Of a stretch of 58,729 bases of DNA, positions 1 to 58,729 are shown piece after piece (the stretch's first letter is position 1; the number at the start of each line of letters is the position of its first letter). The position numbers and the translations under genes are program-made. The notes beneath the pieces were generated by a model. The model saw nothing but the letters and a program-made list of their open reading frames with translations. It was not told the DNA's origin and searched no databases. The stretch is from Bacillota bacterium. GTDB taxonomy: Bacteria; Bacillota; Clostridia; Christensenellales; CAG-917. The DNA is taken from contig JBNMJA010000001.1 in NCBI GenBank assembly GCA_050873585.1, positions 1 through 58,729 of the forward strand. The letters run 5' to 3'.

Positions 1-365
1 AAATTAGGGTTGCCATTCAAGGGGTGCTTTCGCATTATTCATCTGTTTGGACGCTTTATTCGTTTCATATAGCGAATAACTGTGTCAGAGCCGCCCGCTT
101 GTCAACTCATTTACGCTTACTAAATTGGGGTTGCCAATCGGGCGGCTCTTTCTTGTTCTTCATCTATTTGAGATCTTATTCAAGAACGATAGTTTGTTTT
201 TCATCCAAATATCGCGACCGTTTTACGGTTGTTGAACGAATACCGAAGCCAAAGACATTGCAACTCATTTACGCTTAGTAAATTGGGGTTGCCATTCAAG
301 GGGTGCTTTCGCATTATTCATCTATTTGAGACCTTATTCTAAACTAGTTCGTTGAATAACTGATA
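1..365 (+). repeat. Cluster of tandem and fragmentary copies of a ~105-130 nt palindromic intergenic element (apex variant B)
   Basis: Near-identical strings AAATT(A/G)GGGTTGCCATTCAAGGGGTGCTTTCGCATTATTCATCT occur at 1-45 and 280-325. A complete copy lies at 66-170, with arms CGAATAACTGTGTCAGAGCCGCCCG and CGGGCGGCTCTTTCTTGTTCTTCATC. Arm fragments lie near 193-215 and 349-365. The same family recurs at 8 other loci in this window. Confidence 0.85.
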
Positions 366-401
366 ATTGTATGATGTGACATTAATGTTGTTTTAGGGGT
401 C

Positions 402-2447
402 TTGTTAAGAGTTAATAAGTATGATAATATAGTCTTGAGTAGGACGGATGACTATATGAGGATTACAAAAAAATACTATAATAAGCGAAGGCACAAGTTT
501 TATATTGAAAGAACTTGCAATGATGGACATGTTTTGACAAATGAGTATGATTCATTTGTTAATTTTTATAAGGGCGCAAAAGGAGATTTGTGTTTTGCCG
601 ATTTACTTGATTATGACTTTGCAGATGTTAATTTATCCCGATACAATTTTTCAGGTGCAAAACTATCATCGGAAATTAGACAAAAACTTAATATCTATGA
701 TAATGATTTGCATATTCAGTTAGGACAAAATGTGCGTGACGAGAAAACATTGTGTGTAAGGGAAATCCCACCAAAAAATAAATTCTTATGTGAACATAAT
801 AAGGCTATTTATAATGATAAAAATTTGTGTGTTTGTTATATCAGTGACCTGCATTTGGATGTGAAAATATTGAATAAGTATCCTGATGCTGTGAATACGG
901 ACGAGATTTATAGATATTTGCAAAAGAAAGTGTTGGCATTAAAGAACACTATTCCCCAAAATAGCAATTTGCAATATTGGAATAATATTAATTGTAGGAG
1001 AGTAAAGATAATCATAATAGGGGATGTCTCTTGTAATTTCGAAGTGTTCAAAACATTTTTTACTGTTTATAGAGAACATATAAACAATCAAACATTTTTT
1101 ATACTCGGAAATCACGAGTTGTGGGATAAGAAATTAATAGACGAATGTGGGACGTTAGAAAAAATAGTTGACAAATATCGCTCATTTTTGGCGAGCAAAG
1201 ATATCATGCTTCTTGAAAATCAATTGTATCTATCTGATTGCGACCCACACGTTTTATCTAATGAAGAAATTGTTTCTATGGACGATCAATCATTAGCATG
1301 TATTATAAATCGCAATAGATTTGTAGTATTTGGAGGTATTGGCTTTTCCGGATGGAATAATACATTTAATTGGAATAATGGTATATATAGATCCGCACCA
1401 TTGGATAGGAATGAAGAAATTGAGTTGTCAAAAAGGGTTGATTATATTTATCGCAAATTATCAAAAGTAGCGGAAGATTATAGCATTATTTGGGCAACGC
1501 ATATGCCAAAAGAAGATTATACCAGTGCACCATATAATAAGAAATGGGTGTATTTATCGGGGCATACGCACAAAAACATTTTTGAAGATAGCGATAGCAA
1601 ACGCATTTATGCCGACAATCAAGTTGGATACAAAAGATTGTCTTTTGGCTTTAAGCAATTTTGGATATCGCCTTTTGAAGATATGTTCGAAAGCAAAAAA
1701 GATGGTATATATGAAATAACAGCAGAACAATATCGCTATTTTTATCGTGCAATAGAGAAATCCATTGATTTTTACAGATCGTATTACAAGATATATATGA
1801 TTAAAAAATCAGGAATGTATTGCTTTTTAATGCAAAAAAAAGAATGTGGTGATATTAAGATTCTTGCAGGTGGAAATGTAAGGAACACGGGGCGAATGGA
1901 TGTAAAATACTTTTATGACAATTTAGAAAATTACACAATGTCATTAAATAAATATTTGAAAAAGTATACTGAATACCAAAAGGAAATAGCGCAATGGGTC
2001 TGTGATTTTGGAGGTGACGGAACAATTCATGGGTGTATAGTTGATATTGATTTTAATAATCATATATATGTTAATCCTATTGATGCAAAGATTACACCAT
2101 ATTGGGCAAGGAATATTTCATACAAATTTGTTTATAAAAATGTCGCAAGTCTTTTGGCTTATCATAGGCGAGATTTATATGACAAGTTATTGCAAGGCAA
2201 TGTTAGTGCAGAAAACAGTTTAGTTAAGATTGATGACCAAATTGAGTTTGACGATGACTTCGTTTCGGATACAAGCATATACAGATTGTCAAAAGTAGTT
2301 TATAATTTACAGTTTGCAGCAAGAGATAATATCGTAAGAGTGTGGTTCGATGATTTGCTCAATGCACCTTCAGAACAGAATGGGAAAGCAATAATAGAAC
2401 AATTAGCGCAATTGCCAGAATACAATGTGGATAATATAGAGCAGTGA
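402..2447 (+). CDS. Pentapeptide-repeat / calcineurin-like metallophosphoesterase fusion protein with an unassigned ~260 aa C-terminal region
   Basis: 681-codon ORF with TTG at 402 and an alternative ATG at 456. It has a pentapeptide-like run ADLLD-YDFAD-VNLSR-YNFSG-AKLSS. The full metallophosphoesterase motif set is present: SDLHLD, IIGDVS, GNHELW, ATHMP, GHTHKN. Hand-counted 60-nt samples give 28-30% GC. Confidence 0.8.
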   Translation: MLRVNKYDNIVLSRTDDYMRITKKYYNKRRHKFYIERTCNDGHVLTNEYDSFVNFYKGAKGDLCFADLLDYDFADVNLSRYNFSGAKLSSEIRQKLNIYDNDLHIQLGQNVRDEKTLCVREIPPKNKFLCEHNKAIYNDKNLCVCYISDLHLDVKILNKYPDAVNTDEIYRYLQKKVLALKNTIPQNSNLQYWNNINCRRVKIIIIGDVSCNFEVFKTFFTVYREHINNQTFFILGNHELWDKKLIDECGTLEKIVDKYRSFLASKDIMLLENQLYLSDCDPHVLSNEEIVSMDDQSLACIINRNRFVVFGGIGFSGWNNTFNWNNGIYRSAPLDRNEEIELSKRVDYIYRKLSKVAEDYSIIWATHMPKEDYTSAPYNKKWVYLSGHTHKNIFEDSDSKRIYADNQVGYKRLSFGFKQFWISPFEDMFESKKDGIYEITAEQYRYFYRAIEKSIDFYRSYYKIYMIKKSGMYCFLMQKKECGDIKILAGGNVRNTGRMDVKYFYDNLENYTMSLNKYLKKYTEYQKEIAQWVCDFGGDGTIHGCIVDIDFNNHIYVNPIDAKITPYWARNISYKFVYKNVASLLAYHRRDLYDKLLQGNVSAENSLVKIDDQIEFDDDFVSDTSIYRLSKVVYNLQFAARDNIVRVWFDDLLNAPSEQNGKAIIEQLAQLPEYNVDNIEQ

Positions 2448-2486
2448 GTCTAAATGTGGGTATTATCTCTAGTTTGTATAAGCAAT

Positions 2487-3041
2487 TTACTCGTTCATTA
2501 TCAAAAAATAGTCTGTAAGTCTTTCGGGGGTGTCGGCGAAGGCGGTGGAGTCCCAATATTCGACCAAAAGCACGAAATTTTCGATTATTGAATTGATTTT
2601 CAGAGATTTTGGAAGATCTTTGCCGATTACGAAATTGTTTTCAACGCAGGCGGTTGCAAATTCGGCAAGTTCGCCACGCAGATAGTTGAGAAAAGTGTCC
2701 TTGCTTTGCGAGAGCAAAATTGCGTGGACGAGTGCTTTTTCGTCGTGCAAGTGATAGAAGATGTGCGTTATGAAGTGCTTGTAATCGAATATCGACGATT
2801 TTGAAAAATCGTGGCTTTGCTCTTCTTCCACGGAGTGTGAAAAGACGTGACCGAATATCGTCGTGCAAATGGATTTGAGCAAATCCTCTTTGGTTTTGTA
2901 GTGGGCGTAAAACGTGCTGCGTGCCACGCCGCTTTTGTCCAAAACGTCTTGGATTCGTACGTCGGAATACTCTTTTTCAAGCAAAACTTCGGCAAATGCG
3001 TTGTAAATTTTCTCTGTCGTTGCGTTTATCTTTTTGTGCAT
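2487..3041 (-). CDS. TetR/AcrR-family transcriptional regulator
   Basis: 184 aa. The N-terminal HTH IQDVLDKSGVARSTFYAHYKTKEDLL is typical of TetR. An RBS AGAGGTG and a TGaTATAAT -10 lie upstream on the minus strand. The gene is divergent from the ABC operon. Confidence 0.85.
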   Translation of the reverse strand: MHKKINATTEKIYNAFAEVLLEKEYSDVRIQDVLDKSGVARSTFYAHYKTKEDLLKSICTTIFGHVFSHSVEEEQSHDFSKSSIFDYKHFITHIFYHLHDEKALVHAILLSQSKDTFLNYLRGELAEFATACVENNFVIGKDLPKSLKINSIIENFVLLVEYWDSTAFADTPERLTDYFLIMNE

Positions 3042-3183
3042 AATTCACCTCTTTGTCAAATTATATCAAACACGGTGTTCGCTCGTCAATACATTGTGTA
3101 CCGATTTTTGCAAAAAACAAAACATTATGTTCTATTTTGTTTGATTTTTCCATTTTTAACCGTACAATTATTGGCTGAATAAC

Positions 3184-3212
3184 TTGATTCCGATATGTGT
3201 GAATGGTATAAT
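3184..3212 (+). promoter_or_regulatory. Sigma-A-type promoter of the ABC transporter operon (TTGATT-17-TATAAT, TG-extended)
   Basis: TTGATT lies at 3184-3189, followed by a 17-nt spacer ending in TGG, then TATAAT at 3207-3212. The ATG at 3219 lies 7 nt after the -10 with no Shine-Dalgarno. Confidence 0.6.
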
Positions 3213-3218
3213 TTCAGT

Positions 3219-3992
3219 ATGAAAAAAAGCGTGATTCAAGTCAATAATCTATGCGTATACGCGCAGTTTTTGCACTCGTGCGAGAAAATTGTCGGCGGAG
3301 TGTCTTTTTGCGTTTGTGAAGGCGAAAGACTTGCAATCGTTGGAGAATCGGGCAGCGGAAAGTCAATGATTCTGTCGTCGCTCACCTCGTCGCTTGCAGA
3401 AAATTGTTATGCGACGGGAGAAGTGATTTTCGACGGATTGAATTTGCTTGAGAACCGCAAAAAAGCAAAAGATTTTCTCGGAAGAAAAATTGCCCTCGTG
3501 CCGCAGGGCGGAGCGGAATCTCTCAATCCGTCGCTAAAAATAAAGACGCAAATTTACGAGGCGTTTTCTCGCGCGGGAAAGAAGTTGAATCGCGAAGAAA
3601 AAAAAGCGTATTCGATATATAATCTTGCAAAAGTCGGCATAACGAACGGTGAAGAATTGCTTGAAAAATATCCGTTTGAAATCAGCGGCGGAGAGGCGCA
3701 AAGGGTGGTACTTGCCATTGCGCTTTGTTGCGAGCCAACGCTTATCGTTGCCGACGAGGCGACGAGAGGAATCGACGCGCAAACGAGCCAGGCGTTTTGG
3801 AAGTGTATAGACGAGGCGTCATCGTTGATTGTCGTAACTCACGATATAAACGTCGCAAAAAAATGTGACTTCGTGCTCGTGCTCAAAGACGGAGAAGTGC
3901 AAGAATACGGCAGTGCCGAAACCGTTCTTGAAAATCCGCAAAGCGAATACACGAAACAACTGATATCGGCGTGCGAGGTGCAAGATGCTTGA
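3219..3992 (+). CDS. ABC transporter ATP-binding protein (OppD/DppD/NikD-like)
   Basis: Walker A GESGSGKS, signature ISGGEAQRV and Walker B LIVADEATRGID are present. The start was chosen at ATG 3219 (MKKSVIQV). The ORF track opens at ATG 3195, which would lie inside the promoter. Confidence 0.85.
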   Translation: MKKSVIQVNNLCVYAQFLHSCEKIVGGVSFCVCEGERLAIVGESGSGKSMILSSLTSSLAENCYATGEVIFDGLNLLENRKKAKDFLGRKIALVPQGGAESLNPSLKIKTQIYEAFSRAGKKLNREEKKAYSIYNLAKVGITNGEELLEKYPFEISGGEAQRVVLAIALCCEPTLIVADEATRGIDAQTSQAFWKCIDEASSLIVVTHDINVAKKCDFVLVLKDGEVQEYGSAETVLENPQSEYTKQLISACEVQDA

Positions 3993-4683
3993 GATAAATG
4001 ACGTGTCAAAAACTTTCGCCGTCGGCGATAAAAAATCAAAATCATGCGTTTATCCGCTAAAAAACGTGTCTTTAACAATCGATAACGGCAAAAAGATTGG
4101 CTTGGTGGGCAAAAGCGGACAGGGCAAAAGCACTCTTGCGAATATCGTTTGCGGCGTAATTTCTCCTGATTCGGGACAAGTGGTTCTTGACGGGGAAGCG
4201 CTGTTTGACGACAAAAACAGGTACGACAAAAAGGCGGGCGTCAAAGTTCAACTCATTCCGCAGAAACCGTTGCTTGCGCTCGATCCCACGCAACGCGTCG
4301 GGAGTGCGATAAAGGAAGCGTTGGTGTTTGCAAAGGCTGCAAAACGAGGCAGGGACGCACGGGATAAGGCAGTGAATCTTTTTGAGGTCGTGGGGCTCGA
4401 AGACGCGCTTTCGTCAAGACTTCCTTCTCAGCTCAGCGGAGGACAGGCGCAGAGAGTCGTGATAGCGCGTGCGCTTGCCGTCAATCCGCAAATTCTAGTT
4501 TGCGACGAGTGTACGTCTATGCTTGACGCAACCACCGAAAACAACGTGATTGAATTGTTGGATTCGCTTGTGAAAAACAGGGGCATATCGCTGTTGTTTA
4601 TCTCCCACGCCGAGAAGCGAGTTGCGGATTTTTGCGACGAAATCTATCGTCTCGACGACGGGATTCTCGAACGAATAAAATAA
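3985..4683 (+). CDS. ABC transporter ATP-binding protein (OppF/DppF/NikE-like)
   Basis: Walker A GKSGQGKST, signature LSGGQAQRV and Walker B ILVCDECTSMLD are present. It overlaps the upstream gene by 8 nt, which suggests translational coupling. Confidence 0.9.
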   Translation: MLEINDVSKTFAVGDKKSKSCVYPLKNVSLTIDNGKKIGLVGKSGQGKSTLANIVCGVISPDSGQVVLDGEALFDDKNRYDKKAGVKVQLIPQKPLLALDPTQRVGSAIKEALVFAKAAKRGRDARDKAVNLFEVVGLEDALSSRLPSQLSGGQAQRVVIARALAVNPQILVCDECTSMLDATTENNVIELLDSLVKNRGISLLFISHAEKRVADFCDEIYRLDDGILERIK

Positions 4684-4698
4684 AAACGGAATTTTGAC

Positions 4699-6297
4699 GT
4701 GAATATGAAAACGAAACGTAAAAACGGAGTTTTGATTCTTGTTGCAATTATGTTTGTCGTCGTTGCGACGGCAACGCTTTTTGCGTGCAATCCGAAGGAC
4801 GACGGTAGAAAAAACGTTCTAGTCGTAGGAACGACGCTCGAAATAGATTCGCTCAACAGGTTGGACGTGTCGGGCGGTGCGCCCGGATATAATTTCGACA
4901 AAATCGCGTCGACGGTATCTCAAGTTTCGGCAGTAAGCAAAATCGACGGTCGGTACGTCGGGGTGGATTGCGATTATGCGGTTTCAGAGGACGGCAAAGA
5001 GGTCACGCTCACGCAAAAAAACGGATTTAAGTGGCACGATGGCAACAACGTGACGATTGACGACGTGGAATTTTCGCTGTCATCGCTTGCCGAAGATTGC
5101 CAAAGCATAAAAAAGAGAGGCAACTCGCTCGTGTTTGCGCTGTCCGTGCCTTCGGACACCTTCCTTGAAAAAGCGGCGAGCGTTACGATAATGCCAAAGC
5201 ATATTTTCGATGGAAAAACCAAGGACGAGGTGACCGACGAACAATCCGTCGTCGGCGCAGGTCCTTTCAAATTCGTCAAATTCGACAAACCGTCGGGAAC
5301 GGTCACGTTTGAGAAATTTGCCGATTATCCGTATGCAAGCGATATCGAATTCGAAAAAGTGATATTCAAAAAATACAACTCGCAACAGGTGTTGGCATTG
5401 GCTTTGAAGAGTGGAGAAGTCGATTTGATTTACAACTATTCAAAAGGACTTACGAGCGAAGAGATTGCGGCACTCGGCGCGGCAAAAGACGTCCGCGTTA
5501 TTTCGCAATCCACTAAAGCGGTGCCTAAGGTGTTGTTTTTCAACAACCAAAAAATGACGAACGTCAACGTTAAACGCGCAATTGCGCTGTCTATCGACTT
5601 TGACAAAATCCGCTCGACGTTTGCCTCCGCATCGGCGTCGCCGGCTAGGGAAGGTTTCGTCGGAGAGGGGATTTTCGGGTACAAGGAAACGCCCGTGTGG
5701 AAGCGTGACCTTCAAAAAGCAAAAGAGTTGCTTGAAAAGGAAGGTTATTCGGCTTCGAATAAATTTTATTTCGAACTCCTCGTTCACTCGGGTACGGACG
5801 ACGCGCAATACGCTCTTTTGCTCAAAACGCAGATAGAGGAAAACGGCATCGTGAGAGTCAATCTCGTTGAAAAGGGTAGCGATTGGCAACAGTATTATCA
5901 GGCAGGCAACCATATGGCAAGCCTTTGCAAAATCACCGCAAAAGGATACGATTTCGACGCAGGGTATGCGACGAGATACACGCTTGCTCAAAATACGAGT
6001 TTACTCGAAATTAAAAACCCCGTCGCGCACGGACAAATGATCGTCGAGGACGAGAGCGGCAATCTTACCGAATACGGAAAAATCATTTACGCAATGAAAG
6101 ACGCCTCGACGACAGCCGCTCTTGAAAAGGCAGTCGGAGAATATCAGGACTATATTGCCGCAAACGTTTTGTGCGTGCCGCTCTTTTACGACGGTGTGAG
6201 TTACGGTGTAAACGCAAATCTTGACGGATTCAGCATGGACGGCACTTACGGGATCCTGAACGTGGTGACTTTCAGAACGCTGAAAAGAAACCGATAG
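4699..6297 (+). CDS. Family-5 (peptide/nickel/opine type) ABC substrate-binding lipoprotein
   Basis: 532 aa with a signal peptide and lipobox LFAC. Its size and context, between the ATPases and the DppB/C-like permeases, fit this call. The start could be GTG 4699 or ATG 4705. Confidence 0.8.
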   Translation: MNMKTKRKNGVLILVAIMFVVVATATLFACNPKDDGRKNVLVVGTTLEIDSLNRLDVSGGAPGYNFDKIASTVSQVSAVSKIDGRYVGVDCDYAVSEDGKEVTLTQKNGFKWHDGNNVTIDDVEFSLSSLAEDCQSIKKRGNSLVFALSVPSDTFLEKAASVTIMPKHIFDGKTKDEVTDEQSVVGAGPFKFVKFDKPSGTVTFEKFADYPYASDIEFEKVIFKKYNSQQVLALALKSGEVDLIYNYSKGLTSEEIAALGAAKDVRVISQSTKAVPKVLFFNNQKMTNVNVKRAIALSIDFDKIRSTFASASASPAREGFVGEGIFGYKETPVWKRDLQKAKELLEKEGYSASNKFYFELLVHSGTDDAQYALLLKTQIEENGIVRVNLVEKGSDWQQYYQAGNHMASLCKITAKGYDFDAGYATRYTLAQNTSLLEIKNPVAHGQMIVEDESGNLTEYGKIIYAMKDASTTAALEKAVGEYQDYIAANVLCVPLFYDGVSYGVNANLDGFSMDGTYGILNVVTFRTLKRNR

Positions 6298-6377
6298 AAA
6301 ACAGAAAAAATGGCACAAAAGCGAGTTTATAAAACATAAACGGTTAGATAAAACCCGTTTTTGCGCGGAAATACGAC

Positions 6378-7340
6378 ATGGCAAAAAGGATATGCAAAAG
6401 CTTAATCTTCTCTTTGGTTGCGCTTGCGACGATATTCGTCGTCAATTTCTTTCTACCAAGACTTATGCCCGGCGACCCGCTTGCGAATCTCATAGGCGCA
6501 GACGAAGCGACGCTGACGCAAACCGAATACGAGGCACTGTATCACGCCACGGGACTTGATTTGCCGCTCGGAAAACAGTTTGCGAATTACGTTGTCGATT
6601 TGTTCGAGGGGGAGTGGGGGTATTCCTATCATCAAGGGGCCGACGTCGGCGCGATTCTGCTTGAAAAGATACCTCGCACGTTGCAGATAACGTTGCCTGC
6701 GTGGGTTTTGTCCGCGTTGGTTGCATTGTGGTTGGGGCTTGCGACAGGCAATAAAAAATCGAGCTTGTTTGACGTGGGATTGAGCGGAACGATGATGTTT
6801 ATCGACGCAATCCCGACCTTTCTGCTTGCCATAGTGTTTCTCGTGCTGTTTGCGTTCGAGTGGAAAATTCTGCCTTCGGGCGGACTGAACTCGGCGTTTG
6901 CGCAAAACGTTTTTGCGGATAGATTGCAACACTTGGTTATGCCCGTGGCAACGCTTGCGATTGCATCGACCCCGAAAAAGTATTTGCTCGTGCGCAATCA
7001 GTGCGCAAGCATACGCGACGCGCAGTATATGTCATACGCGCGTGCAAAAGGAATATCGGGAGAAAGGCTGAACTTCGTTCACTCGTTTCCCAATATATCG
7101 GGTGCGTTTATATCAATGCTCGGCACGAGTTTCGGGCATATGATTGCCGGCTCGATTATCATAGAGAAAGTGTTTTCCGTAGACGGCGTGGGCATGCTTG
7201 TTAATCGAGCGATATTCGACAAGGATTTCCCTATGCTCCAAGGCGCGTTGCTCGTGATTTCGGCGAGCGTGATAATTTCCAACTTCGTGGCGGATATAAT
7301 CGCCGTATTGTGCGATCCGCGACAAAGGAGGGAAGCGTGA
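6378..7340 (+). CDS. ABC transporter permease (OppB/DppB-like)
   Basis: 320 aa and multi-TM. It has the N-terminal motif PRLMPGDPLANL typical of DppB/OppB permeases. Confidence 0.88.
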   Translation: MAKRICKSLIFSLVALATIFVVNFFLPRLMPGDPLANLIGADEATLTQTEYEALYHATGLDLPLGKQFANYVVDLFEGEWGYSYHQGADVGAILLEKIPRTLQITLPAWVLSALVALWLGLATGNKKSSLFDVGLSGTMMFIDAIPTFLLAIVFLVLFAFEWKILPSGGLNSAFAQNVFADRLQHLVMPVATLAIASTPKKYLLVRNQCASIRDAQYMSYARAKGISGERLNFVHSFPNISGAFISMLGTSFGHMIAGSIIIEKVFSVDGVGMLVNRAIFDKDFPMLQGALLVISASVIISNFVADIIAVLCDPRQRREA

Positions 7341-8197
7341 AGTATAGTAAGATTTATAATGCCAAACGGGCGCTTGCTCTTGCGATGTTTTTGCTTGGAA
7401 TCGCCGTAATCGCGACGTTTGCGGTTTTTGCGATATTCGGTGAGAAAATCGCGCCTTATTCTCCAGGTGAGAGTTTCGACAAATTTTTGCCTTGTTCGAG
7501 CGAGCATATCCTCGGCACGAACAATCTCGGATACGATATATTTTCTCAACTTGTCGTGGCAACGCGCTCTACGCTTATCGTGGGCGTGACGAGTGCGCTT
7601 GCATGCCTCGTCATCGGCGTGGCGATGGGGCTGCTGTCGGGATATATCGGCGGCGTGTGTTCGGAGGCTCTGAACGGCGTTATTAACTTCTTCCTGCTTG
7701 TGCCGATGCTTCCTGCGGCAATCGTTATTGCGGCGTATACGGGCGGCGAAAGAGGAGGAATTATCCTCACCATATCTTTGCTTTGTTGGTGCTCTACGGC
7801 AAGGGCGGTGCGAGCAAAAACAATGGCGGTCAAAAACTCCGACTACGTGCGTGCGCTCAAATCGCTCGGCTACGGCGGCGCGAGGATTCTCGTCCGTCAC
7901 ACATTGCCCAACGTTATGGACGTTGCACTTGCAAAATTCGTGCCGTCGGTTGCGAGTTGTATTATGGTTGAGGCAACGCTGAGTTTTCTCGGTATGGGAA
8001 GCGTGACGGATATAACCTGGGGAGTGATGATACAAAACGCTTTTGAATACGGCGGCATTACGTTGGGAAAGTACGCATGGATTATCGCGCCCGGCGCATG
8101 TATCGTATTGCTTCAACTGTCCGCCTATATGATAAGCCAATACGTTGACTTCAGACGTAAAATCGTGCAAGAAAGCACGTTGAAGTGTAAAGAATAA
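7337..8197 (+). CDS. ABC transporter permease (OppC/DppC-like)
   Basis: Multi-TM ORF. GTG 7337 is preceded by AGGAGGG and overlaps the upstream TGA (GTGA). The ORF track opens 27 nt earlier at 7310. Confidence 0.85.
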   Translation: MKYSKIYNAKRALALAMFLLGIAVIATFAVFAIFGEKIAPYSPGESFDKFLPCSSEHILGTNNLGYDIFSQLVVATRSTLIVGVTSALACLVIGVAMGLLSGYIGGVCSEALNGVINFFLLVPMLPAAIVIAAYTGGERGGIILTISLLCWCSTARAVRAKTMAVKNSDYVRALKSLGYGGARILVRHTLPNVMDVALAKFVPSVASCIMVEATLSFLGMGSVTDITWGVMIQNAFEYGGITLGKYAWIIAPGACIVLLQLSAYMISQYVDFRRKIVQESTLKCKE

Positions 8198-8233
8198 ACA
8201 AATGAAGTGCCGATTTAGGCACAAGGAGAAAAG

Positions 8234-9064
8234 ATGTGTCTTGGTGACCCGAATTGCAACTGCAATAAGATAAGCGACGTGAGAGCGCTCCGCGACGACG
8301 AGATTTTGTTTGGAAAAACGCATGCAAACAATGTGCGCGACGACCAAAGAACCGCCGCTGCAAGAGCGTGCGCAAAAGAGAAACCGTGCTATCAGACGTA
8401 TATGGATCTCGGCAATGCGCTTGCCTTTCAGATGCGTTATCACGAGGCTATAGAGTGTTTTGAAAAGGCAAAGAATATTTGTCCGAGCGACTACGTTGCA
8501 AGGCGTAAATGCGCGGGGAGATATCTCTCGACGCTACGCCTTGATGATGCGGCGGCAGAGTTTTCCTGGTGCGTCGAACACGCCGACGATACGCTTGACC
8601 CGAAATATATGCTAGGTTGCTGCAAATACTACGAGGGCAATTTCGACGAGGCAAAAGCACTGTTCGAGGAGTGTATAGACCTTGCAAAAGACAACGGAGA
8701 TATGTACGTTGCCTCGCTTTTCTGGACGGTTGCTTGCGACGTGCGCACGGGCAAAAATCCCGCAAGAGATATGCTCAAGTTTGACAGAACTATGGCGATA
8801 GGACATCACACGGGATATATGCAATCGCTCAAACTTTTCGATGGAGAATCGCTTGCAAGTTGCGATACGATTCCCGATGAGGACGAGCTTCAAAAGTGCA
8901 TATTCAATTACGGCGCTCACCTTTACTATATGTCGGAAGGCAACGCAATGCTTTCGGATTTGTTTTTGGTCAACACACTCAAACTCGACACGTATTTTTC
9001 GGCGTTCGCCTACCTTGGCGCATATACGGAATTCGTCGAAAAAAACGGAATGCCGCGCTTTTGA
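8234..9064 (+). CDS. Hypothetical Cys-rich TPR-like protein, last gene of the ABC operon
   Basis: 276 aa with RBS AAGGAG 6 nt upstream of the ATG. The N-terminus reads MCLGDPNCNC. Helical repeat-like segments are present (YHEAIECFEKAKNICP, GNFDEAKALFEECIDLAK). I recognise no catalytic motif. Confidence 0.65.
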   Translation: MCLGDPNCNCNKISDVRALRDDEILFGKTHANNVRDDQRTAAARACAKEKPCYQTYMDLGNALAFQMRYHEAIECFEKAKNICPSDYVARRKCAGRYLSTLRLDDAAAEFSWCVEHADDTLDPKYMLGCCKYYEGNFDEAKALFEECIDLAKDNGDMYVASLFWTVACDVRTGKNPARDMLKFDRTMAIGHHTGYMQSLKLFDGESLASCDTIPDEDELQKCIFNYGAHLYYMSEGNAMLSDLFLVNTLKLDTYFSAFAYLGAYTEFVEKNGMPRF

Positions 9065-9146
9065 GTATTGACAAATCGCGCATTCGGATTTATAAATATA
9101 ACGAAAAATCAACACGGCGCAAACCGTGAAAAGTTCGGGGGTATAT

Positions 9147-9704
9147 ATGAGAAAAGATTTCGGGGCAAAAACGTGGCTTTATCCTATGCCCGTGCTCATT
9201 ATCGCAAGTTATGACAAAGATGGCAAAGTGGACGCAATGAACGCCGCTTGGGGCGGTATCGGCGATTACGAACAAATCTCTATGTGCTTGTCCGCAGGAC
9301 ATAAAACCGTCAAAAACATTCTCGAGAAAAAGGCGTTTACGGTGTCCGTCGCAACGGAAAAATACGTCAAAGAATGCGATTATCTCGGGCTCGTTTCCGC
9401 AAACGACAATCCCGACAAATTTGCAAATACAGGATTTACAGTCACCCACAGCGCAAGAGTCAATGCTCCTATCATAAACGAACTTCCGTTTGCTCTCGAG
9501 TGCGAACTTATAGATTACGACGCGCAAACGGGCACGATGAGGGGACGCATCGTCAACGCATCTTGTGACGAGAGCGCTCTTACAGACGGCAAAATCGACG
9601 TGCAAAAACTTGCGCCCATCACCTTTGACAGCGTAAACAATGCGTACGTCGTGCTTGGTCGGAACGTCGGGAAAGCGTTTAAAGACGGGTTGCAAATTAA
9701 ATAA
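9147..9704 (+). CDS. Flavin reductase-like (flavoredoxin) FMN-binding split-barrel protein
   Basis: The N-terminus TWLYPMPVLIIASYDKDGKVDAMNAAWGG matches the flavin reductase-like domain pattern. ATG 9147 is preceded by GGGGGT. The ORF track opens at GTG 9126. Confidence 0.75.
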   Translation: MRKDFGAKTWLYPMPVLIIASYDKDGKVDAMNAAWGGIGDYEQISMCLSAGHKTVKNILEKKAFTVSVATEKYVKECDYLGLVSANDNPDKFANTGFTVTHSARVNAPIINELPFALECELIDYDAQTGTMRGRIVNASCDESALTDGKIDVQKLAPITFDSVNNAYVVLGRNVGKAFKDGLQIK

Positions 9705-9822
9705 ACAGAGAATAAATCTTCTGTAAATCGAGTAGCGGCAGTGCAAAATCCGCAACCGCCGTTGCTCGAAATGATGCAGGAAAGCAATGTGACCGCTTTC
9801 AAAAGATTTTTTATGAAATCGT

Positions 9823-9851
9823 TTGACAAACAATAATGTAAATGCTATTAT
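9823..9851 (+). promoter_or_regulatory. Sigma-A-type promoter for the tRNA pair (TTGACA-17-TATTAT)
   Basis: TTGACA lies at 9823-9828, followed by a 17-nt spacer and TATTAT at 9846-9851. This is 17 nt upstream of the tRNA-Ala 5' end. Confidence 0.65.
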
Positions 9852-9867
9852 CTTATAGCATTCACGT

Positions 9868-9943
9868 GGGGATATAGCTCAGTTGGTAGAGCGCCTGATT
9901 TGCATTCAGGAGGTCCTCGGTTCGAATCCGTGTATCTCCACCA
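9868..9943 (+). tRNA. tRNA-Ala (anticodon UGC)
   Basis: The hand-folded cloverleaf has acceptor GGGGATA/TATCTCC with a G3:U70 pair. The anticodon stem is CCTGA/TCAGG with loop TTTGCAT, and the T-loop is GGTTCGAATCC. An encoded CCA is present. Confidence 0.93.
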
Positions 9944-9950
9944 CCTATAT

Positions 9951-10027
9951 TGGATTGTAGCTCAGTAGGTTAGAGCACCACCCTGATAAGGTGGGGGTCG
10001 GTGGTTCGAGTCCACTCAATCCAACCA
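9951..10027 (+). tRNA. tRNA-Ile (anticodon GAU)
   Basis: The acceptor is TGGATTG/CAATCCA, the anticodon stem is CCACC/GGTGG with loop CTGATAA, and the T-arm is GGTGGTTCGAGTCCACT. An encoded CCA is present. Position 1:72 is U:A. Confidence 0.88.
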
Positions 10028-10060
10028 AAAGCACTCATTGGAGTGCTTTTTCTTTTCTTT
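10028..10060 (+). terminator. Rho-independent terminator after the tRNA pair
   Basis: Hairpin AGCACTC-ATTG-GAGTGCT is followed by TTTTTCTTTTCTTT. Confidence 0.85.
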
Positions 10061-10304
10061 CGTGTCCTTATGCGTGTTCTCACGCACGCTCCTATCTGCG
10101 TATATTCTTTTTTTGCATAGTTAATATAAATCTGTATCGAGATTTGTCAATAATATTTTGCAATTTCGGCTATATTATTATGTATTTTAAGTACGTTTAA
10201 GGATTGTTCATTATCATTGCGGCAAAGGAAGGTGCTTATGAGAATACTTCTTGCAGAGGACAGAATCCGCCGACCAGACCGCAATGAAAAAGATCTGAAA
10301 TCCA

Positions 10305-10349
10305 ATAAAAAAAGGGAAAAGCGACGCACTGCGCCGCTTTTCCCTTTTT
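10305..10349. terminator. Bidirectional rho-independent terminator
   Basis: A 10-bp stem GGGAAAAGCG/CGCTTTTCCC (10314-10344) is flanked by A9 upstream and T5 downstream. On the minus strand it is followed by T7. Confidence 0.75.
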
Positions 10350-10631
10350 CGTTGGGTAAGAGAGAGAATATCTTTGCGTGAGCAAATCTCGCACAAAGAA
10401 AACAGGTAAATTATTTTTTGTCCGTTTCGCCACGGAAGAATCGGAATTTTTCGCTTGCGTGCGAAGCACGCCCCCACCAAGCAGACAATTTCGCGAAATT
10501 GCGGCGGGAGCTTTTGACCGTTTATTTTGATAGCAAAAGATTCTCTGCGCGGTAGCAATGCAATAAATCGAGCGAGGCTTTTGGCAATGCACAAAAAAGT
10601 GCGTTGCCGTTGCCTCTGCGACGATTTTTGC

Positions 10632-11378
10632 TCATGCACACTCGAGAAGCAGTTTGTCCGCAACCAGAGCGATAAATTCACCGTTGGTGGGCTTTTCGTT
10701 GGGCGCATAGATTTTGATGCCGAAAACGTTGTTGATATTCTCGATTTTGCCTCTGTTCCAGGCAACTTCGATTGCGTGGCGTATCGCGCGTTCGACTTTT
10801 GATGCGGAAGTCTGATATCTTGCGGCGATGCCGGGGTAGAGTTGTTTGGTGATAGAATTGATTATTTCCGGCGTTTCGATGGTCATTTTGATGGCTTCAC
10901 GCAGGAATTGATAACCTTTGATATGTGCCGGAATGCCGACGGAAATGAAAAGGTTTGCGATGCGCTCGTCCAAAGTTTTGTTTTTGCGCACGTTGACTTG
11001 TGTGCGTTGGACGGGGCGTGGGGATGAGAAATCGCTCATTACTTTCAATAGGGTGTTGTAGTCAAAGGGTTTTGCCAGAAAGTAGCTTGCGCCGTATTGC
11101 ATTGCTTTTTGCACAAAGCCGTCGCTTGCGAGTTGGGACATCATTATGACGATAGAAGATTTGTTTTCCATCGCGCCGAGCACTCCGAACCCGTCCAATT
11201 CGGGCATCACGATATCAAGAAGCACAAAATCGGGTTTGTACAAGTCGATGAGGCGAAGCGCCTCGTTGCCGTTTGCCGCTATGCCGACAACCTCGAATCC
11301 GTCTTGTGCGTTGATAAATTCGCGAATACCCGAGCATAACGCTGCGTTGTCGTCTGCAATTACAATAGTTTTGTTCAT
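10632..11378 (-). CDS. spo0A: Sporulation master response regulator Spo0A
   Basis: The receiver domain reads IADDN...DFVLLDIVMPELDG. The Spo0A-specific C-terminal domain reads GIPAHIKGYQFLREAI...SKVERAIRHAIEVAWNRG. An RBS GGAGG is present. Confidence 0.93.
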   Translation of the reverse strand: MNKTIVIADDNAALCSGIREFINAQDGFEVVGIAANGNEALRLIDLYKPDFVLLDIVMPELDGFGVLGAMENKSSIVIMMSQLASDGFVQKAMQYGASYFLAKPFDYNTLLKVMSDFSSPRPVQRTQVNVRKNKTLDERIANLFISVGIPAHIKGYQFLREAIKMTIETPEIINSITKQLYPGIAARYQTSASKVERAIRHAIEVAWNRGKIENINNVFGIKIYAPNEKPTNGEFIALVADKLLLECA

Positions 11379-11675
11379 AATTTTCCTCCAAATGCAGATT
11401 TTATTTTAATAAACTTATTATAAAATTCGTTCGTGGACAAAAAACCGCATATTTCACGATTTTTTGTCGATGATTGCACATATTTGTTTATTCGATCGGG
11501 ATTTCACAAATAATTGTTGTATTAGGTTTAACAATGCACATTTTACTCGCAATTTGTCGTCTTTTCAACATTTTATTTCACTTATTTTTCAATGCACCAT
11601 ATATGGGTGACGCAAAATTCGAACACACTACATAATGCCCCTTTCAAAAAATTTTTATAAAAAATGAAAATATAG

Positions 11676-11704
11676 TTTACATAATCACATCTTATCAATA
11701 TAAT
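11676..11704 (+). promoter_or_regulatory. Sigma-A-type promoter (TTTACA-17-TATAAT) for the acidic zinc-ribbon gene
   Basis: TTTACA lies at 11676-11681, followed by a 17-nt spacer and TATAAT at 11699-11704. Confidence 0.55.
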
Positions 11705-11733
11705 ATATGAATCAAAACCTAGATGAGGTTGTT

Positions 11734-12231
11734 ATGGGAAAATATAAGAAATGTCCGCGCTGTGAACTGAACTGGATTCCCGTTGAGGAAGAGTTGTGCG
11801 AAGTGTGCAAGGCGGAACTCGGCAAAGCAAGCAAAATCTGTCTTTTGGAAGACGACGACGATATAGACGAAGAGGAGAGAATCTGCCCCGTTTGCAAGGT
11901 CAATTATCTCGAACCGGGCGAAGATATCTGTGCGGCATGCCGCGAAGAGCAAGCAAATTCGGCGCAAAGCAAACTCGACGACGATGACGATTGGCAAGAC
12001 TTTGTCGAAGACGACGAGCCTATCGTGCCAGACGACGAAAACGAAGTTTCGCTCAATCAACTTCAAGAGGACGAAGAAGAGGAGTTCGAGGACGACGAGG
12101 AAGAGCAGTGCCCCGACGATTTAGACGACGATCTTGGCGATATCGACGATTACGCCGACGACGATGACGACGATGACGACGAGGAAGAAGAGGACGAGGA
12201 CGACGATGACGACGATGACGACAAAGACTGA
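11734..12231 (+). CDS. Double zinc-ribbon protein with an extremely acidic poly-Asp/Glu C-terminal half
   Basis: ATG 11734 is preceded by GAGGT; the ORF track opens at 11707. There are two CxxC...CxxC units: CPRCELNW...CEVC and CPVCKVNY...CAAC. The C-terminal ~90 aa are almost entirely D/E and end DDDDDDDDEEEEDEDDDDDDDDKD. Confidence 0.75.
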   Translation: MGKYKKCPRCELNWIPVEEELCEVCKAELGKASKICLLEDDDDIDEEERICPVCKVNYLEPGEDICAACREEQANSAQSKLDDDDDWQDFVEDDEPIVPDDENEVSLNQLQEDEEEEFEDDEEEQCPDDLDDDLGDIDDYADDDDDDDDEEEEDEDDDDDDDDKD

Positions 12232-12273
12232 ATTCGCTTTGAGTCACCATACAATCAAGATAACAAAAAAAAG

Positions 12274-12299
12274 AAAAACGCACTGAAGTGCGTTTTTTG
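12274..12299 (+). terminator. Rho-independent terminator
   Basis: Hairpin AAAACGCAC-TGAA-GTGCGTTTT with a T6 run. Confidence 0.85.
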
Positions 12300-12395
12300 A
12301 TTGAAAAATTGTGCTTTATAGAGATAAGAAATATGTTTGGAAAAATATCCGATAATGCTCGGTCAAACCGCAATATTTCGTTAGAACGATATATC

Positions 12396-12424
12396 TTGAC
12401 AAAAGGAATTATAAATCATATTAT
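12396..12424 (+). promoter_or_regulatory. Sigma-A-type promoter (TTGACA-17-TATTAT) for the LRR lipoprotein gene
   Basis: TTGACA lies at 12396-12401, followed by a 17-nt spacer and TATTAT at 12419-12424. Confidence 0.6.
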
Positions 12425-12558
12425 TATATTAACGTAGATGCTATGGACAAAGGGGAGGCACTTAAGCATCGGAACGTGCTTTTATAGCGCAATCTACCGC
12501 GCGTTCAGAGTATTTGCTAACAATTTTTATCGGACAACGAAAAGTTAGGGAGGATCTA

Positions 12559-15500
12559 ATGAAAAAAGTTGTACTTATTTTTTGCATTGCGTTGATGCTC
12601 GTATTGACGCTTTCTCTTGTTGCTTGCAATGAGCAAGAAGGGGGAAAACCCGCCGCAACGTCCAAATACGTCGAGGGTATGGACGATTTCGAATATTATG
12701 CGGAAGGTTCGAGCGTTTCACTCATTTCGCCGAAGGACAAAACGAAAAAAAGCGTGACGATCCCTGCGTGCGTGACCGAAATTCACTCGGCCGCTTTTGA
12801 CGGCTGCTCGTCGCTCGAGGAAGTCAAGTTTGCAAACGGTAGCAAACTCAAAGACGTTCTGACTTTTGCTTTCAGAGATTGCACTTCGCTAAAAAGCATT
12901 TCTTTGCCGTCATCGGTCAAAACGATAGGCAACAAAGCCTTTTCGGGATGCACCTCGCTTGAAACAGTCGAGTACGACGAGGACAAAATTACCTCTTTTG
13001 GCACGTGCGTTTTTGAAAATTGTTCGAGCCTTGAAAGCGTAACCGTCCCCGGCGTCGTGACGACGATCGGGTCAAAAGATTTTGTCGGTTGCACCTCTCT
13101 TGAAGAAGTGATTCTGTGCGACGGAGTCACCAAGGTGGAAAATGACGCTTTCAGAAATTCTCCCGTAAATTCGCTCTCTCTCCCGAACACACTTCGAGAA
13201 ATCGGAGACTACGCTTTTTACAGCAATGCGTTGACAGGCAAACTCGTTATACCCGAGGGTGTAGAAAAAATCGGTGCGCTCGCATTTGCGGCAATGCAAT
13301 TTTATATGTCCGAAGATGGCATTACGGAACTGGAATTGCCGTCGAGCTTGACAAGCATCGGCGCATTTGCGTTTTCCTCGGCGAAATTATCGACACTCGA
13401 TATTCCTAAAAACGTAAAGTCGATAGGCGTCTGGGCATTCTTCAATAGCGCACCGACAGCCGTAACTTTGCCCGACTCTTTTATAATAGAAACGGAATTG
13501 GCAGATGAAATGCCTCTCTTTGCGTATTGGTCTGACGAAATGACGTGGTCGATTCCGTCGGCAAACGTAGACGATTACGACGAGTATTCTCAAGGGATGA
13601 TAAAATACGTGCTTAACAGTGCGAAGAATCTTACGATTCGATCGGGATTGCTCAAAAAAGACGCAATTGAAAACAACGACAACTTGGAAAATATCGTACT
13701 CGGCGACGGCGTTGAAATCGAAGCGGGCGCACTTGACAATACGAAATGGTACAGCGAGCAACCCGACGGCGTGGTTTATATCGGGAACGTGGTTTACGGT
13801 TGCAAAGGAACGCTGCCGTTTCCGACGACATTGACCATAAAAGAGGGGACGACGAAGATAGCAGAGATGGCGTTTTTCGGACAAATTAACGTCACTGCGC
13901 TCGAACTCCCGAAATCGCTCAAGCAGATAGGACGATTCACTTTCGTAGGGACTGCCATCGACAGAATCTCGGTGTCTGACGAGAACACGTCCTTTGCAGT
14001 GGAAGGCAATTGTTTGCTTTCAAGCGACAAAAAGACTTTGGTGCTCGGTTGTTTTTCAAGCACGATTCCGTCAGCCGTCGAAAAAATAGGCGACGGAGCG
14101 TTTGCTGGAACGTATATCTCAAGCATAAACGTTCCAAAAGGCGTGAAAACGATAGGCAAATATGCGTTTGCAGAGTGCCCTCGATTGACAACCGTGATTT
14201 TTGAGAATGAAAGCGTGCTTACGACGATAGACGAGTATGCGTTTGCCGCTACCGATATCACAAGTATGGATTTCCAATCGCTCACGAAGTTGGAAAGCGT
14301 GGGAGATTATGCGTTTGAATATACGAATATGACGAGCGTCACGTTGCCCGACAGCGTTATCGACCTCGGTATTTGCGCGTTCGGCAAGGGGCTGAAGAAC
14401 ATAAAGATAAATCAAAAAGAAGGGGAAAAACAATCCAAATACTACGTAAAAAACAACTACGTCATAGACCGCACGACGCGTACGATAGTTATGGCTGTGG
14501 AAGGCTGTGTAAATATTCCTCAATCCTTTGCGTACGTTGATAAAGTGAAAGTTTACGATGTGATTGCGATTGGCGATTATGCGTTTGTCGGAGTAAAAAC
14601 CTTTGACAAAACGCTCGTCATTCCGTCTACGATAACGTCGATAGGACAAAAGGCGTTTGCAGGCACGCCGATTTCGTCAATCAAATTTGCGACTCGCACC
14701 GAAAGCGGTCGCAGAGTTTACGATTTGCAATCCGTCGACCAAACGACGTTTAACGACTGCACTTCGCTTTCCAAAATAATTGCACCTGCCGGGATAATCT
14801 CGAAGATAAACCTACCCGACTCGGTTTCGCGAATCGAAATCACGGGAGACGACGATATACCCGACGAGTTTTTGGTGGGGCATACGGGCGTCAGAAGCGT
14901 AACCATTGAGGAAGGCGTGAAGAGAATCGGAGATATGGCGTTTTCGGGTTGCGGCTTGACAAGTCTGACAATTCCCGCCTCGACGACGAGTCTCGGTTAC
15001 GGAGTGGGTGCGTTCTGTCCGCTTGAAAGTTTTGAGATTGCAAGCGAAAACGTGCCGAGTGCCGAAGTACGAGTTGAAGGATATGACGGAAGCGCAATAA
15101 ACGTTATATTTGACAAATGCAACTTGTTTGCGTATGCCGCGGGCGTTCCGTTTTCGTCAAACGGAAGTCATACCGCCAGAACGATTTCGCAAACGACGAT
15201 TGACGGTTTTGACGAACTGTACAAATTGTACGTGGCATACAGAATGAGTTGCGAAAAGGCAAATGGCGAAGATGCGGACAAAGAAGAGTTGCCAAAAGAA
15301 ATCAACGACAGATATGCTCGGTTTTACGACAAGGCGATCGAACTTTTCAAGACGTCTGTTTTGGATTTCGCAAAGAGCGCGAAAGCCGAGTCTACAAACG
15401 GAGCAATCGTCGGAATAAACAATTCGTTCACTTGTGTGGGAAGCAACGCGGCATTCGTTTTTGGCGATGAAAAATCGGGAGGGATCGATTTGCAAGCGCT

Positions 15501-16890
15501 CGTTGCAAAATTGTATGGATTTGACGCAAAAGACTATTTTGTTCAAACGGTCGGCACAATAGTTAAAGCATTCGAGAACTTTTCGGGGTCGGTCGATAGC
15601 CTTGGCGGTTTCAATACCGGAAACGGATTCGTTTTTCCGATCGCAATTCAGAGCGATTCTGCGGGAGTTATCCTCACTTGCGTCGTGTTCGACGCAAATG
15701 GCAACGCGTCGGTGTGGATAAACGACGTCAAGACGGCGCTCAGCGCAACCAACTTTGACGAAAAGCATTATACGAAAGACAACGTTACGAACCAATTGTT
15801 CTGCAAATACGAGTTATTCTCGACCTTTGCGCCGAAATATTATATAAAAAACAATTACGTCATCGACAAAGAATCGCGCACGATAGTTATGGCGCTTGAC
15901 GGTTGCGGAGAAATCCCGACGTCGTATACCATGGACAAAACGACGAGAGTTTACGACGTCGTTGCGATAGGTGCTCGTGCGTTTTTAGGCTCGTCGATTG
16001 AGAGAATCGTTATTCCCGGCAACGTGAAAGAAATCGGTTACGGTGCGTTCGAAAACAGTGCAGTTAAAGAAGTCGTGATGCAAAAAGGCGTTGAGCGCAT
16101 AGGAAGGAGCGCTTTCTTCGGAGCGGAAAATCTCGAAACGGTCACCGTTCCCGACAGCGCAAGTTTCATCGGAGCGAAGGCTTTTGACAAAACGCCGTTT
16201 TTGGAAGCGAAAAAACTTGGCGGCGGAGTCGTTTACGTTGGCAAGGTCGTGTATACTTATTCTCCAAAGACTATCACCGACGAGAAAGGCAACGTCGCGG
16301 GAGTGGAGAACCCAAAGGAAATCGTCATAGAAGACGGCACGACGGGCTTTGCCGAACACGCCCTCGAGTATCTGTCATCACTCAAGAAGATGGTTTTGCC
16401 GTCATCGATTAAGGTTATTGGTCAAGAGGCGTTTTTCGGATGTAAGAATCTTTCGGAAATATATTTCAACGGCTCGTTTGACGAGTGGAACGCTATAGAG
16501 AAGGGTGCGTCTTGGGATGCGCATACGCCAAAGAAAAACATATGGACTCTTTGCCAGTGCACCGACAAGAACCACGATCACAACCACGACGGATGTGTCG
16601 ACGGAGCGCGCATAACGTGCAACGCACACAATTTGACTTGCGAAAATCTATCGCACAACCACAACGACTCCGACAATCTTGCCGCAGACTGCAACGATCA
16701 AAACAAAGGCTACGTCCTCAACGGCGGTGGCATGTGCGACGAATGTTTTGCGTGGGAGTATAACCAACTTTGTCCGAAATGCGAAACTAACTATCGCGAC
16801 CTCGATAAAGAAAAATGCAAAAGTTGCATAGAGAAAGAAAAGAAAGAAAAAGAAGAACGAGAAAAACAGCAACAAGGAAAGTCGATGTAA
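12559..16890 (+). CDS. Giant BspA-type leucine-rich-repeat surface lipoprotein with a Cys/His-rich zinc-ribbon-like C-terminus
   Basis: ATG 12559 follows GGGAGG. A lipoprotein signal LSLVAC is present. Dozens of ~23-aa repeats follow the form xIxxxAFxxCxxLxxVxIPxxVxxI. A large internal duplication is visible (KYYVKNNYVIDRTTRTIVMAVEGC and KYYIKNNYVIDKESRTIVMALDGC). The C-terminal ~110 aa are Cys/His-rich and are followed by a KE-rich tail. Confidence 0.85.
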   Translation: MKKVVLIFCIALMLVLTLSLVACNEQEGGKPAATSKYVEGMDDFEYYAEGSSVSLISPKDKTKKSVTIPACVTEIHSAAFDGCSSLEEVKFANGSKLKDVLTFAFRDCTSLKSISLPSSVKTIGNKAFSGCTSLETVEYDEDKITSFGTCVFENCSSLESVTVPGVVTTIGSKDFVGCTSLEEVILCDGVTKVENDAFRNSPVNSLSLPNTLREIGDYAFYSNALTGKLVIPEGVEKIGALAFAAMQFYMSEDGITELELPSSLTSIGAFAFSSAKLSTLDIPKNVKSIGVWAFFNSAPTAVTLPDSFIIETELADEMPLFAYWSDEMTWSIPSANVDDYDEYSQGMIKYVLNSAKNLTIRSGLLKKDAIENNDNLENIVLGDGVEIEAGALDNTKWYSEQPDGVVYIGNVVYGCKGTLPFPTTLTIKEGTTKIAEMAFFGQINVTALELPKSLKQIGRFTFVGTAIDRISVSDENTSFAVEGNCLLSSDKKTLVLGCFSSTIPSAVEKIGDGAFAGTYISSINVPKGVKTIGKYAFAECPRLTTVIFENESVLTTIDEYAFAATDITSMDFQSLTKLESVGDYAFEYTNMTSVTLPDSVIDLGICAFGKGLKNIKINQKEGEKQSKYYVKNNYVIDRTTRTIVMAVEGCVNIPQSFAYVDKVKVYDVIAIGDYAFVGVKTFDKTLVIPSTITSIGQKAFAGTPISSIKFATRTESGRRVYDLQSVDQTTFNDCTSLSKIIAPAGIISKINLPDSVSRIEITGDDDIPDEFLVGHTGVRSVTIEEGVKRIGDMAFSGCGLTSLTIPASTTSLGYGVGAFCPLESFEIASENVPSAEVRVEGYDGSAINVIFDKCNLFAYAAGVPFSSNGSHTARTISQTTIDGFDELYKLYVAYRMSCEKANGEDADKEELPKEINDRYARFYDKAIELFKTSVLDFAKSAKAESTNGAIVGINNSFTCVGSNAAFVFGDEKSGGIDLQALVAKLYGFDAKDYFVQTVGTIVKAFENFSGSVDSLGGFNTGNGFVFPIAIQSDSAGVILTCVVFDANGNASVWINDVKTALSATNFDEKHYTKDNVTNQLFCKYELFSTFAPKYYIKNNYVIDKESRTIVMALDGCGEIPTSYTMDKTTRVYDVVAIGARAFLGSSIERIVIPGNVKEIGYGAFENSAVKEVVMQKGVERIGRSAFFGAENLETVTVPDSASFIGAKAFDKTPFLEAKKLGGGVVYVGKVVYTYSPKTITDEKGNVAGVENPKEIVIEDGTTGFAEHALEYLSSLKKMVLPSSIKVIGQEAFFGCKNLSEIYFNGSFDEWNAIEKGASWDAHTPKKNIWTLCQCTDKNHDHNHDGCVDGARITCNAHNLTCENLSHNHNDSDNLAADCNDQNKGYVLNGGGMCDECFAWEYNQLCPKCETNYRDLDKEKCKSCIEKEKKEKEEREKQQQGKSM

Positions 16891-16916
16891 GAAGCGACGT
16901 CGACGGTTTGGCTCGC

Positions 16917-16955
16917 AAAAGGCACTCGAGAGAGTGCCTTTTGTTTTGTTTTTTA
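16917..16955 (+). terminator. Rho-independent terminator
   Basis: Hairpin AAAAGGCACTC-GAGAGA-GTGCCTTTT is followed by GTTTTGTTTTTT. Confidence 0.85.
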
Positions 16956-17002
16956 TATAGAATTGAAGGCATTTTATAAGGTTGTAATAGTATAAAAGAG
17001 AT

Positions 17003-17105
17003 GCGTAAAATCGATGCGCAATGAGAATCGCAAAAACTCGATATTTGGATGAAGAACAAGAAAGAGCCTTTTTTACAGACAGGAGCGTACTTGAAGAAAC
17101 GGACG
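17003..17105 (-). repeat. Partial copy (one arm plus apex) of the palindromic element family
   Basis: It contains CTCGATATTTGGATGAAGAACAAGAAAGAGCCTTTTTTACAGACAGGAGCGTACTT, nearly identical to 17151-17206. The second arm is missing. Confidence 0.75.
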
Positions 17106-17147
17106 GAATAAAAGAACGTAAAATTGCTGCGTAATGAGAATTGTAAA

Positions 17148-17266
17148 GAACTCGCTATTTGGATGAAAAACAAGAAAGAGCCGTTTTTACAGACAGGAGC
17201 GTACTTATCGTACGTGACTGTTTGTAAAAACGGCTCTGACGAAGTTGTTCGCCAAATAGCGAGTTC
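17148..17266 (-). repeat. Complete palindromic element (apex variant A) abutting the proS stop codon
   Basis: The outer stem GAACTCGCTATTTGG/CCAAATAGCGAGTTC is perfect over 15 bp. The inner stem is GAGCCGTTTTTACAGACAG/CTGTTTGTAAAAACGGCTC. The apex is ACGTAC...GTACGT. The copy ends 1 nt from the proS stop. Confidence 0.9.
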
Positions 17267-18706
17267 TTAATAGGCGCGAGCGTAATAAATAACCTTCGAC
17301 GCAGGCTTTCCGCACACGGGACATACGTCGCCGACGGGCGTTTGGTCAAACGGCATACAACGTGACGTTGCCGCAAATTTTTCTTTGATTTTGTCTTCGC
17401 AACAGCGGTCGCCGCACCACATGGTTTTGACGAAGTTGTGGTTGTCGAGCGCTTCTTTCATTTCGTCCAAAGTGTGACACGTCACGATATGCGAATGCAA
17501 CAATTCGTGCGATTGCTTGAACATATTTTGTTGAATATCGTCAAGAAGAGCAGGGATCTCGCTCGTAAGCGAGTCGATTGCGAGCGCAAACTTGTCGTGC
17601 GTATCTCTGCGCGCGATCATAACTTGACCGTTTTCTATGTCGCGAGGACCGATTTCAAGACGTACGGGAACGCCTTTCATTTCCCACTCGTTGAATTTCC
17701 ATCCGGGAGATTGATCTCTGTCGTCGAGCATAACCCTAACGCCTGCGTTGCGGAGAGTGGTCGCGACTTCCTGTGCCTTTTCGGTGACGCCTTCTTTGTG
17801 TGCGGCAACGGGAACGACGACGACTTGGTACGGCGCGACTTTCGGGGGGAGTTTGAGACCGCGTTGATCGCCGTGTGCCATGATGAGTGCGCCGATAAGA
17901 CGGGTGGAAGTGCCCCAACTCGTCTGATAGGGGTTTTTGAGTTGTCCGTCTTTGTCGAGATACTTGATTTCAAATGCGGAAGAGAAGTTCTGCCCGAGGT
18001 AGTGAGACGTACCTGATTGCAACGCTTTGCCGTCAAGCATCATTGCTTCCATGGTGTAGGTGTCGACTGCACCCGCAAATTTTTCTTTTTCGGTTTTTTG
18101 ACCTACCAAAACGTCGATTGCAAGCACGTTTTGCATAAACTCACGGTACACTTCGAGCATTTTGAGGGTTTCTTCTCGAGCCTCTTCTTCGGTTTGGTGA
18201 AGGGTGTGACCTTCTTGCCAGAGGAATTCGCTCGTGCGGAGGAAGGGACGAGTGGTCTTTTCCCAACGCACGACGTTTGCCCACTGATTGATGAGTACGG
18301 GCAAATCGCGATAACTCTTGACCCACTTTGCGTACATAGAGCAGATGATGGTTTCGGACGTCGGGCGTACGACGAGTTGCTCCTCGAGCGGCGTATTGCC
18401 GATATGCGTTACGAGAGCGACTTCGGGTGCGAATCCCTCGACGTGATCAGCCTCTTTGACGAGAAAACTGTACGGAATGAAAAGCGGGAAATACGCGTTC
18501 TTGTGACCCGTTGCCTTGAAGCGTGCGTCCATCTCGTGTTGGATATTTTCCCAAATCTCGTATCCGTAAGGACGGATAACCATCGTGCCTTTTACGGGGC
18601 CGTAATCGACGAGTTCGGTTTTGAGCACCACGTCGGTGTACCATTGCGGGAAATTCACGTTCATATCCGTGATTTCTTTGACGAATTGTTCCTTCTCTTT
18701 TGCCAT
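17267..18706 (-). CDS. proS: Prolyl-tRNA synthetase (short archaeal/eukaryote-like class IIa type with a C-terminal Zn-binding domain)
   Basis: The N-terminus reads FPQWYTDVVLKTELVDYGPVKGTMVIRPYGYEIWE. Class II motifs are present, and the C-terminus carries cysteines (CGDRCCE...CPVCG). ATG 18706 (MAKEKE) follows GAGGCA; the ORF track opens at TTG 18718. Confidence 0.9.
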   Translation of the reverse strand: MAKEKEQFVKEITDMNVNFPQWYTDVVLKTELVDYGPVKGTMVIRPYGYEIWENIQHEMDARFKATGHKNAYFPLFIPYSFLVKEADHVEGFAPEVALVTHIGNTPLEEQLVVRPTSETIICSMYAKWVKSYRDLPVLINQWANVVRWEKTTRPFLRTSEFLWQEGHTLHQTEEEAREETLKMLEVYREFMQNVLAIDVLVGQKTEKEKFAGAVDTYTMEAMMLDGKALQSGTSHYLGQNFSSAFEIKYLDKDGQLKNPYQTSWGTSTRLIGALIMAHGDQRGLKLPPKVAPYQVVVVPVAAHKEGVTEKAQEVATTLRNAGVRVMLDDRDQSPGWKFNEWEMKGVPVRLEIGPRDIENGQVMIARRDTHDKFALAIDSLTSEIPALLDDIQQNMFKQSHELLHSHIVTCHTLDEMKEALDNHNFVKTMWCGDRCCEDKIKEKFAATSRCMPFDQTPVGDVCPVCGKPASKVIYYARAY

Positions 18707-18888
18707 AGTCTGCCTCAATCCATATAGGATATAATATATATAACAATATACTGTGTTGATATTATATACTCAAAACGCTGCCTTGTAAAACGAAAATATT
18801 GAAAAACAGCCGATTGCGCAGAAATCTTTGTTCTTTTGCTTGAATTATTTACGCAACCTTAATTTTTATTAGAGCGCTTATTTGACGA

Positions 18889-18917
18889 TTGCCATTTTAC
18901 GACTTCTTTTATATAAT
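18889..18917 (+). promoter_or_regulatory. Sigma-A-type promoter (TTGCCA-17-TATAAT) placed 7 nt before an ATG
   Basis: TTGCCA lies at 18889-18894, followed by a 17-nt spacer and TATAAT at 18912-18917. ATG 18924 follows with no Shine-Dalgarno. Confidence 0.5.
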
Positions 18918-18923
18918 GACAAT

Positions 18924-20147
18924 ATGGCAAAGAAATCTACGAACACAAAATCTTCATCAAAATCCAAAAATACGCAAAAATCGCAGACTTCCCAAGTGGA
19001 AAAAGCCGCGAAGAAAGCGTATAAGGCGAATCCGAAAGCGTTTGTCATCTCAATCGTGGCAATCGTGCTTGTTATTGCGATAGCAACTGCGGTCGTGTAT
19101 TTTGCATTCCCCGACACGTGGGATACCATCGTTTCGATGATTGTCAAAGACAATCACAAGCCGGGGCTTGCTCGAGGTGACGGCGAACTGCTTGTGCATA
19201 TGCTTGACGTAGGGCAGGGCGATTGTATCTATATTCAGTTGCCGGACGGAAAGGATATGGTGATAGACTGCGCAAATTACAACGACGACAAAAAGTATAA
19301 GGAAAAGACTTTCGACTACCTTGACACCTACATAACCGACGATACCGTCGAATACCTTATGCTCACGCATTGCGACAGCGACCACGTTTATTTTATGGAC
19401 GAACTCTTGGATCGCTATCAGGTCGAAAAGTTGTTTATGCCAAACGTGCTTGCCGCGCCGGGAACGACGTCGAAGGACAAAAAGGCGTTGCAAGATCAAA
19501 TCGACGCACTCGACACGAGCAGGTTCACGGACAAAGATACTGTCGGCACGATAACTTATGCGGAATTTTTCGTCGCCGCACTTACCGAGCCTAATTGCGA
19601 AATCGTGCTTAACGTCGATCCCAATGCAAACACAAACAGCATAATCATAGAAGAAACGACGTACAGATTGGTGTTTTATTGCCCCACGCAAGAATATTAC
19701 GACGACTCTAATCTCAACAGCGCCGAACGCAAAAACGCCATATCGCCCATCGGGATTTTGGAATATAACGGTAGACGCATTATGCTCACGGGCGACAGCA
19801 ACGAAATCAACGAGCCGCTTGTCGTCGAGCGCACCGGCAAAATCGATTGTGACGTTTTGAAAGTGGGACATCACGGCAGCGCAACCTCGACGCTCAATCC
19901 GTTTTTGGACGCATATACCTTCGAGTATGCGATAATCAGTTGCAACGTTTACGGCAACAAATTCAATCATCCTCGTCAAGCTACACTCGATCGCCTAAAA
20001 GCACACGGTATTGCGGTATATCGCACGGACAACAACGGCAATATCGTTGTGTCGGTCGACAAGGACGGCAATATCAAAATCACCACTCAAAAAGAGTGGA
20101 ATAAAGACGAAAATTACAAGGGCTATTCAACAGGCTCGGACGATTAA
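18924..20147 (+). CDS. Membrane-anchored MBL-fold metallo-hydrolase (ComEC C-terminal-domain-like)
   Basis: A Lys-rich N-terminus and one TM helix are followed by LLVHMLDVGQGDCIYIQLPDGKDMVIDC, LTHCDSDH and LKVGHHGS, as in the ComEC/Rec2 beta-lactamase-like domain. The start is ambiguous: 18882 in the track, ATG 18924 chosen here. Confidence 0.75.
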   Translation: MAKKSTNTKSSSKSKNTQKSQTSQVEKAAKKAYKANPKAFVISIVAIVLVIAIATAVVYFAFPDTWDTIVSMIVKDNHKPGLARGDGELLVHMLDVGQGDCIYIQLPDGKDMVIDCANYNDDKKYKEKTFDYLDTYITDDTVEYLMLTHCDSDHVYFMDELLDRYQVEKLFMPNVLAAPGTTSKDKKALQDQIDALDTSRFTDKDTVGTITYAEFFVAALTEPNCEIVLNVDPNANTNSIIIEETTYRLVFYCPTQEYYDDSNLNSAERKNAISPIGILEYNGRRIMLTGDSNEINEPLVVERTGKIDCDVLKVGHHGSATSTLNPFLDAYTFEYAIISCNVYGNKFNHPRQATLDRLKAHGIAVYRTDNNGNIVVSVDKDGNIKITTQKEWNKDENYKGYSTGSDD

Positions 20148-20450
20148 ACGGAATATTTTGCGCCGAATGCAAAACACTTGTCACCTATCTTTTCAAGATG
20201 GCTTGACAAATATTTTGGCGCAAACGTCCTGTCACAAACAAATCAGAGCATTTGTTCGTGCCGTAAGGGGTTGCAACTTTGAGGCGGCTCGGCAGTTGCA
20301 ACGACGGAAGTTGATGCTCACAACGATTCTTCGTCGTTACATAGACTACGGCTCCGCCTGTCTACGAGCAACGTTTCGGTGTCTGTGAAACCGATTAATT
20401 GAAGAATTTTCTGCGCGGTAGAGGACTAAAAGTTTTTGCAAATAAAACAA

Positions 20451-20582
20451 GCGTCTAAACGTCGCAGATAAGATAAAGAGCAAGGAAAAACCCCTTGACA
20501 GGCAACCCTAATTTACTTTCGTAAATGAGTTGACTGCCAAGGGGCTTTGACGATGCTATTTGCTTATCTGTGGCGTTTAGTC
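20451..20582 (-). repeat. Complete palindromic element (apex variant B) overlapping the rpsR stop codon
   Basis: An 18-bp outer stem pairs 20455-20472 with 20563-20580 (16 Watson-Crick pairs plus 2 G.T). The apex is GGCAACCCTAATTTACTTTCGTAAATGAGTTGACTGCC. The rpsR stop (20577-20579) lies inside the outer stem. Confidence 0.85.
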
Positions 20583-20831
20583 TGCTTTGTATGGAAGCAA
20601 TGCCATAACTCTTGCTCTCTTAATTGCAACAGCAAGCGTTCTTTGATGTTTTGCACAAACACCGCTCATACGACGGGGAAGGATTTTGCCTTTCTCGGTG
20701 ATGAAGCGACGGAGTTTTGCAACGTCCTTATAGTCGATATCATCTACGTGATCAACGCAGAACGTGCACACTTTCTTTTTGGGCACTCTCTTGGGTGCGC
20801 GGGGTGCTTTTACTTCTTCTGCCATTTTCAA
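20577..20831 (-). CDS. rpsR: 30S ribosomal protein S18
   Basis: 84 aa containing [43 protein letters not shown]. It sits in the rpsF-ssb-rpsR synteny. Confidence 0.95.
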
Positions 20832-20842
20832 TACTCCTTAAA

Positions 20843-21226
20843 TTAGAATGGAAGATCTTCGTCGATGGGCTTGAGATCGTCGAAATCGACGTCGTCAGAA
20901 CCGTTTTCGTCACTTCTGGTGGAGAGGAATTGCACCTCGTCTGCCGCGATTTCGGTGACGTAACGACGAGAACCGTCTTGCGTGTCATAACTTCTCGTTT
21001 GAATGCTGCCGCTGATTGCCGCCTTGCTTCCTTTTTTGAGGTAGCGAGCGCAGTTGTCTGCTTGGGCTCTCCAAACTACGACGGGGAGAAAATCGGTTTC
21101 TCTCTTGCCGTCTTTTGAATAGGAACGAGACACAGCAAGTGTAAATCTGCAAAATTTGATGCCGCTGTTTGTGGATGCGAGTTCCGGATCCTTTGTCAAA
21201 TTGCCGATCAAAAATACCTTGTTCAT
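20843..21226 (-). CDS. ssb: Single-stranded DNA-binding protein
   Basis: An OB-fold N-terminus MNKVFLIGNLTKDPE and an acidic C-terminal tip DEDLPF are present. Confidence 0.95.
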   Translation of the reverse strand: MNKVFLIGNLTKDPELASTNSGIKFCRFTLAVSRSYSKDGKRETDFLPVVVWRAQADNCARYLKKGSKAAISGSIQTRSYDTQDGSRRYVTEIAADEVQFLSTRSDENGSDDVDFDDLKPIDEDLPF

Positions 21227-21244
21227 TATATTTCTCCTTGTCGA

Positions 21245-21526
21245 TTACTTCTTGATGATCATTTGTCTTACGACGTTTTCGTCGTTACGCATAAATCTGT
21301 CAAGTTCTGATTGAGCATCTTTTGTGCAGGTGACGTTCATAAGAACGTAGTAACCTTCGGTTTGCTTGTTGATTTCGTAAGCAAACTTTCTCATGCCCCA
21401 TTTGTCAAGGCTGTCAACCGTGCCGCCGAGAGTGGAAACCAAGTTTTCGAATTTTTCTACGACTTGAGTTTTCTTGTCGTCGTCCACGTCGCCGCGAATG
21501 ATGTAGAGAACCTCGTACTTATCCAT
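21245..21526 (-). CDS. rpsF: 30S ribosomal protein S6
   Basis: The sequence reads MDKYEVLYIIRGD...DKWGMRKFAYEI. ATG 21526 follows AAGGAGGT; the ORF track opens at 21577. Confidence 0.93.
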   Translation of the reverse strand: MDKYEVLYIIRGDVDDDKKTQVVEKFENLVSTLGGTVDSLDKWGMRKFAYEINKQTEGYYVLMNVTCTKDAQSELDRFMRNDENVVRQMIIKK

Positions 21527-21593
21527 AATTAATACCTCCTTTTGGACTTGTGTCCCTTTCGGGAAAGGAAATTGCATCTTTAGATGCTCAATA

Positions 21594-21622
21594 ATAATAT
21601 ATTAATAAAACATATTTGTCAA
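21594..21622 (-). promoter_or_regulatory. Sigma-A-type promoter of rpsF-ssb-rpsR (TTGACA-17-TATTAT)
   Basis: On the minus strand, TTGACA is the complement of 21617-21622. A 17-nt spacer separates it from TATTAT, the complement of 21594-21599. Confidence 0.65.
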
Positions 21623-21809
21623 ACGAATGGCAAAATTTGAATAATAATTGTGTCTGGGCGTCGCCGTCCCGAATTGCTAGCATACGGCAATCCGAACATC
21701 TTAAGAAAATCTTTATGTTCGTTTTAGGTCAATTTTAATTGACAATCGTATCATAATATCGCAATCGAGGATTGCAACAAATCTTGAAAAATCAACAAGG
21801 AGACATATT

Positions 21810-22916
21810 ATGAAAAAAACAGTAGTATCGGTTTTGGCACTCGTTCTCGTCGTTTCTCTTTCGCTCGTAGCGTTTGTTGCGTGCAACGATAAGGACCAAC
21901 CCCAAAAGGCTTCCAACTCGGAAGTTCTCGGCACGACCGTCGCGGTTTTGGCATCCAACGCCATCGGAGCATCATCTGCGGCAGAAGACAACGCTGACGT
22001 CAACTTCAACGCAGGCGTCAACCTCACCGTTGGCGAAAGCGGAGAGTTGAGCGCGTCGTCGCAACTCGTTGCAAAGGGAGTCGGCGCTGCAATCAAACCC
22101 GTTCTTCAAGAAATGGTTGACAGAGTTGACAACGTTCTCGGCGAAAACGGCATTAAGGTCGAAAAAGTCGAATCCACGTTATCCGATTACACCGAAAAGT
22201 ACGCAATTACCATCACTTACACCGATGAAGAAACCGGCGGAACCAAGAGCGGAGAACTTGCTCTTTACGTCAAACTTTCCGAAGGCGCAGAACTCGAAGG
22301 CAAAAAGGATTATACATTTGACGCAAAAGTGACTTTGGTCAAGAAAGCAACCGAAGAGGGTGAGAAAGACGATGAAATCGCAGTCACCTCTTTCAGCGGC
22401 AAAGCAACGTTTGATACCGCAAAAGACGCCATGGTGTTCGCACTCGGCGCAAGCGCAGGCGACAAAGACACTGCAAACGCATTTGCAAACGTCAAAGCGT
22501 ATGCAACCGCACAAGGAACCGTTAAGATCGAAATGGGCGCAGGCGCAGGCATCAGCGAAACTCTCGGCGCAAACGCAAGCCTTTCCGTTGAAATCGGCAA
22601 ACTTGCAAACAACAAATACGGCGCAATCGTTACGGTCCAAGGTTCTGCAAGCGTTGCGGGTATCACGTCCGTTGCTTTCGTTGCAAACGTCAACGTTTAT
22701 GCAAACAGCACCGATAACGCAGGTGAATTTGCTCTCGAAGGTAACATCGAGACAACGGTAAAAGTTCCTTCTATCGGAATCATCGAGGGCGGAACATACA
22801 AGGGCACTGCAGCCGTTTCCGGTAAAGCAGTGTACGACGCAGACAAAGACGAAGCAGTCGTAGGACTCAACGGCAAGATCAACTTCGTCAAAGTCGAAGA
22901 AAACGAAAACAAGTAA
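21810..22916 (+). CDS. Hypothetical Ala/Gly/Thr-rich lipoprotein
   Basis: 368 aa with RBS AAGGAG and lipoprotein signal LVAFVAC. I recognise no motif. Confidence 0.7.
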   Translation: MKKTVVSVLALVLVVSLSLVAFVACNDKDQPQKASNSEVLGTTVAVLASNAIGASSAAEDNADVNFNAGVNLTVGESGELSASSQLVAKGVGAAIKPVLQEMVDRVDNVLGENGIKVEKVESTLSDYTEKYAITITYTDEETGGTKSGELALYVKLSEGAELEGKKDYTFDAKVTLVKKATEEGEKDDEIAVTSFSGKATFDTAKDAMVFALGASAGDKDTANAFANVKAYATAQGTVKIEMGAGAGISETLGANASLSVEIGKLANNKYGAIVTVQGSASVAGITSVAFVANVNVYANSTDNAGEFALEGNIETTVKVPSIGIIEGGTYKGTAAVSGKAVYDADKDEAVVGLNGKINFVKVEENENK

Positions 22917-22934
22917 TCTTGATTGAACAAATCA

Positions 22935-22975
22935 AAAGAAGCCGTGGTAAGCGCCACGGCTTCTTTTATTTTTAT
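22935..22975. terminator. Bidirectional rho-independent terminator between convergent genes
   Basis: Hairpin AAAAGAAGCCGTGG-TAAGCG-CCACGGCTTCTTTT with T-rich flanks on both strands. Confidence 0.85.
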
Positions 22976-23008
22976 CGTTTTAAGCGAGTGTTTTAAAAAA
23001 CGAATCGG

Positions 23009-23572
23009 TCAATGTTTGTCGAGCAGTTTTTTGATTTTCTTTTTTGCGGAATAAATGGTGTTGTCCACTTTTTTGCGCTCAAGACCCAATTCGTTTGCAA
23101 TGTCTGCGTAACTCATACATTCGAGGTGCAACTTCAATACGTCGAGTTCGGTCGGGGTGAGCAGTGAAGATATTGCGTCAAACAACAACGCAGACGTTTC
23201 GTTTTCTATAAAAATGCTTTCGGGGTTTGCCTCTTGCAGTCCCGATTGTAGTTCGTCGCCTACGCTGTCGAGTTTTATTTCAACGGCGGCGGAATCCATC
23301 TTGCGCACGGCGTCCACGATGGCGTTTCTTATGCACTTCGAAGCGTAAGTTTTGAACGTTGCTTTCCCGTTTTCGTCGAAGGTGTGAATTGCGCGGATGA
23401 GTCCGAGCATACCGTATCCCGCGAGGTCGTCAACGTCGTATGCGCCTACGACGCCGAAAGAGCGAGCAATGGATTTTGCAAGATTGAGGTACGCCAAAGC
23501 GACGGAATTTTCCGCCTCCACGTCGCCTCGTTGTGCCTGTTTTATAAGTTGAATTTCTTGCTCTTTGTCCAT
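23009..23572 (-). CDS. sigH: Sigma-70-family sigma factor, probably SigH
   Basis: Region 2 reads DDLAGYGMLGLIRAIHTFDE...FKTYASKCIRNAI. The region 4 HTH reads MSYADIANELGLERKKVDNTIYSAKKKI. Its position after mrnC-rlmB matches the Bacillus subtilis order yazC-yacO-(yacP)-sigH. Confidence 0.75.
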   Translation of the reverse strand: MDKEQEIQLIKQAQRGDVEAENSVALAYLNLAKSIARSFGVVGAYDVDDLAGYGMLGLIRAIHTFDENGKATFKTYASKCIRNAIVDAVRKMDSAAVEIKLDSVGDELQSGLQEANPESIFIENETSALLFDAISSLLTPTELDVLKLHLECMSYADIANELGLERKKVDNTIYSAKKKIKKLLDKH

Positions 23573-23603
23573 TTCTTGTTTGTTTTGTATTCGGCGCGAT
23601 TAT

Positions 23604-24326
23604 TTATCGGCGTTGTCGCACGGCTTCGTAAAGAACGATTCCTGCCGCGACTGAAGCGTTGAGCGAGTTGACTTTTCCGTATTGAGGAATGGTCAGCGTG
23701 TCGTCGCAAAGTTCTTTGGTGAGGCGGTGAATACCTTCGCCCTCGCGGCCTATTACGATTGCGATATTTCCGTTGAGATTTGCCTGTTTCGGGGCTTTAC
23801 CGTCAAAATCCGTCGCATAAACCCATACGTTCTGCTCTTTGAGCCATCTTATCGCGTCGTTGATATTCGTAACTTTTGCGATGAGCATATGCTCGGTTGC
23901 GCCGCACGCGACTTTGACCACGGTGTCGTTGACACTGACGCTTCTGTGTTTGGGAATGACGATTCCGTGCGCGCCGAAGCACTCTGCACTTCTGATGATT
24001 GCACCGAGGTTGTGGGGGTCGGTGATGCCGTCCAGAATCACGATCAAAAGCGGCTCGTCTTTTTCTTTTGCGAGGTTGAGAATATCCTCGACGTCGCAAT
24101 ACGAAAAGTCGGTGACGGCGGCAACTATGCCTTGGTGATTTCCGCCGTTTGCGAGTTTGTCGAGCATGTTTTTGTCAACGTAACTTACGACGGTGCGCGC
24201 CTCTTTTGCAAGTTTCAGCACGCGCGAAAGCATAGGGTCGAATTCGCCTTTCTGCACGAAAATTTTGTCTATGGTTTTGCCTGCGATATAGGCCTCTTTG
24301 ACGGGATTGCGTCCGTAAATGTACAT
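23604..24326 (-). CDS. rlmB: TrmH/SpoU-family 23S rRNA 2'-O-methyltransferase (RlmB/YacO-like)
   Basis: 240 aa. SpoU motifs are present: VLDGITDPHNLGAIIRSAECFG, GREGEGI and NSLNASVAAGIVLYE. Confidence 0.85.
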   Translation of the reverse strand: MYIYGRNPVKEAYIAGKTIDKIFVQKGEFDPMLSRVLKLAKEARTVVSYVDKNMLDKLANGGNHQGIVAAVTDFSYCDVEDILNLAKEKDEPLLIVILDGITDPHNLGAIIRSAECFGAHGIVIPKHRSVSVNDTVVKVACGATEHMLIAKVTNINDAIRWLKEQNVWVYATDFDGKAPKQANLNGNIAIVIGREGEGIHRLTKELCDDTLTIPQYGKVNSLNASVAAGIVLYEAVRQRR

Positions 24327-24336
24327 ATCGTCCTTC

Positions 24337-24804
24337 CTAATCGTTTATATTGTCCTCAAAGCATACGCGCAAGAATTCTTCAAGTCTTTGCGTGTTTCCC
24401 GTGAGGTAGAGGTAGCCTAGCACTGCCTCGAATCCGCTTGCGCGTCTATACTCGCTCATTTCCGCGTGTTTTGCGCTCGTTTGTACTTTGCAATTTCTTG
24501 CTCTGCGGAAGATATCCTGTTCGTCCTCGTCAAAGAGCGGCATAAGTTTTTCTGCTTCGGCGGCTTGTGCCACGGCTTTGACCACTTTTATCACCTCGTG
24601 ATGAAGCGCGCCCGTCTTTTGCGTCGAGCCGACCGTGACCCTGGTGCGAGTGTAGAGCGACTGTACGGCGTCTCCGACGAATGCGAGCGCCATAGGGTGC
24701 AAGGAGAGCGCCTCTTGCTTCGATATAGGTGTGTTGAGTGCAAAAATCGAGTTGTCTGTCATAAAACGAATTGTATCACAATATTTTGTAAATCGCAACG
24801 GCAA
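24337..24804 (-). CDS. mrnC: Mini-ribonuclease III
   Basis: An RNase III-like signature LAFVGDAVQSLYTRTRV is present, and the gene lies immediately upstream of rlmB. The start could be 24804 or ATG 24762. Confidence 0.8.
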   Translation of the reverse strand: MPLRFTKYCDTIRFMTDNSIFALNTPISKQEALSLHPMALAFVGDAVQSLYTRTRVTVGSTQKTGALHHEVIKVVKAVAQAAEAEKLMPLFDEDEQDIFRRARNCKVQTSAKHAEMSEYRRASGFEAVLGYLYLTGNTQRLEEFLRVCFEDNIND

Positions 24805-24897
24805 AGGCGCGTTATTGACAATATTGGATATAAAGAATAAAATATAATCATAAAATTATCGCCTGTGCGCGGAGCACTGAGCATAAACGAGGTTGTT

Positions 24898-27216
24898 ATG
24901 AGAAAAAAGATATTCCGAATCACACTTGTTGCGATGACGATACTTTTGGTGTCGTCGCTTTTTGTCGCGTGCGGGCTTTTCGATTCGCTTAAGACTATAA
25001 CGAAAGTAGATATAATCGTGGCGGAAGGGCTTGAAAGCGGCGAAAAAGACGGAGCGTATTATGCCGCTGCAAACGGGTATTCGATGATTTTGAAAGTCGA
25101 TTGGCACAATGACCGAATCGAGCAGGCGAGCGTAAAATGGCACGAGGTCGTAAACGGCAACGATAGCCTCATTGAAGGGCAAACTGACAAGTCGTTTTTC
25201 CGCAATTTTTCACTTGTCGATCTCGACAACGTTTACGAGTATTACGTCATTGTCAACGGGGTAAAATCCTCGAAGATTACCGTAAGAGTTAAATACGTTC
25301 TTCAAACGCCGATGATAGGCGCAAATCTTCCGATGACGGGCGACGTCGTTCAACAGAATCTCGTCGACGGTGCAAAAGACGTGCTTATTACGGCGACTTG
25401 GAACGAATTGCTGATACCCGAAGGCAGAGTCGCCACTCTTTCGTGGTACGTAAACGGTGGCAAGCGCAGCACGGGCGGCGAATATCTCTTTGACGTGTCG
25501 TCGATAACGGACGAGTGCGAATTCGAGGTCGAAGCAAGATTGAGCGATGGCGAGCAAACCAAAAGCGCGAGCATTACGCTGTCTTTTGTCAAAAGATATG
25601 CTCTTGTTGAAAGCGTGGTGTTGAACGTCGCCGACGATCTGCCCATGGTGAGCCAGGACACCTACTATATGAAGGCGAATATAGGCGACGACAAGGCGGT
25701 ATCTTTTTCGACGGTGTTGTGGCCGTGGAACGCAAAGCAAGACGCCCCGTGCAAATGGTCTTTCACCGATTCGACGGGAAAAACTTTCGTTCTTGACAGC
25801 GAGGATAGAAAAGCGACGATAAATCTCTCGTACGGCAAAAACGTGATTCAAGCGACGATTCAGAACGTTGAGAGTAGAAAGATAACGGTCTATGCTCTCG
25901 AGTCCGACTACGACGAATTGCCAAGCAATATCAAGAAGCATATTGCAAACAAATTCTTTTGGATGGGCAATCATTGCGACAGTTACATAGCCTCGCAAGC
26001 GGACTTGAACGCCTATATGGGTTACGCCGTGTCCAAGCACAAAACGGACGAGGCGTTCGAGGCGTATATCGCCAACTCCGACTGGCGCACCATCGACAAA
26101 TTGAGAGAAAAATGCTCGGACGCAATCACCGAGGGTGTGGACGAGTCGGGAAATTTCAGTTATTCCATCGCTCTTCACGACAGCATTTTGTCGATAAAGT
26201 TTTCCGATTCAACGATATTCGGAATTCCGCAAGGGGCGTACGAGCCGAAAACAAACAGCGAGCAGATAAAGGGATATCTCAGATATTCCGAACAATCGTG
26301 GAAGAGGACGTATCTGCCCATTGACAGCGTGCCCGATACAGTTCTCGTTGAAAATTCCAACGATTTGTACCGAGTGGTATCTAGCGGCAGAAAGCCTGAA
26401 TTTGCAAACGACGAAAACGGCGTAAAACTCAAAAAATTGTACGACGAAGCGCGCGATGTGCTTGCGACTTACCTTTCCGACGACATGAGCGAATACGAAA
26501 AAGTTGCCGCTATTTACGACTGGATTGTCAACGTCGTTGACTACGATTATGCGGTCGCTTCCGTCAATTCCGGCGAGGAGAATACGAGCAAATATAACGC
26601 TTTCTATCTCGAAGGCGTGTTCAACGATCATCGCGCGGTTTGCGACGGAAAATCCAAAGCGTTTGCTCTCCTTTGCGGAATGGAAGGCATCAAAGCGGTG
26701 CGAGTCGTCGGCTTGGCAAACAAAAACATGAAAGACCTTACGCCCGAGCAACAGGCGGCGTGCGGCCACGCTTGGAACAAAGTCCTCATAGACGCCAACG
26801 GCGACGGTGAAAGAGAATGGTACGTCGTGGATACGACGTGGGGAGATCTTGCCGTCGAGAAGGAAGGCTCTAAAGGCATGTTCGAGTATTTGAATTATGC
26901 CTATTTCCTCAAAACCGACGAGGATATCAAAGACACGCATATCGCAAAAACTTACGCTCCGCCCGCCACGACGAAACTCAACGTTTACAAAATGACTTTC
27001 GTTGAGATAGACGGCGTAACGATGGACTTGTATATCGAATCGGCGGCGGAATTGCAAGAAATCGTCGATTTCAGCAAGAGCAACGGTTATATCGCGGCTT
27101 GTATATATATGACCGCCACCGTCTACGACAATATGAAATCCGTAAACGGCAGATTCGGATATATTTCTCTCGGGAACAATCAATACGTCGTGTATGCCAT
27201 GACGGGGAATTTTTGA
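24898..27216 (+). CDS. Transglutaminase-like cysteine protease-fold lipoprotein
   Basis: ATG 24898 follows GAGG. A lipobox LFVAC is present. The C-terminal transglutaminase core has Cys (AVCDGKSKAF), His (GHAWNKV) and Asp (VVDTTWGD). Confidence 0.8.
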   Translation: MRKKIFRITLVAMTILLVSSLFVACGLFDSLKTITKVDIIVAEGLESGEKDGAYYAAANGYSMILKVDWHNDRIEQASVKWHEVVNGNDSLIEGQTDKSFFRNFSLVDLDNVYEYYVIVNGVKSSKITVRVKYVLQTPMIGANLPMTGDVVQQNLVDGAKDVLITATWNELLIPEGRVATLSWYVNGGKRSTGGEYLFDVSSITDECEFEVEARLSDGEQTKSASITLSFVKRYALVESVVLNVADDLPMVSQDTYYMKANIGDDKAVSFSTVLWPWNAKQDAPCKWSFTDSTGKTFVLDSEDRKATINLSYGKNVIQATIQNVESRKITVYALESDYDELPSNIKKHIANKFFWMGNHCDSYIASQADLNAYMGYAVSKHKTDEAFEAYIANSDWRTIDKLREKCSDAITEGVDESGNFSYSIALHDSILSIKFSDSTIFGIPQGAYEPKTNSEQIKGYLRYSEQSWKRTYLPIDSVPDTVLVENSNDLYRVVSSGRKPEFANDENGVKLKKLYDEARDVLATYLSDDMSEYEKVAAIYDWIVNVVDYDYAVASVNSGEENTSKYNAFYLEGVFNDHRAVCDGKSKAFALLCGMEGIKAVRVVGLANKNMKDLTPEQQAACGHAWNKVLIDANGDGEREWYVVDTTWGDLAVEKEGSKGMFEYLNYAYFLKTDEDIKDTHIAKTYAPPATTKLNVYKMTFVEIDGVTMDLYIESAAELQEIVDFSKSNGYIAACIYMTATVYDNMKSVNGRFGYISLGNNQYVVYAMTGNF

Positions 27217-27231
27217 AGAACGAAAATAAGA

Positions 27232-27327
27232 TTTTGAGATGAAAACAAGAAAGAGCCTCGCTCTCAGGCAGACGCGTACGGAAGTACTCTCCTGACCGAT
27301 TGCGGGGCTTTTATTTGTTCTTTCAGG
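27232..27327 (-). repeat. Variant (more symmetric) copy of the palindromic element family
   Basis: The arm GATGAAAACAAGAAAGAGCCTCGC pairs with the arm GCGGGGCTTTTATTTGTTCTTTCAG. The apex is CGCGTACGGAAGTACTCTC. Confidence 0.7.
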
Positions 27328-27403
27328 ACTCTTGCGCCTAAATATGCGCCAAGTTATCTAAAAGAGATAAGTGACATAAGTTTAGCATTCGGCGCAATTA
27401 TGA

Positions 27404-27820
27404 TTACAAATATGCCCTCAACGCCTTAATGTTTTTGTCGTAGACTTTCATAAGATCTTTCGCAAGATCGGGGACGTCAACGCCGTCGCGATTGAGTTCG
27501 TTGATGCACTTTTGCACGCTTTCGATGCCCATATTGTAACCGTCGATGAGCATTGACGCAAGGTGCGAGCAAGAACTGTTTATGCCGGCGTTCATTTTGA
27601 CTCCTGCCTTGAGCATCATTCGTTGCACGGGATTCGTTTGCGCGTCTTCGAGTTCTTTTTCGCTGAGTTCGGATTTTGCCTTTTGATAGAATTCCTCCAT
27701 AGTTTCCTTTTGAGAGAGGACGAGGTTTTTCATTTTTTCGCAATCGATATAGTTCATCATATTGTCGATTGACTGCGCACCCATTGCTGTGTTGCGCACT
27801 ATTTCTCTATAAATTTTCAT
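27404..27820 (-). CDS. Hypothetical helical protein
   Basis: 138 aa with RBS AAGGAGAA and no TM helix. I recognise no motif. Confidence 0.65.
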   Translation of the reverse strand: MKIYREIVRNTAMGAQSIDNMMNYIDCEKMKNLVLSQKETMEEFYQKAKSELSEKELEDAQTNPVQRMMLKAGVKMNAGINSSCSHLASMLIDGYNMGIESVQKCINELNRDGVDVPDLAKDLMKVYDKNIKALRAYL

Positions 27821-27877
27821 GGTTTTCTCCTTTTGATTTTTTATTATTGTCTGTCAAAAAATCAATAGTATACGTTG

Positions 27878-28426
27878 TCAAGAAAACAGTTTGTCCAGCC
27901 ACTCTTTCACCCAGGATTTGTACACGATTTTTTCGGAGGCGTCACTCTCGGGACAGAAGCAAAGGGGAGGGAAAGCCACGCACCACCAATTGTCGCCAAC
28001 GCCTTCTCCGAGATAAATTATCAGCGCATCGTAGTTGCCTTCGGGAAAGTCGTAACCGTCGTATTTTCTGTCGGGGAAATATTCGTTTTTTAACGCAATC
28101 GAGGCTTTATATTCAAAATCGTTTGCATAAAGCGTTTGATTCGCGATTTTGACAAGATTTGATTTTTCTTTTTCGAGCGTTTTTCTTGCGTCTTCTTTAC
28201 TCTTGCAACCGTCAAGTCTGCCACTCAAATACTCGGTGATTTCATCACGCACTTTGAGTTTTACGGCTTGGTCTTGCTCGCTGTTGGAGTTGGCGCGTAT
28301 ATGTATTCTTATGCACTCGTTTGCAAGTTCTTCTTGCGATGGAGCGCTGTCGCAGGCGCACAGCAAAAGCGCGGATAAAATCAAAACGGATACGGTTGCA
28401 ATCAAAACTATAGTTGCTTTTTTCAT
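27878..28426 (-). CDS. spoIIR: Stage II sporulation protein R
   Basis: A signal/anchor segment is followed by IRIHIRANSNSEQDQAVKLKVRDEI, the characteristic SpoIIR motif. Confidence 0.88.
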   Translation of the reverse strand: MKKATIVLIATVSVLILSALLLCACDSAPSQEELANECIRIHIRANSNSEQDQAVKLKVRDEITEYLSGRLDGCKSKEDARKTLEKEKSNLVKIANQTLYANDFEYKASIALKNEYFPDRKYDGYDFPEGNYDALIIYLGEGVGDNWWCVAFPPLCFCPESDASEKIVYKSWVKEWLDKLFS

Positions 28427-28512
28427 AGCGGTATTATTGCCGCCTTGTCCTTTTGTTATACGTGCATAAAAACTTGACGAAGTGAAAGACTATCCAAAAC
28501 AAGAGGTGAAAC

Positions 28513-29211
28513 ATGAATTGTAATTCCACGGCAAAAAAGAGCGTGCTTTTGATTTTTGCATTTGCGCTCGTGCTTGCTTGGATAATGAGTTTGCTTTTCG
28601 TCGATACGCAAGACGTTGCGGACGCGGCAACTCTCAAGCAAGGTTCGCGCGGCGATCTCGTCAAAACCGTACAACAAAAACTCATAAAGTGGGGCTATCT
28701 CAAAGGTAGCGCAGACGGCATATTCGGCGCAAAGACGAAAGCCGCCGTTATTGCTTTCCAGAAGAAAAACGGTCTCACTGCCGACGGCATCATTGGCACG
28801 CGCACGGCGCAAGCGCTCGGCATAAGTCTGTCAAGCACGACTAGCGCGTCGTCCTCGACGTCGTCAACCGATCTCAATCTGCTTGCAAGGGTCGTTTACG
28901 GAGAGGCAAGGGGAGAGCCGTACACGGGACAAGTCGCGGTTGCGGCGGTCGTACTCAATCGCGTGCGTTCCTCGTCTTTTCCCAACAGCGTTGCGGGAGT
29001 GGTGTATCAGTCGGGCGCGTTCGATTGCGTGAGCGACGGACAAATCAATCTCACGCCCAATCAATCCGCTTACAACGCCGCCAAAGACGCCCTCAACGGC
29101 TGGGATCCGACGTACGGGTGCTTATTTTACTACAATCCGCGCACGGCAACGAGCAAATGGATGCTCTCGCGCACGGTCAAACTCTCGATAGGCAATCACG
29201 CCTTTTGTTAA
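28513..29211 (+). CDS. sleB: Spore cortex-lytic enzyme SleB (PG_binding_1 + Hydrolase_2)
   Basis: The peptidoglycan-binding repeat reads VKTVQQKLIKWGYL...DGIFGAKTKAAVIAFQKKNGLTADGIIG. The catalytic domain reads LLARVVYGEARGEPYTGQVAVAAVVLNRV. Confidence 0.9.
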   Translation: MNCNSTAKKSVLLIFAFALVLAWIMSLLFVDTQDVADAATLKQGSRGDLVKTVQQKLIKWGYLKGSADGIFGAKTKAAVIAFQKKNGLTADGIIGTRTAQALGISLSSTTSASSSTSSTDLNLLARVVYGEARGEPYTGQVAVAAVVLNRVRSSSFPNSVAGVVYQSGAFDCVSDGQINLTPNQSAYNAAKDALNGWDPTYGCLFYYNPRTATSKWMLSRTVKLSIGNHAFC

Positions 29212-29223
29212 AGGAGATAAAAT

Positions 29224-30615
29224 ATGAAAAAGAATAACAACAAACAATGCGATCAATCCGAAAAGAAGAAAAAGCCGTCCTCCAAGGTGGTGAAAACCGC
29301 TGTTTTGGGCACTGTGCTCGGTCTGTTTGCAAGCGCGATAGTCGGCCTTTCGGTTGCGCTTTATTATGCGCAAACCAGCGTAAATACGCACGAGGCGTAT
29401 CAGCGACAGATCGATGCGATCTATCAAAGAGCCTATTTTGACCTTCTCGACGGCGCAAGCGATTTGGGCATAAATCTGCGCAAGATAAGCGTGTCCAACT
29501 CAAAGAGTATGCAACAATCGCTTCTTTACGAGGTTTGGAGCGCGTCCGAACTTGCCGCAGGCAATCTCGCAACTTTCAAGGCAGACGACGACGGAATACT
29601 CAAAGCGCAGAAATTTGTCAATCAACTCGGCGATTATTCGCACACGCTTGCCCTCCAACTTGCCAACGGCAAATCGTTGAGCGAGCAGGACAGAGCAACT
29701 CTCTTCAAAATGGGAGATGTTGCAGACGAGTATCAAAGAGCGCTTGAAAAGGTGCAGAGAAATCTCGACGACGCAGATCTCGATCTTTCCGACGACGGTG
29801 CGCTCGACGTGTTCGTACAGTCGTTCTCGTCGTTTGCCGAACCGAGTTTCGAGTATCCCGAAATGATATACGACGGACCGTTCTCGTCCGCTTTGGAGAA
29901 TAGAGAAACAAAAGGACTTCACGGCGAAGAAATCACGGTAGAACAGGGAGCGGAACTTGTCAAAAAGCATTTGTCCGCACTCAAGCCCTCCGAAATTCAC
30001 TACGTTTCGGAAGCGAACGGCGATATAGTCACGCTCGATTATACAGTGGCGATAAACGGCGAGAGAGCATATGTCCAGATTGCAAAACGGGGAGGCATGC
30101 TCATATCGTTCAATTCGAGAGGAGAAGCGCAAAGCACAAGCATAACAGAGGCAAGCAAAACATGTCAGGAGCGTGCTCTTGCTTTTGCCCGATCTGCAGG
30201 CTTTGAAGACATGTTTGTCGTATGGTCGTCGGCCTCCGACGGAGAGTGCGTCATCAATCTCGCGCCATTGCAAGACGGTGTTATTCTTTATCCCGACCTT
30301 GTCAAAGTCAAAGTTCGAGAGTCTGACAATTCGATTATAGGATTCGACGCCACTCATTATGCTTTCAACCATTGCACGAGAGCGCTTGACGCGCCCGCAA
30401 TTTCGCTTGAAACCGCCACTCAAAACGTATCGATTCCCGCCATTCGTCAAGGCAGACTAGCCCTCATACCGCTTCGTGAAACTCGCGAAGTTCTCGCCTA
30501 TGAGTTCGAGTGCCACCAAAACAGTGTTTATTATATCTATATAGACGCGCGCACGGGTGAAGAGGTGAATATATTGTACGTTATTGAGGACGATCTTGGT
30601 CAGCGCACCGCCTGA
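29224..30615 (+). CDS. ypeB: Germination protein YpeB
   Basis: 463 aa with an N-terminal TM helix, lying immediately downstream of sleB. This sleB-ypeB operon is conserved in spore formers. The C-terminal half is compatible with PepSY domains. Confidence 0.8.
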   Translation: MKKNNNKQCDQSEKKKKPSSKVVKTAVLGTVLGLFASAIVGLSVALYYAQTSVNTHEAYQRQIDAIYQRAYFDLLDGASDLGINLRKISVSNSKSMQQSLLYEVWSASELAAGNLATFKADDDGILKAQKFVNQLGDYSHTLALQLANGKSLSEQDRATLFKMGDVADEYQRALEKVQRNLDDADLDLSDDGALDVFVQSFSSFAEPSFEYPEMIYDGPFSSALENRETKGLHGEEITVEQGAELVKKHLSALKPSEIHYVSEANGDIVTLDYTVAINGERAYVQIAKRGGMLISFNSRGEAQSTSITEASKTCQERALAFARSAGFEDMFVVWSSASDGECVINLAPLQDGVILYPDLVKVKVRESDNSIIGFDATHYAFNHCTRALDAPAISLETATQNVSIPAIRQGRLALIPLRETREVLAYEFECHQNSVYYIYIDARTGEEVNILYVIEDDLGQRTA

Positions 30616-30738
30616 AAAGGCACTATTTGGCGAATAACCGCGTCAGGCACGGCTTGCCCCAAAATCACGTACGTCTATGTACGTTAGGTTTTGTTTCAAG
30701 CCGTGCCTTCCTTGTTCTTTATCCAAATAGTGCCTTTT
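30615..30738 (+). repeat. Complete palindromic element (apex variant A) starting at the ypeB stop codon
   Basis: The outer stem is AAAAGGCACTATTTGG/CCAAATAGTGCCTTTT and the inner stem is GGCACGGCTTG/CAAGCCGTGCC. The conserved loops are CGAATAACCGCGTCA and TTCCTTGTTCTTTATC. Confidence 0.9.
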
Positions 30739-30755
30739 CACAAAAGATCATTAAA

Positions 30756-30851
30756 GGCGAACCGCATCAGTGCATATTGCCCATCAATTCACGTACGCAT
30801 AAGTACGCTCGTTGTTCAAAAATCGTATCTTCCTTGTTCTTCATCCAAATT
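30756..30851 (+). repeat. Degenerate copy of the palindromic element
   Basis: It retains GGCGAACCGCATCAG, the apex TCACGTACGCATAAGTACGCTC and CTTCCTTGTTCTTCATCC. The stem complementarity is largely lost. Confidence 0.7.
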
Positions 30852-31221
30852 GCTCAAACGGCATTGCGGCGATGACAATCGCCCCGCAGTGCCATTCAGA
30901 GGAGCGTAGCGACGTGGGAATCCCCTAAATAGAAACGAGAGACTTGTTTGGGCGATTGCCATAAACCGCATTTGTTCTCGCAATCACTCCGCGCAACCGA
31001 TACACGCTATCAGTTCAAGCACAGATAAAAACTCAAGCCGCAATTTCGCTATATCGCTTGCTTGGTATTTGCGCCTGTGGCGCGAGCGGCAAAATGCAAT
31101 TTGCGTGTTATGCACGCAAGCGGATAATTTAGTAATTTTTCACAATTCGAACGTAGTAAGGTATCGCTTTGTTGCGTGAAGCATATGATGCATAGATGCG
31201 TTTTCGCTCAAACCACACGTT

Positions 31222-31265
31222 AAAAACAAAAAGCCATCGGCAATTGCCGATGGCTTTGGTTTTTC
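31222..31265 (-). terminator. Rho-independent (bidirectional) terminator
   Basis: A perfect palindrome AAGCCATCGGCAATTGCCGATGGCTT is flanked by an A-rich and a T-rich run. It lies 9 nt downstream of the minus-strand gene that ends at 31274. Confidence 0.85.
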
Positions 31266-31273
31266 AGTCGCAA

Positions 31274-32077
31274 TTATTTGACCTTCTTTTCCTTTCTGTT
31301 CAAGGACTTGCAGAAGCAAAGACCAAAAACGAGTTGCAACACGCCGAGTGCCGCAGAAACGATAAACATATATTGTCCGCCAATAACGCTTCCGAAGAAG
31401 GCTCTGATATCTCCTTGCCAAACGGATGCATCTGCCGCAAACAAATCAACGATGAAGGGACGGAACATCATAAATACGCCGCCGAGACACAAAATGATGC
31501 TCATCACGAGGTTGTAGGCTCTGCCGTACTTCTTGCCGCAAGCAGAAACGAGTGCGACGATGAAGTTGATGCCTGCAAGAGTGAATACGATCATCGGGAT
31601 GATGGTCAAAATGCCGGCAACAGGATTTTCAAAATAACCTTTGAACTCACCAAAGTTTTGGATGAGGGTGTTCCAGCAAGTGATTCCGTCAAAATATTTG
31701 ATGCCGAACAAGTCGTTTTTGATCGTGCCGTTTGAGACAAGATAGCCCACGACGGACAACGCAACGAATAGGAGCGACAAAATCATCATCGTGATATTTC
31801 TGCCGATACCGCTGTGTTTTGCCTTGACTTTGGGTTGTGCAACCGCCGTTTCCTCACCGGAGTAGACCGGCTCGAAGTTGGTTTGCGGTTGTGTATATGC
31901 CGGTGCTTGTTGCACCAATGTGGCGGGAGTAGTGTCGATTTTGTTGATTTTAACGCCAATGGTCACTCCGCAACTGGGGCATTTGATGCGATGCTTGTAT
32001 CCGTCGGGAAGCGATTCCATATTCGCAGGGGGCTCGAAACTGATTTCGGCTCTGCAACTGGGACATCTAGTGTACAT
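31274..32077 (-). CDS. Zinc-ribbon-anchored polytopic membrane protein, hypothetical
   Basis: RBS AAGGAG is present. The N-terminus reads CPSCRAEISF...KCPSCGVTIG. It is followed by about 5 hydrophobic segments. Confidence 0.7.
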   Translation of the reverse strand: MYTRCPSCRAEISFEPPANMESLPDGYKHRIKCPSCGVTIGVKINKIDTTPATLVQQAPAYTQPQTNFEPVYSGEETAVAQPKVKAKHSGIGRNITMMILSLLFVALSVVGYLVSNGTIKNDLFGIKYFDGITCWNTLIQNFGEFKGYFENPVAGILTIIPMIVFTLAGINFIVALVSACGKKYGRAYNLVMSIILCLGGVFMMFRPFIVDLFAADASVWQGDIRAFFGSVIGGQYMFIVSAALGVLQLVFGLCFCKSLNRKEKKVK

Positions 32078-32310
32078 AGTTCATCTCCTTAAAAACTATT
32101 CTTTCGATATTATATTATTATCGCGCGATAAAGTCAATGATAGAAAGGGAAAAATTTATTAAAATTTCGACCGAAAAAGGCGGTGTGAAAATCGAAGAGA
32201 CGACGATTTTTCACAAAATCGGTGTTTAAACATGCAAAACGAGATGATAAACGCCGCTTATGTGTGAAAAATGCTTCTTAAGAATTATTAAAAAAATTTA
32301 CGCCGAAATT

Positions 32311-32628
32311 TCAGCCCGTTTTTCGCTCTTTTTCGTCAATATATTTTTTCATACTGACGTAGTCTGCGCACACGCTTAGTATGTATCGCTGTTTTTCGTC
32401 GTGAGAAAGGTTTTTCATCTTTTCCGGATCGGCAAAACTTGCCACGGGATTCACGATGGATTCGCCGTCCTTTTTGAGTTTGCAAAGTTTGAAATAGATC
32501 TCCTTTTGTTCGGGAGTTGCGCCGAGCGGCGCACTGCTTTCGCTCTCGTAATCGTTTTTGCAAAGTCGTGCTTTTGCATTTTTGGCAAGTTGTCTCATTG
32601 CGCAATTTTTGTGTTTTACGTTGCTCAT
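32311..32628 (-). CDS. Hypothetical small soluble protein
   Basis: ATG 32628 (MSNVKHKN) follows AAGGAGG; the ORF track opens at 32655. I recognise no motif. Confidence 0.6.
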   Translation of the reverse strand: MSNVKHKNCAMRQLAKNAKARLCKNDYESESSAPLGATPEQKEIYFKLCKLKKDGESIVNPVASFADPEKMKNLSHDEKQRYILSVCADYVSMKKYIDEKERKTG

Positions 32629-32704
32629 ATCCGCCTCCTTTTCAAATGGTAGCACATATCACACGGAAAGAAAGATACAAGACAAAACAAGACAAATAAT
32701 GCTA

Positions 32705-33013
32705 TTATTCGTCCTTATTCTTACGACGTTTCTTGCGGATTTTTGACAAAAGAAGAGGTAGAGCGGTCACACCGATGACGTATGCGCAAACGCCGTATAG
32801 CGACACTTTGCCTTGCATGAAAAATTCCACGCAACATACGAAGCCCGCGCAGATTGCCGCGGTTGCGAAAAGGTCGGTCAGCGCGCGCTCGAAAAACCCC
32901 GCTTTTCTAGTGAAGAGAAGCGCAAAAACGCCTGCGACAAGTCCTGCCGCAAGACATAGTGCAAAGCATATCGCTTGCGCTTTTGCGTTTGCTCCGAGAT
33001 GGGGAACGTTCAT
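32705..33013 (-). CDS. yabQ: Spore cortex biosynthesis protein YabQ
   Basis: 102 aa with three hydrophobic segments and a basic tail. Its start overlaps the yabP stop (ATGA). The yabP-yabQ pairing is conserved in spore formers. Confidence 0.75.
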   Translation of the reverse strand: MNVPHLGANAKAQAICFALCLAAGLVAGVFALLFTRKAGFFERALTDLFATAAICAGFVCCVEFFMQGKVSLYGVCAYVIGVTALPLLLSKIRKKRRKNKDE

Positions 33014-33321
33014 TTGAAAATGCGTTTTGCAAACGACGACGGCGCCGAGGACGACGAGTATTTTAGAGCGTTCACTTGTCCTTCGATTTGCAGTCTGCCT
33101 TCGGTCACGTCAAGATTTTTCACCGAGAGATTCTGTCCCGATACCGTAAGGGTTTCGTCTTTTAGACGAATGACGATATTTTTGTCGGTGAAAGTCGGCA
33201 CGTCCTCGACGCCGGTCACGCTCATTGCGTGCAGATGGTCAAGCTCCACTTTATGCGAAGTTTTTTGCACCGTTTTTGCGGCTTGGTCTATATTCTTTTG
33301 AGAGTTTTTGACAAAATCCAT
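33010..33321 (-). CDS. yabP: Sporulation protein YabP
   Basis: ATG 33321 follows AAGGAG. The sequence HKVELDHLHAMSVTGVEDVPTFTDKNIVIRLKDETLTVSGQNLSVKNLDVTEGRLQIEG fits the YabP pattern. The ORF track opens much further upstream, at 33480. Confidence 0.82.
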   Translation of the reverse strand: MDFVKNSQKNIDQAAKTVQKTSHKVELDHLHAMSVTGVEDVPTFTDKNIVIRLKDETLTVSGQNLSVKNLDVTEGRLQIEGQVNALKYSSSSAPSSFAKRIFK

Positions 33322-33350
33322 AATGCTCCTTTTGTGCGTTGCACATTTCA

Positions 33351-33379
33351 TTGACAATAATATTAAAAAAGAATAAAAT
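33351..33379 (+). promoter_or_regulatory. Sigma-A-type promoter (TTGACA-17-TAAAAT)
   Basis: TTGACA lies at 33351-33356, followed by a 17-nt spacer and TAAAAT at 33374-33379. Confidence 0.5.
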
Positions 33380-33412
33380 ATATGCAACATAAAGAAAAGG
33401 CGGTGGCGAAAT

Positions 33413-34717
33413 TTGTCGACTCGCACGAAAGACACGTTTGAAAAAACCGATAAAAACGGCGGAAAAAACGCAAAAAACAAGGCAAAAAAATTGCGCCTCG
33501 AGATTGACCATTCCGCAAAGTTTTATCCTATAATGTCCACCAAAAAAGCGCAAAGTCTGTTCAGAATTTCCGCGATAATGAAAGAGGACGTAGATAAAGA
33601 AGCGTTGCAAATTGCCTTAAACGACGTGTTGCCGCGATTCGAGGCGTACAAAGTAAGACTCAGAAAAGGCTATGCGTGGCATTTCTTCGAACCTAACGAC
33701 GCACCGTGCAAAGTGTTTGCCGAAGAGGCGCTTTTGAAGCCGATAAATCCCGACGTCACCAACGGATACTGGTTCAGGGTGTCTGCGCTAGGCAATCAGA
33801 TCGTGCTTGAAATATTCCATGCGCTTGCGGACGGCAACGGCGCGCTCGCATTTTTGAAGAGTATCGTCAAGCGTTATCGCGAAGTGAAAGGCTTTACGGT
33901 TGAGGACGAGGGCGTTATCGACTGGCAGAGCCAGCCGCACGCGGAGGAAGTCGAGGACAGTTTTGAGAAAAACTACAAGCCCATTCCGCTCGGGCAGATG
34001 AACCTCAAAGCGCTTGCGGGCAAAGTGCCTCATCGCATAAAGGGCACGTTGTCAAAAGACGGCTACGCCGTGAGCGAGGGCGTGGTCGAGGCAAGCGACG
34101 TCATAAGAAACGCAAAAGCGATCGGCGTATCTTTCACTGCGTACGTCGCAGGTGTGCTTGCGCACTCGATTGAAAAGGTGTCGGGCAACAAGATGCCCAT
34201 TGCGATGATGATTCCCGTCAATCTTCGCTCTCTTTACCCGTCGAGAACGATGCGCAATTTCGTCACGTTCGTCAGAATAATCATTGCTCCGTCCGAGTTT
34301 AAGAGTGTGGAGGAGTGCGCAAAGGAAACACAACGCCAACTCAAAATCAAGACCGCAAAGGACAAACTCGACGCCTTTATCTCAACGACGGTGAAAGCGC
34401 AGAAAAATTGGATTCTGAAAGTCGTTCCGCTCTTTCTCAAAACGGCGATACTGCGCCTGGGCAGAGTGTTTATGCGCTCTCGTCAGACGATAATATTCAG
34501 CAATTTGGGCAACGTGATTTCTCCCGAAAGTATGGGGGTAGAGCGTTATGCGCTCAACATGAACGTGTCCAAAAACAACACGCAGAATCTCGGTGCAATC
34601 ACCACCAACGGCAAAACCACTTTTGCGTTCACGCGAGCGATAAAAGAGAAGTCGCTCCCCGACGAGTTCTTCTCCGAACTTCAAAACGCAGGGATTCCCG
34701 TTCTCGCCGATAAATAA
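33413..34717 (+). CDS. Condensation-domain-like acyltransferase (HxxxDG; alcohol acetyltransferase/WS-DGAT-like)
   Basis: 434 aa. The catalytic-type motif FHALADGNGA is present, and the N-terminal LEIDHSAKFYPI resembles the conserved N-terminus of this family. Only a TTG start (33413) lies upstream of that segment. Confidence 0.7.
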   Translation: MSTRTKDTFEKTDKNGGKNAKNKAKKLRLEIDHSAKFYPIMSTKKAQSLFRISAIMKEDVDKEALQIALNDVLPRFEAYKVRLRKGYAWHFFEPNDAPCKVFAEEALLKPINPDVTNGYWFRVSALGNQIVLEIFHALADGNGALAFLKSIVKRYREVKGFTVEDEGVIDWQSQPHAEEVEDSFEKNYKPIPLGQMNLKALAGKVPHRIKGTLSKDGYAVSEGVVEASDVIRNAKAIGVSFTAYVAGVLAHSIEKVSGNKMPIAMMIPVNLRSLYPSRTMRNFVTFVRIIIAPSEFKSVEECAKETQRQLKIKTAKDKLDAFISTTVKAQKNWILKVVPLFLKTAILRLGRVFMRSRQTIIFSNLGNVISPESMGVERYALNMNVSKNNTQNLGAITTNGKTTFAFTRAIKEKSLPDEFFSELQNAGIPVLADK

Positions 34718-34771
34718 TCCCGTGCAGGCAACGCCTTCACACGAAAGAAACTATTCATATCAGAGGTATAT

Positions 34772-36559
34772 ATGAAACAACTCAACTCAAGCGAACTTCG
34801 CAAACTTTATCTCGACTATTACAAGTCCAAGGGCCACGCCGTCATAGGATCCGCGTCCCTTATTCCCGAAAACGACCCGACCGTGCTTTTCACCACGGCA
34901 GGTATGCATCCGCTCGTGCCTTATCTTTTGGGCGAGAAGCACCCGGCAGGCAATCGTTTGACCGACGTGCAGGTATGCGTGCGTACGGGCGACATAGACG
35001 AAGTGGGCGACGCCACTCACTGCACATTCTTCGAGATGCTGGGCAGATGGTCGCTTGGCGACTATTTCAAAGAGTATGCGATCTCTTGTTCGTACGATTT
35101 CTTGCTCAATCAACTCGAGTTTGACAAGGACAAATTTGCCGTGACGGTCTTTGCCGGCGACGAAGATTGCCCTCGCGACGAGGAAAGCGCGTCTTATTGG
35201 AAAGCGCAAGGCATCCCCGAGGATCATATTTTCTATTGCAACAAGAAGCACAACTGGTGGGGACCTGCCGGCATAACCGGACCTTGCGGACCTGACACGG
35301 AAATGTTCATCGACACGGGCAAACCCAAATGCTCGGACGATTGCTCTCCCGCATGTGACTGCGGCAAGTACGTCGAAATCGGCAACGACGTCTTTATGCA
35401 ATACTTCAAAAACGCAGACGGCACGTTCTCTCCGCTCAAGCAAAAGAACGTTGACGAGGGTATGGGGCTCGAGAGAATGCTCTGCATCCTCAACGGCTAC
35501 AAATCCGTGTACGAAACCGACCTCTTCGCCTTTGCAATCAAAAAACTCGAGGAACTCTCGGGCAAGAAGTACGGCGAGGACGAAACCATGGCCGTCGCAA
35601 TGCGCATAGTCGCGGACCACACTCGCACGGCAACCTTCCTTTTGGGCGATCCCAAGGGCATATCGCCCTCTAACGTCGACCAAGGCTACGTTTTGCGCCG
35701 CCTTATCCGCAGAGCAATGAGATATTGCAGAACGTTGGGCATCGACGACAGCGCGCTCGTGGAACTTGCAAAACTCTACGTCGCAAAATATGAAGAGGCG
35801 TATCCCTATATCAAAGAGAACGAGGGCAGAATCGTAAGCGAACTCGAAGCGGAAAAAGACAAGTTTGCAAAGACGATTGAGCAAGGTCTCAAAGAGTTTG
35901 ACAAAATCGTTGCACACCTTCCGCAAAATATGACGGTATTCCCGGGCAAGACCGCATTCAGACTTTATGACACCTACGGCTTCCCCATCGAGATGACGGA
36001 GGAACTCGCAAAAGAAAAAGGCTATACTCTCGACAAGGACGGCTACGACAAAGCGTTTGCCGACCATCAAGCACTCTCCAAAGCGGGAGCGGAGCAGAAA
36101 TTCAAGGGCGGACTTGCGGACGGAGGCGAACTCACCGCAAGACTTCACAGCGCAACACACCTTCTCAACGCCGCGCTCAAAGTCGTGCTTCACGACGACG
36201 GTATTCAACAAAAAGGCAGCAATATTACATCAGAAAGATTGCGTTTCGACTTCAACTTCCCGCGCCCGTTGACGCAAGAGGAAATTCAGCAAGTCGAGAA
36301 AGTCGTCAACGACGAAATCGCAAAAGACAGCGAAATCAAACTTGAAGAAATGTCCGTTGAAGAAGCCAAAAACGCGGGCGCAATCGGCGTGTTCGACAAC
36401 CGCTACGGCGACGTCGTCAAGGTTTATACGATAGGCATTTCCAAAGAAATCTGCGGCGGTCCGCACGCAAAACGCACGGGCGAACTCGGAAAATTCCGCA
36501 TCGTCAAAGAGCAGTCCTCGTCTGCAGGCGTAAGACGTATCAAGGCGGTTTTGGAGTAA
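34772..36559 (+). CDS. alaS: Alanyl-tRNA synthetase, short form lacking the C-Ala domain
   Basis: Class II AlaRS N-terminal motifs are present: LFTTAGMHPLVPY, FFEMLGRWSLGDYFK and MGLERM. The editing-site motifs HSATHLL and CGGPH are also present. The protein ends at 595 aa, soon after the editing core. Confidence 0.85.
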   Translation: MKQLNSSELRKLYLDYYKSKGHAVIGSASLIPENDPTVLFTTAGMHPLVPYLLGEKHPAGNRLTDVQVCVRTGDIDEVGDATHCTFFEMLGRWSLGDYFKEYAISCSYDFLLNQLEFDKDKFAVTVFAGDEDCPRDEESASYWKAQGIPEDHIFYCNKKHNWWGPAGITGPCGPDTEMFIDTGKPKCSDDCSPACDCGKYVEIGNDVFMQYFKNADGTFSPLKQKNVDEGMGLERMLCILNGYKSVYETDLFAFAIKKLEELSGKKYGEDETMAVAMRIVADHTRTATFLLGDPKGISPSNVDQGYVLRRLIRRAMRYCRTLGIDDSALVELAKLYVAKYEEAYPYIKENEGRIVSELEAEKDKFAKTIEQGLKEFDKIVAHLPQNMTVFPGKTAFRLYDTYGFPIEMTEELAKEKGYTLDKDGYDKAFADHQALSKAGAEQKFKGGLADGGELTARLHSATHLLNAALKVVLHDDGIQQKGSNITSERLRFDFNFPRPLTQEEIQQVEKVVNDEIAKDSEIKLEEMSVEEAKNAGAIGVFDNRYGDVVKVYTIGISKEICGGPHAKRTGELGKFRIVKEQSSSAGVRRIKAVLE

Positions 36560-36565
36560 GAGAGT

Positions 36566-37381
36566 ATGAAGTGCGACACTCACGTGCATAGCAACAATTC
36601 ACACGACGGAAAGTTGCCGATTTCGCAAATCGTCGAGATAGCCAAGGCTCAAGGTCTTTGCTATCTTGCAACGACAGATCACCTCGATTACGACTTCGAG
36701 TACGGCAAAAATCGTGCGCCCGTGAGTTGGCCCAATCTCAATCTCGAAAAATATTACGAAGCGTGGAAAAGCGCAAAACAGACACTTGACGAGGACAAAA
36801 ACAACACTTTAAACCTCTGTTTCGGCATTGAGGCGAGTTACGATTCGAGCCAAGCGGCAAAGGAAGCGTATCAAAAAACCATTGCAAAATATCCTTTCGA
36901 CGTGGTGATAAACTCGGTGCATTGCGTGGACGGCTACGACGTGTATTTCAAAATGGCGTTCCTTTTCAAAACGAAAAAGAGGGTGTATCGCAGATATCTC
37001 GAAACCATTCTCGAAAGCCTTGACGCACCCTATCCGTACGACATAGTCGCACACATAGGCTACATTGCCCACGGCGCGCCTTATCGCGACAAACTGCTCA
37101 GATACAAGGATTTCCCAAACGAGATCGACGCAATCCTCAAAGGCATCATCGCAAGGGGCAAAACGCTTGAGGTCAACTTCCATCACGAGATGGCGCCGCA
37201 AAGAGATATCATCGAACGATATTTTGAACTCGGCGGACGAAAGATAAGTTACGGCTCGGACGCACACCGCGGCGATATCTGCAAAAACTTCGACGAGGCG
37301 TGCAGAATGCTCAAAGAAATCGGCTTCACGCACTTGAGCACGTTCGTCAAGCACCAAGAAGTCCTCGTTCCAATCGAATAA
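36566..37381 (+). CDS. PHP-domain phosphoesterase (HisJ-family histidinol-phosphatase-like)
   Basis: The N-terminus reads CDTHVHSNNSHDG. Later His/Asp motifs are present (TDHLD, IAHIGY, GSDAH). Confidence 0.8.
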   Translation: MKCDTHVHSNNSHDGKLPISQIVEIAKAQGLCYLATTDHLDYDFEYGKNRAPVSWPNLNLEKYYEAWKSAKQTLDEDKNNTLNLCFGIEASYDSSQAAKEAYQKTIAKYPFDVVINSVHCVDGYDVYFKMAFLFKTKKRVYRRYLETILESLDAPYPYDIVAHIGYIAHGAPYRDKLLRYKDFPNEIDAILKGIIARGKTLEVNFHHEMAPQRDIIERYFELGGRKISYGSDAHRGDICKNFDEACRMLKEIGFTHLSTFVKHQEVLVPIE

Positions 37382-37644
37382 TCCACACACAAAAGACAGT
37401 TTCTATTCGGGAACTGTTTTTTTGTGCAAACTCAACCCAATAAAAACGGACTTTCATTTGTATATACTGTAGAAGGATTTTTTTAGCACGATAACAAAAT
37501 AAAAATAAGATATTCGGCAAGAAAATTGCTTGAATAAATACAAAAATTGAGGAGAAGAACTATGAAGATCAAAAGAATTTTAGTTGTAATGTTATTGCTT
37601 GTGCTTGTATGCACACTCTTCGTTGCTTGTAATGATGACAATGG
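37376..37644 (+). repeat. Direct repeat unit A1 (terminator + promoter/leader + signal-peptide codons) of the subtilase locus
   Basis: It is almost identical by eye to 38865-39135. Both begin GAATAATCCACACAC and end GATGACAATGG. Confidence 0.9.
37394..37423 (+). terminator. Rho-independent terminator after the PHP gene
   Basis: Hairpin GACAGTTTC-TATTCG-GGAACTGT is followed by T7. Confidence 0.8.
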
Positions 37645-38320
37645 CAACAAGGCAGATCCCGTTGCGCGACCGGCAGAGCAACCTGTGGAAAGAAAGCCGA
37701 CAGCAGATCCGAATCCAAACAATCCGTATGATTACGATCAGTATAACACTGATTTCAGTCAGGGAGATTGGAATTTTGACGGAACGGCAATTCTCATTTA
37801 CTTTACAAACACGGAAAGTTTGAACAACTTATTTTATGATTACGTGTTGGATGACTTTGACAAAGAAAAGTTCAGAAGTGTTGAAGATGCCCTACCATTT
37901 AATCTATCGACAATCAGAGAAAAAATTAAAAATGGGATTTTAGACACGGAAATCGAACGCTACAACAGAGAGTTGAGGCTTGAACTTGTCAATCCAAGCA
38001 AAGAAAACGTGTTAAGGTATATTGAAGAATTCAATCAGGACAAAGGGATAAAATGCTCTCAACCGGAGTTATACGGAAGTTGGCATAAAACCACAAGCGA
38101 TCCGGGTATAAATTCCCAACATAATGCTTTTCAACAAATAAGTCTTTATGATGCATGGGATATTACGACGGGTTCTACGAGCATTACGGTCGGACTAGTT
38201 GATTCGGGAATAAACAAAACACATGAGGAATTGATAGGAAATATTTCAAACATAAGTGCATGTTGCTATAGAGAGCAAGATATTCGGCAAGCAAATTGCT
38301 TGAATAAATACAAAAATTGA
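37562..38320 (+). CDS. Truncated subtilase paralog: lipoprotein signal + propeptide-like domain + first ~45 aa of the S8 domain (possible pseudogene)
   Basis: ATG 37562 follows GAGGAG. A lipobox LFVAC is present. The propeptide-like region is homologous to the other two cassettes. The S8 Asp-box VGLVDSGI is present. The frame then runs into the next copy of the shared leader sequence and stops. Confidence 0.6.
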   Translation: MKIKRILVVMLLLVLVCTLFVACNDDNGNKADPVARPAEQPVERKPTADPNPNNPYDYDQYNTDFSQGDWNFDGTAILIYFTNTESLNNLFYDYVLDDFDKEKFRSVEDALPFNLSTIREKIKNGILDTEIERYNRELRLELVNPSKENVLRYIEEFNQDKGIKCSQPELYGSWHKTTSDPGINSQHNAFQQISLYDAWDITTGSTSITVGLVDSGINKTHEELIGNISNISACCYREQDIRQANCLNKYKN

Positions 38321-38448
38321 GGAGAAGAACAATGAAGATCAAAAGAGTTTTAGTTGCAATATTATTGCTTGTGCTTGTATGCACGCTCTTCGTTGCTTGC
38401 AACGATGACAATGGTGTGGAACAGTTAACACGAAAACCTTGGGCTAAA
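38276..38448 (+). repeat. Partial direct repeat (leader + signal peptide + first mature codons)
   Basis: It matches 38996-39170 with few differences. It includes the RBS, MKIKR(V/I)LVA(I/M)LLLVLVCTLFVACNDDNG and EQLTRKPWAK. Confidence 0.88.
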
Positions 38449-38961
38449 CCTGATCTCGATAATAAATACGACGATTCGAAGGCGTACTCAAACGGAGATA
38501 GTATAGATACTTGGGAGTTTCAAGGAGAGTATATCCTAGTTGTGTTGACAAATAGCGAGAGCCTGAACAATTTGTTTTATGATTACGAGGTCGATGATTT
38601 TGGAAAAGATAAGTTTATCAAAATCGAAAACAGACGATCTGAATCATTGGAAAAAATGCGCAATCAAGTCAAAAACGATATTGAATACGATTCACAAGAT
38701 ACAGACACAATCAATCCTAAGGAGTTCACGCGTAGTGTTAAGTTGACATTGAAGTATCCGAGTAGAGAAAATGCTATTACGTACATAAACGCATTGGAAT
38801 CCTTATACTACGTTTTGTATGCTGTCCCGGATTCGGAAATTGGGGGCTCATGGTTTACATCTTTGAATAATCCACACACAGAAGACAGTTTCTGTTCGGG
38901 AACTGTTTTTTTGTGCAAACTCAACCCAATAAAAACGGACTTTCATTTGTATATACTATAG
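38332..38961 (+). CDS. Truncated subtilase paralog: lipoprotein signal + propeptide-like domain only (possible pseudogene or stand-alone propeptide)
   Basis: ATG 38332 follows GAGGAG. The ORF ends after the propeptide-like ...LYYVLYAVPDSEIGGSWF. Its last ~30 codons read through a duplicate of the intergenic sequence found at 37376-37470. Confidence 0.55.
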   Translation: MKIKRVLVAILLLVLVCTLFVACNDDNGVEQLTRKPWAKPDLDNKYDDSKAYSNGDSIDTWEFQGEYILVVLTNSESLNNLFYDYEVDDFGKDKFIKIENRRSESLEKMRNQVKNDIEYDSQDTDTINPKEFTRSVKLTLKYPSRENAITYINALESLYYVLYAVPDSEIGGSWFTSLNNPHTEDSFCSGTVFLCKLNPIKTDFHLYIL

Positions 38962-39135
38962 AAGAATTTTTTTAGCACGATAACAAAATAAAAAAACAAG
39001 ATATTCGGAAAGCAAATTGCTTGAATAAATACAAAAATTGAGGAGAAGAACTATGAAGATCAAAAGAATTTTAGTTGCAATGTTATTGCTTGTGCTTGTA
39101 TGCACGCTCTTCGTTGCTTGCAACGATGACAATGG
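38865..39135 (+). repeat. Direct repeat unit A2 of the subtilase locus
   Basis: See 37376-37644. It includes a second copy of the terminator hairpin and the leader. Confidence 0.9.
38884..38912 (+). terminator. Duplicated rho-independent terminator inside the 3' end of the second cassette ORF
   Basis: Hairpin GACAGTTTC-TGTTCG-GGAACTGT is followed by T7, a copy of 37394-37423. Confidence 0.7.
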
Positions 39136-40894
39136 AGGTGAACAGTTAACACGAAAACCTTGGGCTAAATCAGATCCAAACAACCAGTATGATTTGCTGT
39201 CGGATTCGCAAAGAATCGACTATAGCATAATGGACTTCGATGGAGAATACATTGTTGTCATTTTGACAAACAGCGAATCACTAAACAACTTATTCTATGA
39301 TTACAAAGTAGAAGATTTTGGAGAAAACTGGTTCAAAGAGGCGGAAGTGCTAGATGCTGTAAGCGCAGATAAATTGGCTCGTATTCGTAAGCAAATCAAA
39401 AATTCAATAGCGTATGACTCAAATGATCCGCAAATGATAGATCCCGGCACTTATACGCGCGAAGTGAAGCTATATCTCAAAGAACCGGGAAAAGAAAACG
39501 CCTTGAGATATGGGGCAGAATTACTAAAAAACGATTACGTACGCAATGTTGAGCCGGATACAATCGGCGGCGTATGGTTTGGAACAACAAGTTCCGACCC
39601 GCAAATTGCAGATCAATGGGGCTTGGAAAAAATAAAAGCTTTCGATGCATGGGATATAACAACTGGTTCATCACGAGTAACAGTTGGTCATATCGATTCG
39701 GGAATATCTAGGTCACACGAGGATTTAGCAAGTAATGTGTCAACGACAGGGTATTCTGATGAAAGGGAAAATCCGTTTTCAGACACGGCAAATCATGGAA
39801 CAAGAACAGCTGGTGTTATTGGGGCAGTTGGCAATAACGGGAAAGGCGTAAGCGGTGTATGCTGGAATGTAAATATTGTGTCACTAAAATCTTGTTTTGG
39901 ATCTAGAACAGAGGATGCACAATTGGTAATAAATGCTATCGAGTACGCAAAAAACAATAATATAAAGTTGTTAAATTTTTCGGGAGGATTCTATGAAAGC
40001 GCAGAATTTGATAACAAGTATAAAGAGCCTTTACGCAGTGCTATCCAATCATACAATGGATTAATTGTGGTGGCTGCGGGAAACAGCGGATACAATATTG
40101 TTAACGAGAATGCCTCTGGTATAAAATTATATCCTCAAAGTTTTGAGCTGGATAATGTTTTAGTAGTTGGAGCAACAGATCGTGATGATACTGCGTGGAA
40201 TAATTCTGATGGAGTATCAAATTATGGTAAGTCTGTTGTAGATTTATTTGCACCAGGAGTAGATATCCAGACAACAAGTGCCGCATCTGAAAAAGCATAC
40301 GGTCAAGTAACGGGTACTTCATTGGCAGCGCCATTTGTTACCGGTGTTGCGGCACTTATGTTGTCGATAGAGCCTAATTTGACCGCTGAACAATTGAAAT
40401 CGAGAATTATGTCAACGGTAGATCCTGTGCCTGCGCTGTCAAACCTTTGTGTTTCGGGCGGTAGACTCAATGCCAAGAAAGCGGTTGAGGCTCACGGACA
40501 CAATTTGACCACTTGCACGTACACAAGCAACGGAGTAAGAAGAGGGCATAGCGTCAGTTGCGATTTCTGCAGTTATACCGACACCGAAGTGCACAACTGG
40601 AGTCCTGTGAAAGTTCCGAAGACGGAGATTGTGAAGTATCATATCTGCACCAAATGCTTGGAAAAAACCGAGATTATAGAAATTCCCCATCCGTCATCGT
40701 TGCTTGCGCCAAACGTGCTTGCGTTGATAAATGAGAAAGAGAGCGTGACGAGCGGAGATTTCGATATCGAAATAACCAAAGACGTTGCGATAGTCAAAAA
40801 AGACGGCAAGTATTATCTTATGATTGCTTGTGACGACGACGGCAACCCTGTAGCGGATTTGAGCAGGGTGATCAGAAAAGACGAAGTCATTTGA
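39053..40894 (+). CDS. Subtilisin-like serine protease (peptidase S8) lipoprotein with N-terminal propeptide and Cys/His-rich C-terminal extension
   Basis: ATG 39053 follows GAGGAG. A lipobox LFVAC is present. The propeptide ends LLKNDYVRNVEPD. The catalytic triad motifs are VGHIDSGI (Asp), NHGTRTAGVIGA (His) and GTSLAAPFVTGVAAL (Ser). Confidence 0.9.
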   Translation: MKIKRILVAMLLLVLVCTLFVACNDDNGGEQLTRKPWAKSDPNNQYDLLSDSQRIDYSIMDFDGEYIVVILTNSESLNNLFYDYKVEDFGENWFKEAEVLDAVSADKLARIRKQIKNSIAYDSNDPQMIDPGTYTREVKLYLKEPGKENALRYGAELLKNDYVRNVEPDTIGGVWFGTTSSDPQIADQWGLEKIKAFDAWDITTGSSRVTVGHIDSGISRSHEDLASNVSTTGYSDERENPFSDTANHGTRTAGVIGAVGNNGKGVSGVCWNVNIVSLKSCFGSRTEDAQLVINAIEYAKNNNIKLLNFSGGFYESAEFDNKYKEPLRSAIQSYNGLIVVAAGNSGYNIVNENASGIKLYPQSFELDNVLVVGATDRDDTAWNNSDGVSNYGKSVVDLFAPGVDIQTTSAASEKAYGQVTGTSLAAPFVTGVAALMLSIEPNLTAEQLKSRIMSTVDPVPALSNLCVSGGRLNAKKAVEAHGHNLTTCTYTSNGVRRGHSVSCDFCSYTDTEVHNWSPVKVPKTEIVKYHICTKCLEKTEIIEIPHPSSLLAPNVLALINEKESVTSGDFDIEITKDVAIVKKDGKYYLMIACDDDGNPVADLSRVIRKDEVI

Positions 40895-40907
40895 CGCACC
40901 GTTTAGG

Positions 40908-40945
40908 GCACGCGCGCAAATTGCGCGCGTGCTTTTGCGTTTGTC
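40908..40945 (+). terminator. Rho-independent terminator
   Basis: Hairpin GCACGCGCGCAAATTGCGCGCGTGC is followed by TTTTGCGTTTG. Confidence 0.8.
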
Positions 40946-41158
40946 TTGTCTGCGCACAAGTTTTCCGCAAAGCACGGCGTTTGCGTTCGTATTTGCCAAG
41001 TGTAGACGGAGCCGTATCGACAAAATGCACATATGCAATTAACAAATTGCGCATAATAGATAAGCAATTTCTTTGCGCACGATTGACTAATTATCAATCT
41101 TAGTTTATATTATATAGACGGCAAAGTTCGTTTTCGGCTTTGCAAATGAGGTGTATTT

Positions 41159-41989
41159 ATGAAAAAGAATCTCGAAAAAATATTTGCTTCTTGCTCGATA
41201 GTCGTGGCAATCATTCTCATTATGGTGCTTGTCGTGACGGCGTTCGGCGGCATTGACGCAACCGAATTTGACAGCAAACTCGTCAGAGGACTGATCATTA
41301 CGCTCGCAATACTTTATCTCGTTCTTTCGATCATCACTCTAGTGCTTATCTTCGTCAACAGCGACGTCGTCAAAGACATTACGCTCCGCGTGGAAAAGGG
41401 CGGCAGTGTGAGAGTGACCTCGCAAGTCGTCACCAAGTTCGTCAAGAGCACTTGCAAACAGATCGAGGGCGTAAAGTGCCAAAAGGTCGCGCTTGTCAGC
41501 GACGAATACGGCGTTCGCCTCAAAGTCAACGTCAAGGTTGTGGACAAGGACGTTCTGGAATCGGAAATGTATTTGCGCACTTTGCTCGAGGACGTGTTCC
41601 TCGGAGAATTCGGCTTCAAGTTCAGCTCGATAGAAATCAAAGTTATGGCACTCACGCCCAAGTATAAAGCGGATCAGGCGGACGTTCAGGCAAAGGTTGA
41701 AAAGAAGCTCGCCGAAATGAAAGACAAAGAGGAAAAAGCGGAACAAGAGATTCAACCCGAAGAAGGCGAGCAACAAGCCGAAGAAGTTGAGCTCGAGCAA
41801 GTCCAATCCGAACAAGCAGAGGGCGAAGAGACGGCGGAAGAAGCGCAAGACGCACAACCCGAAGAGGGCGAGGCCGTTGAGGAATCCGAAACTACGGAGG
41901 ACGCTCAACTCGAAGAAGAATCCGAGCAAGCGCACGAGGCTGAAGCCGCTCAGGAAACCGATGCGGAAACCGACGAAAAGGCGGACTAA
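41159..41989 (+). CDS. Asp23/Gls24-like membrane-anchored stress protein with Glu/Gln/Ala-rich tail
   Basis: RBS GAGGTG is present. Two N-terminal TM segments are followed by a core, VRVTSQVVTKFVKSTCKQIEGVKCQKVALV...VRLKVNVKV, that resembles Asp23-family topology. The C-terminal ~90 aa are low-complexity E/Q/A. Confidence 0.6.
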   Translation: MKKNLEKIFASCSIVVAIILIMVLVVTAFGGIDATEFDSKLVRGLIITLAILYLVLSIITLVLIFVNSDVVKDITLRVEKGGSVRVTSQVVTKFVKSTCKQIEGVKCQKVALVSDEYGVRLKVNVKVVDKDVLESEMYLRTLLEDVFLGEFGFKFSSIEIKVMALTPKYKADQADVQAKVEKKLAEMKDKEEKAEQEIQPEEGEQQAEEVELEQVQSEQAEGEETAEEAQDAQPEEGEAVEESETTEDAQLEEESEQAHEAEAAQETDAETDEKAD

Positions 41990-42035
41990 TCAAAAACCGA
42001 ATAACGTATGACGCCCACGGCGTCAGGAGGAAATA

Positions 42036-42512
42036 ATGAAAGAAGTTTATCTTACCCAGGAAGGTCTCGAGGAGCTTAAGCAAAGACTTGACTATCTCAT
42101 CGTTTATTTGCGTGAAGACGTTGCAAAGAAGTTGCAACACGCAAGAGAACTCGGCGACTTGTCCGAAAACGCGGAATACGACGCCGCAAAACAAGAGGAA
42201 AGCCAAGTTGCGTCCGAGATCAAGGATCTTGAAGAGCGCATCAAAAACGCCGTTATCATTGAAAAGAGCGGCACTCACAAAGTGTCCATCGGCAACACGA
42301 TCACCGTCGAATATCTCGGAGAACTCGACGATGAAGAAGATCGCGTTATGACGGTTCAACTCGTCGGTGAAACCGAAGCGGATTTCGCAAAAGGCAAAAT
42401 CAGCAACGAATCGCTTTTGGGCAAGGCTCTCGTCGGCAAAAAAACGGGCGACGTAGTCAGATTTTCAACTGCGCACGGCGACGAAGAGTACAAAGTCATC
42501 GGCATCAAATAA
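42036..42512 (+). CDS. greA: Transcription elongation factor GreA
   Basis: 158 aa containing LTQEGLEELKQRL...ARELGDLSENAEYDAAKQEE. RBS AGGAGG is present. Confidence 0.93.
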   Translation: MKEVYLTQEGLEELKQRLDYLIVYLREDVAKKLQHARELGDLSENAEYDAAKQEESQVASEIKDLEERIKNAVIIEKSGTHKVSIGNTITVEYLGELDDEEDRVMTVQLVGETEADFAKGKISNESLLGKALVGKKTGDVVRFSTAHGDEEYKVIGIK

Positions 42513-42584
42513 CAACCAGCGTCAAATCGCACTTGCGCCTGTCGTTTTTCGGCAAGCGTATTGCTTTTTATAGAGAGAAATACA

Positions 42585-44087
42585 ATGAGTGAAGAAATCC
42601 GCAACAATGCTCCCGAACAGGAAAAAGAAGTAGACGTCAACGAGGTGCGCAAGGTCAGAATCGCAAAACTCGACGAACTTGTTCAAAAGGGCGAAAATCC
42701 TTTTGAAATCACCTCTTACGAACGCACTGCCACGGCAGGACAGATTCTTGCAAACTACGACGAATTCGAGGGCAAAGAAGTCAGCATCGCGGGCAGACTT
42801 ATGTCCAAGCGTATTATGGGCAAGGCAAGTTTCGGTCACCTTATGGACAACGACGGAAGAATGCAGGGCTATTTCAGCCGTGACGATATGGGTGTTGACG
42901 AATATCAGGCGTTCAAAAAACTCGACGTCGGCGACATAATCGGCATCAAAGGCTTCGTTTTCAAAACCAAAACCGGCGAAATCTCGATCCACGTCAAGAG
43001 CGCGACCTTGCTTTCTAAATCCTTGCTGCCGCTTCCCGAAAAATTTCACGGACTCCGCGATCCCGAACTGCGTTTCCGTCAACGATACGTTGACCTTATC
43101 GCAAATCCCGAAGTCAAAGACGTGTTTATCAAGCGCAGCAAAATCATTTCCACGATACGCGAAGTGCTAGACAAAAAAGGATTTATCGAGGTTGAAACCC
43201 CCGTCCTCAACACGCTTGCAGGCGGCGCGAACGCACGTCCGTTCATCACGCACCACAACACCCTCGATATCGATATGTATATGCGAATCGCAACCGAGTT
43301 GCACCTCAAACGTTGCATCGTCGGCGGATTTGAAAAAGTTTACGAAATCGGTCGTCAGTTCCGCAACGAGGGTATGGACACCAAGCACAATCCCGAGTTC
43401 ACCACGATCGAACTTTATCAGGCGTATGTGGATTACAACGAGATGATGCGCATCACCGAGGAACTTTACACCACGGCGGCAGAGCGCGTATGCGGCGGTT
43501 TGGATATCGTCTATCAAGGCACGCCTCTTTCTCTCAAAACTCCGTGGGAACGTCTTACGATGGTTGAAGCGGTGAAGAAGTACACGGGGCTTGATTTTGA
43601 CAATCAACCTCTTGCCGATCTCATCGCGGCAGGCAACGAGATGGGGCTCGAAATGGCGGCAGACACCTCTTGGGGACACGCCCTTTACAATATTTTCGAC
43701 GCTTTTGTCGAAGAAAAACTCACGGGCCCGGTGTTCATCACCGATTATCCCGTCGAGGTCAGTCCTCTTGCCAAAAAGAAACCCTCCGATCCGCGCCTTA
43801 CCGAAAGATTTGAGTTCTTCATCTGCGCCAGCGAGGGTGGCAACGCTTTCAGCGAACTCAACGATCCTCTCGATCAACGCTCTCGTTTCGAGCAGCAGAT
43901 GCTTGCCAAAGCCAAAGGCGACGAAGAAGCCCAACCCTACGACGAGGATTTCTGCACCGCACTCGAATACGGTATGCCGCCCACAGGCGGACTCGGCATC
44001 GGCATCGACCGAATGGTGATGTTCCTCACGGATTCGGCGTCGATACGTGACGTGCTTTTGTTCCCCACCATGAAACCTCTCAAATGA
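42585..44087 (+). CDS. lysS: Lysyl-tRNA synthetase (class II)
   Basis: An OB anticodon-binding domain (VSIAGRLMSKRIMGKASFGHL) is present, followed by RQRYVDLI, FIEVETPVL, YEIGRQFRNEG and GLGIGIDRMVMFLT. The start is ATG 42585; the ORF track opens at TTG 42561. Confidence 0.93.
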   Translation: MSEEIRNNAPEQEKEVDVNEVRKVRIAKLDELVQKGENPFEITSYERTATAGQILANYDEFEGKEVSIAGRLMSKRIMGKASFGHLMDNDGRMQGYFSRDDMGVDEYQAFKKLDVGDIIGIKGFVFKTKTGEISIHVKSATLLSKSLLPLPEKFHGLRDPELRFRQRYVDLIANPEVKDVFIKRSKIISTIREVLDKKGFIEVETPVLNTLAGGANARPFITHHNTLDIDMYMRIATELHLKRCIVGGFEKVYEIGRQFRNEGMDTKHNPEFTTIELYQAYVDYNEMMRITEELYTTAAERVCGGLDIVYQGTPLSLKTPWERLTMVEAVKKYTGLDFDNQPLADLIAAGNEMGLEMAADTSWGHALYNIFDAFVEEKLTGPVFITDYPVEVSPLAKKKPSDPRLTERFEFFICASEGGNAFSELNDPLDQRSRFEQQMLAKAKGDEEAQPYDEDFCTALEYGMPPTGGLGIGIDRMVMFLTDSASIRDVLLFPTMKPLK

Positions 44088-44194
44088 GCCATTGAGCGAA
44101 TAACTGCGGCAGAGCCTCGCACTCAAACAGTCACGTACGACAAGTACGCTTCTGTCTGCTTGCGAGGCTCTTTCTTGTTCTTCATCTCAATGGA
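44088..44194 (+). repeat. Complete palindromic element (apex variant A) abutting the lysS stop codon
   Basis: The outer stem is CCATTGAG/CTCAATGG and the inner stem is AGAGCCTCGCA/TGCGAGGCTCT. The loops are CGAATAACTGCGGC and TTCTTGTTCTTCATC. The apex is CACGTACGACAAGTACGC. Confidence 0.9.
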
Positions 44195-44414
44195 CTCATT
44201 TGAGCAAAAAAAGACTTTTTCGTGCACACATCTCAATCATCACTTGAGAAACACTACAAAATTTCAACAAATCATTTTAACAGACTCATCTAATACAAAA
44301 CATTTTCATTTTCTAAAAACTACAGCGAGTTCGCAGTTTTTCTTTATATATTTTTAAGTTGAAAATCATTTTATCTATGTTATAATTTATCCATAAATAT
44401 ATACGAGGTGCACG

Positions 44415-45110
44415 ATGAGTTTCAACATTTTGCTTGCAGAGGACGACGAGGATATAGTCAAACTGCTCAAACTCTATCTTGAAAACGAGGGGTTTAACAC
44501 CTTTTGGGCAAAGGACGGCGTGGAAGCGACGGAGATTTTCGACAAAGAGAAAATCGACCTTGCGCTCGTCGATATAATGATGCCCCGAATGAACGGCTAC
44601 GAACTCACCAAGTACGTTCGTCAAAAAAGCAATATTCCCATCATCATCTTGTCGGCGGCGCAACTCGACAGCGACAAAATTCTCGGGTTGAATCTCGGCG
44701 CGGACGATTATATGGTCAAACCGTTCAATCCGCTCGAACTCGTTGCGCGCATCAATGCAAACCTTCGCCGTTTCTACAAACTCGGCAATGCGCAAGAGGA
44801 GAGCGACGGCAAAATCACCATCGGAGAACTCACGCTTGACACGAATATGCTCACTCTCGAAAAGAGAGGCGTACCCGTCAATCTCACCGCAACGGAATAC
44901 AAAATTCTGCTTATGCTCATGAAGTCGCCGGGCAGGGTTTTCACCAAGATGCAGATATACGAAGAGGTCAACGGCGACTACTACGCAAATGACGACAACA
45001 CCATGATGGTACACATCTCAAATCTTCGCGACAAGATCGAGGACGACCCCAAAAATCCTCGATACATAAAAACGTTAAGAGGGCTCGGATACAAGGTTGA
45101 AAAACAATAA
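44415..45110 (+). CDS. OmpR/PhoB-family response regulator
   Basis: The receiver domain reads LLAEDDE...DLALVDIMMPRMNG. The winged-helix output domain reads LTATEYKILLMLMKSPGRVF...IKTLRGLGYK. Confidence 0.92.
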   Translation: MSFNILLAEDDEDIVKLLKLYLENEGFNTFWAKDGVEATEIFDKEKIDLALVDIMMPRMNGYELTKYVRQKSNIPIIILSAAQLDSDKILGLNLGADDYMVKPFNPLELVARINANLRRFYKLGNAQEESDGKITIGELTLDTNMLTLEKRGVPVNLTATEYKILLMLMKSPGRVFTKMQIYEEVNGDYYANDDNTMMVHISNLRDKIEDDPKNPRYIKTLRGLGYKVEKQ

Positions 45111-46815
45111 CTTTGCACAACCTGACGATTATACGGTGCAAAACGGCGCTTCAAGTGCCGATTCGGACGATGATCGCAACAAAAAAACGGGGCGTGGAAA
45201 TCACGGAATCCACCCCCGCATTGACAACGCAAGTTTTCTTGCGTTGCTTATTCGCAGTTTTGTATCATTCTCGCTCATCATCATTTTGGGCGTTATTCTC
45301 ATATTCACACTGGCAAACTGGGCTTTCTCAAAAGACGGTATCAACTTAAGACAAAAGGATATTCCCGACTATAAATCTCAGCTCGAAAGCGGCAATTATT
45401 CAAAAATCCCGGCGAGAAAAATCCTCGGCGACAGCGGCTGGTTCGAAGTGGTTTCTTCAAGCGGCGAAGTCGTTTATTCGACTCTTGCGCAGAAAAACGA
45501 GTATACGCTCGGCGAACTCGACTGCATCGCGCGCTACAACGTATCCGAAACGCGTGCCGTACACAATTTCAAACTTGCAACCAACAAATACAATTATCTC
45601 ATCACCATAAGTTATCGTGACAGCGAGGGCAATCCTCAAGAACGTTATTATCTTTTGAGCAAGAGCGACGAGAACGTTTATAGCATCGTATCTTCGTCCA
45701 TTTCCACAACCAGAACGTCGTTCACGCAAAAGGAATACGATTACCTCACGTACAACGCAACCCACGGCGAGCAAACGCTTTTCAAGTTTTCCTTCGAGGG
45801 TGCGGACGGTGAAGATTATTATGCGGTTTTCAATGCCGAAAAGCGAAACAACAGCGCAGTGACTTATCTGTTTGTCATCGTAGTGGCGTTGTGCATCCTT
45901 GCGCTGTTTGCAACGGTTATGGTGTTTTATATCCGCTATATCAACAAGCACGTTCAAAAACCGCTTGCCACGCTTTCGCAGGCAATGACCACCTTCCCGA
46001 CGCAAGAGAAGCATAATCACCTTGACTACAAAGGCTCGAAGGAATTCGAGCATCTCTACGACAGTTTCAACGAAATGGTAGATATTCTCGACGCGAGCGA
46101 GGAGCAAAGGCTTATGCTCGAAGGCGACAAACAGCGTATGCTTGCAGGTCTTTCGCACGATCTCAAAACGCCCGTCACCATTATACAGGGCTTCGCGAAA
46201 GCGATAAAAGACGGACTTGTGAGCGAAGAGGACAAGCAAAAATATTTGCAGATAATTCTTACCAAATCCGATCAGATGGCGGATTTGATAAATCAGTTTT
46301 ACGAGTACAACAAACTCGAGCATCCCGATTTCGCGCTTGACAAAAAGCCGTGCGACGTTGCCGAACTTGCAAGAACTTTCCTTGCCGACATATACGACGA
46401 ATTCGAGCTCCAAGGCTACAATCTCGACGCGCAGATATGCGAAGAAAGGCTTGTTTGCGACGTGGACAAAGGACAACTTTTGCGAGTGTTTGAAAATCTC
46501 ACGAGCAATTTCTTCAAGTATACTCCGCAAGGCTCGACGTTGCGTTTCGGCGTGCAAAGAGAGGACGACAAAGTCAAAATTTCTCTTGCCGACAACGGTC
46601 CCGGCATAAACGAAGAATCCAAGGCGGACGTGTTCGAGGCATTCGTGGTGGGTGAGAAATCCCGCAATAAGCAAGGCTCGGGATTAGGGCTTGCCGTGTG
46701 CAAAAAAATCGTCACTATGCACGGCGGCACGATTGAACTCGCAAAAGAGCCTATCGAAGGTTTCACGACGGAATTCGACGTGACTCTTCTTCTCAAAGAG
46801 GACGCGGCGCTATGA
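45097..46815 (+). CDS. Sensor histidine kinase (two TM segments, extracytoplasmic loop, HisKA + HATPase_c)
   Basis: The H-box is LAGLSHDLKTPVT, the N-box is FENLTSNFFKY, G1 is DNGPGI and G2 is GSGLGLAV. A TTG start overlaps the regulator gene. Confidence 0.88.
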   Translation: MKNNNFAQPDDYTVQNGASSADSDDDRNKKTGRGNHGIHPRIDNASFLALLIRSFVSFSLIIILGVILIFTLANWAFSKDGINLRQKDIPDYKSQLESGNYSKIPARKILGDSGWFEVVSSSGEVVYSTLAQKNEYTLGELDCIARYNVSETRAVHNFKLATNKYNYLITISYRDSEGNPQERYYLLSKSDENVYSIVSSSISTTRTSFTQKEYDYLTYNATHGEQTLFKFSFEGADGEDYYAVFNAEKRNNSAVTYLFVIVVALCILALFATVMVFYIRYINKHVQKPLATLSQAMTTFPTQEKHNHLDYKGSKEFEHLYDSFNEMVDILDASEEQRLMLEGDKQRMLAGLSHDLKTPVTIIQGFAKAIKDGLVSEEDKQKYLQIILTKSDQMADLINQFYEYNKLEHPDFALDKKPCDVAELARTFLADIYDEFELQGYNLDAQICEERLVCDVDKGQLLRVFENLTSNFFKYTPQGSTLRFGVQREDDKVKISLADNGPGINEESKADVFEAFVVGEKSRNKQGSGLGLAVCKKIVTMHGGTIELAKEPIEGFTTEFDVTLLLKEDAAL

Positions 46816-47588
46816 GATTTGAGGCGAAAACGTTTGCAAAACTCAATCTTTCGCTTGCGGTGACGGGCAAGAGAGGCAATCTTCACACTCTCGATATGAT
46901 AATGTACCCGTATGAAAAATACGCCGACAGAGTGTCGTTTTATCCCGTTGACGGAACGGATAGTTTTGAAATCGATATTGTCGGCGGTTTCGACGGTCTT
47001 GACGAAAAAAGATTCTTGGATTTCGCAAGCGACAAACTCAACGCCGTCGCAAAAGAGTTTTCGATCGGCGGCAAACTTGAAATTTTCAAAGGTATACCTC
47101 TCGGCGCAGGACTGGGCGGCTCTTCCGCAACCGTCGCTTGCGCGGTGAAAGTCGCAAAGGAATATTTGCTCTCAAAAGGTCAAAACATCCGTTTAGATAT
47201 GCGTTTTTTGTTGTCTTTGGGCAGCGACGTTCCGTATATGATTCAGGGCGGAGCGTGCAGAGTATCGGGTGTAGGCGAGATTCTTGAGCCGTTGCCGTAC
47301 GAGGGTAGAATCGACGTCGAAGAGATTATTGCGAAAGGCGGAAGCGACAGCGGAAAATGCTATGAAGCATACGATGAAATTCACGAAGGCGATTACGATT
47401 CGCAAAACGTGCCTGCAAGCGTAAACGAGGCGTTGAGGGTTCTTCGCAACGACCTTTTCGAGCCTGCGTGCGCTTTGAATCCGCAAATAAAGAGCGCGTA
47501 CGACGAGTTGAAAAGCAAGGGATTCGACAAGGTGCTTATGTCGGGAAGCGGAAGCACGGTTTTTGCAATAAAGGGTTTCGTCGAATAA
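46812..47588 (+). CDS. ispE: 4-diphosphocytidyl-2-C-methyl-D-erythritol kinase
   Basis: The N-terminus KLNLSLAVTGKR and the GHMP motif IPLGAGLGGSSATVA are present, in 258 aa. Confidence 0.82.
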   Translation: MRFEAKTFAKLNLSLAVTGKRGNLHTLDMIMYPYEKYADRVSFYPVDGTDSFEIDIVGGFDGLDEKRFLDFASDKLNAVAKEFSIGGKLEIFKGIPLGAGLGGSSATVACAVKVAKEYLLSKGQNIRLDMRFLLSLGSDVPYMIQGGACRVSGVGEILEPLPYEGRIDVEEIIAKGGSDSGKCYEAYDEIHEGDYDSQNVPASVNEALRVLRNDLFEPACALNPQIKSAYDELKSKGFDKVLMSGSGSTVFAIKGFVE

Positions 47589-47688
47589 AAACGTTACAAA
47601 AACACGAAATAAAATTCATTTTTTTACATTTTCCACAAAAAATTCATTACAAATTTTGCATTTTTGCAAAAAATATATTGATTTGCTC

Positions 47689-47717
47689 TTGTATGCGCGC
47701 GCGATTTTTGTTACAAT
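47689..47717 (+). promoter_or_regulatory. Candidate sigma-A promoter of the glg operon (TTGTAT-17-TACAAT, TG-extended)
   Basis: TTGTAT lies at 47689-47694, followed by a 17-nt spacer ending TGT and TACAAT at 47712-47717. Confidence 0.5.
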
Positions 47718-47777
47718 ATCCGTAAATAAGATTAAAAGTATATCCATACGATAAGGGATTTGCTTTCGGAGATTGAA

Positions 47778-49670
47778 ATGGCAAAACAAAAAGACAGTTA
47801 TGCAAGTTATTTGTTCCACGAAGGAACGAATTATCAGGCGCATAAAATGTTCTCGCCCGCACCGAGTTCGGAAGACGGAGTTGACGGTTGGGATTTCGCC
47901 GTATGGGCGCCCAACGCTTCGTCGGTATCGGTCGTGGGCGATTTCAACGGATGGGACGTGAACGCAAACCGTATGCAAAAGCAGGACGACGGTGTGTGGA
48001 CGACCTTCGTTGCGGGCGCAACTCAATTTCAGGCGTACAAATACGCAATCACTTCCGAGCACGGAGAAACGGTATACAAGTGCGACCCTTACGGTCTGCA
48101 TTTCGAAACCGCACCTGCCAACGCATCAAAACTTTACGACCTTTCGGGCTATCGTTGGAAGGACAAAAAGTGGATGAGAGAGAGGGAAAACTTCAATCCG
48201 TATGGCTCGCCTATCAATATTTACGAAATCCATTTCGGTTCTTGGAAGAAGTATTCGGACGGCAACTATATCAATTACAGCGCAATGGCTGACGAACTCA
48301 TCCCGTACGTCAAAAAGATGGGCTACACGCACATCGAGGTTATGCCGTTGACGGAATATCCCTTTGACGGAAGTTGGGGTTATCAGACCACGGGCATGTT
48401 TGCTCCGACGTCGCGTTACGGCACGCCCAAGGATTTGATGGAATTCATCGATCGTTGTCACAGAGCCGGCATCGGTATAATTCTCGACTGGGTGCTTGCG
48501 CATTTCCCGCGCGACGAGCAAGGACTGCGTCTTTTCGACGGCACCCCGCTTTACGAGTACGCCGATCCGCGCAAGGGCGAGCATAAAGAGTGGGGCACGA
48601 TGGTTTACGATTTCGGCAAAAACGAAGTCAAATCTTTCCTCATTTCGGCGGCAATGTTCTGGTTTGACGTTTATCATATCGACGGAATCCGTTGCGACGC
48701 GGTTGCGAGCATGCTATATCTCGATTACGGCAGAAAGGACGGAGAGTGGGCGCCCAACCAATACGGCGGCAATTATAATCTCGAAGCGAAGGACTTTTTG
48801 AAGCAGATGAACACCGCGATTCTTTCAAAGTATCACGGCGCGCTCACGATTGCCGAGGAAAGCACGGCTTATCCGATGATAACCAAGCCTGCCTACGAAG
48901 GCGGACTCGGCTTCAATTTCAAGTGGAATATGGGGTGGATGAACGACAGTTTGCATTATCTGTCGCTCGACCCGTTCTTCAGAAAGGACAACCACAACAA
49001 TCTTACTTTTGCAATCACGTACGCTTATAGCGAAAACTACATTCTTCCCATCTCTCACGACGAGGTCGTACACGGCAAATGCAGTATGATCAACAAAGTG
49101 CCGGGCGATTACGATCAGAAGTTTGAAGGGCTCAAAGCGTTTTACGGCTTTATGATGGGGCATCCCGGCAAAAAACTCAACTTTATGGGCAACGAGTTTG
49201 CGCAGTTCATCGAGTGGAATTACGCCCAACAACTCGACTGGTTCTTGCTCGATTATCCCCGCCATCGCACCTTCCAGAAGTTTATGAAGGACCTCAACGC
49301 TTTTTATCTCGAAAACAAGGCAATGTGGCAACTCGACTGCACTTACGACGGGTTCAAGTGGATAGTCGTGGACGACAACTCGCAAAATGTCGTATCTTTC
49401 ATTCGCAAGGCGGCGGACGGCGAATACGTCATTTGCGTTGTCAATTTCTCACCCGTGGAAAGGCTCAAATACGTTATGGGCGTACCCGAAGGCGTGACGT
49501 ACAGGGCGGATCTGTACTCCGCGCTCAAAAAGTACGGCGGCGAAGAAGAAAGACGTCCCTCGTTCAGAGCGAGCGCGAAGCCCTCGCACGGTTATCCGTA
49601 TTCAATCAAAGTCAATATTCCCAAAAACTCTGTTATGTTTTTGAAGCCGGAATATAAGGAGGAAAAATAA
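47778..49670 (+). CDS. glgB: 1,4-alpha-glucan branching enzyme
   Basis: GH13 regions are present: DWVLAHF, GIRCDAVASMLY, TIAEEST and SHDEV. ATG 47778 follows GGAG. Confidence 0.93.
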   Translation: MAKQKDSYASYLFHEGTNYQAHKMFSPAPSSEDGVDGWDFAVWAPNASSVSVVGDFNGWDVNANRMQKQDDGVWTTFVAGATQFQAYKYAITSEHGETVYKCDPYGLHFETAPANASKLYDLSGYRWKDKKWMRERENFNPYGSPINIYEIHFGSWKKYSDGNYINYSAMADELIPYVKKMGYTHIEVMPLTEYPFDGSWGYQTTGMFAPTSRYGTPKDLMEFIDRCHRAGIGIILDWVLAHFPRDEQGLRLFDGTPLYEYADPRKGEHKEWGTMVYDFGKNEVKSFLISAAMFWFDVYHIDGIRCDAVASMLYLDYGRKDGEWAPNQYGGNYNLEAKDFLKQMNTAILSKYHGALTIAEESTAYPMITKPAYEGGLGFNFKWNMGWMNDSLHYLSLDPFFRKDNHNNLTFAITYAYSENYILPISHDEVVHGKCSMINKVPGDYDQKFEGLKAFYGFMMGHPGKKLNFMGNEFAQFIEWNYAQQLDWFLLDYPRHRTFQKFMKDLNAFYLENKAMWQLDCTYDGFKWIVVDDNSQNVVSFIRKAADGEYVICVVNFSPVERLKYVMGVPEGVTYRADLYSALKKYGGEEERRPSFRASAKPSHGYPYSIKVNIPKNSVMFLKPEYKEEK

Positions 49671-50867
49671 ATGAGCAAAATTTCCAAAAAGGAATGTATC
49701 GCAATGCTTCTTGCAGGCGGACAGGGTACGCGCCTGGGCGTGCTGACCTCTTCGGTTGCAAAGCCGGCAGTGCCGTTCGGCGCGAAGTACCGCATCATCG
49801 ATTTTCCGCTTTCCAACAGCATAAACAGCGGCATCGATACCATCGGCGTGCTTACGCAGTATCGTCCCTTTGAACTTCATCAATACATCGGCAACGGGCA
49901 GCCGTGGGACTTGGACAGACTCAGCGGCGGCATCTACGTTTTGCCTCCGTATATGGGAGCGAAGTCGGGCGAGTGGTACAAGGGCACCGCAAACGCGATT
50001 TACCAAAACATAGACTTTATCGACAACTATAGCCCTGATTACGTAGTGATTCTGAGCGGTGACCATATCTACAAGATGGATTATCACGATATGCTCAAAG
50101 AACACAAACGCAACAATGCGGATTGCACCATAGCGGTTCGTGACGTGCCAATCGAAGAGGCGAGCAGATTCGGTATTCTCAATCTCAAAAAGAACAGCAA
50201 GCAGATTGAGGAATTCGAGGAAAAGCCCAAAAATCCCAGAAGCACCAAGGCGTCGATGGGCATCTATATCTTCACGTGGGAGAAACTCCGCAAATATCTC
50301 GTCGAGGACGAAAACGACAAGCAGAGCGAAAACGATTTCGGCAAAAACATCATTCCCAAGATGCTTGCCGACGGACAGAGAATGTACGCTTATCAATTCG
50401 ACGGCTATTGGAAGGACGTGGGAACGATATCTTCTTTGTGGGAAGCGAATATGGATGTTCTTAAGGGCGAGGAATTGCATCTTGACGACGATAAATGGAA
50501 GATTTACGCGCGAAACAACGCCGAGCCGCCACACTACGTCGCTCCGACGGGCAACGTCATCAATTGCCTTGTCAGTGAAGGTACGGTTATCAACGGCACG
50601 GTCAAAAACAGCATAATCTCCAACTCGGTCAAAATCGGCAAAGACGCGTATATCGAAGAGTCGGTCATCATGCCCGGCGCTGTCATCGAGGACGGTGCGG
50701 ACATTAGATATTCTATCGTCGGCTGGAATGCGACCGTGGGCAAGAACTCTATGGTCGGCGAAACGCTCGATCATTGCAACCCCGGCGAGTGGAAGATAAG
50801 CGTAATCGCACCCAACTACACTCTTGCGCCCAACTCCGTTGTCGGCGCAAACGAAATGATAGGTTAA
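49671..50867 (+). CDS. glgC: Glucose-1-phosphate adenylyltransferase catalytic subunit
   Basis: [37 protein letters not shown] is present, with a C-terminal left-handed beta-helix repeat. Confidence 0.93.
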
Positions 50868-50880
50868 GGAGGGGAATAAT

Positions 50881-51996
50881 ATGAAAAACAATACGATGGG
50901 CGTTTTGTTCGCATCCGATCCGGACAGCCATCTCAACGATTTGACGATTCATCGCACCACGGCATCGTTGCCGTTTGGCGGAAGATATCGTCTTATAGAC
51001 TTCACTTTGTCCAACCTCGTGCACGCCAACATCACCACGATAGGCATCGTCACGCGCAACAATTACAACTCTCTTATGGACCATCTCCGTATGGGCAGAG
51101 ATTGGGACTTGAACAGAAAAAACAGCGGCTTGACGTTGTTCCCTCCGTTTGCGTTCAACAGTGAGCACAAGGTGTACAAGGGCAAAATCGAAGCGTTGTT
51201 CAACCTGCGCGGTTACCTTATGAACAACAACGAGGAGTACGTGGTCATTTCCAACACGAATATTGCGTACAATATCGATTTTGACGAGGTTGAGGCGTTC
51301 CATATTGAAAAGGGCGCAGACATCACGGTTTTGACCTACAACACCGACGACGTCACACCCAGAAAACTCGTCATCTCGTCCGACAAGAATCATCGCATCA
51401 CGGATATGCGTTACGCAGTGGCAAGCGACACGGGCAAGCAACAATGCAATCTCAACATATACTTTGTCAAAAAGGATTTGCTCATTTCCCTCGTTGACAA
51501 CGCCTATGCACACGGTTGCTACGATTTTGAAAAGGATATCCTTCAAGAAAACTTGTCCGACTTGTACATTATGAACTACGAAGTAAAGGAATACGTTGCC
51601 GTCATCGACCGTATCCCCACCTACTTCAAGCGCAGCATGGAGCTGCTCAAACCCGAAGTGAGAGAGCAACTCTTCTACAAACACTCCACAATTCTCACCA
51701 AGGTCAAAGACAGCGTACCCGCAAGGTATAAAGAGGGCGCAAACGTCAAAAATTCCATCATAGCCGATGGTTGTGTCATCGACGGTACCGTTGAAAACTC
51801 AATTCTTTTCCGTTCCGTCAAGGTCGGCAAAGGCGCCGTCATTCGCAACTCCATCGTCATGGAAGACACCATCGTTATGGAAAACGCGTCTCTTGACTAC
51901 ACCATCACCGACAAAGACGTCATCATTCAGCCGGGCAGAGTGTTGAGCGGGTATGAGACTTATCCTATGGTGGTTGTCAAAGGCAAAGTAATTTAA
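50881..51996 (+). CDS. glgD: Glucose-1-phosphate adenylyltransferase regulatory subunit GlgD
   Basis: It is a paralog of GlgC that lacks the GxGxRL motif (FGGRYRLIDFTLSN). It occupies the Firmicute glgC-glgD position. Confidence 0.88.
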   Translation: MKNNTMGVLFASDPDSHLNDLTIHRTTASLPFGGRYRLIDFTLSNLVHANITTIGIVTRNNYNSLMDHLRMGRDWDLNRKNSGLTLFPPFAFNSEHKVYKGKIEALFNLRGYLMNNNEEYVVISNTNIAYNIDFDEVEAFHIEKGADITVLTYNTDDVTPRKLVISSDKNHRITDMRYAVASDTGKQQCNLNIYFVKKDLLISLVDNAYAHGCYDFEKDILQENLSDLYIMNYEVKEYVAVIDRIPTYFKRSMELLKPEVREQLFYKHSTILTKVKDSVPARYKEGANVKNSIIADGCVIDGTVENSILFRSVKVGKGAVIRNSIVMEDTIVMENASLDYTITDKDVIIQPGRVLSGYETYPMVVVKGKVI

Positions 51997-52114
51997 TTGC
52001 GCTATTTGGCGTGATACTGCGTCAGCGCGTCTTGCTCATCAATTCACGTACACTCAAGTACGTTGGGATTGCTGTTCAAGCCACACTTCCTTGTCTGACG
52101 CGCAAATATCGCGC
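51997..52114 (+). repeat. Palindromic element (apex variant A) starting right after the glgD stop codon
   Basis: It reads GCGCTATTTGGCGTGATACTGCGTCAGCGCG ... apex TCACGTACACTCAAGTACGT ... CTTCCTTGTCTGACGCGCAAATATCGCGC. Confidence 0.8.
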
Positions 52115-52220
52115 TCAAATAAATAACTTAAACTCACTATATATAAGGCTTCGCCTTTCTCAATTATTAATTATTAATTAATAATTATTAATTAAAAAAA
52201 CTCCCACTCAGGAGGGATTT

Positions 52221-53645
52221 ATGAAAATACTATTTGTTGCATCAGAAGCAATGCCGTTCGTTCGCTCGGGCGGACTCGGTGACGTTGCAGGCGCACTGCC
52301 AAAGGCTTTGAACGCCCAAGGACACGATTGCAGAGTCATCATTCCTTTTTACAAAGAGGAAATCAAAGAAAATTTCCGCGATACGTTCAGATTCGTGGCG
52401 TCAACGTTTGTGGATTTGAGTTGGCGTAAACAATACTGCGGGGTGTACGAGGCGGTATACGACGGTGTGACGTATTATTTCGTTGACAACGAGTATTACT
52501 TCAAGCGCAAAGGACTTTACGGCCACTTTGATGACGGCGAGCGTTTTGCGTTCTTCTCCAAGGCGGTTCTCGAGGTTCTGCCGCTCATCGATTTCTATCC
52601 GGACGTGCTTCACGCCAATGATTGGCACACCGCGCTTACGCCGGTATTCCTTGACGTGTTCTATCGTTTCAACGACGATTATCAGCGCATAAAGACCGTG
52701 TTCACCATTCACAACATAGAGTTCCAAGGCAAGTACGGCGACAATCTCATCGGAGATATTCTCGGTTTGCCGGACTGGGCGCGTCCGCTCGTGATGAACG
52801 GCGATTGCGTAAACTATATGAAGGGCGGTATAGAGTCTTCCAACGCAGTCACCACCGTCAGCGAAACGTATGCGCAAGAGATCCTCGACCCGTTCTATTC
52901 CTACGGACTCGAGGGCATACTCTCCAATCGTCGCTTCAAACTTCACGGAGTCGTCAACGGCATAGATCAAACCGTTTATAACCCCAAGACGGACAAAAAA
53001 CTGTTTGAAAACTACACCGTCAAAAACTACGCCGCGAAGAAAGCGCAAAACAAGAAGGCGCTTTGCGAAATGATAAATCTGCCTTACGACGAGAATCGTC
53101 CGCTCATTGCCATGGTGACGAGACTCACAGAGCAGAAAGGGCTCGATCTCGTAGGTACGGTCATCGATGACGTTATGAGAGCAGACGTACAAGTCGTTGT
53201 GCTCGGCACGGGCGACTGGAAGTATGAGAACATGATAAAGTCGGTCGAAGAGCGTCACCCCAATAAATTCAGAGCGATACTCGCATTTTCGAGCGACCTT
53301 GCAAGCAAACTTTACGCGGCGAGCGACATATTCCTTATGCCGTCCAAGTTTGAGCCGTGCGGATTGTCGCAACTCATCGCAATGAAGTACGGTTCGGTGC
53401 CCGTCGTGCGTGAAACGGGCGGCTTGAAAGACACGGTTCCCGCATACAATCCCGAAACGGGCGAGGGCAAAGGTTTCACTTTCAAGACATACAACGCATA
53501 CGATATGCTTGACGCGATCTGGCGCGCATACGCAACCTACAACGACAAGGACAACTGGGACAAGATCGTCAAAAACGATATGAATTCCGATTTTGGCTGG
53601 GACGTGAGCGCAAAGAAGTATATCGACATCTATCAAAGTCTGTAA
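52221..53645 (+). CDS. glgA: Glycogen synthase (ADP-glucose type)
   Basis: MKILFVASEAMPFVRSGGLGDVAGALPKAL is present. The GT5 C-terminal motifs are PSKFEPCGLSQL and VRETGGLKDTV. Confidence 0.95.
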   Translation: MKILFVASEAMPFVRSGGLGDVAGALPKALNAQGHDCRVIIPFYKEEIKENFRDTFRFVASTFVDLSWRKQYCGVYEAVYDGVTYYFVDNEYYFKRKGLYGHFDDGERFAFFSKAVLEVLPLIDFYPDVLHANDWHTALTPVFLDVFYRFNDDYQRIKTVFTIHNIEFQGKYGDNLIGDILGLPDWARPLVMNGDCVNYMKGGIESSNAVTTVSETYAQEILDPFYSYGLEGILSNRRFKLHGVVNGIDQTVYNPKTDKKLFENYTVKNYAAKKAQNKKALCEMINLPYDENRPLIAMVTRLTEQKGLDLVGTVIDDVMRADVQVVVLGTGDWKYENMIKSVEERHPNKFRAILAFSSDLASKLYAASDIFLMPSKFEPCGLSQLIAMKYGSVPVVRETGGLKDTVPAYNPETGEGKGFTFKTYNAYDMLDAIWRAYATYNDKDNWDKIVKNDMNSDFGWDVSAKKYIDIYQSL

Positions 53646-53740
53646 GAATCAACCGTCGCAAACCAACCAATCGATAAGCGGCGAAAAAAATAAAAACTAA
53701 TTATCTTTCGTCCGGGGGAAAGCGGAAGGAAGGAAAGGAT

Positions 53741-56170
53741 ATGAAATTCAAAATAACTCAAAAGGAAATCGAAAATCACATTTCCGGAGTGTTGACCAGT
53801 TATTTCGGTGTCAAAGCCGAAGACGCAAGCAAGGCGCAAATCTACCGTGCCACTTGTATGGTCGTTCGCGATTTGTTGACCACCGAGCGCGTCAATTTCA
53901 AAAAGGAATGTCGTGCGCAGAACGCCAAGCAAGTTTATTATATGTCAATGGAATTTTTGCTCGGCAGGTCGCTTCGCAACCATCTTTTCAATATGGGTAT
54001 AACCGAAGAAGTCACCAAAGCGGTGGAAAGTTTCGGTGTCAAGATGGACGAAATTTATGCCTTTGAACCCGACGCAGGGCTCGGAAACGGCGGTTTGGGC
54101 AGACTTGCGGCGGCGTATATGGACGCTCTCACGTCTTGCGATTATCCCGCAAACGGATTCTGCATCCTTTACGACTACGGCATTTTCAAACAAGTCGTAG
54201 TTGACGGATGGCAACTCGAGCAACCCGACGATTGGCTCAAAATGGGCGACGTATGGCTCAATCCTCGTCCCGAGGAAACCTATCAGGTCAAATTCGGCGG
54301 CGTAGTAGACCAAAACTGGCAAGACGGCAAACTCACCGTTACGCAAAGAGATTGCACTGTCGTCAACGCCGTTCCGTACGATATGAACGTGTCCGGTTAC
54401 GACACGAGTGCGGTCAACAGATTAAGACTTTGGAAGTCGCAAGCCCCTCAAGATTTCGATATGGATATGTTCAGCAAAGGCGAGTATATCAAGGCAATCG
54501 AAGCAAAGGCTATGGCGGAATCCATCAACAAGGTTCTTTATCCTGCCGACGACCATATCGAAGGCAAATCGTTGCGCCTTAAACAACAATACTTCTTCGT
54601 TTCGGCGTCCATTCAATCCATTTTGCGCCGTCACTTGAAGTTCAACCCGAGCCTTGACAACCTTGCCGACAGAGTGGCAATCCACATCAACGACACGCAC
54701 CCGACGCTTTGTATTCCCGAGCTCATGCGACTTTTGCTCGACGAGTACGGTTACGGCTGGGATCAGGCGTGGGATATCGTCACGCACGTCATTTCCTACA
54801 CCAACCATACGGTTATGGCGGAAGCGCTTGAAAAGTGGCCTCAAAGCCTCTTCCAAAGCCTTCTTCCGAGAATTTTCCAAATCATACAGGAAATCAATCA
54901 ACGTTTCTGCGGCGAATTGTGGGCGTTCTATCCCAACAACTGGGACGTCGTCAATCGCAACGCAGTGCTTTCAAACGGACAAGTCAAGATGGCAAATCTC
55001 TGCCTTGCGACCTCGCACACCATCAACGGCGTGAGCGCGCTCCACAGCGACATTCTCAAAAACGACGTTTTTGCGGACTACTACCGTATGCATCCCGAAA
55101 AGTTCACCAACGTCACCAACGGCATCACGCACAGACGTTGGGTTGCGCAGGCAAATCCTCGCCTTGCGAGTTTGCTCAACGAACTTATCGGTGACGGCTG
55201 GCTCAAAGACGCAGACAAATTGCAAGACCTTCAAAGATATATGGGCGACAGACAAGTGCTTGACCGTCTTGCCGACATCAAACATAAAAACAAGGAAGAC
55301 CTTGCAAAGTATATCCTTGAACACAACAACGTCGTCGTCAATCCCGACAGCATCTTCGACGTACAGGTGAAGAGATTGCACGAGTACAAGCGCCAACTTC
55401 TCAATGCGCTCAACATTCTCGATCTCTATCTTCAACTCAAAGAGAATCCGAATCTCGACATTCAGCCCCGCACGTTTATCTTCGGCGCAAAGGCGGCAAG
55501 TGCCTACTATATGGCAAAGCAAATCATCCGCTTCATCTGCGCGCTTGGCGATCTTGTCAACAACGATCCCGACGTCAAGGGCAAACTCAAAGTCGTTTTC
55601 CTTGAAAACTACCGCGTATCTCTTGCCGAAATCATTATGCCGGCGGCGGAAGTCAGCGAGCAAATCTCTCTCGCAGGCAAAGAAGCAAGCGGCACGGGCA
55701 ATATGAAGTTTATGATCAACGGTGCTCTCACCATCGGCACGCTCGACGGTGCGAACGTTGAAATTCACAGCGAAGTCGGCGACGGCAATATCTTCCTCTT
55801 CGGCATGCTTGCCAACGAGGTTGAGGATCTTTGGAGAAGAGGCTACAATCCTTCTCATTATTATCAAACCAATCCTCGCATCAAACGCCTCATCGACACG
55901 CTTCGCCAAGGCGTCAACAACATTTCTTTCGGCGAAATAGCCGATTCGCTCACCACCGGTCGCGGCGGACAACCCGACAGTTACATGGTCCTTGCCGACT
56001 TCGACAGTTATTCTGCCGCACAACGTCGCGTCAACGACATCTACCTTGACAAAGAAACTTGGAATCGCATGTCCCTCGTCAACATTGCCAAAGCGGGATT
56101 TTTCGCAGCGGACAGGTCGGTGGAGGAGTATGCGACTCGCATCTGGAATCTCCAAAAAGTGCGTCATTGA
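53741..56170 (+). CDS. glgP: Glycogen/maltodextrin phosphorylase
   Basis: EFLLGRSL, GNGGLGRLAA, TNHTVMAEALEKW and the PLP-lysine motif EASGTGNMKFMINGA are present. Confidence 0.95.
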   Translation: MKFKITQKEIENHISGVLTSYFGVKAEDASKAQIYRATCMVVRDLLTTERVNFKKECRAQNAKQVYYMSMEFLLGRSLRNHLFNMGITEEVTKAVESFGVKMDEIYAFEPDAGLGNGGLGRLAAAYMDALTSCDYPANGFCILYDYGIFKQVVVDGWQLEQPDDWLKMGDVWLNPRPEETYQVKFGGVVDQNWQDGKLTVTQRDCTVVNAVPYDMNVSGYDTSAVNRLRLWKSQAPQDFDMDMFSKGEYIKAIEAKAMAESINKVLYPADDHIEGKSLRLKQQYFFVSASIQSILRRHLKFNPSLDNLADRVAIHINDTHPTLCIPELMRLLLDEYGYGWDQAWDIVTHVISYTNHTVMAEALEKWPQSLFQSLLPRIFQIIQEINQRFCGELWAFYPNNWDVVNRNAVLSNGQVKMANLCLATSHTINGVSALHSDILKNDVFADYYRMHPEKFTNVTNGITHRRWVAQANPRLASLLNELIGDGWLKDADKLQDLQRYMGDRQVLDRLADIKHKNKEDLAKYILEHNNVVVNPDSIFDVQVKRLHEYKRQLLNALNILDLYLQLKENPNLDIQPRTFIFGAKAASAYYMAKQIIRFICALGDLVNNDPDVKGKLKVVFLENYRVSLAEIIMPAAEVSEQISLAGKEASGTGNMKFMINGALTIGTLDGANVEIHSEVGDGNIFLFGMLANEVEDLWRRGYNPSHYYQTNPRIKRLIDTLRQGVNNISFGEIADSLTTGRGGQPDSYMVLADFDSYSAAQRRVNDIYLDKETWNRMSLVNIAKAGFFAADRSVEEYATRIWNLQKVRH

Positions 56171-56545
56171 GCAAATAGCCGCGGCAGACGCATCTTGCCG
56201 CCAAGTCACGTACGCTTAGTACGTTAGGCTTGTCGGCAAGATACATCTTTCTTGCTATTTATCTCAATGACACACTTTTTGATCAAAAGTGCTTGAGTTA
56301 ATAAACATAGACAGTAACGTAGAGTGTCATCTCATTTACGTCAAGTAAATTAGGGTTGCCGTTCGGGCATCGCTTCCTCGTTATTCATCTCAATGACACA
56401 CTTTTTGGCTTAAAGAAATGTGCTTGGGTGATAACACCGACAGAAAATCTCGCACACAAACAGTCACGCACGCAGAGTACGCTCCTGTCTGCTTGCGAGG
56501 CTCTTCCTTGCTATTCATCTTAATGACACACTTTTTTAGATTTAT
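56171..56545 (+). repeat. Three tandem palindromic-element copies (A, B-half, A) between glgP and the GH13 gene
   Basis: The copies lie at ~56171-56275, ~56325-56400 and ~56440-56545. Each ends in (T)ATTCATCT(C/T)AATGACACACTTTTT. Confidence 0.85.
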
Positions 56546-56555
56546 AAGATAAAAG

Positions 56556-58337
56556 ATGACTATGTATTCACCACTTATACACAAAAAACCCTACGGTGCA
56601 AGCGTATGCAATCAGGCAACGCAAATCACGTTTCCTATTCCGAGTTCGCTTCAAATCAAGCGAGTATTTATCGTATTGCGTCAAGTCTTTGGCGAGGGTG
56701 GAGCGGTGAGCGGCGATTCTTTGCGTTACGAACTTCCGTTTTCTCACAGCGGTGAAAGTCAAGACTTTTTTGAAGGAGCGTTTGCTTTGTTCGAGTGGGG
56801 AATATGGCAATATCGTTTCGAGGGTGAGTTTTCGGACGGCAATCTTGCGTTCTTTGGAAGAGGACTTGACGGAACGGCTGTAAGAGGCAATTGGTTGCCC
56901 GAATGGCAGTTGACCGTCACGAAACGCGACTATAAAACGCCGAATTGGGCAAAACAGGGCGTCATTTATCAAATTTTTGCAGATAGATTCTGCAAGGTCG
57001 GCGACAAACCTTTCACAAAGAGAGGACGGTTGCACTCCGATTGGTACGAGCGCCCCGACATAGCCGAAGACGACAAAGATTATCGCGCGGACGACTTTTT
57101 CGGAGGCAACGCAACGGGTATAATTTCAAAACTCGATTATCTCAAAACGTTCGGAGTGAGTTGCATCTATCTTTCTCCTATTTTCGAATCTTGCTCCAAC
57201 CATCGCTACGACACGGGAGATTATCTCAAAATCGATCCTTTGTTTGCAACGGAAGAGGAATTCGCAACTCTGATTGAAAAGGCAAAAGAGAAGGGCATAC
57301 GCATTATGCTTGACGGCGTTTTCAACCATACGGGCTCGGACAGCAGATATTTCAACAAGGAAGGCACATACGACAGCCTCGGCGCATATCAGAGCAAGCA
57401 ATCTCCATATTACGACTGGTACTACTTTACGCATTATCCCGACGAGTACGCTTGTTGGTGGGGAAGCACCGTCGTGCCCACGGTCAACAAGAGTGCAAAA
57501 GGCTTTTGCGATTTGATACTCGGCGAAAACGGAGTTATAGACAAGTGGTCTAAACTCGGCGTCAAGGGTTGGCGACTCGATGTTGTTGACGAACTGCCGA
57601 TTGATTTCACCGACAAACTCTGCGCACGCATCAAGAGTGAGGGCGACGATATGCTCGTTGTCGGCGAGGTCTGGGAAGACGCCTCGATAAAGATTGCGTA
57701 CAGCGAGTGGCGACCGTATTTTATGGGCGAACAACTTGATTCGGTTATGAACTATCCGTTCAAAGAGGCGATTTTGGCGTATGCCTTGAGCGACGACAAA
57801 AACGCGTTCGTGTCCGACGTCACCGCCATACTCGAGCATTACCCAAAGCAGTCGCTCGACGTATTGATGAATCTTATCGACAGTCATGACACCGCCCGCG
57901 CTCTCACCGTCCTATCGGGAGTCAAGCCACCGTATTCCAAAGCGGACAGAGCGGATTTCGCCCTCACACGCGAGCAGTACGATCTTGCAAAGCGCAGACT
58001 CAAACTTGCAAGTGCACTTCAATACACTCTTCCGGGCGTTCCTTGCGTGTTCTACGGCGACGAAGCGGGCAAGCAAGGCTATGAAGACCCCCTTAACCGC
58101 GGAACGTATCCGTGGGGAAGAGAGGATTCCGAGTTGATTGAACACTATCGCACACTCGGGAAATTCAGAGAGAAATACGCCAAGTTGTTGCAAGGTGAAA
58201 CCCATTTTATTTCCGATCGCGACAAACTCATATTCGAGCGCACTAGCGAAGACGGTACACTGCGTGTCGAGTCGCAAGGCTTGCGTCTTTTGGCAATCGT
58301 AAACGGAAAAACGGAATTGGCAATTAATAATGAATAA
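56556..58337 (+). CDS. GH13 alpha-amylase-family enzyme (neopullulanase/cyclomaltodextrinase-like, cytoplasmic)
   Basis: Conserved regions DGVFNHTG, GWRLDVVDE, VVGEVWED and LIDSHDTAR are present. There is no signal peptide. Confidence 0.85.
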   Translation: MTMYSPLIHKKPYGASVCNQATQITFPIPSSLQIKRVFIVLRQVFGEGGAVSGDSLRYELPFSHSGESQDFFEGAFALFEWGIWQYRFEGEFSDGNLAFFGRGLDGTAVRGNWLPEWQLTVTKRDYKTPNWAKQGVIYQIFADRFCKVGDKPFTKRGRLHSDWYERPDIAEDDKDYRADDFFGGNATGIISKLDYLKTFGVSCIYLSPIFESCSNHRYDTGDYLKIDPLFATEEEFATLIEKAKEKGIRIMLDGVFNHTGSDSRYFNKEGTYDSLGAYQSKQSPYYDWYYFTHYPDEYACWWGSTVVPTVNKSAKGFCDLILGENGVIDKWSKLGVKGWRLDVVDELPIDFTDKLCARIKSEGDDMLVVGEVWEDASIKIAYSEWRPYFMGEQLDSVMNYPFKEAILAYALSDDKNAFVSDVTAILEHYPKQSLDVLMNLIDSHDTARALTVLSGVKPPYSKADRADFALTREQYDLAKRRLKLASALQYTLPGVPCVFYGDEAGKQGYEDPLNRGTYPWGREDSELIEHYRTLGKFREKYAKLLQGETHFISDRDKLIFERTSEDGTLRVESQGLRLLAIVNGKTELAINNE

Positions 58338-58420
58338 TTAATAATTGCGGGTGGGGTTGCACCCCACACCCCAAACGCACACTTGTTCGTTGCCTACTTA
58401 TTAACAAAATCCTCCTGTTT

Positions 58421-58466
58421 GAAAACAAAACAAAAACCCCTGTCCGCTCTTATTGCAGAGCGGACT
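58421..58466 (-). terminator. Rho-independent terminator for a minus-strand transcript
   Basis: On the minus strand, GTCCGCTCT-GCAATA-AGAGCGGAC is followed by AGGGGTTTTTGTTTTGTTTTC. Confidence 0.8.
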
Positions 58467-58729
58467 TATTAACGGTCACTCATTCGCAGCGTTCTTATAC
58501 ACGGTATCTGCCATTTCGAAGACGGAATCCGAGCCGCAAGGCGGCGAGCATATGAGCGCCGCGCTCTCGTCGCACACAAGCCCCATTGCTCCAACCGCAA
58601 CTTGTTGCAGTTGTTCGCTTTGGTTCTTTGTGCTCCTCTTCCCACACGACGAAAACTGTGCTTTCATCGTTATAACTCACGCTTTTGTTCGCTTGTTTTC
58701 GTCGTGTGTGAGCCTTGTGTGCGCAGTAC

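Follow-up and report, generated by a model that had tools for sequence, protein, structure and literature searches.

Truncated and recombining subtilase cassettes upstream of an intact lipoprotein subtilase gene in an uncultured gut Clostridium: putative stand-alone pro-domains

Introduction

In the Rhs/CDI polymorphic toxin loci, the orphan (displaced) modules are 3' tips located downstream, and silent-cassette antigenic variation is known from Neisseria pilE/pilS and Borrelia vlsE. In Streptococcus pyogenes a propeptide-like inhibitor, Spi, is encoded beside the cysteine protease SpeB. Stand-alone propeptide-like inhibitors of subtilases form an established class, and some propeptides inhibit non-cognate subtilases (PMC6993865). 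The stand-alone inhibitors include Pleurotus POIA1, yeast PBI2 and Arabidopsis SPI-1 (MEROPS I9), together with Toxoplasma MIC5 and Plasmodium SUB1-ProM (PMC6993865).

The window analysed here is the 58,729-bp stretch comprising positions 1-58,729 of contig JBNMJA010000001.1 (assembly GCA_050873585.1; CAG-917, Christensenellales) of an uncultured gut Clostridium. Between coordinates 37376 and 40894 it carries two truncated subtilase genes (cas1 and cas2) followed by one intact subtilase gene (cas3), cas1 and cas2 each consisting of the signal peptide and the N-terminal (putative pro-)domain of other subtilase variants. The explanation that we favour, and consider moderately probable, is that the truncated cassettes derive from alternative alleles, as fragments shuffled by recombination, and persist as lipoproteins made up of a pro-domain alone, whose probable role is to bind or inhibit subtilases in trans.

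Anatomy of the subtilase locus

All features described below lie on the forward strand. The left flank is formed by a hisJ-family PHP phosphatase gene (36566-37381; Pfam PHP E = 1e-23; NCBIfam TIGR01856 score 91.8 versus a cut-off of 90.2), which is syntenic across all related loci and whose last codons open a duplicated segment. The GC content of the subtilase locus is 0.365-0.42 versus about 0.47 in its surroundings, instead of the approximately 33% given in an earlier note on this DNA; ORFs, repeats and the cas3 catalytic domain bear out the reading in that note of three tandem subtilase cassettes, of which only the third is complete. Because 40 blocks of the sequence collection contain the identical cas2 protein, junction 2 (J2) included, and the same layout is found again in the loci having enough sequence, the locus is no assembly artefact.

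The cas3 gene (39053-40894; 613 aa), with its intrinsic terminator at 40906-40934 (fold -24.1 kcal/mol, z = -3.9), is predicted to encode a complete S8 protease that is a membrane-anchored lipoprotein. In its product, a T09-type N-terminal domain (residues ~60-170) is joined by a flexible linker (172-178) to the S8 catalytic domain (~185-480), and a Cys/His-rich C-terminal domain follows (488-613). Pfam PF00082 (S8) is matched over residues 207-462 (E = 8e-43), D215, H248 and N344 are invariant and S423 nearly invariant among 49 homologues, and the PDB yields both sequence and fold matches to subtilisins and thermitase (AF2 mean pLDDT 86.8).

The cas1 gene (37562-38320; 252 aa) encodes a signal peptide, a complete N-terminal domain of type T12 (HMM coverage 1-185) and about 50 S8 codons including the Asp motif, after which it reads across junction J1 to a TGA overlapping the cas2 RBS. 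Its body matches, at 96.4% nucleotide identity, the first 612 nt of an intact gene for a 597-aa protease in L014, a locus conspecific with the window (alaS-like gene 97.8% identical). The match ends at 38257, about 50 codons beyond the predicted start of the mature domain, so that cas1 does stop inside the S8 domain, fused to the next leader, as the earlier note had it. The J1 spacer (GCATGTTGCTATAGAGAG; 38258-38275) is the normal sequence just 5' of the module at internal unit boundaries, and it also precedes the modules of the second and third L014 genes, directly after the stop region of the upstream gene (CGCACCGTTTAG); judged by its sequence, it is a native inter-gene spacer.

The cas2 ORF (38332-38961; 209 aa) begins 11 nt past the cas1 stop; behind its signal peptide it encodes an entire N-terminal domain of type T13, a type met only in truncated form. 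It is cut about 8 codons past the conserved W-x-T motif and then enters the duplicated hisJ 3' segment, so that the second copy of the hisJ 3' end, with its terminator and upstream segment, supplies a 32-residue tail. In the AF2 model the 10-residue blocks of residues 61-170 have a mean pLDDT of ~78-95, whereas residues 171-209 stay below 50.

Common to cas1, cas2 and cas3 is a module of about 140 nt (module 1, 37506-37645; module 2, 38276-38415; module 3, 38997-39136), composed of a 56-nt leader, the RBS GAGGAG (37549-37554, 38319-38324 and 39040-39045, respectively) and 28 codons for a lipoprotein signal peptide (MKIKRILVVMLLLVLVCTLFVAC in module 1), with the lipobox Cys23 and Asn24 unchanged across 17 cassettes. 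When the repeats are aligned (37506-37685, 38276-38455 and 38997-39176), cas2 and cas3 are 95% identical over 180 nt, and the cas1 module is near-identical to the others over about 140 nt, until the AATGG of codon 28, in agreement with the near-identical 5' module described before. Module 2 is also identical (100%) in L001, L002, L004 and L005. The bodies, as had equally been noted, are homologous yet strongly diverged (68-72% nucleotide identity). Synonymous differences per site amount to 0.05-0.22 in the 28 signal-peptide codons versus 0.81-0.91 in the N-terminal-domain core, which makes the module far younger than the bodies.

Segment D3a (37376-37505) contains the hisJ stop codon, an intrinsic-terminator hairpin (37391-37422, followed by a U-run; -13.8 kcal/mol, z = -4.4) and an upstream motif. 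A second copy, D3b (38865-38994), with the hisJ stop region, the hairpin (38880-38911; -13.9 kcal/mol, z = -3.2) and the upstream motif, lies between cas1-cas2 and cas3 and is 97% identical over 130 nt, confirming the duplicated PHP-gene 3' end and terminator reported after cas2. The upstream motif (CCAATAAAACGG-N9-TTGTAT), invariant over five species (alignment A5), is promoter-like and represents a candidate promoter; scanning the shared segment against the consensus gave no sigma-70-like promoter call. The earlier claim that every cassette has the same promoter/leader/signal-peptide module holds for the leader and signal peptide, but not for the terminator and upstream segment, which only cas1 and cas3 possess: module 2 has neither terminator nor D3 segment upstream, and cas2 is preceded by just the 18-nt spacer and the 56-nt leader.

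Polymorphism and exchange among related loci

The window was compared with 44 related loci from a clade of uncultured gut Clostridia. At the syntenic site we found 0-4 truncated cassettes, always 5' of one or two full-length genes, with tandem full-length gene pairs in L014, L017 and L019. The N-terminal domains fall into at least 26 types, 10 of which were found truncated as well as full-length. The structural polymorphism looked for in line with the earlier note is present: a single species, in which the flanks are 96-98% identical, has at least six structural haplotypes.

Recombination at the shared 5' module, also suggested earlier, is borne out by the L025/L026 junction and by junction J1, which carries three different bodies (T12, T04 and T07); J3 and J5 were found with several types each. 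In L025 and L026, in which the protease gene itself is frameshifted, module-2 SNPs are joined to the cas3 body and both the cas2 body and D3b are absent; this is one of the haplotypes of that species and, from its SNP pattern, a deletion by crossover between modules 2 and 3. The identities of the N-terminal and S8 domains are weakly correlated (Spearman 0.29), many pairs being at least 85% identical in S8 and 43-44% in the N-terminal domain. In the stretch that begins at the hisJ stop and runs to the cas1 signal peptide, L002 is closer to L011, which belongs to another species, than to the window (91.5% versus about 80% identity). Strains with flanks differing by 2-4% have a cas2-cas3 block in common at 99.5-100% identity, and cas1 differs between the window and L001. 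The view that the bodies are propeptides diverged in place after local duplication is contradicted by the 96% identity of cas1 to an intact conspecific gene; on this comparison, the cassette bodies are different pre-existing allele or paralogue types.

Selection on the truncated cassettes and their possible role

Every truncated cassette in the fetched loci ends beyond the full N-terminal domain (HMM 1 to ~185), and the truncations represent at least 10 distinct junction or tail classes. Forty-three truncated copies (26 distinct sequences) are intact versus two cassettes disrupted inside the domain, that of L032 by a nonsense codon and that of L033 by a 1-nt frameshift; truncated cassettes are therefore dispensable in some lineages. 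In L014 a remnant tail after the domain has a nonsense codon, the domain being intact. The motif TN(S/T)ESLNNLFYD..DF is kept in 17 of 17 aligned cassettes, truncated and full-length, with 11 columns strictly invariant. The dN/dS ratio is 0.10-0.35 between truncated copies and 0.08-0.33 between full-length copies; five truncated pairs are each deficient in nonsynonymous change (p = 1e-4 to 3e-3; pooled p = 3e-13), and four of these five tested pairs have a common junction, with dS up to 0.2-0.4. The truncated copies are under purifying selection, and their low dN/dS could be due in part to their having descended recently from full-length alleles, or having been replaced by them time and again, as the domain is selected in those alleles anyway. 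Decaying tandem duplicates, one of the three readings in the earlier note, are disfavoured by these counts and ratios, the two disrupted cassettes notwithstanding.

The N-terminal domain sits between the signal peptide and the S8 domain and is modelled by AF2 as a compact alpha/beta fold, after which comes a linker of low confidence; cas3 residues 156-457 align with residues 58-345 of pro-subtilisin E, reaching the last propeptide strand. Pfam I9 gave no match in 17 cassettes at E up to 10, nor in ten distant relatives, a profile search found no propeptide match in PDB sequences, and Foldseek with the cas2 model returned weak ferredoxin-like matches (E at least 0.037), with no propeptide among the 50 best matches listed. 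Stand-alone propeptide-like lipoproteins are the best supported of the three earlier readings as regards ORF integrity and dN/dS (~0.1-0.35), but the likeness to I9-type propeptides was seen neither by sequence search nor by Foldseek.

We propose that the site is a multi-allelic lipoprotein-subtilase locus, with cas3 as the resident gene and cas1 and cas2 as 5' fragments of alternative alleles or paralogues. The fragments arose in tandem arrays of full-length genes, such as are still present in some relatives, whose upstream copies lost the catalytic part, partly via illegitimate junctions (J1, to the inter-gene spacer; J2, to the second hisJ 3' end and terminator) and also by homologous crossovers at three conserved boxes: one is the module with leader and signal peptide, another is the AWDITTG box where the catalytic domain starts, and the third comprises the C-terminal domain and the 3' spacer. 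The same boxes let cassette bodies be swapped, deleted or imported, including from other species, and the resulting fragments would be retained by selection. As they keep the RBS, start codon, lipoprotein signal peptide and complete domain, they are most likely made as membrane-anchored stand-alone pro-domains, cas1 and cas2 presumably being co-transcribed and translationally coupled. The N-terminal domain would be cleaved, as expected of a pro-domain, and by analogy the stand-alone domains probably bind type-matched subtilases in trans, as inhibitors or possibly chaperones. The fragment types differ from the domain of the resident protease and match co-circulating conspecific proteases, and the target may therefore be non-self protease variants.

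The truncated cassettes could instead be neutral debris of diversifying selection and frequent recombination, young or overwritten and with functionless products. This would suit the high identity of cas1 (96%) and of several other truncated cassettes (98-99%) to conspecific intact alleles, the two disrupted cassettes, the lack of any truncated cassette in the conspecific L023 and L043, and the cas2 tail, which is terminator-segment junk predicted to be disordered. We nevertheless consider it unlikely, given that same-junction truncated pairs with a dS of 0.2-0.4 show no stop or indel in ~145 codons at a dN/dS of 0.26-0.35, and that dN/dS is no higher than in full-length genes. Furthermore, T05 (five sequences) and T13 (two) are known only truncated, the T05 junction is unchanged in at least three different genomes, and at least 10 independent truncations spare the whole domain, no partial-domain remnants having been found.

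That the cassettes are chiefly a recombination reservoir, switching the N-terminal domain of the protease by crossover or gene conversion with product activity secondary, is in our view quite improbable. In its favour, the conserved 5' module and the AWDITTG box border the variable domain, the module is homogenised (pS 0.05-0.22 versus 0.8-0.9 in the bodies), domain types are reassorted against catalytic domains, a type that is full-length in one genome may be truncated in another, L015 and L016 carry their cassettes in swapped order, and T07 cassettes with a J1 tail show a crossover at the AWDITTG box. Nevertheless, no recombinase, invertase or diversity-generating element was seen among the genes listed as flanking these loci, the cassettes, unlike classic silent ones, retain RBS, start codon and signal peptide, and a reservoir role alone would give no amino-acid-level constraint. 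In the species of the window, moreover, every N-terminal type comes with a catalytic type of its own, so that what is exchanged there is the entire allele. Action of the truncated products solely on the resident cas3, as extra in-trans chaperones or as an activity brake at the membrane, would be consistent with their position immediately 5' of the protease gene in the same orientation, with the apparent single operon in most relatives (gaps of 5-45 nt) and with the inhibition of non-cognate subtilases by some propeptides (PMC6993865). It is very unlikely all the same, as cas3 has its own N-terminal domain of a different type (~40% identical), and copy number and type vary freely among strains with the same protease (L025 is without cas2 and cas1 differs in L001).

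Comparison with known systems

Compared with I9-type inhibitors, the proposed stand-alone pro-domains are likewise small secreted modules resembling a subtilase pro-domain without the catalytic domain, and SUB1-ProM is also encoded beside subtilase genes. The stand-alone examples in PMC6993865 are all eukaryotic, whereas those of the window are bacterial lipoproteins without detectable I9 similarity (sequence, Foldseek). Cassettes of the window type are recent products of protease-allele truncation, which happened repeatedly, and they form arrays of 1-4, of mixed types and polymorphic within a species, with a predicted inhibitory role.

As in Rhs/CDI loci, partial copies of alternative variants adjoin one full-length polymorphic gene, a conserved segment common to the copies serves as recombination anchor, and strong within-species polymorphism goes with exchange between strains. 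The fragments in the window, in contrast, are 5' ends located upstream, each with its own translation start and signal peptide; the subtilase locus has no separate immunity gene, and its protease has no known toxin role. The pilE/pilS and vlsE systems also have partial copies with conserved borders that adjoin the expression locus and can donate variable segments, but the cassettes of the window carry an RBS, an ATG and a signal peptide and are under protein-level constraint. Spi differs in that its protease belongs to a different clan and in being a single conserved gene without an array, no lipoprotein and not derived from alternative alleles; in both cases, a bacterial gene adjoining that of a secreted protease encodes a homologue of the pro-region, which is an inhibitor in the case of Spi and has a predicted role in the window.

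Anatomy of the subtilase locus

The locus comprises two truncated subtilase genes, cas1 (37562-38320, 252 aa) and cas2 (38332-38961, 209 aa), followed by the intact gene cas3 (39053-40894, 613 aa), all on the forward strand. A hisJ-family PHP phosphatase gene (36566-37381, forward strand) lies immediately upstream, and the right-hand neighbours are an AmaP-like membrane protein gene, greA and lysS. Each of the three ORFs opens with GAGGAG-N7-ATG and a signal peptide MKIKR...LFVAC, the ribosome-binding site (RBS) of cas2 being overlapped by the cas1 stop codon (38318-38320). A repeat finder and a three-way alignment placed the copies of the shared module (leader, RBS and lipoprotein signal-peptide segment) at 37506-37685, 38276-38455 and 38997-39176. 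The same analyses identified a 130-nt duplicate (37376-37505 and 38865-38994, 97% identity) that contains the stop codon of hisJ, the region upstream of the leader and a U-run hairpin (folding at -13.8 and -13.9 kcal/mol in the two copies); its second copy, D3b, separates cas2 from cas3. At junction 2, the end of cas2, a gene with an N-terminal domain of type T13 breaks off approximately 8 codons after W-x-T and runs on into TTGAATAATCCACACAC, which belongs to the hisJ stop region.

The three-cassette arrangement described in an earlier note was recovered in full, with its ORFs, shared module, 130-nt duplicate and complete cas3, but the G+C content, put there at about 33%, measured 0.365-0.42, compared with about 0.47 in the surroundings. 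The module itself is real, while the promoter assigned to it is to be regarded as putative, since a sigma-70 consensus scan called none in the shared segment. Terminator-like matches at 37600, 38370 and 39091 fall within signal-peptide codons and were discarded as spurious. A motif CCAATAAAACGG-N9-TTGTAT(A/T), located 5' of the first cassette and present in the window at 37436-37470 and 38925-38959, is invariant in an alignment of upstream segments from five species, in which the surrounding intergenic DNA could not be aligned; it departs from the sigma-70 consensus of the scan and may be a promoter or regulator site. No further copy of the N-terminal domain was found elsewhere in the 58.7-kb window.

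Several neighbouring features were recorded. The AmaP-like membrane protein (41159-41989, 276 aa) has an acidic C-terminal half with a direct repeat (41744/41846); its identity between strains, with indels, drops to about 89%, compared with 95-98% for the other flanking genes. Upstream, an alanyl-tRNA-synthetase-like gene (34772-36559) encodes a 595 aa product with tRNA-synt_2c and tRNA_SAD domains, whose length is constant in all related loci; canonical bacterial AlaRS is longer. The first 3000 nt of the window have a G+C content of 0.32-0.39, compared with about 0.47 elsewhere.

The cas3 protease and its N-terminal domain

The cas3 product belongs to peptidase family S8 (PF00082, E = 8e-43) and resembles subtilisins and thermitase in both sequence and fold (Foldseek E = 6e-27 to deseasin; TM-score of 0.92 to thermitase). 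Among 49 homologues the catalytic residues D215, H248 and N344 are invariant and S423 is nearly so. Only the Asp motif remains in cas1 and no part of the S8 domain in cas2; neither is therefore a protease. All three products are predicted to be bacterial lipoproteins, as read from their common start (MKIKR-hydrophobic-LFVAC-N), with C23 and N24 invariant in 17 cassettes and C23 nearly invariant in 49 full-length homologues. PADLOC and NCBIfam returned generic S8 matches only, under curated cut-offs where such cut-offs exist, and assignment to a defence system or a named family was rejected on this basis; a look-up of the exact cas3 sequence gave no match. The C-terminal domain of cas3 (residues 488-613; 40514-40891), which has no Pfam match, has many conserved Cys and His residues (C503, C506, C532, C535, H483, H499, H514) and may bind zinc. 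Approximately 30 residues of this region are tandemly duplicated internally (HNIATCTYTNLGF...) in the protein encoded at 8024-9949 of the related locus L011.

AF2 models of cas2 (alignment of 26 sequences) and cas3 (49 sequences) agree on a compact domain of four strands and three helices at residues ~63-168, with a mean pLDDT of ~78-95 per 10-residue block (86.8 for the whole of cas3). In cas3 it is followed by a low-confidence linker (residues 172-178, GGVWFGT), the S8 domain and the Cys/His-rich beta domain, and the 32-residue tail of cas2 is predicted to be disordered. By sequence, cas3 156-457 aligns with unprocessed pro-subtilisin E 58-345, up to the last propeptide strand, and cas3 residue 179 with thermitase residue 2; these alignments place a likely processing site near W175-T178, a region present in every truncated cassette.

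This domain was not recognized as a known propeptide. No match to PF05922 (MEROPS I9) was found at E up to 10 in 17 cassettes, nor in ten distant relatives, and the sole related Pfam match among the 17 cassettes was weak (Fervidolysin_NPro-like, E = 0.19). A profile search of PDB sequences gave no propeptide match, Foldseek with the cas2 model gave weak ferredoxin-like matches (E at least 0.037) and no propeptide among the 50 best matches listed, and none of these searches could show membership of MEROPS I9. The structure alignment of full-length cas3 with pro-subtilisin E extended over 432 columns, but with an rmsd of 24 A. A profile of the N-terminal domain matched 940 cluster representatives (176 at E up to 1e-10), mostly at the N-terminus of S8 proteases of 500-1700 aa, and the domain is therefore a widespread subtilase N-terminal domain without a Pfam match in the members tested.

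Distribution and allelic diversity

Records of the identical cas2 protein, with its tail read across junction 2, occur in 40 blocks of the collection. On ten contigs fetched from human and pig gut metagenomes, the three-cassette layout was repeated wherever the upstream sequence sufficed; this recurrence on independent contigs, together with the 40 records, led us to reject an assembly artefact. A search with the cas2 protein yielded 23 short homologues without Pfam domains; that only short proteins were returned, though full-length relatives share the signal peptide, was taken as a limitation of the word index. From the contigs of these homologues and scans of reference genomes and metagenomes, 44 related loci were assembled, which belong to uncultured gut Clostridia MAGs (e.g. 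CAG:238, UMGS1170) and occupy an identical syntenic site in every case with enough flank. The N-terminal-domain profile, run over all six or three frames, counted 37 copies of full length and, among the truncated cassettes, 43 intact copies (26 distinct sequences) and 2 disrupted ones. The array order is invariable: zero to four truncated cassettes, then one or two full-length genes downstream, as in L011 (four truncated, one full-length), L014 (one truncated, two full-length) and L023 (one full-length alone). A scan of JGI metagenomes for the spacer-plus-module pattern of J1, the junction that ends cas1, gave no match; a subsequent scan with a protein pattern recovered 11 loci, whose layouts were of the kinds just described.

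Loci L001, L002, L004, L005, L014, L023, L025 and L027 have flanking genes 95-98% identical to those of the window and are therefore considered conspecific with it, compared with 86-89% for L011 and 78-84% for L013 and L015. In strains with 96-98% identical flanks, alleles occur that share ~40% of their amino acids in the N-terminal domain and 54-72% in the catalytic domain. Compared with L001-L005 of the same species, the window's cas1 body has only 73% identity; its match to the opening 612 nt of an intact gene for a 597-aa protease in L014 (8775-10568) is at 96.4%. The cas2-cas3 block, by comparison, is 99.5-100% identical across strains whose flanks differ by 2-4%, and cas3 and the L014 proteases share only ~65% identity in the catalytic region, compared with 96.7% over the C-terminal 454 nt.

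Clustering of the domain core sequences at 75% identity gave at least 26 N-terminal-domain types, ten of which occur in both truncated (S) and full-length (F) forms. At least six haplotypes exist within the window's species: T12S-T13S-T09F in the window, T04S-T13S-T09F in the L001 group, T04S-T07F-T12F in L014, T04F in L023, T04S-T09 (frameshifted) in L025 and L026, and T07S followed by an unknown cassette in L027. The order T04-T07-T12-T13-T09 accommodates all six, which hints, from few haplotypes, that differential deletion from longer arrays has contributed. On sequence comparison the cassette bodies are alternative alleles and not products of local divergence. A simple recent tandem duplication followed by divergence was rejected, the bodies being far more diverged at synonymous sites (0.8-0.9) than the module (0.05-0.22); the match of cas1 to an intact allele in L014 also contradicts it.

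Recombination at conserved boxes

Recombinant junctions at the shared modules, which the earlier note had suggested looking for, were found in L025 and L026. Both carry all four diagnostic SNPs of module 2, continue into the cas3 body from just after AATGG, and lack the cas2 body and D3b, the signature of a crossover between modules 2 and 3 (97% identical). Junction J1 (...ISNIS followed by ACCYREQDIRQANCLNKYKN and a stop) is common to bodies of types T12, T04 and T07, the T07 copies switching at the AWDITTG box, a conserved stretch at the start of the catalytic domain; J3 (AWDITT followed by AFTSAVISQR and a stop) and J5 (...MIKRKRR and a stop) are likewise each found with several body types. 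The 18-nt 'filler' of J1 corresponds to the native spacer found 5' of internal modules in L014, right after the stop region of the upstream gene, so that cas1 resembles what remains of a tandem pair after an internal deletion. For junction 2, homology-facilitated illegitimate recombination of an incoming allele was considered; it fits the anatomy, and unequal crossover plus deletion fits equally well.

Exchange also extends to domains and species. Identities of the N-terminal and S8 domains are weakly correlated (Spearman 0.29, 54 full-length proteins), many full-length pairs being at least 85% identical in S8 yet 43-44% in the N-terminal domain. The stretch of L002 that runs from the stop of hisJ through the signal peptide of cas1 (5601-5830) is 91.5% identical to L011 (5185-5410), of another species, and ~80% identical to the window, whereas the same stretch of L004 is window-like; the likeness of L002 to L011 points to import from one species into another at the locus's left edge in some strains of the window's species. 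With 0.05-0.22 synonymous differences per site in signal-peptide codons and 0.81-0.91 in the domain core, the estimated common ancestor of the module is much more recent than that of the bodies. Taken as sequence evidence, the comparisons demonstrate that tandem units recombine at three conserved boxes, that upstream units have repeatedly been stripped of their catalytic part, and that the surviving stubs are under purifying selection.

Constraint and possible roles of the truncated cassettes

The truncated copies are, by the pattern of their substitutions and endings, mostly not dead. At least ten distinct classes of truncation junction or tail were found, all past a complete domain and 3 to ~75 codons beyond the invariant Trp; apart from contig-end cuts, no partial-domain remnant occurs in any locus examined. 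Truncated and full-length copies alike keep TN(S/T)ESLNNLFYD..DF, R110, R134, L138, L140, W174 and T176, and dN/dS in the domain core is 0.10-0.35 for truncated pairs, 0.08-0.33 for full-length pairs and 0-0.66 for mixed pairs. Five truncated pairs, four of which share a junction, with dS up to 0.2-0.4, have a deficit of nonsynonymous changes (p = 1e-4 to 3e-3 each; pooled p = 3e-13), and where we estimate that a neutral 145-codon stretch at that dS would carry several stops or indels, none was observed. The J1 cassette of L014 has its nonsense codon just past the domain, in the leftover S8 tail, leaving the domain intact. That the truncated cassettes are neutral debris, as these data would lead one to doubt, seems to us unlikely; consistent with it are the two disrupted cassettes (one internal nonsense codon in L032, a 1-nt frameshift in L033, on contigs of ~5-6x coverage), the conspecific strains L023 and L043, which have no truncated cassette, and the frameshifted protease of L025 and L026, and part of the apparent constraint could be inherited from full-length alleles via recent descent or replacement. 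A role as recombination reservoir, suggested by the types shared between truncated and full-length genes, is judged quite improbable; donor copies in silent-cassette systems lack expression signals and convert an expression site at high frequency, whereas every cassette here keeps its RBS, start codon ATG and signal peptide, and the locus does not fit that class in this respect.

In the mechanism that we propose, the cas1 and cas2 genes would be co-transcribed from the segment downstream of the hisJ terminator, which holds CCAATAAAACGG-N9-TTGTAT, translationally coupled, and their products exported, lipidated and displayed; by analogy with subtilase propeptides and stand-alone inhibitors, the displayed pro-domains would bind subtilases of matching type. 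A more far-reaching reading, which we judge improbable, is an inter-strain polymorphic protease/anti-protease system, in which each strain would release one subtilase variant and display orphan pro-domain lipoproteins on its membrane that neutralise the variants of conspecific competitors, like orphan immunity genes but with an inhibitor derived from the enzyme's own pro-domain. Regulation of the resident enzyme only, in keeping with the constant position of the cassettes upstream of a full-length gene, is very unlikely. In the window's species, the cassette types with a known full-length form (T12, T04, T07) match the proteases of other conspecific strains and not the type of the resident enzyme, and we therefore lean, with low confidence, towards action on non-self subtilase variants. 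In L025 (6293-7513) and L026, from two independent samples, the T09 protease has the same 1-nt deletion just after AWDITTGS; what remains is an ORF of 208 aa with the pro-domain alone, and the sequenced part of the locus contains no intact protease.

Significance and comparison with known systems

The anatomy and population genetics of the locus are solid and unusual; its function is what we infer from them. A literature search found no earlier description of such cassette arrays, which is weak negative evidence. Diversity within one species is extreme at this locus, with modules shuffled between genes. Such a pattern is usually tied to frequency-dependent selection, for example through antagonism, through recognition or under pressure from phages or hosts, which makes the locus a candidate determinant of interactions between strains in this clade of uncultured gut Clostridium. 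Should the truncated genes be functional, they would represent a bacterial case of stand-alone subtilase pro-domain proteins, and would show how such inhibitors originate when alternative alleles of a tandem array are truncated. As a practical warning, pseudogene-like protease fragments may be selected products.

By function, the closest class is that of stand-alone propeptide-like inhibitors, a role that we infer for cas1 and cas2. Those listed in PMC6993865, among them POIA1, PBI2, SPI-1, MIC5 and SUB1-ProM, are all eukaryotic. By architecture, the locus comes nearest to silent-cassette systems and to the arrays of orphan modules at polymorphic toxin loci. Polymorphic toxin systems pair a toxin domain with a cognate, neutralising immunity protein; the subtilase here is not known to harm other cells. 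In contrast to both kinds of system, the fragments of this locus are 5' fragments placed upstream, have all the signals needed for translation and export, and show constraint on their protein sequence.

Follow-up and report, generated by a model that had tools for sequence, protein, structure and literature searches.

A previously undescribed family of palindromic DNA repeats at gene 3' ends in uncultured gut Clostridia

The 58,729-nt stretch of contig analyzed here (the window) carries lysS, proS, rpsR, ypeB, glgD and glgP among its genes, and a single family of imperfect palindromes is represented in it 15 times, by copies or fragments (Table 1). Every copy proposed by the first-pass annotation was recovered at or near its original limits, and at all six named genes the copy lies by the stop codon and is co-oriented with the gene, as that annotation had claimed. 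In the window, the family motif CTTTCTTGTTCTTCATC has nine matches with up to 3 mismatches, versus 0.28 expected, and GCGAATAACTGCGTCAG has four, versus 0.17 expected.

Table 1. Copies and fragments of the palindromic repeat in the window.
Feature	Coordinates	Strand	Basis
3' half, type-2 apex, truncated at the window edge	1..50	+	HMM hit 2-48, model positions 60-106; repeat family D8
Full copy, type-2 apex (CATTTACG..TAAATTGGGGTTGCC)	62..176	+	HMM E=6e-26; MFE -43 kcal/mol
3'-end fragment (GTTTGTTTTTCATCCAAATATCGCG)	190..217	+	Direct reading against the family 3' consensus
Type-2 apex copy, 5' arm degenerate	229..336	+	HMM E=9e-19
3'-half fragment downstream of the intact proS copy	17038..17093	-	HMM model positions 54-110; repeat family D10
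Full copy; outer stem begins in the proS TAA stop (17267-17269)	17146..17268	-	HMM, folding
Full copy, type-2 apex; rpsR TAA stop (20577-20579) within the outer stem	20449..20584	-	HMM, folding
Degenerate copy	27228..27327	-	HMM E=4e-12
Full copy; ypeB TGA stop (30613-30615) forms the first three stem bases	30613..30740	+	HMM, folding
Second, chimeric copy after ypeB	30750..30855	+	HMM; strain comparison
lysS copy, outer stem CTCAAATGAG/CTCATTTGAG	44079..44204	+	Sequence, folding
Copy after glgD (stop 51994-51996)	51994..52114	+	HMM, strain comparison
Array copy A; glgP stop (56168-56170) inside the 5' arm (CATTGAG)	56153..56281	+	HMM, folding
Array copy B, type-2 apex	56288..56402	+	HMM, folding
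Array copy C, followed by TTTTTT	56416..56537	+	HMM; repeat family D16

Comparison with related strains illustrates how these copies vary. The intact proS copy, with an MFE of -63.7 kcal/mol for the sense strand and -76.4 kcal/mol for the antisense strand, is matched by a 97% identical copy at the proS locus of L085, and the fragment beside it belongs to a local duplication of about 114 nt. Strains L121 and L122 keep the first copy after ypeB; the second is a chimera whose 5' half matches L121/L122 and which switches at the apex to the 3' half of a different subfamily. At lysS, where four different alleles occur among strains, the outer stem takes in the last two codons and the TGA stop (44085-44087). 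With strains L001 and L004 as the reference, the glgD copy has lost its 3' outermost arm, together with a second copy, through a deletion between AATATCGC repeats. We considered that the second post-glgD copy of L001 might instead be an insertion (a filled versus an empty site, with an inverted flank copy) and rejected this; a deletion between AATATCGC repeats in the lineage of the window is the better reading. In the array behind glgP, copy B is a poor hairpin and probably a mosaic, and the core of copy C shows 87% identity to the lysS copy. The degenerate copy at 27228-27327 is the exception to the stop-codon rule: it lies about 70 nt 3' of its co-oriented gene (27404-27820), from which an unrelated 75-nt hairpin separates it, and it adjoins the stop of a convergent gene in antisense.

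The family is not confined to the window. In sequence totaling 863 kb, taken from about 30 MAG assemblies that represent uncultured gut Clostridia (UMGS1170, to which the window belongs; UMGS1043; CAG:475; and "Christensenella sp." UBA bins), an iterated HMM detected 223 copies, roughly one per 4 kb, with HMM-level copies in 108 of the 110 pattern-matched loci. Truncated copies are skewed toward the 3' half (46 3'-only versus 16 5'-only fragments). Many contigs stop at the hairpin apex, and the repeats break short-read assemblies. Rfam 15 contains no family that reaches the gathering threshold anywhere in the window, two tRNAs being the sole matches, and E-value scans over the element regions returned just far-sub-threshold miRNA-precursor and snoRNA noise. 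The possibility of an already described family, raised at the outset, is thus not borne out by Rfam, and a literature search yielded no description of the repeat. Zero copies were found in phages, plasmids and IMG/VR, and a search for a long autonomous version (5' and 3' halves bracketing 0.1 to 5 kb) yielded none.

The hairpins are about 110 to 130 nt long, the model consensus being one continuous 111-nt hairpin with an interrupted stem of about 50 bp; a unit from its A-rich to its T-rich end measures about 125 to 130 nt. From the outside inward, the A-rich end is followed by a short GC clamp (4 to 5 bp) and CTATTTAG, then by the box helix, which is conserved, the inner stem, which is variable, and a small apex hairpin; the second arm is the mirror image of the first and finishes in the T-rich end. 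The real element reaches some 9 to 10 nt past the conserved core at each side. The architecture first proposed (an outer stem, boxes, a variable inner stem and two apex types) stands, but what was called an "asymmetric loop" is for the most part helical: the strands GAA-T-AAC / GTT-C-TTC form an imperfect, conserved duplex that contains one T·C mismatch. This box helix is followed by a pair of small internal loops rich in pyrimidines (TGC/TT and TC/TT), which surround the invariant pairs G21-C89 and A24-T86. Relatives carry a third apex type, CATGTAC..GTACAT.

Four intact window copies, when folded, had z-scores between -9 and -15 for both strands. Paired cells amount to 90.4%, versus 71.4% in shuffles, slid controls of the pairing drop to 0.06 to 0.12, and double-sided changes number 1033, versus 298±20 in shuffles. 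This very strong pair covariation agrees with the initial observation that the stems vary between copies and remain complementary. The complementarity extends past the core by a median of 7 nt, compared with 3 nt when partners are shuffled.

The bias in position also extends to the roughly 30 assemblies, in which 117 of 133 copies (roughly 90%) are in the sense orientation with respect to the upstream gene; the scan of relatives thereby generalizes what had been noticed at six genes. The median distance from the stop codon to the element is about 10 nt, and the stop usually lies within the stem. Measured to the start of the model, distances show a main peak at +4 to +6 nt and a second one, due to tandem copies, at +116 to +140. 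Between convergent genes, the copy adjoins the co-oriented gene (median, 9 nt), the other gene being 307 nt off. Orientation tracks the gene under a GC skew that is uniform across the window region, and replication direction as the cause of orientation is therefore unsupported within the window. Different species, with proteins 83 to 89% identical, bear copies at lysS, at glgP, at a gene ending ..EEEAAKK* and at a gene ending ..WDVAMKL*. TAA serves as the stop in 73% of element-adjacent genes versus 47% of others, which suggests a link with highly expressed genes.

Such features are what a dedicated cis-acting RNA module might display, that is, a vertically inherited, nonmobile 3'-UTR hairpin that binds a protein and whose arms are kept complementary by compensatory selection on the RNA. 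The boxes and apex are 90 to 99% conserved while the adjoining coding sequence diverges, and the near-universal sense orientation, the TAA enrichment and the recurrence at the same genes point in the same direction; conservation of position across species is equally expected of a purely functional, nonmobile motif. We nevertheless regard this explanation as unlikely. In the variable stem, the sense strand has A·C mismatches in excess of G·T mismatches by about 2 to 1 (89 versus 47, or 18 versus 9 when roughly independent events are counted), so that the caution voiced in the first-pass annotation about A·C pairs in gene-sense RNA was justified. These counts (A·C/C·A versus G·U/U·G) do not fit a structured sense-strand cis-regulatory RNA evolving through G·U intermediates. 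Moreover, the antisense strand folds 4 to 13 kcal/mol better, contrary to what selection for the sense RNA would lead one to expect. Cores 95 to 99% identical on different contigs of one genome, together with mosaics, tandem arrays, truncated fragments and strain-level replacement, also speak against the RNA module, as does variable pairing that runs 12 to 19 nt into locus-specific sequence and would be hard to select at hundreds of loci.

The content of the arms offers another explanation for their complementarity. In 61 of 89 copies, the whole stop codon is base paired with the 3' arm, and TGA/TCA and TAA/TTA covary between the arms. Native coding sequence is mirrored by the 3' flank over 9 to 15 nt in L037, L089 and L093 and over about 6 nt in the lysS alleles, where outgroups show that the C terminus ..MKP[LI]xK* is native. 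The copies have the inner portion of their outer arms, GCGCTATTTAG, in common, and the terminal 4 to 10 nt are locus specific. Since the complementarity reaches these locus-specific flanks, native coding sequence included, and the mismatch spectrum disfavors the sense RNA, the covariation cannot be read as RNA-level selection. Mirroring of 5'-arm content in the 3' arm, down to the gene's own codons and particular stop, instead favors templating: the arms would be kept complementary mainly within the molecule, by fold-back or quasipalindrome template switching, with compensatory selection on the RNA a less likely source. In the Ripley model of quasipalindrome template switching, known from the thyA and lacZ hotspots of E. 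coli, one arm is rewritten from the other. The model thus provides a DNA-level route to apparently compensatory changes and to palindrome extension; unlike the repeat described here, it is a mutational mechanism and not an element family. We know of no description of quasipalindrome mutagenesis as shaping a genome-wide repeat family or copying gene ends. If template switching were acting alone, the conserved mismatches should disappear; that they persist requires a selective agent. The boxes, mismatches and loops may survive homogenization through recognition by a trans-acting factor, for which a recombinase, a transposase and an RNA-binding protein are all candidates.

Change at the DNA level is also apparent between loci. 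Copying or conversion has carried cores from one unrelated locus to another, and its boundaries vary, as near-identical pairs show: those in L097 and L037 are 99% identical in their cores and unrelated in their outer arms, and other near-identical pairs have the outer arms in common too. Strains differ in copy content, and arrays expand, shrink and reorder. No orthologous, element-free site was found; among 80 metagenomic lysS loci, none was empty, close relatives either carrying the element or differing in the C terminus. As recombination hotspots that differ among strains, the repeats are potential strain markers.

Units at gene 3' ends in the sense orientation must form the final part of the upstream transcript. 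Accordingly, the initial proposal of a transcribed 3'-UTR structure is supported by the sense bias and stop adjacency; RNA-level selection as the source of the covariation is not supported, and "terminator" fits only a subset, because a T-tract is present in just about half of the copies. At the 3' end, 48% of copies have a T-run of at least four no more than 22 nt away (an A-run in 22%), and the 5' flank has an A-run of at least four in 42% (a T-run in 14%), so that about half of the copies have a terminator-like base. These copies share with intrinsic terminators the A-tract, the GC-rich stem base and the T-tract, as well as the location at operon ends. However, the repeat stem is about 50 bp long, interrupted and conserved in sequence, and such a hairpin is not a canonical terminator. 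Its stem also begins at the stop codon. Native terminators, located in a survey of 444 element-free genes from the same genomes, instead start 10 to 55 nt 3' of the stop, and only 3 of 79 overlap it.

The resemblance at the stem base raises the idea that a mobile core of about 104 nt (ATTGAG..CTCAAT) was inserted into the loops of older intrinsic terminators, whose stems would persist as the outer arms. The A-tract, GC clamp and T-tract are found there in the right polarity, L097 and L037 hold their nearly identical cores inside two different terminator-like stems, and IS1397 and ISKpn1 are known to insert into palindrome loops. Yet element stems mostly start at or before the stop, out of register with the native terminators just described and with those of outgroup lysS genes, which start 6 to 7 nt past it. 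The outer clamps are short, some near-identical pairs retain common outer arms, and the orientation bias would be left unexplained. We therefore consider an origin by insertion into terminator loops highly improbable.

Whatever their origin, the repeat hairpins probably serve as the folded 3' end of upstream messages. The interrupted hairpin would form the end of the mRNA in all copies: where a T-tract follows, the GC clamp and U-tract may terminate transcription intrinsically, and copies that lack the tract could present a barrier to 3'-5' exonucleases. These proposed roles rest on analogy with REP sequences, which stabilize upstream mRNA in malE-malF, and with ERIC and Correia elements, which act as terminators or RNase targets and alter mRNA stability in an orientation-dependent manner.

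The better folding of the antisense strand, observed in 132 of 164 copies, is compatible with a further possibility: the bottom strand might be a single-stranded DNA recombination substrate, conserved in structure more than in sequence, for an HUH/Y1 enzyme of the RAYT/IS200 type or an attC-like tyrosine recombinase. In a stem that varies elsewhere, mismatches and small loops are conserved, and these are purine rich (G·A/A·A) on the bottom strand; they are consistent with this, as is the exchange of modules at the boxes and apex. Likewise, attC sites are hairpins of 57 to 141 nt located at gene 3' ends and co-oriented with the gene, in which structure is kept while stems vary, conserved bases stay unpaired, one DNA strand folds better and hybrid sites arise via recombination; the AAC/GTT core of the box helix is reminiscent of the attC R boxes. 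However, only this core agrees with the R''/R' consensus (RYYYAAC / GTTRRRY, here GAATAAC / GTTCTTC), and the flanking genes (lysS, proS, rpsR, ypeB, glgD and glgP) are housekeeping neighbors whose synteny is maintained between strains and between species. Neither cassette arrays nor intI or attI accompany the repeats, and the integron attC identity was rejected. Orientation follows the gene and not replication within one skew domain, no GTAG-type guide is present, and a crude motif screen for HUH/Y enzymes yielded nothing credible among 2066 ORFs; in the roughly 1 Mb sampled, 8-kb blocks that make up a small fraction of any genome, no transposase, recombinase, integrase, Y1 or RAYT gene was seen. 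Taken together, a single-stranded DNA substrate appears very unlikely.

A MITE- or PATE-type element, the other option offered by the first-pass annotation, also captures part of the picture, but the definitions of these elements do not fit: the copies have no direct target duplications or LE/RE-type ends, and their outermost nucleotides differ between loci. The TAAAAC..GTTTTA ends of many copies prompted us to consider a TA-duplicating MITE of the IS630/Tc1 type, which was discarded since other copies of the same subfamily end in TTGA..TCAA or ATGA..TCAT. Within a subfamily, the sequences on the two sides of a copy are each other's inverted complement (TTGA/TCAA, ATGA/TCAT and TAAAA/TTTTA), not direct repeats. 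A PATE derived from IS200/IS605 was also rejected, the element being a single symmetric hairpin with no fixed upstream tetranucleotide. No parent IS was seen in the sampled sequence.

The closest parallels are found among palindromic repeats. The REP/BIME sequences and REPINs of Enterobacteria and Pseudomonas, which go with RAYT transposases, resemble the elements in being extragenic and abundant, in keeping certain mismatches within an imperfect palindrome, and in their frequent location at gene 3' ends, where they are cotranscribed; REPINs are similarly long hairpins of about 100 nt without target duplications. The elements described here differ in forming one hairpin of 110 to 130 nt instead of paired 25- to 35-nt palindromic units, and in their strict orientation and stop-codon overlap. 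REP/REPIN identity proper was therefore rejected: the hairpin is continuous, its arms are not palindromic units, and it is without a GTAG-like motif. ERIC/IRU of Enterobacteriaceae and Vibrio and Correia/NEMIS of Neisseria are imperfect palindromes of 100 to 155 nt, cotranscribed and with mosaic subfamilies, as here. In contrast to our repeat, with its mirror-complementary, locus-specific ends, its predominant single orientation and its absence of direct duplication, those elements have defined terminal inverted repeats, duplicate a TA target and occur in both orientations.

The repeat is thus a previously undescribed palindromic repeat of the REP/ERIC class, cotranscribed as a 3'-end hairpin. 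Our preferred reading, to which we assign a probability of about 0.55, is a lineage-specific interspersed palindromic DNA repeat of the broad REP/REPIN-ERIC-Correia class, transcribed as a 3'-end hairpin, whose arms are templated at the DNA level. A bolder and unlikely extension of this reading would make the family a new mode of spread and maintenance: each hairpin would be installed at a stop codon and completed by fold-back, self-templated synthesis, leaving an inverted and not a direct copy of the target (the end of the gene), with a lineage-specific factor reading the boxes and a 3'-end role for about one-fifth of genes in this lineage.

Two properties of the repeat are atypical of REP, ERIC and Correia elements: it lies on the stop codon almost exclusively in the sense orientation, and its stem incorporates the gene's own end. 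It occurs at high density in an abundant, uncultured gut lineage with a small genome (about 1.6 Mb). What would pass for textbook compensatory covariation is here probably the product of arm templating at the DNA level and not of selection on RNA, which calls for caution in covariation-based discovery of RNA motifs in metagenomes. If a dedicated enzyme installs the hairpins, they would represent a stop-codon-proximal integration system; if they define transcript ends, this lineage would have its own way of achieving termination and mRNA stability.

We read the hairpin family as a new palindromic repeat of the REP/ERIC/Correia class, with a probability of about 0.55. All copies listed by the first-pass annotation proved real: searches for repeats and motifs, and an HMM trained on the window copies, recovered every one, and the 58.7 kb contain 15 copies or fragments in all. 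The window has 9 occurrences of the 3' box CTTTCTTGTTCTTCATC at ≤3 mismatches (0.28 expected) and 4 of the 5' box (0.17 expected), and four intact copies have fold z-scores of -9 to -15. The lysS copy is an imperfect palindrome. The architecture of outer stem, boxes, inner stem and apex hairpin was upheld with three refinements. Most of the "asymmetric loop" is an imperfect but conserved helix (GAA-T-AAC / GTT-C-TTC, with a conserved T·C mismatch); next come two small internal loops, rich in pyrimidines, set around invariant G-C and A-T pairs. A third apex type is present in relatives, and the unit reaches ~9-10 nt past the conserved core. Arm length, taken between core position 9 and the palindrome boundary, has a median of 18 nt (interquartile range, 17-20 nt).

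The hairpin is beyond doubt maintained in the family, because paired cells, double-sided changes and the covariation score all exceed those of shuffles. In 150 distinct full copies, 90.4% of cells form standard pairs (71.4% shuffled), 1033 cells are changed on both sides (298±20 shuffled), and the covariation score is 0.451 (0.135 shuffled), falling to 0.06-0.12 once the partner is slid by 1-3 columns. With all four Watson-Crick types seen at inner-stem pairs, the stems are, as had been noticed in a few copies, variable yet complementary.

Stop-codon adjacency and co-orientation, first noted at six genes of the window, generalize across the family. The upstream gene is co-oriented in 117 of the 133 copies with two callable neighbors, and the median gap to it is 9-11 nt. 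Measured from the stop codon upstream on the same strand, HMM starts are most frequent at +4 to +6 nt, with a further maximum at +116 to +140 nt due to second copies of tandem arrays. At convergent gene pairs, the copy adjoins the co-oriented gene (9 nt), the other gene lying 307 nt off. Between tandem genes there are 61 sense copies versus 8 antisense, and some of the antisense calls are due to miscalled short genes, such as rpsR. The GC skew of the window is uniformly positive, and both element orientations are present there, each tracking its own gene. All three stop-codon bases are paired with the 3' arm in 61 of 89 gene-adjacent copies. Copies sit at operon ends or sub-operon boundaries (rpsF-ssb-rpsR, sleB-ypeB, greA-lysS, glgD|glgA, and glgP). 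Among the sampled loci, TAA is the stop of 73% (70/96) of element-adjacent genes versus 47% (282/598) of other ORFs, an excess that could reflect high expression, target preference, or an A-rich element end creating TAA.

In two close relatives (L132 and L137; LysS 93% identical), LysS has a C-terminal extension of ~145 aa that looks like a tRNA-binding domain, and lysS is followed by an ordinary terminator, with the element absent. The LysS of the window lineage terminates ..MKPLK* exactly where this extension would begin, and the hairpin starts there.

The outer arm consists of an A-rich stretch (4-6 nt), a GC clamp, and CTATTTAG. About half of the copies have intrinsic-terminator polarity, because the flanks are biased: A-runs of ≥4 occur in 42% of 5' flanks (T-runs, 14%), and T-runs of ≥4 in 48% of 3' flanks (A-runs, 22%). 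The core might instead have been inserted into the loops of terminators, the outer arms being old terminator stems; this is highly improbable, since, among 444 element-free genes, native terminators begin 10-55 nt past the stop and overlap it in only 3 of 79 cases. REP, ERIC, and Correia hairpins have established roles as terminators or 3' exonuclease barriers. By analogy, the transcribed hairpin of a new repeat of this class may serve as one or the other, and a putative factor would read its conserved boxes.

The complementarity of the arms probably arises for the most part at the level of DNA. Across species, orthologous genes show TGA in one arm matched by TCA in the other, and TAA by TTA. 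Strains carry four different element alleles at the lysS site, each time with a 3' arm that complements the gene end of that allele (CTCAAATGAG, CTCAAGTGACG, CTCAAATGATG, and CCTCAATCGATA); the outgroup LysS C terminus reads ..MKP[LI]xK*, and therefore the mirrored codons are native coding sequence. In a gene family ending in ..WD-xxxxx*, homologous in four species, species-specific coding sequence is mirrored over 12 nt in one (L089) and 15 nt in another (L093), and almost none is mirrored in the remaining two (L086 and L075). Complementarity runs on past the conserved core for a median of 7 nt, versus 3 nt with partners shuffled. We propose that fold-back or quasipalindrome template switching would keep the arms complementary.

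The first-pass annotation had cautioned that some stem mismatches would be A·C in the gene-sense strand, and this holds family-wide: variable-stem mismatches comprise 89 A·C/C·A, 47 G·T/T·G, and 68 others. Counting one event per subfamily (18, 9, and 13, respectively) leaves a trend only, in which sense RNA is not favored. The same genes bear copies across species whose proteins are 83-89% identical; that the hairpin is a vertically inherited RNA module nonetheless appears unlikely to us. Of 164 copies, 132 fold more stably as the antisense strand, by 4-13 kcal/mol in those of the window, mainly because the conserved pyrimidine mismatches turn into G·A or A·A on that strand. A bottom-strand single-stranded DNA recombination site, which would act through that strand, we hold to be less probable still.

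Sequence comparisons also show that cores of the palindromic repeat move between loci. Copies on different contigs of one genome can be 95-99% identical (family median, 66%), and the boundaries of the copied segment vary among near-identical pairs: two sampled loci (L097 and L037) have only ATTGAG..CTCAAT in common, within unrelated outer arms, one of which is coding sequence, and the pairs L079/L027 and L084/L088 have the outer arms in common too. The three copies of the glgP array are ordered A-B-C in the window and A-C-B in one strain (L001), while another (L002) has an A/C chimera and then B. The glgD site holds, depending on the strain, a single copy, a pair of copies, or a different element of 330 nt. 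Fragments comprise 46 3'-only versus 16 5'-only cases, many of the latter being contig edges. In the second ypeB copy, the 3' half in the window differs from that of two strains (L121 and L122), with the breakpoint at the apex. The ~300 nt lying 3' of this chimeric copy are missing in both strains, a pattern that fits the introduction of foreign flanking DNA by ectopic recombination between elements. Neither an empty site nor an associated enzyme was found in the sampled loci.

Several other repeats and motifs were noticed (see the table). A second family, for which an HMM gives 74 hits across the sampled loci, has a strong predicted fold (-124 kcal/mol for 344 nt). It usually lies ≤100 nt from a hairpin copy, in either orientation, and takes its place after glgD in some strains; by eye, GGAGCGTACTTAT recurs in its 5' flank and in the hairpin apex read antisense. 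The third, with the sequence TTGCGCCGAATGC..TGTCAC.TATCT..AGAT..CTTG.C..GGCGCAA, starts directly past the stops of a ComEC-like gene and of ORF 27404-27820, co-oriented with them. Neither has an Rfam match. Two matches to Gut-1 RNA (RF01706) fall below the gathering score of 50; this motif is described from human-gut metagenomes only, with its host unassigned (PMC2864571), and the clade may be a host of Gut-1 or of a relative. The large direct repeats extend over three neighboring ORFs, which are probably tandem paralogs. The length of the AT-only tract at the glgA site differs among strains.

Features in the window and in sampled loci of relatives (L handles)
Feature	Location	Details
Hairpin family, lysS copy	window 44088-44194	true stem span 44079-44204
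Segment 3' of second ypeB copy	window 30856-31190	
Second repeat (~290-340 nt)	L002:11127-11445	also in L003
Second repeat, partial	window 58512-58565	
Second repeat	L081:2575-2866 (-)	example from >30 other loci
Second repeat	L021:1735-2023 (-)	example from >30 other loci
Second repeat	L011:3277-3562	example from >30 other loci
Third, unrelated hairpin repeat (~75 nt)	window 20148-20231 (+)	
Third, unrelated hairpin repeat (~75 nt)	window 27324-27403 (-)	
Gut-1 RNA match	L036:5955-6036 (-)	44.7 bits
Gut-1 RNA match	L011:5382-5452 (+)	32.8 bits; directly 3' of a hairpin copy
Acidic low-complexity coding repeat	window 11842-12233	GAC/GAA/GAG runs (Asp/Glu); end of ORF 11707-12231
Large direct repeats	window 37376-39176	180 nt x3 (77-95% identity), 130 nt x2 (97%), 105 nt x2; spacing ~720-770 nt, one pair ~1490 nt
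AT-only tract AATTATTAATTATTAATTAATAATT	window 52152-52193	upstream of glgA
Matching AT-only tract	window 58315-58349	downstream of amylase gene

The GlgD and YpeB matches of the window are human-gut metagenome assemblies. Since ProS of MAG UMGS1170 is 100% identical to that of the window and its element 97% identical, these sequences identify the window species as that of UMGS1170. A 21-base-specified pattern, scanned over one genome per species, matched at least 110 loci, and HMM-level copies are present at 108 of the 110 listed; one Opitutaceae and one Amycolatopsis contig are the exceptions, in keeping with the handful of chance hits expected from a hand estimate (pattern specificity and collection size). 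Among the matches listed, the hosts are ~30 assemblies of uncultured gut Clostridia, with the MAGs UMGS1043, UMGS1170, UMGS1331, and UMGS1366, Firmicutes bacterium CAG:475, Ca. Limadaptatus, "Christensenella sp." UBA767, UBA6880, and UBA7571, and a complete 1.65-Mb chromosome (CP091723.1). A few copies lie in bins under other names, which we take to be mis-binned contigs. The iterated HMM found 223 copies in 863 kb of sampled loci. Of 80 metagenomic lysS loci, only the three whose LysS is 97% identical to the window's have an adjacent HMM-level copy; an 83%-identical relative has, by eye, a divergent-looking element start on a contig stopping 31 nt past the stop codon, and relatives at ≤72% identity have ordinary terminators. 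The family is absent from Rfam, a comparison that the first-pass annotation had proposed, even at below-threshold scores; the phages, plasmids, and IMG/VR searched contain no copies, and a full-text literature search found no published description.

Assembly breaks were seen in six Logan contigs and one ENA contig (L128), among L123-L128 and L005-L010: several short-read contigs end 50-65 nt past the stop codon, at or near the hairpin apex, and some of the glgD set end where the 290-nt repeat starts. These repeats systematically break assemblies of the host genomes.

Of the two readings first offered, a MITE/PATE-type element or a transcribed 3'-UTR structure, each is right in part. On the features compared, the family fell outside REP/REPIN elements, PATEs, attC sites, and Rfam families, and it differs from MITEs in having no direct target duplications. 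The hairpin family belongs to a known kind, the interspersed extragenic palindromic repeats, within which its near-obligate sense orientation, its overlap with the stop codon, and stems that reproduce the end of the adjoining gene are unusual properties.
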